Source of the DNA: Lama guanicoe
Lineage: Eukaryota
Reading direction: 5' to 3'
DNA length: 64,000 bases
Assembly (NCBI GenBank): GCA_013239625.1
Contig: MU053557.1
Span: 3,998,123-4,062,122 of the forward strand
Shown one piece after another: positions 1 to 64,000 of the stretch. Made by a program: the position numbers and the translations under genes. Every line of letters starts with the position of its first letter. Within the stretch, counting starts at the first letter, position 1. The notes under the pieces were generated by a model. That model saw nothing but the letters and a program-made list of their open reading frames with translations. It ran no database searches and was not told where the DNA came from.

Positions 1-1656
1 TTCATCTTTTTCACATTTGTTTCTTCTAGCTAGTTTTATATATATATATATTTCTATGAAACTGAATAATAATTTGACAATCAAACAAAACAATGTTAAG
101 GCATGCTATCATGCCATAGCTCCATAGCCTGTCAAGAATTAAACAGTTCCCCCTGGAAGTCTTCTTGGTCTTCAGAGACCTGGTGACTTCACCCTTGGTG
201 TCACAGATTGTTTGCCGAGTGACTTCATAATGGGGTCTGAGGTTCTCATAATGGAACCACAGCCCTCGGAGCAAGAGAACTGAGCCTTAGAAGTTGCTAT
301 CAAACTTTTAACTGAAAGAACTCCTGTGGCTAAATCACACTGTTCCCTAGGGAAAAGATGAAAACTTTCTTTGTGGCTGTCCTGGCTTTTGGCTATTTCA
401 CACGTAAGGATTTATCAAAGAATCTCAGGACGGGGTAAACAATTAATCTAAGGGAAGTAACAAGCCGACAGTAACTAGTTTTTAGATGTAGAGATTTGTG
501 AAACTTTGAAGTTTCTCTCAGAGATAAAGAATTCAAGGCCTCAACTAAAATGAGTATCAGTGGTTCAATTCATTTTCTAACATCCCAAGAATTCTGCCAA
601 AGACAGGTTTAGACTCAAGACATTTTAAGGGATGATCCATAAAGGGTGTAACTAACATTTGACAAATAATTGGTTTCCGAGTTGATAATCAATATCCTCT
701 CTCCTGCTTCTTCCTAGTCCTTGCCCACCAGACATTGCCACACACTTGTATTTTGTGTGTGAATGCACACAAATGCCTCGTACACAAAGAAGTGTCAGTT
801 TTGGACACGGCTTACCATTACAGGACAACCCGATGCTACCAAAACAAAGCTCAAGAGAGGGCTCAGCTCTTCCTAACTAACTCCAGCAAAATGCCACCAA
901 CAAGGGAGTCCATGATGGCAAACTGAATCTGCTGGCAGGATGGTGCAGGCTGAAGGGGAGGCAAGAAGCCTCAGCTGCAGCAGCTGAAAGAAGTCAAGGC
1001 TATGAAATGGGTATAAGGTACGAAGGTAACAGGAATCCTTAATAGTCTGGGTAAGCACCTGTTGACACAGAGGCCCGAACAAAGGAAGAGGCTTCCTTAG
1101 AAGCAGAGAGATTTTGGAAAAAGAGTATTTCAAGACAGGAAATAATAATTTTAAAAAATGAAGGCAGGTATCTAAGAGTTCTGTTAGCAGGTGACTAGGA
1201 GGACAACTATCAAGAACTAGACTTTTCTCTAAAATGAGTCCACACAATGTGTGAGATGCCCAGTAGCGGATGATATGCTGAGTCCCAGAGGATGAAACTT
1301 GGGTTTAAATCTCTCCGGCCTAAGCTCAGAATTAAAGCAGGAATGGGCTAAGGTTGAATTCTCAGGTGGCACATTAAGCGTCTCAGGCAAGCGAAGAAGT
1401 AAACAGTGGGAATCAGGCATGGCCAGATAAAGCTTGGGTGGAGCCACGTGTTTTTCCATGATTTTCATGGTAATTAATTTACATGGGATTACTTAATGGG
1501 TGAATTAGTTGTTCACGTCTCAACACTACATTTTCTTGGATCCTTTTTTCTAGACATTTTTTTTGCAAACAATCCTGGTAACACTGACTACGAGGTAAGT
1601 CTGCTACTTCCTGCCTAAGAAAGATTTTTCCAATCGTAAGCATATAGCATTTCTTT

Positions 1657-1737
1657 TAGGTTGACCCATATTAAACCATATGTAACTGCTAATATTTGAC
1701 CATTTTGATCTATAGAAATGCCAGTTTATATGGTTCT
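1657..1737. mobile_element. MADE2-like mariner MITE relic
   Basis: About 80 bp with inverted repeats aaccatatgtaactg (1674-1688) / cagtttatatggtt (1722-1735). Resembles the MADE2 consensus as recalled. Confidence 0.65.
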
Positions 1738-1926
1738 GAGGAAAACCAGGACACATCCCTATCTCTTACTGCTCTTTCACCTCCTTATCTATTACCAGCA
1801 ACTAAAGCTAAGTTTTGTTTTTTTAATACTTTTTCCTCCAAGTTCACTGCTGATGTTTCCATTCAAGCCCTTCTCAATTCTTGCCCATATTATTGCAAGA
1901 GCCATCTCCTTGCACTTAGTCTAATC

Positions 1927-2121
1927 CAGAGGTTGGCAAACTATGGCCACTTGTTTTTGAAAACAGAGTTTTATTGCAACACAGGCACAATCATTTGTTT
2001 ACACAGCGTCTCTGGCTGCTTTCAGGCTGCAGTAACAGAACTGAGCAACAGAGAACCTATGGCTTTTAATAGGAAAATATTCACTACCTGGCTCTTAATG
2101 GGCAAAGTTTGTCAATCCCAG
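1927..2121 (+). mobile_element. MER58A-like hAT-Charlie DNA transposon
   Basis: cagaggttggcaaactatggcc...gttttattgcaacacag...aaagtttgtcaatccc; flanked by ctaatc on both sides (degenerate TSD). Confidence 0.8.
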
Positions 2122-4149
2122 TGCTAATCTTCTCCATAATCAGAAGAATGGGCTTTCTTAAAATGCAAATCTGATTGAGGAGGCTCCCTTCTGAAAGCAC
2201 TGACTTTAAGTATCCTTAGGATAAACTTTTTGCATATCCTCCTTGACCCAGCCTCTTTCTCTCTAAAAGGAGAACTCTCCTTCTCTTACTTCAGGTTTTA
2301 GCTAACTATTTTGGGGTCCCTGCCAGTCCAGTTTGTTTCCGTATTAGAATTCCCCCTAATTAAACTATCCTTCTTTCCATACTTACATCCAATTTCAGAA
2401 GTCATTTCTTCCTTTAGGAACCCACTAAAGAATCAATTCTTTGGTAAAGCCTTCTGAGCAAACTATGTGAGCTTAATCATTAAAATATTTAGGAGATAAG
2501 AGACATAAACAGTATTTCCCAAGAGTGACTTGAATACCTTCTAATAGTATTAGTGATGATTTTAGTGAATATGCCCATGGATATCTTTTATTGCAACAAT
2601 TATATCTTTTAAAATGTTTGTTAGGAAAAATATAATTACAACTTCAAATTCAAGACATCATGGATATTCATGCTTAGAATGAATCTAATGTGAGTAGTCA
2701 AGTTTTAAAAGGCAGCCAATTCAAGAAAAATGGTTTTAAAGAAAAATGACACATGACTTTGGAAGGAATCATGAACCAAGTGACTGAAGTGTGGGAGCAT
2801 TCCTGTAAGTAATGGGAGCCACTGAAGTTCTGTAGACAGGGCAGTGGCCTGATAACCTGGATATACACGCTAACTGTGATCTCAACCTATAAAGCGTAGA
2901 ATTGTGGCAGCACTTTCCTAATCTGCTCATTACACAATTTTCATGAACTTCCCAAGTCTCTTTTTTGCCTGCAAATTATTCTGTCACTCAAGTTCCTCTA
3001 AGACCAGCCAGAATTCTCCAACTCTGGTAGTAGTGAAGGAATCAAAATAAAATGGAGAGATGGTGGTAAAATCCAAACCTGGTAGCTTCTTCCCTCACTA
3101 TTCCAGCTCCCTTATATTCAAGAGACTGAACTGTGGCCAACACCAGAGCAGGACCACACAGGGTGTCCCTATCCAGGCACAAGAGTTAAAGGGTGGGTTT
3201 TGATGAAACTAAAATGAGTCCAAAGGCCCCTGGACAGTGGTTGTAGTCATTTTTACCATTTCCCAGAATAATCTCCCCTTCTAACAAGTCACAGCTATCC
3301 ATTACACAGCCAAGAATCAGGGCTGTATTGTCTCAGCTGTCTTTCAGAGAAGAAATCCCAAAGACTCTGCTAAATTTAAGATAAAGACATTTTCAGGTTC
3401 AAAGTTTAAAAAAAGACTTATCATTATCTCATCTCTGTACAAAATAAAACAACCAAGTACTTATATTAGAAGCCATTAAGAGAGTCTGACCTATGAATTT
3501 TGTTTTAGGAACTTTCATGCAGTTATTATCAAAAGAAGTCTGTACAGCGGAAACGCGTATGCTCCATAAGAGTCAGCCTATTATGTGCCTCTAATAACGT
3601 TACCTATCCTAACTTCTGCGTGTACTGTTTTGCTAACATGTAAGTGAAAACATCAAAACCAAAACAGAACCCTCTTTTGAGAATTTAATGTGTAGCTGAC
3701 TGATAACACTCCAACATATTTGGGGAAATGTGTGAACTCCTTAAGACGTGATTCTCTAAACTAAAAACAATGTCATTGGGGTTTCAGTTCTACTGGCTGA
3801 ACCCAAGGGGTATGGGGGTAACACGGACTAAACAACTGAGATTCTGAGTCCCACCTACAACTCCAGCAGAGAAGCCTCCCTTTGCCTGTGCTGAACATGA
3901 GGTTTCAACATGAGATTTTACATAAAAAAGTTTTGTTCCTAAAATGTTTGAAAATCATAACTGTACGGAAAATCATCCTTTTCAAGACAACAATTAAAAG
4001 CAACAAATCACAGCACTCAGCCTGAAGACTTGGGTTGAGTCCTGTCTCTGCAGTTAAGTGATATTGGCAAATCTAGTAACTCCTCCAAACCTTAAGATTT
4101 TACAAACCTTTACAAATCTGAGGTTATATTTACTGCTTCACTTGCTAAA

Positions 4150-4565
4150 TATGCTCTGACCACACTGATTCCTCTTTCCACGTATTTTCAAATGTACAGA
4201 GCTCTTTCCTGCTTCAGAACCTTGGGGCAAACTGTCCTCTCCTGTAAGAATGTTTTCCCCATGATTTTCATAGGCTGGGTCTTTTTCATCGTCTAGTTTT
4301 CAGCCTGAATATTCCTTCTTTATAGATGCGTTCTATCCTACCTAGATTTACCTCTGATATTTTTCAAGTTAATATGCTTCTGTTTCCCTCATAATTCTTA
4401 TGATAACTGATAAATATTTTATTTTCTGTGTCTTTATTTTTGACCTTTTACTAAACATAAGCTTCATGAAGTCAGAAAGCAAGATTTCGGTTTATTTCGA
4501 ACACTTAACAGTGTCTGGCCCAACTTAAGCACCATAAGTACTTACTGAATAAATGAATAAATGAT
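4150..4565 (+). mobile_element. L2 3' end
   Basis: Typical L2 3' motifs ending in a tgaataaatgaataaatga tail. Confidence 0.7.
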
Positions 4566-4911
4566 TGTATGAGTGAGTTCTAGGGAGAATGGGTATGGTA
4601 ATGGGCATAAAAAGCATTTCTAAACTTAACTCTTTCTTCATAGGTAATTTAAAAGAAAATTTATCACTTGTTGTATTGGCTCAGTCTTTCAGAACTGAGT
4701 GTGTGGTTCAGAGTGAAGACTGATGCTATAGACTTTGAATTGGAATTTCAGCTCTTCTATTTAGACTATATGAGCTAGGACAGGTAACTGAATTTCAGTA
4801 ATTACCTGGAGGTTGGCTGTGAGAAGTGAGAAAGATAATGCATAAAGGAGGTCCAGCATAATGCCAGTCACACAGCAGGCCAGCAGTATCCTTGTTATGT
4901 TGCTTCCAACT

Positions 4912-5021
4912 AGAAGATCGACCAACCTGGTTTGCCTGAGACTGAGCGTTTTCTTGGGATGAGAAACTTAGAGTGCTACGGTAGGACAGTCTCAGACAAA
5001 CTGAAATAGTAGGTCACCTTA
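4912..5021. mobile_element. MER94-like hAT-Blackjack relic
   Basis: gaccaacctggtttgcctgagactg...cagtctcagacaaactg...ggtcacctta internal inverted repeats. Confidence 0.6.
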
Positions 5022-5384
5022 CCACAAATGTGCTTTCAGACCAGCGACTAGTTCTCTTTCCATATTTTACCAACTCTTTCCTTCACTCAGACCACATAAC
5101 CTATACCATAGTCATCCTCAAAGAGTACAACAGTATTTTCCAGACATTCTCAAAATCTCATCTCGTAGGCCTCCCAGGTGGTGGTCCTAATTCCATGGCA
5201 CACACTGAGGTTCCTTAGAGGGAAGAGAAACTGTACAGATGATTGCTATTCCTTCTCCCAAATTTATTACTAGCTCTCTCTTACCATCCTTTCTTCAGAC
5301 TTTCTTAGGATCCCAAGGTTTCAAGGAAATGAAAAATAACTTCTCAGTGCTAAGAATTTATCCTTAGGCTTTTAGCTTAAAAGC

Positions 5385-6825
5385 AGGGTAAATATTAAAT
5401 TTACTCTTTTAAAATACTCAATCCAGCAGTCTTTAGTACATTCAGAGTTGTGAAACCATCACCACTACCTAACTTCAGAATAATTTCCAACAAAAATAAA
5501 CCTGTATCCATTCTACCATCCCCCCAGTACCTGGCAATCACTAGTTTATATTCTCTTTATCGATTTGTCTCTTCTAGACAATCAATATAAATGGAATCAT
5601 ACAATATGTGGCTTTCTGTTTCTGGCTTCTTTCCTTGATCATAAGACTATCAAGGTTCATCCATATTGTAGAATGTATCAGTTCTTCATGCCTTTTTATG
5701 GCTAATACTCTATTGTATGGCTATACCGCTTTTTTCAATCCATCTGTCCATTAACAGACATTGGGTAGTTTACACTTTTTGGCTATTAGAAATAACATTT
5801 CTGTGAACATTCATGTACAATGTTTTGTGTGGACATATCTTTTCATTTCTCTTGGGTATACATTTCTAGGAGTGGGATCTCTGGGTCATATAGTAACTCT
5901 ATGTCTGAACATTTTAAGGGATTGTCAAACTGTTTTCCAAAGCAGCTGCAACAATTTACAATCCCATCAGCAACATGTGAGGGTTCCAATTTTCCCACAG
6001 CCTTACCAGAAATGAGTTAGTGTCCATCTTTTTTTATATATATATAATAACCATCCTAATGGGTGTGAGGTGGTATCCCATGGTTATAATTTCAATTTCC
6101 CTAGTGAGGAATTATGTTTGATATCTTTTCATGGACTGATTATCCATTTGTGTATCTTCTTTGGAAAAATCTCTATTCAAAGTCTTTGCTCACTTTTTAA
6201 TCAATTATTTACCTTTTTATTGTTCAGTTATAGTGTTCTTTATATATTTTGGATACAATTTATTGCATTTAATCGGTTATTGATTTGCATATTTTTTCCC
6301 ATTTTTGGGACTGTCTTTTCACTTTATTAATGGTGTCCTATGAAGCACAGAAGATTTTAATTTTGATGAAGTCCAGTTTATTTATTGTTGCTTATGCTTT
6401 TGTTGTCATATCTAAGAAACCACTGATGAACTCAGGGTTGTGGAGGTTTACTCCTGAGTTTTCTTCCAAGAGTTTTACAATTTTTAGCTCTTACACTTAT
6501 GTCTTTGATCCATTTTGAGTTAATTTCTGTATATCGTACGAGGTTGGGGAACTTCAACAAAAGTCCAACTTCACTTTTTGTACATGGACATCCAGTTGTC
6601 TTGGCACCATTTGTTGAAAACTGTTCTCCACTGTATTGTTGAAAATCAATTGACCATAAATATAAGTAAGGGTTTATTTAAGTTTTATGCTATTAGTCTA
6701 TATTTCCATCCTTATGCCAGTATCACAGTCTTGATTACTGTAGTTTTGCAGCAAGTTTTGCAATTAGGAAGGGTACATTCTTCTACTTTGCTGTTTTTCA
6801 AATTGTTTGGACTATTCTGGGTCCT
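5385..6825 (-). mobile_element. Old L1 (L1MB-like) 3' UTR and ORF2 end
   Basis: Antisense L1 motifs such as aaatggaatcatacaatatgtgg, aactgttttccaaagcagctg and ccagttgtcttggcaccatttgttgaaaa. It accounts for the ORFs at 5761-6865. Confidence 0.9.
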
Positions 6826-7859
6826 TCAGCAAGTTTTAAAGGTGTTATCAAAGGATAATATATAGATCTCTTTAGCATAATAGTTCTAAGAGCAACATGC
6901 AACAGGAAATAAGTGTTATAATAGATGACTTCAATAATTTATAGAATATCTGTAATGAATACTTCCTGGGAAGCAGTTTGGGCAAGCAGTTGTGTCACTG
7001 TTTATGGTAATGCTACAAATATAAATGCTCCAACGCCCTCTGAAATTACTGGCAAAAAGTTTGGTATTTTCCAGTTTTCATCCCCAGGTAGTTCTTAGCA
7101 TCTCAAAAGACAATGGCAGGACTGAAGGGAAGTACAGTTTTCTCAAATAAAACCTGCTCCTTTTCCCAGGGCGGTACTGCTATTTAAACATCCTTGTCCA
7201 TGCCTCTCCCTGATGTTTAGTACACCTATGTTCTACTGCCAACTTTCTTCTTGTCCCAGGCCACTTGAGAAATCCATTCTGCTTCTTACGCCTAGCAATT
7301 TCACAGAGATTTCATACCTAAGAATGAGCTGAGTCACCAACTTTCACATGTATCTTCTTTAGCCTACAGTTGCCTTCTTTTCAGGTTATCAAGACATTGT
7401 AAATGTGGGGCCAGAGCTTGCACAAGATAAGATTAAGGGCCAAGCACATATCTATATTTGTACACTAATTGCACATGTGCCTCCCTGCATCCTTCAGACC
7501 CCAGTTCAGGTTCTACCTGGCACTTTGTTTCTGCATTCTGGGGCAGCCAGAAGGTTTATCTGCTTGAGAACATCAAAAACCTCTGGCTGGACATTTTGCT
7601 TAAAGGCTCATCCTTTTTAAATCATACACGATTAAAAAAAAAGTCCCACTGGACCTTATATATTAAGTTTTCTACAAATAATCATGACACAGTGTTAAGT
7701 TTTAAAAAAGGGGGGGAAATGTAAGGATATAAAACGATGTGTACACAGTATGATCTAATTTTTGAAAATGTATGTATTACATATATACCAAAATATAAAA
7801 TATTAGAAAGAATACATGGTGGGACTCGTAAAAACTTCTAAATATGCCTGATTTTTATT

Positions 7860-7904
7860 AGTTTTTTTTAAATTTAAGTACAGTCAATTACAATGTGTCA
7901 ATCT
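7860..7904 (-). mobile_element. Extremely 5'-truncated L1 tail (~45 bp)
   Basis: The reverse complement gattgacacattgtaattgactgtacttaaatttaaaa resembles the L1 terminus at 9560-9600. Degenerate TSD ctgatttttatt (7848-7859) / ctggttttaatt (7905-7916). Confidence 0.6.
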
Positions 7905-8083
7905 CTGGTTTTAATTTAATGCTTATTATATGCCAGGCACTGTGCTTGGTGCTACTTAGGAATTCTCTCATTCAATATTCAAAACAATTCTACTAAGTAG
8001 GTATTGGTACTGACTCCCATTTTACAGATGATGAAATTGAGGTTTGGAGAATGTAGGGACTCATTCAAGATATCATGGCTTAT

Positions 8084-9604
8084 TACTACAGAGTTACAGT
8101 AATCAAAACAGCATGCTATTGGCACAAAAACAGACATATGGATCAATGGAACAGAATAGAGCACCCAGAAATAAACTCAAAAACATTTGGTCAATTAATC
8201 TTTGACAAAGAAGGCAAGAATATACAGTGGGGTATAGTAAAGAGTAAAGAATGTCTCTTCAGCAAATGGTGTTGGGAAAACTGGACAGCTGCATATAACT
8301 CAGTGAAGTTAGAATACTCTCTCACACCATACACAAAAACTCAAAATGGCTTACAGACTCAAATATAAGACAAGACACAATAAACATCTCAGAAGAAAAC
8401 ATAGGCAAAACATTCTCTGACATAAATCTTAGTGATGTTCTCCTAGGGCAGTCTACCCAGGCAATAGAAATAAAAGCAACAATAAACAAATCAGACCTAA
8501 TTAAACTTATAAGCTTTTGCAAGCAAAGGAAACCATAAGTAAAACAAAAAGAGAACCTACAGAATGGGAGAAAATATTTGCAAAAGATGAGACTGACAAG
8601 GGCTTAATTTCCAAAATATATTAACACCTCATACAACTTAATAACAAAAAAACAAACAATGCAATCCAAAAATAGGCAGAAGACCTAAACAAGCAATTCT
8701 CCAGTGAAGACATACAAATGGCCAACAGACACATGAAAAAATGCTCAATGTCGCTAATTATCAGAGAAATGCAAATCACAACTACAATGGGATATCACCT
8801 CACACCAGTCAGAATGGCCATCATTCAGAAGTCCACAAGGGATAAATGCTGGAGAGGCTGTGGAGAGAAGGGAATCCTCCTACACTGCTGGTGGGAATGT
8901 AGTTTTGTATAGCCATTATGGAAAACAGTATGGAGATCCTCAAAAGACTGAAAATAGACTTACCACATGATCCAGCAATCCTACTCCTGGGCATATATTC
9001 AGAGGGAACCTTAATTCAAAAAGATACACGCACCCCAATGTTCACAGCAGCACTATTTATAATAGCCAAGACATGGAAACAACCTAAATGTCCATTGACA
9101 GATGGCTAGATAAAGAAGTTGTGGTATATTTATATGATGGAATACTACTCAGCCATAAAGAAGAATAAAATAATGCTATTTGCAGCAACATGGGTGGACC
9201 TGGAGAGTGTCATTCTAAGTGAAGTCAGCCAGAAAGAGAAAGAAAAATACAACATGATATCACTTGTATGTGGAATCTTAAAAAAAAAAAAAGGCAAATT
9301 TATTTACAAAACAGAAACAGACTCACAGACATAGAAAACAAACTTACGGTTATCAAGGGAGAAGAGGGTGGAAAGGGACAAATTGGGAGTTCGAGATTTT
9401 TCAGATACTAAGTACTATATATAAAATAGATAAACAACAAGTGTATACTGTATAGCACAAGGAACTATATGCAATCTCTTTTAATAACTTATAGTTTAAA
9501 AGAATATGAAAATGAATATATGTATGTTCATGAATGACTGAAGCATTATGCTGTACATCAGAAACTGACACATTGTAAACTGACTATATGTCAATAAAAA
9601 CATG

Positions 9605-9676
<72 letters not shown>

Positions 9677-9678
9677 TG
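8084..9678 (+). mobile_element. 5'-truncated artiodactyl-type L1 (ORF2 C-terminal remnant, 3' UTR, tail) with 16-bp TSD
   Basis: ORF2 peptides [42 protein letters not shown] and MEYYSAIKKN, with frameshifts. TSD agatatcatggcttat at 8068-8083 and 9679-9694. Confidence 0.97.
9605..9676. repeat. Compound (TA)n(CA)n microsatellite
   Basis: Seen directly; it occupies the position of the L1 poly(A) tail. Confidence 0.95.
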
Positions 9679-10700
9679 AGATATCATGGCTTATGAGGGG
9701 AGAAACCAAAAAACAAGTCCAGGAATCTGACATCCAGAGCCCTCAAGCTTAATTTTGCATTATCTTGATTAGAATCTTATATTTGACCAGAGTCTTCGAA
9801 TTTTTCAAAACAATCTTTCATGTTTATCCTTTTGTTTCATGAATGTTTAATAAACACCTAGTAATTTCCAAACACTGTGCTAGGTGCAGGAAAACAGGGA
9901 AAAAATAAGATATTATTACTCTCAGGCTATTACTTTAGATAACACAGGTATATAATTAGAAGCCTGCTATAGCTTTTAGCAAGTATTTTCCTAAACAGGG
10001 CACCTAAGAAAGCCATACCAATACGGAATTGTAGGCAGGGATGAGAATATTCCCTTTTTATACATAACAAGAAAGGACTCCAAAGTTAATTGTTTTGCCC
10101 AAGTCAAATAGGAAGTACAGTTACAGAAGATGAACAATGTTTTTATTATTTCACAGTAGCTCCTATGTGGCTATTGTTAATTTTTTTTAATGGACCACTT
10201 CATGAAAAATGCAACTGCAAAAGTCCACTGACTATAATTTATCATGAAATGTAGTAATTGGCTTGCTGCTGTTATTATATTTCTGCTGAATAAGATAAGT
10301 ATTTTCACTAACGTTTTCCACAGTTATCTTTTTATCCTGTTCTTGACCATTATGCTCTTTGTCCCCCACATTAAGAATTCTTCCTGTTTGAAGTTCATAG
10401 AGAACTTTTACAGTGACTCTCAAAGAGCTGAACTCAGTAGGTACACATTAATTACGGTTGTTTTACAAGTAAGATAATCCTGGAGAAAAGTAAAAAGATT
10501 TTCCCGGGGTTTCCTCAGGGTCCCTCCCCCACTTCTTAACATACAAGTTTACACCTTTGCTAAAAGCTCTAATAATTTTTCACCATGATAACAAGGTTAG
10601 AAGGGTCTCCAGAGTGAAGGAAGTAGTGAGGAGAGAGGCAAATCTTTGTATGGGATATTTGTAAGTCAGGAGTTTACAAATCAAGAACTGTATTCACTTA

Positions 10701-10956
10701 CAGACTTGTGGTTACCGGGGGGGGGGTAGAGGGTGGGAAGGGATAGACTGGGATTTCAAAATTGTAGAATAGATAAACAAGATTACACTGTATAGCACAG
10801 GGAAATATACACAAAATGTTATGATAAATCACAGAGAAAAAAAATGTGACAATGAGTGTGTATATGTCCATGAATGACTGAAAAATTGTGCTGAACACTG
10901 GAATTTGACACAACACTGTAAAATGATTATGAACCAATAAAAAATGTAAAAAAAAA
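10701..10956 (+). mobile_element. Young L1 3' UTR fragment with perfect 18-bp TSD
   Basis: TSD aagaactgtattcactta at 10683-10700 and 10957-10974; AATAAA plus A tail. Confidence 0.95.
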
Positions 10957-11595
10957 AAGAACTGTATTCACTTAAAATTCCTGTAATAGTACAACTAAGT
11001 AGGAGGAAGAAAGGTTGTATTTAATACAGATGGTCACTAAATATTTGTATTAATTTCCCTTAGAGCTTTGAACCTCACTCTAGAAGTTCAACACAGTGGA
11101 AAATGCAGAAAGACCGAAACACCTGAAACATGAAGTGATTTTCCTTCGTTCGTCATGAGTGAACCTATTCGAATTGTGCACCATCTTTCCTTCAAAATGA
11201 TGAATTCATTATATTTCCTTATTTTTAAAAAAATCACTAAATCTTATCCTATGGAAATCCCCTCTTTAACTGAAGATACAGTTAATGAGATGCGCCTGAA
11301 TTGTGTTTGTTTCTAAAAATATAGGGCTGAATAGGAAGTGACCTTTGACTTTGAGCAACTCACAGTTTAACAGGTTATTTGGACAATTCATTTATGCAGT
11401 GAATGTTCTTTAAGTCCTCATGAAACTAAGAGATTTGGCTAGATTCTGGGTCCTCAATGGTAATGAAAATAAGTCTGTGTCCTTGTGCAGTTTACAGTCA
11501 AGCAAGGGAGCAAGAAAACAAATGATTATTAAAAACATGATAAAATGTGAGAAAGAGAAAAACAACCCATGACATCCAGGAGCTGACTTTGGCAT

Positions 11596-12086
11596 TGCTA
11601 TAGTTTGGCCTCCTACTCACAGCGAGGCCTTGGTGTTCTAGTCAACATAAACAATTTCACAGAACATTAACAGCAGACAAAGCTGCCCTGTAACCGTGAC
11701 AAATCAAGACAAAGACAATATTACTCCATAATTATGGATGAACACAGGCAAAACACAAACATACATTCCCCCATCTAGGCTAGTACGAGTGACTGCTGCT
11801 TCCTTACCAATTACAGCCTTAGCCTGTGCCTATCTTCCCTCCTTCTAAAGACGACTTCTTAAGATACCACATCATAGAATTACCCTCACTTCCTGAGGGC
11901 AACCAATCCAAAGCAAAGTCCTCCAAAAAGTTTCCCCCAACTAACCCAATAATCTCAAATCCTACAATAATTCCTTCCTAATAATCTCTTACTGAGATAC
12001 CCTATGGCTTCCATGTGCGTTCTCCCTCACAGTGATGAGTAATAAACCCAACTTGTTCAACTGAAGTATTCCTGCTGCTCGCTGAC
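11596..12086 (+). mobile_element. Old ERV1-class solo LTR (subfamily uncertain)
   Basis: LTR-like composition; AATAAA at 12041-12046 about 40 nt before a ...gaca end. Boundaries approximate. Confidence 0.6.
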
Positions 12087-12766
12087 AAATGCAAAACTTG
12101 AAAGTGGCAACATCATGCCTGCTCAAACTCTCTTTTCTCACTTCTCTCTGTAGGGGCATTGACAGGGGTAGGAAGACTATGAAAATAAGTGATACTTGAA
12201 CCCTTAAATGAAAGGGAGGGAATATTCTATTCATTTACTTATTCATTCATTAACTCATATGCTACCTTGTTCCAAAAATAATTTTAGGTGGCTGATGTTA
12301 TTCAGTGGATTCAGAGGTACAGAGTCAGAGTAGAGGGCACTCCCTGAGAACTGTCATAAAAAGACAACACTATGATCTAAGGAAACACCTAAAGACCATG
12401 GAACCTAACATGGGATGGGGGTGCCCCAAATGACACTGATGTTTAACGGGATACCCCTCCCCCAACAGCTGAGGCTCCCTCTTCCCTCTCCTCAACCAGG
12501 GACGACATATTAATCACCCGCTGTCAGGTTCTACCTACCTGCTATCTCTCATAAGCATCTTCTTCCCTTTACTAAAGACGCTTCAGTCCCATCCTCATCC
12601 TCACTTCCTATCCCTTACTGGTGGCAAGTCTGTTCTCAGGTTCTAAAAGAAAAAATCCTCATTTTTTTCCTGTTAGTCTTACAGAATTTAAGAAGCCCCA
12701 GTTCAATCTTCAGGCAAATGCAAGTCAAGTCACTCGTAGTCAAACCTAATGATTTTCAAGTAGAGC

Positions 12767-12945
12767 AGTACTGTTCTCACATGAGGCAGTTATAATACGT
12801 GGGGATTTGACTTTTGCGTGTCAGTGACTGGAGTGGCACTGCCAGCATTCAGTGGAGGAAAGCCCTGCAAGGCACGGGACAGTCCCACGTAGTAAAGAGC
12901 CGACCCACTCAAAATGCCAACAGTGACTCCCACCGAGAAACACCT
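12767..12945 (+). mobile_element. MER20-like hAT transposon
   Basis: gggacagtcccac...caaaatgccaacagtg...gagaaacac resembles MER20. Confidence 0.7.
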
Positions 12946-13241
12946 CACCCACAGATGGAAACTGTCACACCCAGTCCTCCTGCTTCTCCCCATGCCCACA
13001 CCAGACATCAGCGATCAATGGTAGTACACTCTACAGAGCTGGATTTGGCTTCAAAAAGCTTTCTCAACATAGTAATCCAAGCATACCCTGCCCGTCAGAT
13101 TTGGCATGGAAGACAAAACTTATTTGTCATTCCTGCCCTTACCTTTTTCTTTTTAACACTAAGGAAGCTTCTTTCTTCTTGAGATGAAGTCTTCCCCTGG
13201 CACCTGAGCCTTGTTCCACTTCCTTGCCTTGGTCATCTGAC

Positions 13242-13626
13242 TGTAACAAAGAAGAAAAAACCTGAGATATACATGACAGCCCATTCTCAAGGCTCCCAGG
13301 CTTGACCTTTAATAAAGGTGCAACACTTTCCATACAGAGATAAAAAGTTACAAAACAGAGAAGAACATCTGTCTTGTTGGAGGAACAGCTGCAAGCACAA
13401 AGTATTCTGGCACCAAAAAGTTTGCAACAACCAGCCACACTTCCTTCCCTTTTAGCATAAAAGCCTGAATTCTAACTCCAGTAAGATGGTTCTTGGGGAC
13501 ACTAGTTCACTATCTTCTTGGTTTGCTGGCTTTCCAAATAAAGTAGCTATTCCATGCCCCAACACCTTGTCTCTTGATTTTCTGGCCGGTCATTCAGCAA
13601 GCAGTACGAGCTTGGACTCAGCAACA
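13242..13626 (+). mobile_element. ERV1 solo LTR (MER41-like, artiodactyl type), 385 bp
   Basis: TG...CA termini (tgtaaca...cagcaaca); 4-bp TSD tgac/tgag; cataaaa TATA-like box at ~13456; AATAAA at ~13537. Confidence 0.8.
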
Positions 13627-16600
13627 TGAGTCATCTCCTTCTGAGACAGGGGCCCTGTGGGGAATGTGAGCTCTGTGGCTGGGACCCTGACCTATCCCAA
13701 CAGGTCTCTCACACAGTAAATGCCTGCCTGCCAGCATTACCTCTCTGTACACTTGCTCCTGGTGCAGGGAGTGAGCTGCACCCTCCAGTGGGGAAACCAC
13801 GTATAGTATATTAAACTTCTTTGGAAGAATAACACCCAAAAGAAAATACAACTCAGTGACTTAAAAAAAAAAAAAAAGAGTAGGGAGGAGGGAGGAGGGG
13901 TAGGAGGAAGTTGGGAGGCGGGGAAGATTTCCATGGCTCCTGTACCTGAGAAGTCCAGAGGAATCTCTGACTTCAGGCATGCCTAGATCCTGTCTCAAGA
14001 AATGTTGCCAGAATTTTTTTCTGTCCATTTTTGGGGATCTATCCGCGCTTTCCTTGATGTCGTTTTCATTCTCAGGCTTTTGGCCACCCCATCCCACCCC
14101 AACCCCGGTGGTAGACCCTCAGTTCTAGAAGTTAAAATTTCAATAGAAGAAAGTTTTCCTTTCCTAAAATTTCTAGTAATGAGATCTGAAGCTTATTAGG
14201 TTCGTTGAGATAAGATTCCTGGATCAGTCTTTACGGCTACAAGCAAGTTTAACTCCTACTGAAATGGACTGAATTACAAGGCACTGCAGGAGCCAGGGGT
14301 AAGCCAGCCCTACTATATGGACTAGAAGAGGATAAAGAATTATCTCCCAAAGGAATACTGAAGCACTACTGCCAGGAGAAATGAAAGCAAACAAAAACAT
14401 GCATTGGCACTACCCTCTCAGATGCCTGATTCCCTCCTCCAAATCTGAGGTGGTCCTCAAGTCAGCCCAAGCTCAATCCCTTGCTGTTTTCCTGCCTTTA
14501 CCACACGTAAGTATTTAACCTATTTGTATCATAATAAATTATGATACTCCCAGGAGCTGAAACAATCTGCTGTCTTGGTAGAAAGCAAGGAAGTGCCCAT
14601 CCCAGAGAGCTAAGCCTTCTGGAAAATACACTTTCATACCCACACAAAATGCTTTGACTTCCTAGTCCACAAACCATGGGCAGTCTGGTATCCTCCCAAT
14701 TTCAGAGGACCCCTCGCAGCATTTATGTTCTCATGGTTACTTCCTGCTCTGTACCCCTAATTCTGCAGAGTTCTCCATCAGCCCCTCATTTCACCTTTTA
14801 ATACCAATTCCTTATTCTCCACCACTTTGGTGCATGTTAGACTCCCCATTTTCCTTCATTCCTCAAGCATTTGCAAGGCTATTCAGAGTAACAAATGTTT
14901 CCTGAAGGTCTGGGATACCAGAGGAGGTTAATGGCTAACACAGCACAGGAAATACATCAGGAGTATTTTGGTTAAAGGTGATGAAATCCAATAGAAACTT
15001 ATCTTAGGTCAAAGAATTGTGTTTATGTCATTAGGAGGATCTAGGGTGGGCCTTAATTCAAGCACAGCAGTATCCACAGACTTAAGCAATACCATGAGTC
15101 TTACTGTCCACCTCTGCCATCTGCTAGTCTATTGAATTTCACTAAATGCTGGTTTCATCATCTCCCATACAGACTCTATCTACATAATGAGATAATGGGT
15201 GCTACCATGCGCCCTCCTTGCTCGAGAGCCAAAAGGAAAAGGGTTGGGGTGGGAAGAAGGGAAATCATGGGGCTCAGACAACACCCCTTCATCAATATGC
15301 AAATGCAATCCCCTGATATGGGAAATAGAATTTTTTTAAGTAGTTGTCTTATAACCCCCAAGATTAAATTTAACCATAGAAATAAGAATTAAATCACATC
15401 TACATTGCAATTTGGGTTAAGAAATAGTCCATAAACAATCATCATTTAAAATATTTGTCATATTTTAAGAAAGTATAGCATATTAAAGAATGAATCTCAT
15501 GATTCCAATTTGAAATTTTTAATTATTGATTTAAACTTAGATTTTAAGTTGAGAGAATAAGAATTTTATTAAGACTGTAAATATTATTGACATTTGAAGA
15601 GGTGTCACTTGCCATATTTATATCTAATTGGTAGAGTTGTAACACTTATTTATGTGGGAAGGTTTTTGCTAAACAATTGAAGTGCTTAAAAAAATTGAGT
15701 ATCTTTATCCAATCGTTCATTAACTCCTTCACTCAACAAAACTGTGGGCCCATCACCCCATCTGTTGATGTCTGAGAAACTGATTCACCTGGATATTTGA
15801 TTGTCTCCCTTTACCAAACTGAATGTTGAAATTCATTCACTTCTCACCACAATTATTTCCTTGCACCTAGTCCAATGTCTGGCCCCAGAGCAAGCACTCA
15901 GAAAATATTTGTGGGATAAATGAATAAACCATGTCAGGCTCAGAATGCAACCAGATTTTGAAAATTACAACTGCTTTCTCCCTCTTACTTTGGAATTTAA
16001 GGACCATCAGCTTCTATCCCAGAACTGGGCTCGCCCAGATGGGCCCAATTCACCAGCATCTTCCATTTCTTTCCTTGTAACAGCTGAATAAGGTTGATTC
16101 ACTTACGTGCTCATTTAGCCAAGGGCAAGTGAGTCATAGGGTCTGTGAGGGAAAACTGAGTACTAGGTGCAGCTGGGACATGCTGTTTGTGAAGCAAACT
16201 AAGACTGAAATAAGTAGCCTGCAACCAATGCATATTGGGCCTTGGAAATCTGATTATCAAGTTACAAATGTATGCTTTTTAAGGTTTAAAATTTAAGCAG
16301 AAACCAGCAGTTTGGTCCAAATGAAAAATGAGAAACAAGGGCCTTGTTCCTTAATGTTCACGCAGAGCTCGTGTTTATAGAAGTCTCCCACAAAGCTTTT
16401 TCTTTTCTTGCCTAATTACCACCTTGTGTTTGGTTTTGAAACTGCAATTCTCTGTGCCTGTATCTTAACAGATGACATCTTTTCAGAGCATTTCCTTATG
16501 TAACCTGGGGAAATTTAAGATGCCTCGAAAGTAAATTGCAGAAATATCACACGCTAAGAATCCAGCCCTTGCAATTTTAAATACAGCTGAGAATAAGGAA

Positions 16601-16697
16601 GAAAAAGAAGCCTCTGAACAGTCAAATAATAAATGCTAACCTTTGCGGAGTATTTGCTACGTGCCAGGCACTCTTTTAAGTGGACTACAAACATTAC

Positions 16698-16732
<35 letters not shown>

Positions 16733-16733
<1 letters not shown>

Positions 16734-17305
16734 TGGAACCCTTGAGCAATGCTGATGAGAATGTAAAATAGTGCTGCTGCTATAGAAAAACTAAAAATAG
16801 AAATACCATAAGATCCAGCAATTCTACTTTGGGGTATATATCCAGAAGTATGAAAAGCTGGATCTAGACGAGATAGCTGCACATCTGTGTTCACTGAAGC
16901 ATTATTTACAATAGGCATTTAGGTGTACATTGATGGATGAACGAAATATGATATACACACAATGGAATATTATTCAGACTTAAAAAGGAAGAAAAGTCTG
17001 ACACATGGAGGAATCTTACAGATATTATGCTAAATGAAGGAAGCCAAACACAAAAGGACAAATGTGTGTGTCTACTTACATGAAAGACAAAGTAGAATGG
17101 TGGTTACCAGAGGCTAAGGTGAAGGCGGGGGAGATGTGTGTGGTTGTTCAGGGGTTAGGCTGTACATTCAATTTGGGAAGATAAAGTTCTGGAGGTGGAT
17201 AGTGGTGTAGTTGCACAACAGCATAAATATACTTAATACCACCGTTCACTGAAAAATGATTAAAATGGTAAATTTTGTTATAAATATTTTACCACAATTA
17301 AAAAG
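16733..17305 (+). mobile_element. Old L1 (L1MA/MB-like) 3' end preceded by a 31-nt A run (16701-16731)
   Basis: gatccagcaattctactttggggtatatatcc, aatggaatattattcag and a terminal ttttaccacaattaaaaa. Confidence 0.85.
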
Positions 17306-17437
17306 AATCATATAACGAATCATTCATGTACAGACTCAAGATTGTTTGTACTAGTGGGGCTACCAGCCTTCCTTTTTGATACCTATGGTAATAAAATCTA
17401 TAAATATCCAAAAAATTAAAAACAACAAATGAGGTAG

Positions 17438-17915
17438 TGTAGTAAATTAAAGATGGCCACACATTCTTTACCAGTCCTTCCATTAAGAGGTGACGACTTA
17501 GCCTCCTCCCCTTGAATCTGGGCTGGCTAGGTGGCTTCCCTGACCCACAGAGTGTGACAGAAGTAATGCCTGGGACTTCCAAGGCTGGCTCACATGAAGT
17601 CCCATCCTTGAGCTTCCTCCTGTATTCCCTGGAACAACTCACTTTCTGCTCTATTTCCAAGGGCTGCCTACCAGCCCCTGGGGCTTTGCCCAGGCAAACA
17701 AAGCAGAGGGAGAAACCTCATTAGGTACTCTAAAGGACAGCTCTGGCGGAGCCCCTGCAGGTCTTGCAGCCTAAACTGCCAACAATGTAACTTCCATTTG
17801 AGCCTGAGGTTAGAGCTGCCCAGGTGAGCCCAGTCACCTCTCAGAAGCAGAACAAATTATTGGGTTGAACCACTAAATTCGGCGGTGGTTTCTTAGGTAG
17901 GTACCATAACGATGT
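17438..17915 (+). mobile_element. MLT1-type (ERVL-MaLR) LTR
   Basis: tgtagt...aagatggccac...cctccccttgaatctgggctggc start and ccactaaattcggcggtggttt end motif. Confidence 0.75.
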
Positions 17916-18165
17916 CCACTTTTGCTTGACAAACCCGAGGCTTATAGTTGAAGTCTCAAGGTCACAGAGTGAGTACCCCGTGATTGACTGAATCTTTGGA
18001 CGTGGCCCACAACATGGAGGGTCTACTGTAAAGTGATACCCGAATTTTCAACCCCCAACTCCAGATGTGTTCAAGAGTAAACTGTATTTAAGGGCAAGAA
18101 TGCGGGATTTGGAGGGTAAAAATCTTGGGTTTCAATCTAGCTGTGTGACAATGAGAAATTATCTC

Positions 18166-18614
18166 TGTGGACACAGAATGTCGCATGCCATTTCAGTAAC
18201 CAAAGGATAGTGTAGCCACCAAGCCCTCAGCCACCGCAGGTGCCCCTCACCCTGCACCCTGAGAGATTCAGGATAGAGAAAAATAGCATACTGGCGAGAC
18301 AGGGTGCACAACAAAATAGTGATTTCAATAAACCTAGACTCTCACGTCTTCCCATACATATAAAAGCAGTAAATTCATTAACTTAAAAAGTCAATTTTTT
18401 CTTTAATTAGCAGTAATTCTTTGATATTCAACTATGCGGTTTCTATGTGTTATCACTGCTTTTTGCAAAAACTTCTACATGTCCTGGCTCATTCCTTACC
18501 TCTTCGGAACACTCCCTAGGAGCTGAGAGGCTGTTCCTCAGGTTTACGTCTTCAGTAAGTCCGACGAATAAAACATAACTCATTTTTCGGCTGTGCGTCT
18601 TTTTTCAGTCAACA
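18166..18614 (+). mobile_element. ERV solo LTR (449 bp) inserted into a MIR, ~550 bp upstream of FBXO38 exon 1
   Basis: TG...CA termini (tgtggac...gtcaaca); near-TSD atctc/acctc; TATAAAA at 18359-18365; AATAAA at 18567-18572; MIR sequence on both sides. Confidence 0.8.
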
Positions 18615-18959
18615 ACCTCTCTGAAGATAATTTTTATATGGAAAAAAAGGAGTAAAGCTGGTTCCTGCCCACATGTCGGAGTGGTATAGGGTTTTTGAGA
18701 CACAGGTGTGAAAAACCCTATAAAAACTTACAAAATACTGTTAAATACGTACAGAGACAACGTGCCAAAAGTAAAGAAAGCTGATTTAACGTTGTCAACT
18801 TTAACTGCCCCCTACCGTGTTCTTCCTCGCAAAAAAAACTTTCTCTTTTCAGACGAAGGAATTCTGGAAAAATCTCTACTGAAACCTGGCTACTCCACAA
18901 ACAAATGCAGCGCCCAGGTGCTCATTCAAAGGCACAGACTAGCAAACCACACAATCCAG

Positions 18960-19600
18960 TAACTATTTGTCGGCGTCGGACTCCACGCTTCCGGCGTCGC
19001 GACGCTGTCACGTCAACGAAGGTCGCTCCCCGAGCCCGTCCCTAAATGCCACGCTTACCATGGCTTCCCGGCCTGGACGCTCACGTTCCACACCCAACAT
19101 GGGCACGGGGAGCTGGCCCCGCCCCGGATGCCTACGCTCCGGACGTGCTCAAGGATTGGCGGAAGCGGAAGCGCCCGGGTGGTGGGGGCCGCGGGAAGTG
19201 TTTGTCTCGTTTCTCCCTCCCTCTCCACCGCGATAACAAACGGAGGGCCGGCATAGGTGAGGCGGCGGCCGGGTGGGCCGGGGGGACCGGCGGCTGGCTG
19301 CGGAGCCGGGACTGCGTGCTGCGGGTGGAGGCGGCCGGATGGAGCTCCGGGGCCCCCGATCACTTGGGCTCTCGGTCTCCGGCTTTGGGCCTAGAGCTCT
19401 CCGAAGAGCAGGGATTGAGTTTGTGGTTCTTGGCGTTCGAGGTCCTGGTGGTGGGGTTTGCCACCCTCTCTGAACCTGGCCCAAGATCCCAGCAGCACAC
19501 ATAACCCTCGCAGAGTCTCGATTTCCTCACCAAAATGGGGGTTTTGGCCTGGCTAACTTCTGGGACCCCATCCCACTGCGGGCGTCGCTAATACCACGAT
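18960..19600. promoter_or_regulatory. CpG island / TATA-less, probably bidirectional promoter of FBXO38
   Basis: The region is GC- and CpG-rich. Motifs: GC box GGCCCCGCCCC 19115-19125, inverted CCAAT (ATTGG) 19155-19159, tandem ETS/GABP CGGAAGCGGAAG 19160-19171, GGGAAGTG 19193-19200, minus-strand CCGGAAG 18988-18994, CRE-like TCACGTCA 19008-19015. Confidence 0.9.
19160..19256 (+). other. FBXO38: FBXO38 exon 1 (5' UTR; start approximate)
   Basis: Donor TAG|GTGAGG at 19256/19257 lies inside the CpG island, followed by G-rich intron. There is no ATG in the exon. Confidence 0.8.
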
Positions 19601-19679
19601 TTTACTGTTAAGTCAGTGTTTAAGCTAATGAATTAAGGCATTTGGTCAGTTTACTGAGGGGATGTTTCTGAGCAGGACG

Positions 19680-19865
19680 CAGTGAATACAACTTTGAGAG
19701 GCGGCCAGCCCAGTGATCGGAAGTCCTGAGTTCTAGTGTTACCTCGTCCACCGACTCATTCTCTGACCTTGCCCAGATCTGTTACCCTCTGTGCTGCACA
19801 GTTTACAGATCTGTAAAATGAAGGTGTTGGATTTCTCTGATTGCCTCTCCTAGCTCTAGAATCAG
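19680..19865 (+). mobile_element. MIR
   Basis: cctgagttctag...tgaccttg...atctgtaaaatgaagg core. Confidence 0.7.
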
Positions 19866-22800
19866 ATTCTCAACTCCCTTTCAAGGAGCCCTTCCTTAGA
19901 GACAGACCTGAAAAGCATCTCTTCTCTACATCCTGCGTAGCCAGGAGGTGGTTTATCAGAGGTGTCTTCCCTGTGTTTTCCAGACACCAAGCCGACCAAG
20001 GGCAACTGGGTATTTAGGAAAGTTCCTGTGTTTCCTGTGCAGTGAGCAGCTTTGTTCTGAAGACTTTGATTTAGAAAGCGATTCCAGCAGAGTAAAAATA
20101 CACAAATGTGGAAAATAGGACACCTTGTTTTTTTTGTTTGTTTGTTTGAAAACTGCTACTCATTTGCTGGTTTACTTTGAGCAAATACTTTGCTTTCTCT
20201 GGACTGGAGAATTCTCATCTGGTAAATAGAGGTGTTAGATTGGGACAAAAGTTCTTAATCCCCTTTCCCATACTCTCAGCACAACTGAGGAATAAAATAA
20301 TTGTTCTATAAAACCATGATTTTTCTGGAGGAGGGGAAAGGTGGGGTGTGGAAGGTGTTATTATGTAGCCATCTAGATTGAAACATCTGTGCTTCTAGTT
20401 TTCAGCTTTTATTTTTGACAATTATTGGTTTAAGTGACCACTAAGTTTCTTTTCCTCTCTTCAAAATTTGCAATGCTGTGATTCTTATGTCCTCTTTGGG
20501 TAAAGAATATAGGCTTTTGTGTTTGTTTAAATGACTGTGCCTGGAAGTACATACTTTATTTTTAGTAAGAAGGATACTAAGGCATAGAATAAGAGAAAAA
20601 GGAAAAACCAGATTTTAGTAAGGTAAAGTGACAGTGAAATAAAATTAAACTTGAGCTAAAGTTAAAGGCCTGGATCTGTTGTTCAGCACTGGTACTTGCT
20701 GGATTTGTGACTTTGGTCAAGCCAGTTTACCTCTCTGATTTTCACTTTCCTTGTCTGGAAAATGAAGGGTTGGACTGGATGATTCCTCGACTTTTTCAGC
20801 ACTATAATTGTTTTCTTTTCTTTCTTTTTTTTTTTTTCTTTCCTGAGTGGCTCAGTGGATGTGGTGTGGCATTTCTTTAGAAAAGAGAGGCTGTGATAAG
20901 TAGTAGACATAGAAGATCTATGGTGCAGAATGGTGTCAAATTAAGTGACATGCAGTATTACTTTGACATGAGCAAGCTGAAGGCAGTAGAAACTAAAGAA
21001 AGGTATTAGAAACGTGAAGGGTTGACCAGATAGGATGACTGAAGACACTGAAAAGTTTTACATGGGAGATATTTTTGGTAAGGTTAATAAAAGTAAGTTA
21101 TACTAATTGGAGTGGCTGAGTTGTAAGAAACTGGTGGTAGAATCTCTCTCTACTCTGAGACTGTAAGCTTCATGGGAAGAAAGACTGTCACCCCCTAGCA
21201 CTTGGTAGGCAGTAATAAATAATTGAAAGAGGGAATGATTGGATGGATGAATGGATAGATAATAGCAATTTAAAAAAGGAGTTTTTCCAGAGAATTGTTA
21301 TTAATTAGATACAGTGTGGGAAATTGATTCAGCATTGTGCAAGTTTTATAAAAGAAGAGGTCCCTAAGTTTTATGATTAGTTGTAAGGGAAGTCAAGAGA
21401 AGCTGGTTTATCTCTATACTCTATAAAGTATGTTGGTAAGAGACAAACACCCTGGAGAATCCGGTGTGATCTGTGGAAGAGAGTTATTAGTAGAATAAGT
21501 CAAGCATGGAGGAAGATGTTGACAAGATGGAACAGGTATAAGTCGTACTATTAGGGAGTAAAGGAGTGGATTTATGTAGGACTTTTATCAGTATCAGTGA
21601 TTGTCAGAATTGTGAACAGTAAGTGTTAAAACTTCTATAATGAAAATAGAGAATTAAAAGGAAAACAACTTGATTTTTGCAAGAAAATGTTGGAGCTCCC
21701 CTTCAAGAGCCAGAAATAGCCTTGAGGGTTAAGGTTTAAAAGATAAATTTAGGAGCAATCAGGGTGAATTACATTAGTAGAGGATAGTGTAGTCCAGTTT
21801 GGGATAGGAAGAGGTTTGAACTGGCAGGCTGGAAGGAGAGGAGCACACCTAAGAGAAATTGTGTTATGTAAGGGACCTTCCTTACCTTGTTGAGTTTCTC
21901 AAGTTTAAAGAATGCTCGCAAATAATTGAGGCTTATGCCTTAGAATGTATTTGGGCTGCCAGGACAAAAACGATTCTTCCCATGGCTAAGGTCTGCTAAA
22001 TAGCCAGTCACAGTATGACTATAGGAGACCCAGGGCTGTTGTAGGCTACCGTGTGGGAGCCTAAATTAGGTGGGCCATAAGCTCTAATTTATGAAGGAGG
22101 GTGTGGTCAGCAGCCGTTCTGTCAGGGCATCCAGAAGCGCAGCTCAGAGCACTGGGGCACAGCTCCGGAATGCAGGCAGCCAGCCGAGGTGCAGACTACC
22201 GATTTGATGACAGGTTGTATATTGTAGGCTGGGAAGGTTAAATCCCAGCCTGAGCTCTGACACTTAATATATGCCCTTAGCGAGTGATTTATACTCTCGG
22301 GTCCTGTTTGTCCATCTGAAAATTGAGGGACCAGTCTTGGATAGGAACGTTTGAATGAGCTTCCATGTCTCTGTGAAGCCCCTGAAATTGTGTATGAGTC
22401 TGGCTGTGTTTTGTTTTTCTCTTGGATGGATGTACAGCTTTCTTCATCGTCTCAGATAGGTTTGTGACCCACAAAAATGAAGAACTGTGTGATTAGTCCC
22501 TGAGGGCCCCTTCAGCTGTTAACATTCTGGGATTCAGAATGACGTTTCTTTGAGATTTAGAATCCCAGCCTCTAGAACTTGCTGACCTTAGAAAATAACA
22601 TATAGTGCTGCAAAATATAGTCTCTCCATATTTGTACTCACCTCTCGCCCTCCTTGACTCCTTTGCTAGGCCTGCTCCAGTGGGTTAGATACCTTTATCT
22701 ACTGCTGATAACTGGAATTTCCGTCCTTTCCTCTTTCCCTTTTAACCTTCTGCTGCTTTGGACCTTCCCTACCTTGTTGAGTTTCTCAAGAGGCACGTGG

Positions 22801-22910
22801 TGATATTTTGGAGATAGGGCAGGAAGAAACCAAGACATAGAAGGCTAGTCAGTCATGGCAGTCTTCTGTTCTCACCTGCTTTTATCCCTCATCCCACGAA
22901 AAGACAAGCA

Positions 22911-22913
<3 letters not shown>

Positions 22914-22954
<41 letters not shown>
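22914..22954. repeat. (GA)20 microsatellite
   Basis: Seen directly. Confidence 0.97.
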
Positions 22955-22956
<2 letters not shown>

Positions 22957-24441
22957 GAGCGTGCATACAAGAGAGATAGCATTGTTACTTGGTACTCTGT
23001 GTCTTTCATGGTGTTTTCTTCTCAACCAGGGATACCAGGCCTCTGTACTGAGTGCCCAGAATGAAATGCTCTCAGCATACTCTGGTCACATATTTCACTT
23101 AAATGACAATGAAGGCAAGTTTAGTTGAAACAGTTGTGTGTGTGTGTGCGTGCGCACGCTTAGCAGAGTTTGAGTGGTGGTAAGGGAAAATAAATGAGTC
23201 CATCATTAACATTGCCGGGGCACCTACTTGGACTGGGGAGGACTGAGGGATTTCTGCCAGCTATGGGTCCTGAACTGTTAAGTCCCTAGATGGAAGATGG
23301 TGACCTTATTATCCTTAATGTTCATCTCTACAAGTCCCTTCCCCACCAAAGGCAAGTAGGGGAGTCACTGCTACACCTGCCATCAAATAAGTAGCTGCAT
23401 GACCAAGCCTTCAGTTCTAGATGAGATATGGGAAATATGTATACAGTTTCACTTAAATTTTTGTCACACTCCTACCAATTCAGTTTTGGCCCATTGGTAG
23501 GCAGTGTTAATGCATACCATAGGTTAGATTTTTGTGGACTTGGTGGAGACCTAAACTAACCTCTATATAACGTTGTATCTGTGAGTAAATATTTTTTCTG
23601 AATTCTAAATAAGTCAACTTATATAAACTCATTGATATTTAAGGTTCAGTCTGGTTCAAAAATTCAAGTGTAGGTTGTGTGCTGGAGCTACTAAATCTGA
23701 ATCCTACAAAACCACAGCATTGCAGAATAGTAAAGAGCAATAAAAGGTGGAATCACAAGATGGTTCTTCTTAATCATAAGATGATTAAGCGGTGTGAATT
23801 TGCTCAAGAAAAAGAAAAGGGAAGGAATAAGAAAGATTTTTAATAAAAGGATTAAAAGTCAAGAACATGGTATCCATGAACAGTTAGAGTTGTCAAAGGT
23901 GAGTTTGTTAAAGATGAAACTTGTGCTAAACTATCTTAACTGGAGAATTAATCCATGGTTGGATTGATCTGTACTGGTTAATAGTCTCAACAATGTATCT
24001 GCATGCCTCAGGGTAGCTATTGTTACATGTCCTTATTGGAGTAAAATGTGATTGCATTTTTGCCAGTGTCACAGGCTTGTTGCTGAGATCACTGAGTGCT
24101 GTGGTGGCAAACAGAGTGCCCCTAGGAGCATGAAATGGTTCTGAGCAGCCTTGAAGCTACTGGGACCATATGGAATAATGGAAAGACTGATGGATATTCA
24201 CACATCAGACACTGGCCAATTTATTATGAACAAGGACTTGTCATCACCCAGTGGCAGGACGTGGAGATTCTTTTCCTTTTCCTGGCAGAACCATGACCAG
24301 TAAAATACTATACAAGTTGCTGCGGGAGAAGCATATGTTAAGTCTCACAGGGAGCTCAAAAGAGGAGTTGAGAAGATGTTTTTTTCAGAGGACTTAACAT
24401 TTCAACTAGATTTTGAAGGCAGAAGAGTGGCTTTCTATGCC

Positions 24442-24442
24442 A

Positions 24443-24479
<37 letters not shown>

Positions 24480-24490
24480 GAAAAGAAAAG
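24442..24490. repeat. Poly(A) followed by a (GAAAA)n pentanucleotide repeat
   Basis: Seen directly. Confidence 0.9.
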
Positions 24491-25039
24491 GAGGGTAATA
24501 AGGGAAGGACATTCTAGCCAAAATTAGTAGCTTATTAGAAATGGAAAGATGAATGTTAAAGAAACGGGTAGACTGAGGATATTGATGTGGCTGGAGTGAG
24601 TGTCCTGAGGAACAAGTGGTAAGAACTGAAAGATGAGATTGGAAAGGTGGCTTGAGACCAGATTGGAAAGATTTTAGCCTCTGGAAACTGGGGTTCCTTG
24701 TAGGCGAACTGGTTTCTGTTTGGTTCTATATATTATATTTCTTTAAAAACAATCTAACATTTTCAGACAGTGGAGAAGAATATGAAAAGTAAAAATTTCT
24801 TTACTACTTTTCTAAGACCTCTATTCTTACTCCCCAGAGGTAACCACTGTTAATACTTTGTTGTGGGTCCTTCTAAAATTGTCTCATGCAAACAGAAGCA
24901 TATTTATCCTTTTTCTTTTATGCAAGTGGATAATACTTTTGACATATTCCACATCTTGCTTTTTTCATTTAATATAGCAATCAGTTGTAGTTTAAAAATA
25001 CAACTCTAGTTTCAGTGTGGATTATGGTATAGTAAGCAT

Positions 25040-25890
25040 TTATTCAGCTGATTACTTATCGTGGGCCTACTGTGTAGGCTTTGTTCCAGGCCTTTGGGAT
25101 ACATTGGTGGACGTCATTTAGGAAACCATTGCAGTAGCCCAAATGAGGGTTGATAGAGGTCTCAAAGCCAGTGCAAATGAATGCAAGAGCAGAGTTGTGG
25201 TAACATTGGTAAAAATAGCCCATCAGGTGTCTGGTAAGTGAGAGAGAGCATGATATATTGATGCTGATTTCAACGTTTCTAATCTGGTAAACTGCAGTAG
25301 GGAGCACAGGTGTAGGGGTGAGTGTGTGTTTTAGGACAGAGCAGGGGGTGGTTTGTGGTTGTGAAGAGAGTTTTGGACCTAATATTTTCTTTGAAGGATG
25401 ATCAAGGGATTGAGATAAAGGTTTCTGATAGACAGAGGAAATAAAATTAAGGTCAGCTTAGGAGAGACAGGACTTAGAAGTAGATACCTTTTTAAGTGTA
25501 TTTATAGTAGCTGAAGCCTTGAGAATGGATACAATTCCCCAGAGGGAAGAGGGTTCTGGGGTGAACTGGCAAAGGAGATTGAAGTGTGGTCATAGAATAA
25601 TGAAGAGGTCCAAGAGAATATCACTTTGGGAGCCAAAGAATGAGTGGGTTTCAAAGAAGATGTAGTTACCAGTGACCCATCCTACAGAAGGTTCAGATGG
25701 GGGAGCATTGAAAAGAGGCTATGGGATTTGATGACCAGGTCAAAATAAACTTAGCGTGGTTTCAGGAACAATCATAAGATGGAAAGTCATTCATTTAGTG
25801 GGGGAAGAGCAGTAAATAGGAAAAGGTGGACACTGATGATCAGAAAATGGATAAGCACATTTACAACTTTTTTGTGGGGAGTTCTGAGAG
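25040..25890 (-). mobile_element. L2 fragments, antisense
   Basis: atttattcag...cctactgtgtaggc start followed by purine-rich antisense L2 motifs. Confidence 0.6.
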
Positions 25891-27543
25891 TAAACTTTAC
25901 TTCTCCAAGAATCTGTTAGCCAAAGTGTGATGGACAACATATAAATCAGCTTCTCAAAAGGCAAAATAGATGTCATGTCACAGATTTACTGAACTGTGGC
26001 TCATGTGCCTAGTCTTTACAGAATTTCTTAGGTTCATACTACTAGTTGTCTGTCGATACTAATCCACACACAATTCTAAAAGCTTATTTCTTTGGTTTCC
26101 CAGGCCATAACTAATTAGAAGCAACAAACTAGAGGGGGGTGTGTGTGTGTGCACGTATGAAATGCAGGAAGAAGCAAGCATGCTGACACCTGCCAGAAGT
26201 AACAGCACATAACCTTTCAGTGAAGGAGGAAGAGACCAGAGTACACACAAGCACAAGAAATATGAGAATTCACTTGGCCTTGCAGTTTGCTCCCATTTAC
26301 TGCTGAAGCAGAGGAACCCCAGGAACTCCATTTTGTTCAGTAGTCCCTGAGAATATATCACAGAATATACTGTATATTCATATTGATAACCTCAGGTCAT
26401 CAGGAAAAGGTTATGCTTTTATTGAGTCAGCTCTGTAAGGAAATAGAAGCATGTGGTCCACTTTAGAAAGTTTTGATAGTACAGATTATAACTAGCAAAA
26501 AAGTTGGTACATAAAAAGGAGCAAACACTATTTAAGCTAGAGATTGATTTGGGACAGCAATTACGTACATTACTGTAGCATGGTTAAATTTAAGCTCTGA
26601 ACTCTAGTTCTCTACGTAGGAGTCCAGATAATTTTCCAGAATTCTTACCAGAGATAATTGATAATGCTATTTAAAGGAGACTGTTTTCACACAGTTCCTT
26701 TTTAACCTGATCAGCAAAATAAAACAAAAAAACCATCTGACTTTATCTCTTTCCCCCACTCCATTCCTCTTTCCTTTTCCCTTACTTCCCCTCTTCCTCA
26801 CCTCTCTAAGGAGCAGGAGCAGAGCTTAATTCAGTTTTGCATTTGATACAAAAGTGAATTAACCTCTGCTCCTTAATATTTATGGGAGAGGGAGAAGAGT
26901 GGTTTTATTCTTCCTCTGAAGTTACACATAAAATTGAGTGTTTTGTTTTTGTTTTTTGAGGAGGCTGTCCATAGTTTTTGTCAGATCCATAAAAGGATAT
27001 GTGGCCCACTGGTGGAGTCTGATCCCCTCGCTTTATAGGTGGGAGAATGAAGAATTTAAAAGGTGACTTAAATTCGTAGTAGTAGTTTGTGGCAGATCCA
27101 TGGCTAGAATCTAAGGGTCTTCTTCCTTCTGCTATGTTAGGGGCAGTCCTAGAATCACAAGCTCCTGGAGTTAGAAGGGATTTTGTCTAGCTAGTTTAAT
27201 GATCTTGCCTTATATTTGAAGAATTTGATGCTTGGTGAAACCTAGAGTGAACTAGCTAGGAAGCAACTGAGTACAGAGAATCCCAGACTCCTCATTCCTT
27301 GGCTTTTTGCTCATTCTAAATAATACATTTTAATCCCTACTGCTCTTCAGAAAAAACTGTTCTGTGCCTTTTGTGTAATATTTTTATTAATTTGAATGTA
27401 GTCTGCACCATTGTCGTAGTACTACCTTTCTGTGTCTGTATTCTAAAACAGACATTGTTTTACCTAGGTTTTATTGGGATAATTTCTGCATCTGGGTTTG
27501 GTGTGTTTTCTACACTCTCTCTGCTTGCTTTCAGGTGCTTTGA

Positions 27544-27726
<183 letters not shown>

Positions 27727-27784
27727 TAAGGTTTTGTGTGGTTGACTTTCACCAACTAGACTGTGTAAGTAGGAGCAAACCTAG

Positions 27785-27960
27785 AGCTGTGCTGTCCAGC
27801 GTGGTAGTTACTAGCTACCTGTGACATTTAAATTAAGTAAAATGTCCAGTTCCTCGGTTGTACTAGCTGTATGTGGCTAGTGGCTACTGTACAGGATGGC
27901 ACAGACAGTGAAGACAGAGAGTATTTCCTTTGTAAAGTTCTATTGGACAGCCGTTGTCTA
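27785..27960. mobile_element. MER3/MER33-like hAT-Charlie relic
   Basis: gctgtcca...tgtggctagtggctactgta...aaagttctattggacagc terminal inverted motifs. Confidence 0.75.
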
Positions 27961-30900
27961 AACTGTTAACATTCCAGGCTTCTTGGAATTCTTAATGACT
28001 GATAGATTTGCTGGCTTTCGTTATTACGGTGGCATGTGCATATAACGTAAGGCAGTGGTTTCAGACTTCTTGGCTACAGTCCATAGTAAGAAACACATTT
28101 TGCTTAGTATGTACATATATGTAAGTAATTGAAAACCAGTTTTATGAAGTCATACCCATCATTACTACATGCAGTGCACATATTAAAGTTGTTTTGAGAT
28201 AAACTTTTTTCAAAATCTTTTTAAATTATGTTTTTATCTAAACTGTAGTACAACTACTATTAAAAAAACAAACAAACAAAAACAACCAAAAAAGCTGTCA
28301 TTCCAATTTCCCCTACTCTCTTCTTTCATTATCCACTCAAATAAACAAATCTTAGCATACTTTGTGTCTAGAGGGAGAGACTGGAGTTTGAATCTCTCAC
28401 TCACTGGACCAGTGGTAGATATAAAGATGAAATTATAAGGATTCAGTGAGACAGTGCTTTTAAAGCACTTAATACACTGCATGGCATAAATGCTTGGTAA
28501 GTGTTAATGGTTATGACTGTGTTGTGCCCTTTTTCACATTGCTACATAGTCTTCACAGGTATCATTTTAGTCACCACTTTCTCTTCCATTGACTGTAACA
28601 TAGTAATCATCTTTTCACCTTTTTTCTTATGTTCTTTGATCTGAATTGCTTCCAATTTTTCTCTTATATAATACAATTAACTTTTCTAAGCATCTGGATT
28701 TTCTGTTGTTTTACATTATTTACCTCGGGGATATTTCCATATATGAAGTACCTAGAAACATTTTGCATTTTTAAAAAATTACTGAATATCTGCAGATTAA
28801 TACGTTTTAGAATAGATACAGAGAGTTACTTTAGGGAACCACGGCACTTTGTTTTTCTTTTCTAGTATAAATTTTTAGCCTCTATCTTCTGCAGTTTGTT
28901 ATTCTGTAACACAATGTAGTTTTGTTTCAGTTCCGTCTGAAAATAGAAGGCCCAATTAAAAGAACAGACTTTTTTTTTAACATAACAGGATACCAGAGTT
29001 CATCTGGCAAAAAAAAAGTCTGTAGCCAAAGTTTTTCAGAAAAAGAATCTAACTCTATCAGATGTTCAAATATATTCTAAAATTATACAATAATTAAAGA
29101 TTTGGTACTGAAGAAGATATCTTGCCAGACATTTGGGTAAAACATAAACATGTGTAGGCTCCTTATGTAGATTCAAATATACATGGGGACCTAGCTCATG
29201 ATAAAATTGGTAGTCACATCAATGAGGAAAAACTGAGTGAATTATTCAGTGATGAATTCACAACCTAAAAACATTTGAAGAAAATAATAAAAGCATGTTC
29301 TTATCTCTTATATCTGAAAACTGAATTATAAACTTATCAGTGAATTAAACAGTGAAGCTATTAAAATTCTTCTAGAAGAAAGCATACGTAAAATTGTTTC
29401 TAGGGATGTGAGTAGATGTTTGTTAACTAATGGTAGGACATATTCTGAACAAATTTGATGATATTTTAAATTGAGAGTAGATCAGATTTTGCAGTTCAAA
29501 TAGAATATTCAAATAGAAGGGGTGGAGTCAAGTAGAAGGCTGTTACCCTGGTAATAATGAAAAAACATGCAGCAGATTGGCAGAAGAGAAGGAGAGCTGT
29601 GAACTAAGCTGGGTACTTGAATTTGGTATGAGATGTTTATTCTAAAAATAAACATTTATTTTTAGGCTTCTGAAGTTTTTATTTGAGGAATCATTTTGTA
29701 GTCTTGTAGTAACTATTTAGCATGTTTTCATGAAACAAGAAAAACTACAGCTTCCTTAAAAGAAACCTAATCTTTGCTGTACCTGCCATGTTAAACTTAT
29801 CTTTTCTAAAATATATTTCATTTGCCTTATCTTTGAAGTAAAAATATATTTTATTTTCTAAGGGCAAATATGATATAAAATAATCTTAAGATTACTGATA
29901 CTTATATTTCAAGGGGGTATAATATTAACTCAGGCAGATACTTTGGATAAAAATCAATGATTTGGGTAAGCAATGTTTTAATGGCAAAACTATTTAGAAA
30001 ACAAATTCAATACTTTTCATTGTTTATAAAATGTGTAGTCCTATAGTTTCTGAAAATTATCCTACTTATGTCTAAGTTATGGAAAATATAAATTAAGTTA
30101 GCAGTAATGCTTTTTTTTTGGTAGAAAATTTGATGTGACTTTATTCTCTTTATTTAAATAGTTTTAAAGGAAAAAGCAGGGGGGCCAGAAATAGAAGAGA
30201 ATGGAGCAGAGAAATATTCAGCAGGCATACTTGGTCTTCCCTTTAGAATTAGCTTAATTTTTAGGAATTAGACAGACCCACCTGTTGACATCCCTCCTCA
30301 TCCTCTCTTACCTAGCTGTTGACTTTTTACTGGTTAACTTTACTGAGCCAATTTTACCACTTGTAAAGTGAAATAATAATAGCATCCACTATATCAATGA
30401 GGGTTCTAGCAGGAAAGAAGCTATACTTGGCTGGAATCTAAAGATAATTTAATAAAGGGATTATTTAGAGAGGTGTAGTTAAGGTTAAGGATACCAATAA
30501 AGGATGTTCAGGAATTTAGTTCAGCTAGGAGACTAGCTGAAAGCCTTTGCCCTGCCTTCCATCGGCCAAAGTCAACTGATCGCCGGAGGGGTGGAGAACA
30601 CAGCAGAACAGAGAAGGGAAGAAAAAGGACTAGGGGAGGCCTGTGTTGCAAACAAGAAAACAACTTAGCTTGCAAAATTGCGGAAACAGTGACACAATAC
30701 TGAGTCAAGAAAGTGTAGCTTTTGCCTTTAAAAAAAAAAATTTAATCTAGGTTATGCCTGGAGGTGTGTTAAGAAAGAGAGATGAGATTTTCTATCTTTC
30801 AGAATATATATTGGTATTACTGAAAACAGAACAAAAGTAGGTGAAAAGTTTCAGGAAGGAAGAGATAATGGGACGTGGGAAAAGAGGAAATTGTAAATCA

Positions 30901-31498
30901 GATGAGTGTTTTCACTTAATGCTTATGCAATACTTTTATTAATAAGAGTATGTGATTAAAAGGTAAAAGATCTAGGAAAAAATGTGTAGTATATAAACCT
31001 AGTGTACATATTTGTTGATGAAGAAAATAATAGAGTTTCTGGGTGGTGGTAAACAGGAGCAGAGGAATTCTTCTTTAGCCATGGTGGGAAATGGATTCTA
31101 TAAAAGCTATGAAATAATACTGGTTAGGTTCAGATTGATCAGTTCTCTCTGATATTTTGTACGTTTCCTTAGCATCATGCCTTGAAATATACTGAAATTT
31201 TTTCCTTCCTATTTTTTTTTTTATTTTCTTTGTTGGTCAAAACTTAAAAGGAGAAAAGCAGGATGTATTAGCTGCTCTGTGGAGCAAGCTCACTACTTTA
31301 TTTAGATGCTTGAGTATTTGCTGATTCATTTTTTTAAGTAAAAAGCTATATATGCATATTAGTCTTAAAACTCTGTGAATATTCCTAATGTCTTATTTCA
31401 TTCGAGGGGTGGGAGATTGGAGGAAGGAAAAAAATAACCTGTCAGTGAGAGGAAGTACTTACCCATTTGATAAATATGAGTTTCTTTTTCTCACAAAG

Positions 31499-31632
31499 GT
31501 ACCTCCCTCTGCAGGATATCATGTGTATGGAATGTCTTTCCCGGAAGCTAAAGGAAGCAGTAACCCTATATCTGAGAGTTGTGAGGGTTGTGGATCTCTG
31601 TGCAGGGCGGTGGTGGGAGTACATGCCAAGTG
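31499..31632 (+). CDS. FBXO38: FBXO38 exon 3 ([44 protein letters not shown]), F-box
   Basis: cacaaag|G...GTG|gtaagt; 134 nt; frame continuous. Confidence 0.97.
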
Positions 31633-34343
31633 GTAAGTGGATTTAGCCTGTAATGTACAGGGGAACCCTACTGGAAACTGATAATAATGTTTCAATCAAA
31701 AGTTCCTTGTTGTCTTGGAATAGGCAGTCTAAGGCATCTTGTAGGTAGGGAGGCTGAATTTTATCTAAATTATTTAGGTTGATAAAATACATTTTACCTG
31801 TTTTAGTGGTCTCTTTTCATTTCCTACTCCTTAAGAAACTACATTAGTCTGTTTCACAAATACACGATTGGAGATTACTTATTGACCCTTGATTGATTAA
31901 ATATATATCTGCCATGTTAGACAAAGTGCCCTTTCTAACACGATGCAAGTTTTCATAGTTTTCCTGTACCCCTTAATGGCATCTTTTGGTTAAAAAAAAT
32001 ATTTTTTAATTTTTGTAAAGCTGCTCTAGTTGTGGACCACAGAAATTGTACTTCTGGAACTTTCATTTCTCAAGCACTTTTAAAAGGCCTATACTAGGTC
32101 TTGGCGATTTCTCAAATAATGCATTGGCCTTGCAGGTGAAGAACTCCGAGCTAGTGGTCTAACCACAACAAATGGACTTCAGTTAAAAAGACCACCAGAA
32201 AAGAAAGTTGATGACTTTAGTTAAGCAGAGCATACTTGAAAGGGAAACATTAATATTTAATGGCTAATCAGGCTTCTTTTCAGTTAATACCAATTTGTTA
32301 ATCGGTGCCCTTTAGTTACTGTCGTTTAGCAATTTTGAATGTCTTTTGTTTTTTACTGCCTTTTATCAACAATATTCATATCCTGAATATTGTTGATGAA
32401 AGTGTGATGAAGCTGTGGGGCTGGCCAAGGAGGGATGGGGCCTTAATAGAAGTGAAGGGCTAGGGAGATAATTGTCTTGTTCTGTTCTACCGTGTTGACC
32501 AGAGTTTATCACTGTATCTTTTTGTGAAGACCATTGCAAAGTCTTGAGGCTAGAACTTAGCTTGGTGGGAGGCGAACCATATTTGCATTCAGATACTCAA
32601 AAGAAACGATTCTAAGAGAGAAGGATTTATCATGTTCCAGAGAGTGATTATTTATAGCAAGACAGAAAAAAAGTAGGGTACTGTGAAAATGACTGCCATT
32701 TCTCATTATTAGATTTACTTTTAATAGAGGTTAGGCCAGTAGGAATTGTGGAGATGGGGTTAATGCACTACATAAAGAGACAAGATAGCAGAGCTCCCGT
32801 GTGGTACAATATCTCAATTAAAATCTCTGCCCCTATCAAATTAGAAAAGAATTTGTCTACACATTGCTGATTTCTTTTAGACTGTGATAAATACCTGTGA
32901 GCCCAAGGCTTCCCCTCCCTGCAACAAATGTGAGAGAGTCAAGGCAAACAGTCTTTGGCTAGAATAAGATCTCACTAACCCTGCTTTGCTAATGCCATCT
33001 TGGTCTAGTCTCTGGAGTTTAAACTCTGATTCTCTACACAGTAATGCTAACTAAGGTTTTTGTATAGCACTTTATGGTTTACATATGTTTGAACCATACT
33101 CTCACACCATCTTTGTAAAGAAGGTGGAGCATTACGCATTCTTTGGTAAGAGGTAATGTGTAATGTACAACAAAAGAGGATGGACATTGACAGAGGTCAA
33201 GTTCATTTTTTACATTTGTGATAAGCTTTTTCACTGGGTTGTGAGAATAGATAAGAAAACATGTAAAATGGTTAACACACTGAATGGCTCAGTGAGTAAA
33301 GTTGCTGTACAAGACAACAGTAAGAACTGTTACTATAATTAGGCCAGGTAATCTTTGAGGTCCCTTCTTACTCTTCATTTTTGTGATTCTGAAGTTAACA
33401 TATCTAGGCTAGCCTTGTACAAACAGAACAACTTTCGAAAACTGTAGTATGTGATTTGGGGCTTCAATTTTATTCTGGAAAATTAATATTTTCATTTGTC
33501 ATTAGTGAGCAGACAGTTGGCTTTCTGACAGCCTCCATTAAAAACAAAAAAGCCCCAGGTAATAAAGTATCATCTGTATGAGACCTGTTCTCCTCACTTA
33601 CGTCACCGGCAGCTCCTGTGGTGGAAGTAACCCATCTCTCTTTTCCCATCTAGTTGATTCCCACCATGAAACACAACTGGACACCCTGATAGTTTTCTGT
33701 CCACTCAGCATCCTCTCGTTTTGGATCACTTAAGTTCTCTCAGCAAACTTGCATCTGTCTTTTTCAGGAGAATGAGTTGTCTAAAATGTCATGAGAGTGA
33801 TAGTTAAATACAAGATAGAGTAATTATTGGGAAATGGATAAACTAAGAGAATCTAGTTTGAGATGGGATTTAGGTTAAAGCTGTGAGCTTCCTGGAGATG
33901 GGGCTCATATCTTACTCATTTTTTAGTGGTGTGCTGTATAGAGCCTAGAGGTTTTATGGACCAGAGCACCTTTAGGGGAGGAGGATGGTGGTTAGGTGAG
34001 TGGTACTTCCTCACTTACCAGGCAAGTAGGTCTAAGCCATCTGGGTTAAAAGTGTATTGTTCCTGGCTGAAGATTTCTGTGCCTTAAAAGCAGCAGCTAC
34101 AACAAAAAAGAGAATAATAAATTAAAAGTGTCAGCTGTAAAGTATCGATTCAGAATAAGTGGAGTTTGACACATTTCCTCTGTTACTAAAGGAATTCTTT
34201 TGTTTAACCATTTGTTCAGCTGTAGTGTTAGCCTTATGAAAATTTAAAAAGGAAATCTCTTTTTTTGTTGTTCTTTTAACTTTTGATGAAAATTATAAGT
34301 GCCTGCTCAATATTGACCAGTAGAAAGATGAGCTTGGCTCTAA

Positions 34344-34541
<198 letters not shown>

Positions 34542-34733
34542 TGAACATTTGACATCAACTGATTGATAAAATACTAAATTCAAAGAATGATAGAACATGT
34601 TCACTCACTTGCAAATTTCATCCACAACAAACTTAAATTCCATTGCATAGTTAGCATCTTATGATACAGAAATAGAAGCCTTGAATGCTAAATTAAAAGC
34701 CTTTCTTATGATTGCTTCGGCATTATTTTGTAG

Positions 34734-34934
<201 letters not shown>

Positions 34935-35277
34935 TGAAATGCCATACAACTGAATATTCACCAAAAGGGGATAATGAGGATTTTAGAAATGGCTTTGCTG
35001 ATTGATGGTGGCAAAAGAAATGCTTGTGAGACTCGTATAAAAATTCAGATTTCTCTTTAAAGAGTCCTGGGTGGTGGGGGAGAGGGAATACAGCAGGTAG
35101 AATACAGTAGGTGAGAGAATTATTATTTCACAACCAATATGTTCTCTGTTTGGAAGACAGTTTTAATTGTTTTAAAAATTGTTGGGTTTTTTGTTTTGCT
35201 TTGTTCTTTGAATGAGGCAAAATCCTGCCCTCGCTCTCCAATATCCACCACCTGGTACTTGTCCTACCCTCCAGAGG

Positions 35278-35460
35278 AGCGTTCTTCCCTACAACTTTCT
35301 GTGATGATGGAAACGTCCTGTATTTGACCTATTCCATATGGTACCCACTGTGGGTAGTGAAACAGAGGAACTAAATTTTTATATTTGATTTTATTTTATG
35401 TTAATTTATCAAATAGCCACATGTAGCAAGTGGCTATTTTATTATACAGCTGAGCTGTAG
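35278..35460. mobile_element. MER3-like hAT-Charlie relic
   Basis: aactttctgtgatgatggaaacgtcctgtat...atagccacatgtagcaagtggcta. Confidence 0.7.
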
Positions 35461-36054
35461 AACACCGCAGAATAAAAACATCACGGATAGCTCTTAGTTC
35501 ACATGTATCTTCTCCAAGCAGAAAATCCCCCTGAGTTCTTCAACCCAGAGCCGATAGAAAACTGCCACTTCTTTTTTTCCCCTGAGAAATGAGGAAGAAG
35601 TGGTCTTATTTCAAAGACCCTATCTGCAGTGGTCACAGTGTATCCTCTGAAATTGTATCCCAATAATTTCAACCTGAGAAAATGATAAAGACGGATATTT
35701 TCTCAAATTTAATTTGTCATCTTTGGAGATACTCCTCTTACTATAGTCTGACTTTTACTATTTTTTCATCGTTTTATTTAAAATATACATACTGAGTAGC
35801 TGCTGTGTTCCAAGCATTATTTCAGGTATTGGGGATGGTCCTGAAAGAACTGGGCATTTCTGAAACTGGGTCAGGTGGTGAAGGGAGAGCAACAGGGATG
35901 ATAAGAAGTAGGTCTTAAATAAGATTTAGGTACGCAATTATGGAAGAAGAGCAAAATTCTCTAGCAACCCTTCATTTACAAGATCAAGAAGTGGTTCTGA
36001 TTAAGGACTTGGATATCTAGTTTGAATTTGGATTTTCAGATAATAAAGGAATTC

Positions 36055-36094
36055 TATAATATCTAAAATTTATAATATCTAAAATTTATAATAT
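36055..36094. repeat. Perfect tandem repeat of a 16-bp unit tataatatctaaaatt x2.5
   Basis: Seen directly. Confidence 0.9.
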
Positions 36095-37542
36095 GTGATG
36101 TCAGAGACTGTGTTTTTTTTATCTTTATATTTTCCATGATGCCTGTCATAATTCATTGCAAATATAGTAAGTCCTTGGTAAATTTTGTTGAAATGCATTA
36201 ATTCATTTGATTAATTCAACAGTTTAACACTGTGATGGTGATACAAACGTGTATAGTAAATTAATGAACATGCTGGGGAAGACAGGTAATTGTGTCATTT
36301 GTTTATAGAATGGATTTGGGGTAAAATGGGGATTGAACATAGAGTATAACAGTCTTGTCTGGATCTGCCTCACCCTGCTACCTTGGGTTTCCTAATCAGA
36401 ACTACCACCATCATGGTAGATGTTAAATGTAACTTTGTGAATTTTGTGTCTTGAGTCTCAATTTGTACCTCACTTCCTCTGCTTTTCTTCCTTTGGACTA
36501 ATCCCCAGTTTTACTTCCCATTTGTTGCCATACAGTGTTTATGCATAGTTCAAAGCTAAAGCTAACTATGCTTTTCTGGGTGGACTATGCTAAGCAGTAA
36601 TCCTCATAGTAGGAGCATTCTGCAGAATTTAGCTTTTAAAGAACCAACCATTCAGGTACTCTTGATTTTGCTTTTTCTAGTTGCTTTTGCTAGCAGGGTC
36701 TGCTGACTCAAGATTAAAAGTTGTATTAAACTGGTTTTGCCAACTATTGTTTTTTAAATGCCATCACTCTGAATCCTTGGATTTCTCTGAGACTTGTGTC
36801 ACTTCCTTGGCTTTTCCCTAGTCTACAATGTTTAGACTCTTGGGCAGCTTCCTTGAACTGCTTCCTTCCGTAAGAATTTTCAAGTTACCCATCTTCTTTC
36901 TTCTTCCATATCTCGGGACTTTTCCTCCCACTCTGTATCCCCCTTCTTCAGACATGGTCCTCTGCAGGTATGATTCCTAATAGTAGTGAGCCACTTAGTG
37001 ATCAGAAGGATAAAAGGATAAAATGCCTTTATCAATTTGAAATATTAAAACAGCTGACAAGTTTCTCTTTCTCATTCGTGCTGACTGGCTTCTGCCACAC
37101 ATTTACAAATTCTTAAGACCCAGAAATTTATAGAAACAGTTTTAATCTCTGTCTCTGGATACCATCCAGAAACCATGATATTTAAAGCCAGCTAGCCTGC
37201 CTTTGTTCTGAGAAATTTAGTTTCCCACTGGTGGGGCAGTGGACATTGGTAGTCAAATAGTAGATTTGTGTATTCCTCCCCCATCTTCTTAATTTTGCTT
37301 TTAGTAACCTATTTTCCTTTTACATCTACTGGGAAAAATGTATCCTAGAAAATTGTAGTTACAAGAAAAACTTATGTATAAAATGTAGAAATACTTTTAA
37401 AATCCTATCTTCTCATATACCTTTTCTAAAGAAATAACAAAGTAGTCTGTTCATGGTTTGCTTAAATTGTTGAAGCCTATTTTAAATAAGTTATCTTGAT
37501 AGACTTTACTTAGGTAATTTGTTCTCACGAAGCTATCCATGA

Positions 37543-37791
<249 letters not shown>

Positions 37792-38941
37792 TAGTTGTGG
37801 AATTATACATACAGAATTCTAAATATATCCCAAAGCAAACTCCATAGCTACATTTGTAAATGAAATTGCGTTGTTACTGTTTATGTTTTGTAACTTACTT
37901 TATGAAGATAAATGTACCTTTTGTTTTAAAGATAGTAGATACATGATTTGTGTTTGACCCTTAGCAGAAAAAGTAAAGTGTCACAATACCTATATATTCC
38001 TTATAGGAACTTTTTACCTTTTTATAGGATTGTTTTAATAAATTTTTGTTTACTTTCTCTGTCTCTGGTCCCCTAATCATCCTGCATGTAAATAGTTCTC
38101 TGACCTAATCGACTTTAAAGCATAAAACATTGCTTTTATGATACTAGTTTCCTGTTCAGAAACCTTCAGTGTTTCTGTTCCCCTAGTGTGTCAAGTGAGA
38201 ACTGTCCTGCTTCAGAGTTCATGATGACCAGAGCCCCTCTTGATATCATTGTTTCTGGCTCCTTTTCAAGATATGCCTTCTTTCATAGTCAGGCCTGCCC
38301 ACTTGGCGTTCCCAAACAACCATACCAGCTTTCATTTCAGTGTCTTTCTTTATTGTTGTTTCCATGTCTGGAGGTAGACACTTCCTTCCTCCTTTTTACT
38401 TGTATACATCCTTCAAGTTTTGCCTCTTCAATTTACTTTCCCCTTTTTCTTTTTTATGTAGTACATCAGATCTTATTTTTGTACTTGATATGTTCTTCCT
38501 TTTTATCCCTTTAGAATTATTCATGTTAGTTTTATGTTCATGTCATTTGCAAGCTGTTTGATGTATAGGATCCTATCTTTTGTGATCTTCTGTAACAGCT
38601 AATACAATACTGGTTACGTAGAGAGGTGTTTAAGTCATTGAGCTATTTATTTGAGTGAAAGATCAAATTTTCAGCTTGGCTTTTCCCCCTTAGTTATTTT
38701 GAGCTCAAAATTATTGAGACTTCAGGGAATCTACCAAAAATACTAAATATCTCTCCAACATTACTGAAAAATTCTTACGCTGAATAAATACATGGTTAAC
38801 AGATGCTGAATAAGTATGTGGTTAATAGACTAACACTTTCTCTTTTCCATTGAGAAGTATAAATTGCAGAGAGCCAACCACTTGGCTGTCATTTTCAGAT
38901 GTAGAATTAATTTATAAGATTCATTTCGGCTACTGATTTGA

Positions 38942-39232
<291 letters not shown>

Positions 39233-40139
39233 TAGTAATTGCACTTTCTATCTGATGTACTTGATGAAGAATACGTAACCATGAGTGTGGCCTAATATTC
39301 ATTTCCTTTTTATGCAATGTTATGCAGTCTCAAAATAAATAGTAGAGTGATAAGGCATGTTTTCTGGCTTTTTAAATATTAGTACTTAGTTAATAATTCA
39401 TGTTGTATTTGGAATCTTTCTGAGAAATGTGAACGGAGGTATCCTAGTGCCTTTTGCTGAGAGATGTTTTTTGACTTAGGCACTTTAGGTCTATAAAAGA
39501 ATTCAGGCATTGGTAATGTTAATTTACCATTTGTCTAATACTTTATAGTATATAAAATGTTTTCATGTTTGTAAGTTGGATATTAGATCCATCCATCAGA
39601 TAATGGCTTTTAAAAAGAAAAAAACATTTTACTCTTTAGCTTTGTTAATTATATTTTAAGTGATATATAATAGAATTCTGTGTTATCTCCTCATTGCAAC
39701 AGAAACACCAAGTTTAGCTATATAGATAATTCATAGCTGGGAACTAAAAATATAACTTTGGATATCCAGCATACAAATGGAAAATCATCAAGTACCATTG
39801 GTAACAAATGGACATTATCATTAATACATTAAAATATGACTATGCAGTATATTTTTAGACATTTAGTCAGTTAATCAAGTCTGGTGTAAGTGTTCATTAT
39901 ATTGTGTTAAGGGGATGGTGCAAGTTCCCTCAAGATCAACAGCATTATTTTTATTCCATGGCTGTAGCTAATAGGATAAAGTCAGAAGGGAAAAGATGAC
40001 TACTATGGAATCATTCATTAGAGAGAAGACCTGGAGAGAAGTGCGAAAAGCAAAGAGTTTGTATAAGGGGCCTAAAAGTGGAACAAACTTTTCTTCCCTA
40101 ATAAATATTTAAGAGTGACTCCCCCTTATATTTTACTTA

Positions 40140-40620
40140 AGGACCCAGTGTACCTCACACAAAAGTTAATTCCAGATGGATCATAGATCCAATGTAAAAA
40201 AAAAGTTTTTGAAAGAAAAGTTAGCATGTCTTCTTGACCTTTGATAGGCAAAGATTTCTTAAACAGTGTACCAAAAAGCACTTACCACAAAGAAAAATGT
40301 TGGTAAACTGTGCTAAATTAAAATTTTTGTGTTCATCAAAGGCACTATTAAGAGTTAAAAAGCCAGGCTATAGAATGGGAGAAGCTATTTGTAATATGAT
40401 ATCAGACAAAGGGCTTGTATCCAGAATACATAAAGGACTCCTAAAATTATAAAGAAAAGGTCAGAAAACCCAATAGGAAAAGTGGGAAAATATTTTGAAT
40501 AGAAAAGACTTCACAAAAGAGGATAATTAAATGGCCAGTAAACATAAAAATGACAGATTTCACTAATCAGTAGAGAAATGCAAATTAAAACCACAGTGGG
40601 ATACACAAGCACTAAAATGA
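40140..40620 (+). mobile_element. Old L1 ORF2 fragment (L1MD/ME-like)
   Basis: Peptide remnant ISDKGLVSRIHKGLLKL; agagaaatgcaaattaaaaccacagtgggatac. Confidence 0.8.
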
Positions 40621-40649
40621 TGATGCCTAAACAAAGCATTACCATCTAA

Positions 40650-40883
<234 letters not shown>

Positions 40884-41808
40884 TAACAAAAATTGGGGGA
40901 AACATGTATATGATGTTCAATCATGCCTTGTTCAGATTTAAAATGCAAAGGAATTGTTTAGACTCACTTAGTGGTTGTCTTCCTTTATAACTGATGACCT
41001 GGTGAGCTGCACTCCGGACCCAACAAGCTCTGAAAGGGCTTGTTTTCATTAGAGAAAAGCAGTCAATTATCTGGGTGCCTGAGAATCCAACAGAAGTCTG
41101 TATTGCTGCCCTGAGTCTGTAGTCCTCTCAGGAACCATTGTCTCAACCTTTGAAAGATTTTTTGAATTGTTTTGGTTAGTGGGTGGTAATATTTGCTATT
41201 CAGAAATCAGTATTTTAAGTCAGCTTTTTAGAGTCCTGACCTTTAACATCTTTATGTTTTCAACCTATCTTTCATATCACTTTATGCCACATTTCCTGTT
41301 TTCTATATATATCAAATGTCTACCTCTGCTTGTACTTTTATGACATTTAAATTAAATAATCATTTTTAAATTTATTTTAAAAAGTGTTGCTTTCCATCAA
41401 TAGAACATTAAGAATATAAATAAAACAAAACTATATCTAAGTTTAAGTAGATAGGTATTGTTACCTACTATAGACCTATACTCTTTGTTAAAATGGGACT
41501 TAGTAGTTAGCCTAAAAATGTTGTAAAGAAATACCAGGTGCAGATTCTCACCTTGACTTAATCAGGCTTAAGAAAGTACTGGAAAGGATGTATTATTATT
41601 AAAGGATAAATCATTACTGTATAATTCATTGTTATTTATTGTAACTTTATTGTATGCCTAAGATGTACTGACACTTTATATAATATTCTTTTAAAGGAAA
41701 TAATCTCTGATACTTTTTAATGGAGGGGAGAAAAATTGTTTGCATTTGACACTTCAGTAAAATAAACTTATTTCAAAGCCTTACATTCGGAAGAATCTTT
41801 GATTTTGA

Positions 41809-42021
<213 letters not shown>

Positions 42022-45000
42022 TAGGGAACTTAATTGACAAGCTGAAACCTGAATTGGGAGGTGCCATTATTTTCTTGAGTACAAAACAACCTAAACTCTT
42101 GTTCTCACTTCCTGAAAAATTTGAACTTGAAGTGCCAGTGATTTTTTTGGTCCTGTATTGCCTCTGATTTTAGCATATTATAGAAAATGTGGTGATTAAC
42201 AGTCTGCCCCCAAAAAGATCATTATCTACTTTTGATATTGTCTCCACTTTGCTGCCCAAGTTTCTTTCCCATTCTGCTTCATTTTTTTTCACAGAATGTC
42301 ATCCTTGGTTCCATTTGTTGAATTTGATCTGCCACACTTCTTGAAGCTTTTGATGGTCCTCTCAGATGAGGTCCCATTCCCTGCCCATGCTCTTCATTTC
42401 CTTAATAAACCCGCTGGGTTCTGGATTTTCCAGATAGTGTGAGCACGTAATGGTCAGTATTCATTTAATGATGATTGCTGTTGGAAGGCTTGTTGACAGC
42501 CTTTTCTGGAATGTATTTACAATTGAGAACTCATTCCTTTGTGTTTGAATGCATGTCAATTCATTATTCAAACTTTCTTACAGCATAACATTAGTCAGAC
42601 ATGCAAAAACATTTCCACCATCAGCATGTTTTTATTTTTGCAAGAATTAGTTTCTTACCCATGTGATTTGGAACAAGTCTTTGTTAAACTCTCACTGTCA
42701 TACGAGATGGCATTTTTCCTTTGGCTCTAACTTGCATTGTAGAAGAACATAAGAAGGCTTAATTCTTCTTTGACAGTGCAGGTTAAATAATGTGACTGGT
42801 TGTCCTTTTTCATTTCTGATATATGTCACAATAATAGTTGAGTTTTCTTTTTGTTTTTGTTTTTTAGTTTGTTTCGTTTTTACTTTGTTGCAGTTGTCAT
42901 TAATATAGGTGAAGGTTTTAAAAAATCTAAGCATTACCTTCTAGCCAGTTTAACACAGCAATCATTTTTAATTTACATAGCTTTGAAAATGATCAGCTTT
43001 TTACCAACGTAACTTTAAAATGCTAAACTAGAGTAGTGATTTGATATAAAATTAATTTGTTTCATTTCAGGCTTTTCTGATTTTAAATGAGGTTGTTAAC
43101 GTTCTCTCCTGTAGTATCTTTGTAGTAACTTAAAATTATTAGATTGGTAATTAGTGTTCTTTCTACAATCTTTTTCTTTTTGTTCTTCCCAATAGCTCAA
43201 AACTCGACAAATTTTGCATTTTCAAGGTAGCCACATTTAGTTCCACTGAAAGACTGTCTTTGAGACTTATCTTTATAACCAGCTATTTCCCTATAGTTTT
43301 TCTTTGCCCTCCACACAGATTTTCAATAGAAAAACACTTTTACCTTTTGACTTCCATTATCTTATATTTTCAACATAACTTGTTTTCATAGTCTCTTTCC
43401 TATTTAATAGTCTCTTAGTTTCAATCTTTTTATAAGCCATTCTTTTCTTCATATTTGCTGCAGCTCATTCATTTCTTCTGTATATGTCTCTTCTCTGTTA
43501 CTCCAAAGACAGTCTAGGATTCTGTACCAGAGTAGGTGCCGGTGCTTCTGACAGACTATGTAGAGAGGAATGAGAGATCACTACTTACCCTCTTTCACTT
43601 TATCTCTTTCTTCTCAGTAATTTACATTTTGAAGCGTCTCTCCAGGAGGTTGGGGTGGCTCCTGGTAAAACTTGTACCAATTTTTTGTTACAAAGAGTCT
43701 GGCAAAAAAAAAAAAAAAAAGAAAATCACCTTTGTCTTCCATACATTTATGGTAAAAGTGACCATGCTAGACTGAGGAATTGGATGTGCGGGAAAGTAGG
43801 TGCTATGTATTAGGAATATAAGAAAAGTGACCAAAGGATGAATACTTAGAGAGGGGTTCTTTATTTACATAGATTTATGACCTCAGAGCTTCATGTGAAG
43901 GTGACAGGGTTGTAACACCCACTGAAAACCACAAGTTGTATAGAGTAGTCTTTAGTGCTGGGACTTTGGAGAGAGGGAGTGAGATGGAATTTTATTAATT
44001 ATGGGACCTTAGGTAAGTTATTTCCTGGGTTCAAACCACCCAAGAAAAAAGTAGGAAATGGTCTTGTCTCCATCTAACAAATGGGAAAACATGGACTTTT
44101 ATTATTACAATCTCTGACACTTAGAAATCATTCAGTAAATGGTAGCTTTTACTTTTAGCTGACCTATAGGCTAAAGAAAAAAGGAAACAAAAATGAGTCC
44201 TAGGTGATGCCATCAGGTTTTTGAGGGAGTGTAGCAATCAGGAGACCCTAAGAGCAGGAACAGAATGGTGATCTCAAAGGATTGGATGTAAGACATGGAT
44301 CTGTCATGTCAGGCTGCAGCATTTATGCCAGCAACACCCAGAGTCAGTTCAAGATCCACTTGATCATAAGGGAGAAAGCAAGTTTCGAGTCCAAAGGACA
44401 AGAAAGAAGTTTTTCCCGGGAGTCTAAAGAAAATTGCTCAGCTAAATTACAATGAATGGATTAAGGTGAAATCTCCAAGAAATGCCAGTAAATACAAAAA
44501 GAAAGGGACTATAGGAGAGAGGCTGAACTATATGGAAAGTGAAATTGGGAGTGGAAAATATGTCCAAGCTTAAAGTATAAATCCCTGTAACGTGCAGGGC
44601 AGCTTCACCAGAGCAGTAGTGTCTTCTTTGTACTTTGTGTCAGTTGATTTCAAAGACTGTGAGAGACATTTATTGGGTTCCTGCACTATGCTGGACATTG
44701 AAAATGTCACTCTTAACTAACTAGACACAGTCCCTTTTTTCCTTCAAATTTCTCATAGTTAAGTGGACCATTCTGTAGAGTGAAGGGCAGGCAGATGGCA
44801 GGGATAATGATATGAGGCAAGGGAAGGGGTATATTTCCAATGGCATAATCTAGAATGGAGAACCCTCTTTTACTAAAGCCACGCCGCAGTCTGACGAGAC
44901 AGTAGGCACTAAAGCCCAAGGGCAGAGAGAGGGGGTGTGTTTGAGCTAGAAGTCTATTTCTAGGGTTAGGTACATAGCTACTAACCAATACCTGGGTTCT

Positions 45001-45450
45001 AAAAATGAATCTGAATTCCCAAGTTTACCCTTCTCTACACATGGCCACACCCGACTCCAAAACCCTTTTCCTTATACTGTGAAAGAGTTACATTTTTAAG
45101 ATTTTATTTTTCTTTTTAAAAGCTAAAACTAAAACTTCACCATAAATGTTATGAACTGATACAATATATCCTTTAGTTTTGCTTTAAGACTTTTTGCACA
45201 TTTTCCCTTTTCTAAACAGTTGAAGATAATTTTTTCCTACTAGCTGTCCCTTGACAAAATTCTTATTTATCAAGACAAATGCTACCATTCATATAGAATA
45301 CCTAACCAAAAATTGTACCCGAACCTGAACCTGATGATGGGCAGATGACACAGCGATCATAGACAGTGATCATACTGGATGTTAAGCTAAAGAATTCGCA
45401 ACACTCCGTGACACTTAAGAATCTTTTTTTAAATCAATTTCTCTTTCCAG

Positions 45451-45621
45451 GCAGAATGGCTAATGCAGATCTGGTGAAGTATGGTTTGGCTGATGTGGTG
45501 GAAAATCCTGGTATTATCACTGATATAGGGATGAAGGCAGTCAATGAAGTTTTTTCCTGTATCAAATATCTGGCAATTTATAATTGCCCCCATCTACATA
45601 ACCCATACAATTGGATCTCAG
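45451..45621 (+). CDS. FBXO38: FBXO38 exon 10 ([12 protein letters not shown]...NPYNWIS)
   Basis: ctctttccag| ... CAG|gtactt; 171 nt. Confidence 0.97.
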
Positions 45622-47188
45622 GTACTTGTCTGCTTAAATGAAGCTATATTTTATTGACGTCAGAGTAATATTTATCTTTGTTTTCTGAGTGTGGCATGAA
45701 TTGCATTCCTAATGTAATAGGTAGATGTTTTATATGGATTGTTCATGCAAGTTCTGGGAACCTTTGATCACTGAATTAGAAATTTATTCAGTGCCTCTTT
45801 GAACTCCTGAAATTCTCTGCTTAGAAATTTATACTGTCCTGGTTGTAGATTTAACTGTCCTAATCTTTATATGTATTTCTTTGGTCCAGATACGTAAAAT
45901 TAAGGTTAGGAATTGTTGCCTGGGATATTATAGTTGTTTTCTCTGTGTTACTTTCAAATGGCGTATCATCAGAACAGACAAAGTGGTATGTATTAAAAAA
46001 AAACTTTTAATTAGGTGACATATTAAATATTAACTTGTAGTGAAATTTTCTGTTGCCCTAAAATCCTAGACTGTTTCAGATATCCCCTCCCTACCTAATC
46101 CCTTGTGTATGGAAGTGTGACTTTCGTGCACTTTGCGCGTTGTGTTTTTCCTCATGGGGGGGGGTACATTTTCCTCCCTGAGAGAATAATGCTATTTGTT
46201 TCTTTCAAGGCCTTTCTTAAATACGTAAATTCACAAATCTTTAAATAAATTCAGAGCTAGAGAATTTTCATTGTAACAACCCCTTATCAAACCAGTCCCC
46301 TTCACTGACACCTGCAGACTAGCCTCCTCAGCTCTCTGCGCCACTGCACAGGGACACCACAGCTCCTCACAAAGCCCGTCTCCAGGCCTGCCTGTCTTAG
46401 GGCTCTTGGGCCTCTGCTGAGATCACTCATTAGAAGGGTCACCCAGGAGAGGGAAGTTCTACCCCGGCCCAGCTGCACCAAAAAGTTACTGGGAAATACG
46501 AACTTGAGGTTGTAGCAGGCGTACATCGCTTTTAAAAAATAACATTTATTGGGTTTTTGGTTTGTTTGTTTTCTTAAATACAGAAGAGTATAAAGAAGAA
46601 AACAAAAACTGGCCTATAATCCCATCACTCAGAACTCCTGTTAACACTTAAAAACTAAAAGTAATACATGTACTTGGTAAACAGTATCAAACAATACAGA
46701 AAGGTACAAAATGAAAAGTCTCCTCTTCTCAAAGGTAACCACCGTCAATGGTTTCTTGGGTATTCTTCTGGGCAGGTTATTTTGTGCATATTATAGCCTG
46801 TACACATGTAGCATTTAATGATTTATGTATCCAAAGGACCTTACTATGTATACATTTTCCTATAGCTTGTGTTTCGCACTAAGGATGTTTTGGAGAGCTT
46901 TTCATGTTGCCAACCATATTAGTTCTTCATTTTCTTAATAGCTGCATTACTTTTGTATTAAATGAATGCGCTGACATTTCTTTAACTAGCAGCATGTAGG
47001 TTTTTCAGTGGATCACATTTAAATAAATACTGACTTAGTTTCAGGTTAACAATTTCCAAGCCATCTAGTTTTCACAATGACATTAGGTAAGGAAGCATTG
47101 TAATTTAGAGTCACCAAGTTTTAGAGATCATGAAATGAGAGAAAATTTACTCAAAGAAAAAGGATTTGAAAATCTTTGCGACCTATAG

Positions 47189-47413
<225 letters not shown>

Positions 47414-48296
47414 TGAGAGAGTTCTTGTTTATTTTAATACTCAAGGAAGAAAACAACAACCTAAGTAATTTTCCCCCCTATTTAGATGCCTTTATAGTAT
47501 TGTAATTGGACTTTTTACTGCCAGCTTCAGCGAAGGCATAGAGTTTATAATAATGTATGGCCTCTTGTTCTTGTAAATGAGTATTAAGCAGTCTCCAGAG
47601 AAGGGAAAGGAAAGAGTAAGTGGAAAGCTGTCTTTGTCAGTTTAATAAACTAAAGGTAAGAATGAAGGTGGAAATTTGAGCTAAAGCAAAAATTACTACT
47701 CAGAATAATTAGTTGGAAGATTAAATCTCTTAATTAGAAACCCCAAATAGAGGCAAGGATTGGGACTTTATTTTGGAAATGTTTTACTTTGCTGCTACTT
47801 TTCTATTCATTTGCAGATCTAGGGAAATCTGAGGTTGCCCGCTTGTACAAAATGTTATTTTTAAAACTGCTTACCAAATAAAACTTTATACTCTCATCAT
47901 AATAAAAACTTAATGTTTCAACTAATTGTGTTCTTTCTTGTCAGTTCTTAATGGTTACTTCCTACTGTTGAAGCGGTGCGATCTAGTGGTAGAAGCTCAG
48001 GATTTGAGGTCAGAATGCTGGTGTTCCGGTCCCAGCTGTACCACTGACTGCTCGTACACTGTTGGGCAGATCCCTTTCCACTGTGCGTGTCATCATCATC
48101 TGCAAATAAAGACTAACACTACTTTCTCTTGCTTGAAGTGTTGTGAGCGTTAAGTGAGGTCCTTTATGCATATTTGTGAAAGTAGTTCATAAAGTGCTAT
48201 ATAAATATTCTATGTAAGGAGGAAATAAAGGAATATTAAAATAAAGTGTTCTATACTAACACAAATTAATAAGCGTGTGGTTTCCTTTTGCCTTAG

Positions 48297-48524
<228 letters not shown>

Positions 48525-49399
48525 TGAGCTCCAGATAGAAATGATTTTTACTTTGGGTCATATTTCTTTGACTCTCTTCTCTTTCCTTCTTCCCCATTTC
48601 AGTTTTTCACTTTACATATTGGGGGGCCTCACTGACAAGACAGATGAGAGGGTGGTTGAAATTTGTCTATCTGCTTGCTTATTTCAAAGCTATCTTTGTG
48701 TTGCCTCTTGTCTGTAGAATCTATAAGGGTACTTAGAGAATGGGAAGGACTCATAGATGTGGTGGGAATTAGGGTACAATGAGCCTTAGAAGCCTGGCTT
48801 AACAGAGATTTAACTTTCAGGATTTGGGTAAAGGAGCATCTTTTAATATCTCTCTGACCAGTGAAGTTGAATGTGGAGATCATTTTCCAAGAACTGGAAA
48901 AATGAATACCGTCATGTGCTAGACATTGTATTGGGAACCTTTCACATATCTTCTATCCTTAAGTCTTGACAGCCACCCGGAAGATTAAATACATGAACTA
49001 ACAAAGACCTGTGGAATTTCACTTACGGAATTATGCATCCAGTTCTTTGATGTTGACTGAACACCTACTTTGTGCCAACCCATGTGTTACTAGGCTTCAT
49101 TTGCCCCTGAGTTGATATGTAAGAATGGAGTAAAACTGTTTCCTTACCAAATTTTCCAATTTCCCAGTTGACCTTTAAAAACGGGAAAAGGAATCTCTTC
49201 TAGCCACTTTTTTTTTGTTGTTATTCCTTCACCCAGTCTGGGCCGAGTAATTAGGGTGAACGCCTTTCATAATGAAAATATTCTCAGTATAGAGCCTAAT
49301 TTCCTTTAGGGTCACTCCGGGATGCAGGCCCTGAGTTAAGAATCATCCGTGGGTATTGTCTTCACTTGCTCACCTCACATGTTCTCTACAGAACTCTCC

Positions 49400-51276
49400 A
49401 TTTTGGCTCTTGGCAAAATCACCAGTGACTCTCTTACAAAAGCTGGTGGTCATTTCTCCTCTTGCATCTTCTTTAATATCTCAGCTTGTTGTCCACTTCT
49501 ATCTTCCTGAGATACTCGCTTCTCGTGGCATCTCTGAAACCATTTTCCTCCTGTCCCATTGGACACGCCTCCTCAGTTTCCTTTGCTTTTATCACATCCT
49601 GTTTTCCACTTTTGTTCTTGATCTCCTTTTTTCTCTCTACACATTTTCTCTAGATGAGCTCATTCAGCCTCAAGGCTTCAGTACCAACTATATGCTAATG
49701 AATTCTCAACCTTTATTTTTGGCTTTGATATTTCTGCTTTTTAAAATAATTGCAGTTATATCCAACTTCATACTTTTAATTTCCACATGAGTATTCTTAG
49801 ACATTTCAAATTTATGGCTCAGTCTCTCCCCACCAGATACAAAAACAAAAGTGCAGAACCAGAAGGTGCTTGAGTGAAGGAGAGGGAGCAAGGTCGGGTA
49901 TTGTTTCTTTGCCTTGATCCCTGGGTGTTGTCATAAGGATCGGGACTTCAGAGGACACAGACTATCCTTAGGAAACTGTTACAGCAGCTGCAATGCAGAA
50001 CTACCCAAATCCTATGAACTTCATCGTAGTATTTGTAAAAACAGCTCAAATCTGTTAAGGTTTATGATTATATTTGGTAACAGGATTTTTTTCAACCAAA
50101 ATAATATTTCAGCTGAACAGAACACTTAGTAAACGTTGGTATTTGATTGAAAGATAGTTTACATAGTTTCATTAATTAAAATTGTTCTGAAAAAGATGTG
50201 CTGCTCAATGATAAACTGTTTTGAAACAAAGAAAAATCAAAACCAAGAATCACTTGCACCTTCCTTAGTCCAAAGATACCACCATCTAATTTAATTATGA
50301 AAGACATCACTTGAGACATCCTTTCTTTTCTTTATAGCACCACCTGCCTGCTCTCCTCAACATCGAGTTCTTTAGCAAGTCTTGTTAACTGTCTCTAAAA
50401 GATCTCCCCAGTCCATCTACATTCTCCTCCCCATTGTACCACTTTTGTACCAGACCTTTTTTTACCTAAATGTTTTAATAGCTTTCAAATTAAAATATAC
50501 TAGGCAATGTTGCTCCCTTCCTTAAAACTTTCCAATAGCTTCCCACTGCCTTAGAAAAAAAATGCAGTTTCTTGATTTTGGCCATAAAGTGCTATATGAT
50601 CTGGCCTGTTCTCACATTTTGTTCTCCCCACCTCATACCCCATGGTTGGACGTATAAGCTGGCACCAACTGTTGCAGTAACTGCTGCCTCCATGTCCCTC
50701 CCTCCATCTTTGCATGGCTGGCTCCTTCTTGATATCTAGGTCTTAGCTTAAATGTTAATCTTAGAGATGTCTTTCCTTGCTGTTTTAATCTTTTTTCAAT
50801 TGAGGTGTAATTGATGGTGTTTGTATACATTGCAAAATGATCACAGTAAGTATAAGTGTAATTCATCACCATGTATAGTTACAAAATTTTTTTCTTATGA
50901 TGAGAAATTTTAAGATCTACTCTCTTAGCAACTTTAAAATGTGCAATACAGTATTACTATCATCACCATACAGTACATTACGTTCCCATGACGTATGTTT
51001 ATTTTACAACCAAAAACTTACACCTTTCGACTACCTTACCACTTTAACTCAAGTAGCCACCAATTCATTCTCTAATACATCACTCTTTTAATTTTATTAC
51101 ATCAGATATTACTGTCTGATGTTTTTATTATTGTTTATTAATTTTTTTTCCTTCTCCAACTGAAAGTAAGCTCATGAGAATAAAGATATTGAATGAATAT
51201 CACCACTGTTTCTTAGCACCTAGGGACAGTAACACATTATAGTAGATACTAAATAAATATTTGAATGAATGAATGC
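49400..51276 (+). mobile_element. L2 element interrupted by two insertions (~49845-50250 and ~50785-51070)
   Basis: Colinear L2 motifs ending in tgaatgaatgaatg at ~51262-51275. Confidence 0.75.
50785..51072 (-). mobile_element. L1 3' end (L1MA9-like) nested in the L2
   Basis: ttaagatctactctcttagcaacttt...caatacagtatt motif. Confidence 0.75.
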
Positions 51277-53439
51277 AACTAAAGAAGTTAAGTTTAAAAT
51301 AACCTTGGGTATCACATTAAATACTTCCACAGGTTATTGTGGCAACCTAAAAAGCAGTTGTTTGGTGGCTTTGGAAAACCTTATTACATAGACACAAGAA
51401 TGTACCTCTTTTCCAGTGGTTACCCCTGCCTGTGAGAAGCAATTATAAGCTTTTTAGCAAGGCTTTATAACTTTTTCACAGTCTGGGGCCCAGGCTGCCT
51501 TTTTAGGCTTCTTTTCTCTTTCATACACTCATCTCAACATAAACACTAGTTCTTTTTATCACTGTACTGCTTACTCTTCTGGAAAATGTAATGTGCTTCC
51601 TGGTAAATATGAAATGTCACCTCATCTCAGTGAAATCTTCCCCGTCCAACAGGAGAATTAGCTGCTGCTTTTTAGTCCACGTTTCCCTTGTACTGTTCTA
51701 GCCTTAATAAGTATATTCTGACCTTACTCTGTATGTCTGACATTTCTGCTAGAATGTGTGCGTTCTCTTTGACAGCAGGGACTATAAATTTTCCATCTAT
51801 TTATTATCCTTGTATTATAGCAGGCTGTGGAAACAGACCTCAGTTAAAATCCCAGCAGACTACCAACCCTTCTGTGCCTCAGTTTCCTCAACTGCAAAAA
51901 TAATGCTACTAATAATACCCTCATAAGGCTGCTGTGAGAGACAAATATGACCATGTATATAAAAGCATTTAGGATGGAGCCTAACATAGACTATGTACAC
52001 ATTAATTACTAACCACTGTTCATAATTGTTCATGAAAACTGAATGAAAGAAGAAAACTGGCTTTTATGATGGAATGTTTCTCAGCAAGGTCAGTTCTTGT
52101 TTTGGTCCTAAATGAAGTGTAGATATTGAGGGCTAGCATTGGGCAAGAATTTGGGATCAGAAACTGAACATAAGTGGGAATGTGCTGTTGTGTATATTTA
52201 AGACCAAAGCAAAACCACACTGTCCCTCTGAAATCACAGACCTCTCTGCTTTATATTCCAGTGGCATTTATGTGAATGGTGTCTTGCTGGCTTACTCATA
52301 TTTTACCTTGTTTCTTTGTTGACTCTATGAATTTGTCTTGTCGCCTTGAATAGATGCTTTAGTTCTTTCAGGAACAGGATCTTCTTTTCTTTTGGGTTGA
52401 TTTATTCATTTCATTCAAACGATGGTTTGGTTGATTTCATAGCAGTAGTGTTGAGCACCCCTGGGTGATGAGGATACAGTGGTGCACAGGATAGAGACAG
52501 TCTGCTGCCCTCTGGGTGGTGGCCAAGCTATAAATGTAAACGGCAGTATCATTATTCTTCTGACTCAAACTGAGACCAGGCACCCAGGCTTAGGTGTAGG
52601 TAGCAAAAGGGTAGTGGGTTGACTGCCTTGAATACTGACTTGAGGGATTTGGATTTAATATTGTAAAAAGCTGACAAAGCCAGGAATTATTATGTTTATG
52701 ATCCTCTTAGAAAATTGACTATTTTATCTTAAGAAGATATAGTAAACTGATTGAAGCTTATTGGTCTAAAATTGTTTACTGTGCTTATCATTTGGAAAAA
52801 TATAAATGAAACCACATTCCCACCCACTAATAGGCACTGGTAACCCTAGTGAAGACTTAGTTGCAAATAAAGCATTTAAGCAATATTGAAATGTTAAAAA
52901 TGTACTTAGTGTGTTTAATAATCCTTGCCACACATTAACCAAAAATGATCCATAGTCTCTAGAGAACAGGAAAAGAAATACATAGTCTGAGCTCCCCTGC
53001 CCAGGGCATCCTGGTTTAGCTAGCAGATACCACAGGACTAATTACCTGTAAGATGATCATCAGGTCCTCTCGTAGCTGGCTTTCACTGCCTTCAAACAGA
53101 TAGCTTAGAGGGAGACAAACAGTTGCCTCACACAGCCGTCCGTGGTAGCATCGTCCGGAATGAGCACGTGCTTTCTTCTCTCAGCTGTGTGCCTTTCTCC
53201 CTGCTTCCATCTTACAGTGGCAGACTGTCTCCTTTCCCATCTGTGATCTGCCCTTGTATAGAACTGTACACTTCTCGTTGGTGTCAATATAATGAAGCAC
53301 TACTATGTACTATTCTTTCAGAACGGGCCAAATAATCACGAGGCTGTTCTCTTCTCAGGGGTGCCACGGTTTTGCCTGCCATTCTGGATTTCTTAGACCT
53401 CTCCTGGTTTTACTTTGTCTGTGATTGTTTTTGTTTAAG

Positions 53440-53556
53440 CACTGAATGAGATGGAAGACATGGTGCAAGAAGATGGAGAGGTGGCTGAGAGTGGACATGA
53501 GACTTCAGCTCACAGTCAGGCAGTTATTCCTGTGGACGTTGATGAGGAACAAGCAG
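53440..53556 (+). CDS. FBXO38: FBXO38 exon 13 ([18 protein letters not shown]...DEEQA)
   Basis: ttgtttaag| ... CAG|gtaatc; 117 nt; phase 1-1. Confidence 0.94.
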
Positions 53557-54890
53557 GTAATCATGTGACTTCCCACAGTCACGGTTCTGAGAACCAGAGG
53601 CTGAATGATGAAAAAAAGTGAAACCCTGAGAATGATTATTTTCTTGACACTGCAGCTAATTATGTGTTATATGCTGTTTATTATTGACAAAGTCTGTGTT
53701 ACATTGTGATGTTCTTGGTGCGTGTATGTGTGTCTTATTAGATTTTGTTTTTGATTTTTTGATAACTGGCCGCAGCTCCTCTTTCTGTACTAATGTGCAT
53801 ATTTGTGTGTATGTGTGTAGAGAAAGAAAGCACTCAGATTATTGATGGGAAAATAAATGACCTGATTAAATATTCTGCTTGTTTTCTCCTTTCATTTTGG
53901 TAGGGAGGAGGAGGAGAAGTGGAGAGGTTGACTTGGTGTGATAAACAGACTAAGATCTAGTCTCTTGGGTCACTTATGGCAGGCTGTAGAGTCATATTGC
54001 CTGTAAAGATTACCAAATAAAACCCTTCAATTTACAGATGGGGAAACTAACATTCTTTCAAAAGTTTGAAGGTTTACTCAAGACCATTCAATCTATGATC
54101 AAGGGACAGAATTAAGATTAGAACTCAAGTTTTCTCACTCTTGGTCTGTTCAAACGCCACTTTGTCTTGTTTAACTACCCTTGTTTTCAGTGTCTTACAG
54201 CTGCAGTCACTTATTCAACAAGTACTTATTGAGTGCCTGCCTGCTCTGTGCCAAGCATTGTACAGTGTGACAGGAAAAAGGGAAGGTTCCTTGGAGCTTA
54301 CATTTTATTGATGGAGCAGCTATCAGTCACTTGTCAGAGAAAAGTGGGTCTAAGAGCTGAAGGTTTACAATGTGTAATGCCAAGCAGATAACACTTTTTT
54401 TTTACATAAATATAAAAAATAAGCAAACTAACGTGCATCTAGCCTTTCAAGAATGCATCTGCAACACCCAATGTGATAGACCTATACTTAGTTAAAGAAT
54501 GCAAAGTTCTCAGCAGTCCCATGGGTGTCAGAGGGTCATCTTGATCTGCTCTACTTTCATTCATATATTTGCATAATTAGGAAAATATCTAGCCTATTTT
54601 TAAATGCTCATTATGACTGTTATTAATGTGCGATGATTCATGTGATTCTAAATAGTGAAGATCCTGAAGGGGGCTGCCACTTGCTCTTCCACTTTAATTT
54701 CTCTTTAGAAATTTGTAACATTGGATGGTAATATTAATCATACTAAATATTTACGTAATGCTTTAGAGTTAAAGTGCTTTCACAGTGTCTCATCCAAGTA
54801 TATGTTTATTAAAATGAGTGATCAGGGAGGCAACATAGAGCCAGAGCATCTCTGTGAGCTCAGATCCCTGGAAAACAGTACTACGGCTGA

Positions 54891-55190
<300 letters not shown>

Positions 55191-56583
55191 TAATGTGTCC
55201 CTGCCACAGCTAGTGGTGCAGATAACAGATCTTTACAAAACATGACAAGAGGCAAGAAAGGCAGCAGTCCAAGTGAGAGAGGAGAATTTGGGTGGAGCGC
55301 TCAAGGGCAGGTGTAGCACAAGAATATTGTGGAGGCAGGGCTCAGGGAGGAGAAGATGTGAGGACTGTCAGTCCCACAGTGGAGGCTCTACTGTGCCTCA
55401 CATAAAAGGTGACAACTGAGTCATCCAGAGCAGGAAAAAACAACCATTCCCCACTGGTAATCTGTCCAGTTGTGCTTAGCAAATGTGGGTGGCCAGTTTG
55501 GTGCTTGAGGACTTCCTGAAGTATGTCCTTATAATCCCCTGTCTCCCTTTAAATCTAGTTAACAGCCTTCTGCCAGTTACCTCACCAAGAAACATAATTC
55601 TCTTAACTTTTAGGTTTATGCTTCCTCCTTGTCTCCCCTTCTGTTTCTCAGATCCATATGCTAACCACGTTCTGCAAAGAATGAGGTTTTTAAAAATTGT
55701 CCACTCATTTTCCTTGGGGACCCTACTCCTTAATATATCTGAATGTTTAGTATACATTTAACACTGAACCTGAAATATTTATACAGCTCTGGGTATGGTA
55801 AGTTCAGTTCTTTAGACTTGGAATAACTAACTACTGATTGATGACTCAATTCTTACTTTATTCCTTTTAAGAAATTCAAGTATCTTTATATTGTGGTTGA
55901 AAAGAGCTTTTATGGACACTGTAATTTAGGAAAAGTAATGTGACCAGCTGACTAGCCTAATGTTTCCTGAAAAGTTTAGTTTCTGAATTTAGAAACCAGA
56001 TCTGTCAGCCAGACAAAACCTTATTTGTTTAAGTATTCCTGTATATATTCATTGAGCCTTACTGTGCCCCAGGTACTGTGTTAGGTGCTGTAAAGGATAT
56101 GGAGATAAATGTCATGATCTCTCTCTCTAGGGAACCTCTAGTTTGGTTGAATAGTTGGGTCAGAAACATAGATCATAATATTACAGGACATATACTACAG
56201 TGGCTTTGGGGTGGGGGTGCAGAAGAGATTGAACAGAGGTCCAAGGCTGAAGATCGGTGAGAATAAAGGCTCCAAGGTAATAAGGCAGGGGTATGTTCAA
56301 AGAAAAGTTTGGGTTGGGGTGTAGAATGTATATAGAGGGGACAAGAATGAAAAGTTAGTTTGAAGTTAGGTCATGGCAAGCCTTGAAGGCTGAGCTGAGG
56401 AATATAAACCAGGTAGGCACTAGGGAGTCACAGAGAACTTTGAGCAGCTGAGTGATGTGGTCACCATTATACTTTAGAAAAATTAGTGTACATTGTTTCC
56501 TGTTCCAGATTTACTCTTGCCTTTTGTCCAGAATTTGTACTGAAATCTTTTCTTTTCCTCGGGCCATTCTTCTTTTTCTGTAA

Positions 56584-57357
<774 letters not shown>

Positions 57358-58289
57358 TAGGACTTGAAAAGGGCATTGTTCATTCTGTGTTTTTCTTACA
57401 TAAAGCCAGTTTGGCAAATTGAATTCTATGTTGGGGTTTTGTGATCATACAGATTTTGAACTAATTTTCAGCAGTGGGGTGGGGGTGGGGAGGTTGGCAT
57501 GTAAAGCATCCAACCAAGAAAAACTCAAGTAGTTCCACTTCTAGAAAAATAGACCTGTGTATGTTGACACTAAGTCCATTGCTTATCCTGATGTCTCAGT
57601 ATATAAACCCTGCTCCCAAGCCACAATTAAAAGTCTTAACTCCTAGCGAAGTTTTAAAATCTTAGCCAAAAGGTAAGAACTGGAAGTTGCTGGGGCTGGG
57701 GGAGCATATCATATGGGTGTATAACCCTGCGTCTGCCTCTGCAGTGCTTAATGATTTTTTCCAAAGTCTAGTTTTGCTTCCATTTAGGTTTGTCAGGAGA
57801 TAAGCAGGTAAGTAAGTAGTTTAGCTGAGAATTATTTTGGCAAAGATAAACTCAAAACATAAAGATGTATCTAATTTCATTTATAATATTTCTGTGTACA
57901 CCAAGACATTGGGTTCGGTGACGATAAGCACATTTCCTAATCATAATTCTGTTAATGTTTCTGATCTTATTGTTAAGTAATCTCTCCTGCCTTTATTAAG
58001 TCGTGAATAATATATTTCAGTTTTCTCTTAAGTCTCACTTAATTTTAAAATCTTAAAAATCAGCCCCAGCACATTGAGTACCTTTTTATATACTAAACAG
58101 AGCTGATTGAATCATGTGGGTGTAAACTAACAAAAAAAGTATGAGACTTTAATTATGTGCTAATTATCATAGTAGTATAAACTCATATTGAAGTATATGA
58201 GTTTTATTTGAAGATTTCATTATGCTTTGCAAACATTAGTTCCGCTGTGATGAAAATACTTTTCACAGCTTGAATATTAAATGTTTTAT

Positions 58290-59200
58290 ATCTTTTTTTA
58301 TACATAATATAGCATTTACCATTTTAACCATTTTGAAGCATACAGTTTAGTGGCATTATTACATTTACATTGTTGTGCAACCATCATCATCATCCATTTC
58401 AACTTTTCCGTCATCCCAAACTGAAACTCTACCTATTAAACATTAGCTCCTCATTATGACACCTTTTGTTACACGGTTTTTCATATTTGTACAGTCATAG
58501 TCATGTTTGCCTTTACGATTTCTTTATTTTTATGCTGTGGAAGGCGTTCCCTACACCTCACTCAGATAATTGTTCACATCTTTTCATTCTTTTATTCATT
58601 TATTTGTTTAGTTTAGTTCTTTAAGTTGTGGGAACTTTATTTTTTTAATTCTAACTTGTCACCAAGTTGTCTCAATACTATTTATTGACCTCCATTCTTA
58701 AGTCATCATTTGGAAATGCTCTTTTAGCCTGTACCTTGTCTGTACTGCTGTTTATCTCTGGGCGTGCTATTCACTATTCTGTTCCAGTGTCCCGTCCTCT
58801 TTCATTACTCTTTTGCAAAATTTCCTTGGCTAGTCATACATTTATCACTTATTTTTATAGTTTTATTTTCTAATTTTTGTCATGTTCAAAAACCAGATCT
58901 TGTTGTTTTGTTTAGAATTTCATGACATTGACTGACTGAAAAGATAATTGTCATTTTTATAGCATTGAGTTTTCCTATTTGGAGACTATTTTGTCTTATA
59001 TGTCTTGGTAAAGTTTTATAGTTATTAACTATTTAGGGGGGTTTTGTTTTGTTTTCATTTTTAATATGGATCCTTCACATTAGCCATAGGAGGTTTTGAC
59101 TTTTTCTTTGCCTTGTATTCTGCTTCCCCTTTGCCATTTTCTTCTGACTTGTTTCATGATTAGAACTTTATCTTAGGTTAAATAATCTCCTAGAATTTAA
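58290..59200 (-). mobile_element. Old L1 fragments (L1MB/L1ME-like)
   Basis: atttaccattttaaccatttt...acattgttgtgcaaccatca...cccaaactgaaactct, then T-rich antisense L1. Confidence 0.7.
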
Positions 59201-59479
59201 AAAAAATTTTTTTCTTTATGTAGCTGTTTTTGCTTTTTTAGGTAAATTACCTCTGTTGTCTTGTGATTTTTTTTTTTCCAATTTGAAAAGACTTCTAATG
59301 TATGTACCTAATATGTGTATGGTAGGTAAATTATATCCTAATGTTTTTAAACACAATATAAGTATCCATTTCAGTAACAGCTTTTCTGGGGAAATATCAA
59401 ACTACTGATTTTAAAATTATCCATATCTCTTTTGGAAAGAAAAACAAGTTATTTGGGTAGCTTTCAACTTGTTATTTTT

Positions 59480-59633
59480 TTTTAACATTTTTATTGATTC
59501 ATAATCAGTGTTGTGTCAAATTCCAGTGTTCAGTACAATTTTTCAGTCATATATGGACATATACACACTCATTGTCACATTTTTTTCTCTGTGATTTATC
59601 ATAACATTTTGTGTATATTTCCCTGTGCTATAA
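59480..59633 (-). mobile_element. Young L1 3' fragment (same subfamily as 10701-10956) with perfect 15-bp TSD
   Basis: TSD caacttgttattttt at 59465-59479 and 59634-59648; canonical TT/AAAA site on the minus strand; near-identical to 10790-10950. Confidence 0.95.
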
Positions 59634-61274
59634 CAACTTGTTATTTTTAATCTAGCATGTTTTTGATATCTATTGGCCATTCTGTTTTAAATGTTTTAGG
59701 GAGAAAAATCCAAGTTAATAAAGGAAAAAGCAATTTAGTGTTATGGATTTTTTTTAATCACTTCAAAGAAAATATTTTAGTTTTTTATTTGGTTTTCAAT
59801 TTATGGCCTTATGTAGTGTTAAAACCACCTAGAAGTAGTTATTTATGTTGTGAATTCCTATTTTGGGAATAAATGCCTGTACCTTTTTTCTTTTTCTCCT
59901 CATTATATAATACTTTATAAATATCACAAAATTAACTGATTTGATTTTCAAAGAATAGCACTTAAGATGAGTATGATATGGTTCCCATAAATACTAACCT
60001 TTCCGTGACACCCCATGACTAGATGTTTTCTGTGTGTCTGTAGCATCTTCTCTGCTAATGTTAACTATAATGTGTTGTATTTTCATGTTTTACTGTCTGT
60101 CTTTCCAATAGACTATGAGCTCCATGAGGGCAGGGCCAGTATGCTTGTTAACCATTATATTCCCAGCTGCTAGCACAATGTCTTGCATGGTGGTATGGGG
60201 CTCAGTGAATAATTGTGAACTTAATAAGTGGTAGGAACCATCACATGAGGTATGTTGATGCTGGTGGATATATGAAATCACTAAGAGTTACCGCTAAACA
60301 AAATTTACTGTCCTAAACAAAGAGGGAGGCATAAGAAAATAACAGGATGAACTCTTTTCCTTTTACATTGGGAAGCATTTGTTTATCAAGATTATCTCTG
60401 TATAAAGTGTGACTTAGCTTTATAACTTTCCTTAGAAAACAAACTGCCAATTTGGGTACTCTGAAGAGCAGGAAATTTAACTGAATCCCATATTCTTATC
60501 AGTTAAAGAGGATGGGAGGGAAGGAGTCCAGGAAGATGAGAAGTTTGAAAATCAGAGCACAGAAGGAAAATGCTAACAGAAAATTTCTTATTTGAACATT
60601 GTTATGAAGGAATGGAAACAGACCTGTTTTTGTTGGTTTTCATTTTTGCGGTACTGAGAGAGGGAACCAGGACCTGTTATTGGTTGTAACAGATGTGTGA
60701 ATTTTGACTGTCATAGCAAATGTGCTGCTGTTAGAACATTGCTTGTCAGTGAAGCTAATTAGATTTTGTCTGAAGGTCCTTCAGAAATACTGTGGAAGGT
60801 GGCCTTCAGTGCATCACCTAGATCAATAGTTTGCATGTTTTTCCAGAACCCCAGGATTTTGCTTGGGTTCAGGGCCCCTTGAAGGAAGTTTGATGGATAA
60901 AACTCCTGGGCTCACTTTCAGGCTTCCACCAAAGTCGCTGCTTTCAATTGTTTTGCATAATAAGATTTCACAAAGATTTCCAAGAGTGGAAGAAAGAGTT
61001 CTATTGTATTTTTTAAAAAAGCAAACACTTGGCCTACTCTCTATAGAGTTACTGTCTAACCCCAAGCATTTAGGAATTTGCAATATTTGCACCTTGTTTC
61101 CCTATCTTTCTTTGTAATCTTTCATGTTCAAAGTTAAAGAATTACCAAGTGGAATGTTTGTAATCTAGTAGTAGTATTGTGCAGTATGGTGGGATTTAAG
61201 TCATAAAGGTCAGTCTTATTTCACTCTACATGTGCTCTGCTACAGAATGATTATCAAAAATGAGAACAGTATCA

Positions 61275-61436
61275 GGAAGGGTGTAGCTCATTGGTAGTGT
61301 GCATGCTCAGTGTGCGTGAGGTCCTGGGTTCAAGCCCCAGTATCTCCATTAAAAATAATAAAATAAAATAAAATAAATAAACCTAATTACTACCACCACG
61401 ACCCCCAGATAATTAAAGTGGTATTTAAAAAAAAAA
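61275..61436 (+). mobile_element. tRNA-derived SINE of the camelid Vic-1 type
   Basis: A-box tagctcattgg 61284-61294; B-box ggttcaagcc 61327-61336; characteristic (aaata)n-aacctaattac tail. Confidence 0.85.
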
Positions 61437-61629
61437 GAAGACTGTGACTTTTAGTATCTTGTTTTGGAATATATATGTGCTTGTTAAGTTTTGGAGATGA
61501 ATTGAGAACTTGTATTTAAATAAAATCAACATAATATTTGTTTTTATAATTAAACTATAATGTTTTGGAACAATACTGGCTACATGAGTTAGAGCATTAC
61601 TAGCCAGGGTTTGGCAGATAAAAGATTGC

Positions 61630-61865
61630 AGGTTTTCTGGCCTAGTGACTGGCACCAGATAGCCTGAGTCTGACTCCTGGTTCCACCACTTAACACTTTG
61701 GCAAACTATTTCCCCTTCCCATGCCTCTGTTTCCGAATTTTTAAAGTAAGGACAATAATCTATCTCAGAGGGTTGTTGTTAGGATTAAATTAGTTAATAG
61801 AAGAAAAACCCTGAGAAAAGTGCCTGACACACAGTAAGCGCTCAGTAAATATTTGCTATTATTCC
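61630..61865 (+). mobile_element. MIR
   Basis: cctggttccaccactt...gcctctgtttcc...agggttgttgttaggattaaat...cagtaagcgctcagtaaat. Confidence 0.8.
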
Positions 61866-61884
61866 ATTTACATTTCTGTGATGT

Positions 61885-62420
61885 ATTCATTCAGTCAGTG
61901 AGTGTTACTGCCAATTTATTCAATAAATAGCTCATTGCTAGTGGCTGACATTGATACAAAGATGAAATAAGACAGTGTTGTCTTTAAGGAGCTTTTAGTT
62001 TAAATGGAGAGACAAAACAAGTATTCAGGGAATTACAGAACCATATATGATGTTTGGGGGTCCAGGTGATTTGTTAGGGGAGGTGGAATTTGAGCTGAAC
62101 CTTTCAGGGATGGGTAGTATTTCAAAAAGTGAAGTCAGGAAAGGTTTTCTGGGCAGAAAAAACTAGAATGATTAATAGCTTCAGAGGCATTGGCAATGGG
62201 AGATGACTAGGACATGATATGGAATAAAACAGAACTGCTCGGGCTAAAGCACAGCTCCAAATGTCAGGTGTTCAACCATATTTACTAAGCAGTAGTCAGT
62301 GTTTTAAAGTTGTTCGGGAGGAAAGTGGTGAATTTAATCTACCAGTAGTATTTAGGATGGGTTGAGTGACTAGTGATGAGAATGTTAATTAGACTGTTGG
62401 AATGGCCCAAATATGAAAAG
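61885..62420 (-). mobile_element. L2 3' part, antisense
   Basis: attcattca start; ctttaaggagcttttagtttaaatggagagac; tttgagctgaacctt. Confidence 0.6.
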
Positions 62421-62560
62421 CAGCATTACATTTCAGACAGTAGAGGGTGATCTTGTTTTGAAACAGTCAGTTGGAAATAGTAGTCTGACTGTTACTCCTT
62501 TGGGAACCAAGTTGTAGAATTGAGAGTTGCCTAGCTGGAGTTTGAATGTGCTCTCTTTGA

Positions 62561-62758
<198 letters not shown>

Positions 62759-62918
62759 TAATGTAAAAGAACTAAAGTTGCCATCATCTTTATATAGTTT
62801 CTTTGCCCTTAAGAGAAGAGATTGGGAGCAGCTGCTTCTCACTTGTGCCAGTGAAAATATTTAAGCTTTAAAGAAAAAAGTACAGGAAGATGCATCTTTT
62901 AAATTTTTCTCCTCCTAG

Positions 62919-63062
<144 letters not shown>

Positions 63063-64000
63063 TAGTTTAAAAAATTAAGGATTCATAAATACTACAATAA
63101 CATTACTATATTCCTTTTTCGAAAGAATCATTATGTTAGTTTATTTTTAATTCTGTCCTCAATCTGTAGTTCTCAACTAATTACCCTGTTGTATTTGTGA
63201 GGGACCATGTGCAGAGATTTGATTCATCTTTTAATGTAGCCTCTCCTCCAGTTCCCTCCAGATGACCACTGCTACTTGATCTGACAAAGATTAGATTAAA
63301 CAGACTAATCCATGTATGGACTTTGGAGTCAAATAGAGCTCACCGTGGTTCCTGTCTTTACCATTTCCTTGCTGTGTGATGCTGGACATGTTTTGTCTGT
63401 GTCTTTTGGAGGAGGTGGTGACTGCGCCCTCAGTGCTTAATTGCTCTGAATTTGATTGATATAATCAACCATAACCTCAACTGAGGGCACATTATCCTTC
63501 GTCCACACCGCACTTTTCTTTTTAGTCCCATTTGTCCCTCATTACAGTCCCATCTGTTCCCAACACCTGTAGTCATGTACTGAATGTCCTTCCAGTCCAT
63601 CTCCCATGTCTTTATTTATATACATATTTAACTCTGAACAAATATAAGGTATTATTTTGTGTGAATTTTTAAAATTTTAGATATATAAATAGTATGTCCT
63701 ATACATGATCTGTTTATTTTTCCATTATTACTTGTAATTATATTTTTGATGCCTATCCATGTACAATTATGAAGATCTGATTTGTTTCTTGCTTTAGGCA
63801 AGTTATACATTCTGTGCTCATTTTTTTCATTCTGTAAAGTGTACGCTTGTGAAGGTTAAATAGTGACTGATACAAACACAGGCATGCATGTGTGTATGAA
63901 TGTGTGTACCTCCACAGACACATAGTAGAGGGTCTGACCTCTAGTAAAAGTCTAGTAAATGCTAACTTGTATTATATTAGTATGGCAAAAAAAAAAATTA

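Follow-up and report, generated by a model that had tools for sequence, protein, structure and literature searches.

Human FBXO38-DT, a divergent transcript presumably classed as non-coding, offers a first point of comparison for the locus described here. The initial annotation of this locus had mentioned it as a human lncRNA; in the available part of one study (10.1101/2025.02.07.636966) it appears as a spliced gene with introns, named as divergent from FBXO38 and expressed in K562; the available portions of the literature that mentions FBXO38-DT hold nothing on its structure. A second is a Kazal-inhibitor gene already present among the RefSeq models of camelids, with cluster names that include 'sperm-associated acrosin inhibitor(-like)', given to models of Camelus and Vicugna, as well as 'uncharacterized protein LOC105097008'. 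In the literature on 'sperm-associated acrosin inhibitor', mostly concerned with pig or boar sperm to judge by its titles, an upstream-extended form was not found in the portions available. The present analysis brings these systems together: since the divergent RNA splices onward into Kazal exons, exon A and exon 2, with which it begins, are very probably distal alternative 5' exons of the Kazal-inhibitor gene, expressed from a bidirectional FBXO38 promoter, and do not form a separate microprotein gene.

The FBXO38 promoter and the exons on its minus strand

The window (the whole 64,000-nucleotide stretch of Lama guanicoe DNA that was analysed) contains a CpG island (GC 0.66, CpG o/e 0.93; GC 0.70 for 19000-19399) that lies, as in a bidirectional gene pair, between oppositely oriented genes (Table 1). 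Exon A is on the minus strand, and the plus-strand gene is taken, from its protein, to be FBXO38. Its coding exons begin at about 27.6 kb, and the ETS-type core CGGAAG occurs twice at its putative first exon, from 19160 and from 19166. A distance of 315 bp separates the 5' end of exon A as recorded by a retrocopy (about 18942, see below) from the FBXO38 exon-1 donor read at 19257, and the two putative start sites may lie head to head within 1 kb of each other. About 50 nt upstream of the retrocopy 5' end is a TGACG/CCGGAAG pair of putative promoter elements that may be active on the minus strand. A search of positions 11000-20000 against Rfam at gathering thresholds gave no matches.

Table 1. 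Positions of features in the window
Feature	Position	Strand	Basis or remark
CpG island (FBXO38 promoter and divergent minus-strand start region)	18900..19450	.	base composition
FBXO38 non-coding first exon, inferred borders	19160..19257	+	3' end read ATAG/GTGAGG at 19257; sequence reading only
ATG/GTAAGC of the initial annotation, unsupported as exon end	19053..19061	-	about 120 nt upstream of retrocopy 5' end
Candidate promoter-type motifs	18988..19015	-	TGACG from 19015, CCGGAAG at 18994-18988
Exon A, first exon of long Kazal-gene isoform, 443 nt	18500..18942 (5' end about)	-	retrocopy match and RefSeq models
Old interspersed repeat over exon A 3' end and donor	18480..18616	.	genome sequence matches
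ATG opening the RefSeq 209-aa ORF	18581..18583	-	context AAAatgA; first 60 residues identical to alpaca model P0006
Intron 1, 5,259 nt, GT...AG	13241..18499	-	missing from retrocopy
Exon 2, 98 nt	13143..13240	-	retrocopy L002:1503-1600 and RefSeq protein models
Intron 2, 5' portion	1..13142	-	leaves window; acceptors on contig C1176
Exon 3 of the initial annotation, unsupported	12539..12642	-	would place stop at 12638-12636 if after exon 2

A rough position-weight score based on general consensus frequencies was used to rank splice sites over 268 kb (134 kb, both strands). Exon A ends in GAG/GTAAGG, and this donor, between 18500 and 18499, is the strongest on the minus strand between 19200 and 18400 (score 11.06). 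Most of the scored genomic matches to this region (38 of 40, from 692 first-look candidates) fall within query positions 502-641 at 74-81% identity, and since the old interspersed repeat that they reveal covers the donor, the donor is transposon-derived. Neither AATAAA nor ATTAAA occurs in exon A, and the first minus-strand poly(A)-signal hexamer is found past the donor, at 18407. Exon 2 comes after ttttttcttctttgttacag and ends AAG/GTAAGG. Its sites score 9.47/11.24, a quality matched by 4 acceptor-donor pairs in the 268 kb, and exon 2 thus stands out from chance because a single strand should hold only 0.10 such pairs in every 6.5 kb.

The initial annotation had joined exon 2 to different neighbors. 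It proposed a one-codon first exon ending at a Kozak-context ATG in the CpG island (gggaagccATG/GTAAGC, ATG at 19061-19059) and a 104-nt third exon (12642-12539) preceded by GACTAAC (12678-12672) and ttttttcttttag and ending CAG/GTAGGT; the product would be a basic microprotein of about 35 aa, with a stop more than 50 nt ahead of a further donor. At the level of letters this description is accurate. All three features are present on the minus strand, the 35-codon joined frame could be reproduced by hand from the three segments, and the stop (TGA, 12638-12636) lies 97 nt before the 12539 donor. The proposal of a spliced minus-strand RNA arising beside the FBXO38 CpG island was likewise borne out by a retrocopy and by gene models, both of which also contain exon 2, with exact borders in the retrocopy and the anticipated reading frame in the models. 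The first exon, the third exon and the microprotein gained no support from these comparisons and are considered with the alternative readings below.

A retrocopy and the Kazal-inhibitor gene

The same genome contains, on a different contig, a processed retrocopy of the transcript (L002). Positions 1055-1502 of L002 match window positions 18938-18500 with 88.9% identity, the match stopping at the donor, and positions 1503-1600 match 13240-13143 with 91% identity. Exon A is thereby joined directly to exon 2, at borders where the window has GT after 18500 and AG before 13240. Beyond exon 2 the retrocopy continues with matches to minus-strand exons of contig C1176, in conserved order (3942227-3942156, 3940896-3940839, 3936998-3936938 and 3936075-3935687), which puts the exons of the Kazal gene 56-62 kb outside the window, past its first position. 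The hallmarks of an L1-type processed copy are all present: introns are precisely absent, an exact 13-mer target-site duplication is found at 1038-1050 and 2206-2218 (chance ~6e-5), the insert begins at 1051 immediately after it, and the 3' end carries ATTAAA and an A-run at about 2200-2211. The parent retains canonical GT and AG at four of the five junctions, the acceptor of the third exon now reading CG. The 5' exons of the copy are 89-91% identical to the parent, against about 63% for its last exon, and stop codons and frameshifts interrupt its Kazal frame. Because it is about 10% diverged, L002 records an ancestral RNA, and because a retrocopy is inherited only through germ line or early embryo, such RNA was expressed in one or the other in an ancestor. 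Retrocopies are often 5'-truncated, and the start site may therefore lie further upstream of 18942.

The second line of evidence is provided by protein models. Of 14 candidates for a contiguous frame of 42 aa that takes in the exon-2 peptide and 10 intron-encoded residues, one was a hit, the dromedary protein XP_064340493.1 of 209 aa with Kazal domains; identity over the exon-2 peptide is 97% in model P0001. The 90% cluster of XP_064340493.1 comprises 10 camelid models, all automatic RefSeq (XP_) predictions, five of which were mapped to the genome. Four of the 10 start at the 18583 ATG, read through exon 2 and end in a Kazal domain, and both dromedary and alpaca have models with exon A and exon 2. 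In alpaca, model P0006 aligns with 18583-18500, with 13240-13143 (residues 28-60) and, further downstream, with six exons, of which four are 100% identical. Matches to Kazal_1 (Pfam PF00050) are well above the cut-off of 21 bits in both P0006 (59.4 bits) and P0008 (61.5 bits), the latter being an 88-aa precursor with a signal peptide and one Kazal_1 domain, and the gene also has proximal first exons of its own. Ovomucoid is among the closest solved chains, together with bull seminal proteinase inhibitor IIA (1bus_A, E 9e-13 for P0008) and SPINK6 (2n52_A, E 5e-12 for P0008). A SPINK13-like identity was considered and dropped in favor of the database names and structural matches. Acrosin inhibition is a predicted function, the NCBI name resting on similarity.

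The retrocopy and the RefSeq models are independent of one another and agree to the base on the same two junction borders. At the level of sequence they establish both junctions, the exon borders and an open frame leading from the 18583 ATG by way of exon 2 to the Kazal precursor. The acceptor of intron 2 differs between them, lying at C1176:3940885 (about 70.4 kb away) in the RefSeq models and at C1176:3942226 (about 69.0 kb) in the retrocopy. The third exon of the retrocopy (C1176:3942226-3942156) is used by none of the 10 models; it was considered as the present signal-peptide exon and rejected, the mapped models using C1176:3939040-3938963 instead. The retrocopy shows that the isoform was already made in an ancestral germ line or early embryo, with different downstream wiring.

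Taken together, these observations suggest the following course of events. The FBXO38 CpG island would act as a bidirectional promoter, from which minus-strand RNA would start at 18942 or a little way upstream, shortly after the CCGGAAG/TGACG pair. Exon A, having no poly(A) hexamer, would be read through to its strong transposon-derived donor and spliced over 5.26 kb to exon 2, which in turn would be spliced over about 70 kb into the gene for a Kazal-type serine-protease inhibitor, giving a transcript that spans 81 kb. We infer, rather than observe, both the present-day expression level and tissue of the long isoform and the choice of translation start between 18583 (209 aa, 121 extra residues) and the classical signal-peptide ATG.

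Possible translation of the extension and other readings

The alternative that survives best has translation of the long isoform beginning at the 18583 ATG, yielding a charged 121-residue extension, encoded by exon A, exon 2 and the exons after them, that would turn the signal peptide into an internal hydrophobic segment and the protein into a membrane-anchored or non-secreted inhibitor; this appears unlikely. All 121 codons are open and in frame upstream of the Kazal precursor in dromedary and alpaca models, and the sole hydrophobic peak falls at residues 124-138, the extension itself having 20 K+R and 20 D+E. Over the part encoded by exon A and exon 2 the two species differ at 1 of 60 residues, whereas residues 61-121 differ at 5 of 61 and look unconstrained. 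Across exon 2 and the ORF portion of exon A, parent and retrocopy differ by 15 substitutions, 10 of which fall at third codon positions (binomial P ~0.0085, by hand), but the substitution rate of this ORF part (15/182) equals that of non-coding exon A (30/355), and the skew is therefore partly an excess at third positions and not a deficit elsewhere. Also speaking against translation, the exon-2 frame of mammal-like DNA in ENA metagenome assemblies differs at about one third of its residues, two upstream ATGs precede the 18583 ATG if the RNA starts near 18942, and the annotation pipeline takes the longest ORF by design. The hints of coding constraint on the extension are weak. Slightly more doubtful still is the specific form that such a product might take, a camelid extended acrosin-inhibitor isoform made from the FBXO38 promoter with the basic exon-2 peptide in a cytoplasmic tail and the signal peptide as membrane anchor. 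If true, it would represent a cell-bound 'sperm-associated' inhibitor that arose through capture of a neighbor's CpG promoter and a transposon-derived splice donor.

The joining of the one-codon exon, exon 2 and exon 3 into a 35-aa microprotein or an NMD-sensitive non-coding RNA, as initially annotated, is very improbable. Its sites are all present, scoring a fair 8.84, 9.47/11.24 and 8.0/10.77, and exon 2 is genuine, but exon 2 is entered from the 18500 donor, which outscores that at 19059, in the retrocopy and in four of the 10 models, independent evidence that 18500 is the donor in use. In favor of this reading, ATG/GT donors with a score of 8.84 or more are rare, 3 being present in the 268 kb; for all donors with a score of 8 or above the density is 0.82 per kb. 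Exon 3 is a chance-level site pair: pairs of its grade number 15 in 268 kb, or 0.36 expected by chance per 6.5 kb of one strand, and it is missing from the retrocopy and unmatched in all five mapped models. No second copy of exon 3 or of 19120-18939 was found in the genome. The microprotein N-terminus begins none of the 10 models, and a collection of 5.8 billion proteins contained none of 23-74 aa with words in common with the exon-2 query. A small ORF would have to be complete within some isoform, and the retrocopy and the five mapped models are without the 19059 donor and exon 3. A single retrocopy or a set of protein models would nevertheless miss minor isoforms, and the 19059 donor may be such a minor alternative.

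Equally remote is the view that these are chance sites with no present minus-strand transcript, the retrocopy deriving from an extinct RNA and the models being over-predicted, for although one retrocopy acceptor has since changed from AG to CG, two independent lines share both junction borders to the base, models carrying exon A and exon 2 exist in dromedary and alpaca, and the splice sites of both exons are intact and strong.

Comparison with known systems

The preferred reading, in which exon A and exon 2 are distal exons of the Kazal-inhibitor gene, sets the camelid divergent RNA apart from human FBXO38-DT in that it continues into the Kazal gene with a long ORF. A promoter-divergent lncRNA would have an independent end and no conserved long ORF, whereas here a frame of 209 codons is open. 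The notion of a non-coding or de novo divergent gene is likewise at odds with supported isoforms that continue into a protein-coding gene. The suggestion that the transcript is lineage-specific holds in part: within protein models the exon-2 peptide was found only in camelids (one hit of 14 candidates), but a related open genomic frame over the acceptor tract and exon 2, 72% identical, occurs in the mammal-like metagenomic DNA. In place of a speculative microprotein, the analysis gives a defined gene structure.

The CpG promoter, one of housekeeping type, appears to be shared, head to head, by FBXO38 and the distal isoform of an 81-kb reproductive protease-inhibitor gene. If the extension is translated, the outcome would be a membrane-tethered Kazal inhibitor; otherwise it would be an ordinary and already annotated alternative 5' end.

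L1-mediated processed pseudogenes are known as fossils of ancestral splice forms, and L002 is likewise intronless, with a target-site duplication, poly(A) signal and A-run, and on another contig. It serves here only as evidence for splicing of the parent, and thereby as a worked example of the use of same-genome retrocopies as splice evidence.

The LOC105097008 models X1-X3 of Camelus dromedarius (XP_064340491-95) and XP_072811248.1 of Vicugna pacos have the same exons as the window transcript and show no structural difference from it; residues 1-60 of XP_072811248.1 are the window translation of 18583-18500 and 13240-13143, and its other exons lie on the same contig. These models are silent on the shared FBXO38 promoter, the retrocopy and translation of the extension. 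P0008, with its signal peptide and one Kazal_1 domain, resembles the male-tract inhibitors that have a single Kazal domain (pig sperm-associated acrosin inhibitor, 1BUS, 2N52), whereas the camelid long isoforms differ from them by an additional 66-154 residues ahead of the signal peptide, supplied by distal exons up to 81 kb away.

Retrocopy of the spliced minus-strand RNA

As read from sequence, exon A (~18942-18500, minus strand) and exon 2 (13240-13143, minus strand) form the alternative, distal 5' end of a gene of Kazal type (sperm acrosin-inhibitor-like), which spans ~81 kb from ~18942 to the last exon. When exon 2 and its flanks were searched against the window's own 2.05-Gb assembly, one additional copy was found on another contig (locus L002), and the limits of the match are exactly the exon borders. 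At L002, window 18938-18500 (88.9% identity) is joined straight to 13242-13143 (91%), and the 5,259 nt separating exon A from exon 2 are missing; the parent splice sites are present in the window as GTAAGG after 18500 and AG before 13240. After exon 2 the copy continues with four more pieces, collinear on the minus strand of the window's contig (C1176), 56-62 kb past the window start (see table). The insert (L002:1051-2205) has its 5' end at window position ~18942, ends 3' in ATTAAA and an A-run, and is flanked by an exact 13-nt direct repeat (chance ~6e-5). Because the introns are absent and the insert carries both this 3' end and the exact direct repeat, L002 is, by its sequence features, a processed retrocopy of a spliced minus-strand RNA.

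In the downstream part of L002, a decayed copy, the encoded Kazal domain scores 32.2 bits (Kazal_1). Compared with its parent, the retrocopy is 88-91% identical over the 5' exons; this drops to ~82% for the Kazal exon and ~63% across the last exon and 3' UTR (L002:1600-2205 versus C1176:3935687-3942227). A genome-wide search revealed no copy matching the downstream part better; the fall toward the 3' end may reflect gene conversion, loss of a paralogue or very rapid evolution. The third exon of L002 corresponds to a signal-peptide-type exon carrying its own ATG (C1176:3942156-3942226, ~56 kb past the window start), which appears in none of 10 RefSeq models. The two bases preceding it are now CG, not AG, suggesting that its acceptor was lost after L002 formed. 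The discrepancies of L002 in the third exon and the last exon suggest later rewiring or gene conversion in the tandem Kazal cluster.

Features of the distal 5' end and of its retrocopy (plain coordinates refer to the window)
Feature	Coordinates	Strand	Remarks
L002 downstream piece 1	C1176:3942227-3942156	minus	
L002 downstream piece 2	C1176:3940896-3940839	minus	
L002 downstream piece 3	C1176:3936998-3936938	minus	
L002 downstream piece 4	C1176:3936075-3935687	minus	
Donor of initially annotated exon 1	19059	minus	score 8.84
Exon 2 acceptor / donor	13240 / 13143	minus	scores 9.47 / 11.24
Exon 3 acceptor / donor	12642 / 12539	minus	scores 8.0 / 10.77
TGACG motif	starts 19015	minus	upstream of retrocopy 5' end
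CCGGAAG motif	18994-18988	minus	~50 nt upstream of retrocopy 5' end
Two CGGAAG cores	19160 and 19166	plus	ahead of FBXO38 exon 1

Camelid protein models and the N-terminal extension

A contiguous 42-aa frame including the exon-2 peptide matched one of 14 candidates among longer proteins, the dromedary 'uncharacterized protein LOC105097008 isoform X2' (XP_064340493.1; 209 aa, Kazal domains; 97% identical), whose 90% cluster comprises 10 camelid models. Four of these (P0001, which is the dromedary protein, P0005, P0006 and P0007) open with the exon A ATG and include exon 2, read in the frame initially annotated. Three begin with a proximal first exon at C1176:3942724, two begin within DNA upstream of the next exon, and one is the classical 88-aa precursor. 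The exons of P0006 (alpaca XP_072811248.1) are 18583-18500, 13240-13143 and six downstream, the last ending at C1176:3935998, and its residues 1-60 are identical to the window's translation. The proximal first exon lies on the minus strand, ~55.4 kb past the window start, and ends in GAAAG before GTAAGA. In the 242-aa and 187-aa models an alternative 3' exon (C1176:3933006-3933113, minus) takes the place of the Kazal domain's last cysteine-bearing end, and these isoforms would therefore be without an intact one. Kazal-like pieces also occur on the opposite strand (C1176:3952143-3952194 and C1176:3900712-3901011, both plus); because one sits inside the 70-kb intron, the long minus-strand RNA would be antisense to another Kazal-type gene of the cluster.

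Two short upstream ORFs precede ATG 18583 (context AAAatgA), from which the long-isoform frame runs open through exon 2 and the subsequent exons into the Kazal precursor. Translation from this ATG would place 121 residues ahead of the signal peptide; the hydrophobic segment 124-138 would therefore be internal, predicting a membrane-anchored or non-secreted inhibitor. We consider this unlikely. Third codon positions do hold 10 of the 15 parent-retrocopy substitutions over the ORF part of exon A and exon 2 (1, 1, 4 and 1, 2, 6 by codon position; binomial P ~0.0085, by hand), and the dromedary and alpaca sequences agree at all but 1 of 60 residues there. However, the substitution rate is the same in the ORF part (15/182) as in non-coding exon A (30/355), and the following 61 residues differ at five positions between the two species, compared with 2 of the 22 signal-peptide residues and 0 of the 66 in the mature inhibitor. 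About one third of residues also differ in a related 41-aa metagenome frame.

This unspliced genomic frame, from ENA metagenome contigs, was the single match in an index-free search of 1.84 billion representatives and is 72% identical over the acceptor tract and exon 2. Its source is probably another mammal's DNA, in which case the exon-2 DNA predates camelids; among the proteins searched, the exon-2 peptide occurs inside models of camelids only.

Initially annotated splice sites and chance expectation

The initial annotation proposed a spliced transcript divergent from the FBXO38 promoter, and its sites are all in place on the minus strand: an ATG (19061-19059) followed by GTAAGC; the 98-nt segment 13240-13143, bordered by ttttttcttctttgttacag and GTAAGG; and the 104-nt segment 12642-12539, after GACTAAC (12678-12672) and ttttttcttttag and before GTAGGT. 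Joined, they give the claimed 35-codon frame, with TGA at 12638-12636, 97 nt ahead of the last donor. Splice sites were scored with a rough position-weight matrix of consensus frequencies, so values are approximate, and chance was gauged over 268 kb (134 kb of this contig, both strands). Pairs of at least exon 3 quality number 15 (0.36 expected per 6.5 kb of single strand) and those of at least exon 2 quality four (0.10 expected); three donors directly following ATG score at least 8.84. The exon 3 pair is thus at chance level and exon 2 is unusual.

Exon 3 was not found in L002 after exon 2, nor did the same-assembly search find a second copy of it or of 19120-18939, which holds the proposed first exon. 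None of the 10 camelid models starts with the proposed N-terminus, and a word-based search of 23-74 aa proteins gave no candidate for the exon-2 peptide. Four RNA runs of one study contained 0.13-0.18 of the sampled words, a word share that carries no conclusion. The proposal was right about a spliced divergent transcript and about exon 2, which is borne out by L002 and, together with its frame, by the four models; its first exon at 19059, exon 3 and microprotein are not supported.

Promoter region and exon A

The proposed promoter setting holds: 18900-19450 is a CpG island (GC 0.66, CpG o/e 0.93), and the plus-strand gene, recognised as FBXO38 by its protein, has a non-coding first exon read as ending at 19257 and coding exons from ~27.6 kb. 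A GA/AG-type microsatellite in its intron 1 (22850-22980, plus) gives an alternating E/R run in two frames. We infer from sequence that the TGACG, CCGGAAG and CGGAAG motifs are promoter elements; the minus-strand RNA would start near the first two, within the CpG island common to FBXO38, its exact start being likewise approximate.

The strongest minus-strand donor in 19200-18400 is that at 18500 (GAG before GTAAGG, 11.06), not 19059. The final ~120 nt of exon A, this donor included, belong to an old interspersed repeat, so the donor is transposon-derived; among 40 matches scored out of 692 first-look candidates, 38 cover this stretch (74-81% identity). A high-copy repeat fragment (13253-13298; 38 of 40 scored matches, query 3-55, 88-95%) abuts the polypyrimidine tract of exon 2 upstream. 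Exon A contains neither AATAAA nor ATTAAA, the first such minus-strand hexamer being at 18407, past the donor. A strong donor ahead of the first poly(A) signal favours productive elongation of promoter-divergent RNAs, and this arrangement would favour elongation of the exon A RNA. Automatic RefSeq models of two camelid species already include the distal 5' end itself, for which the retrocopy is an independent record.
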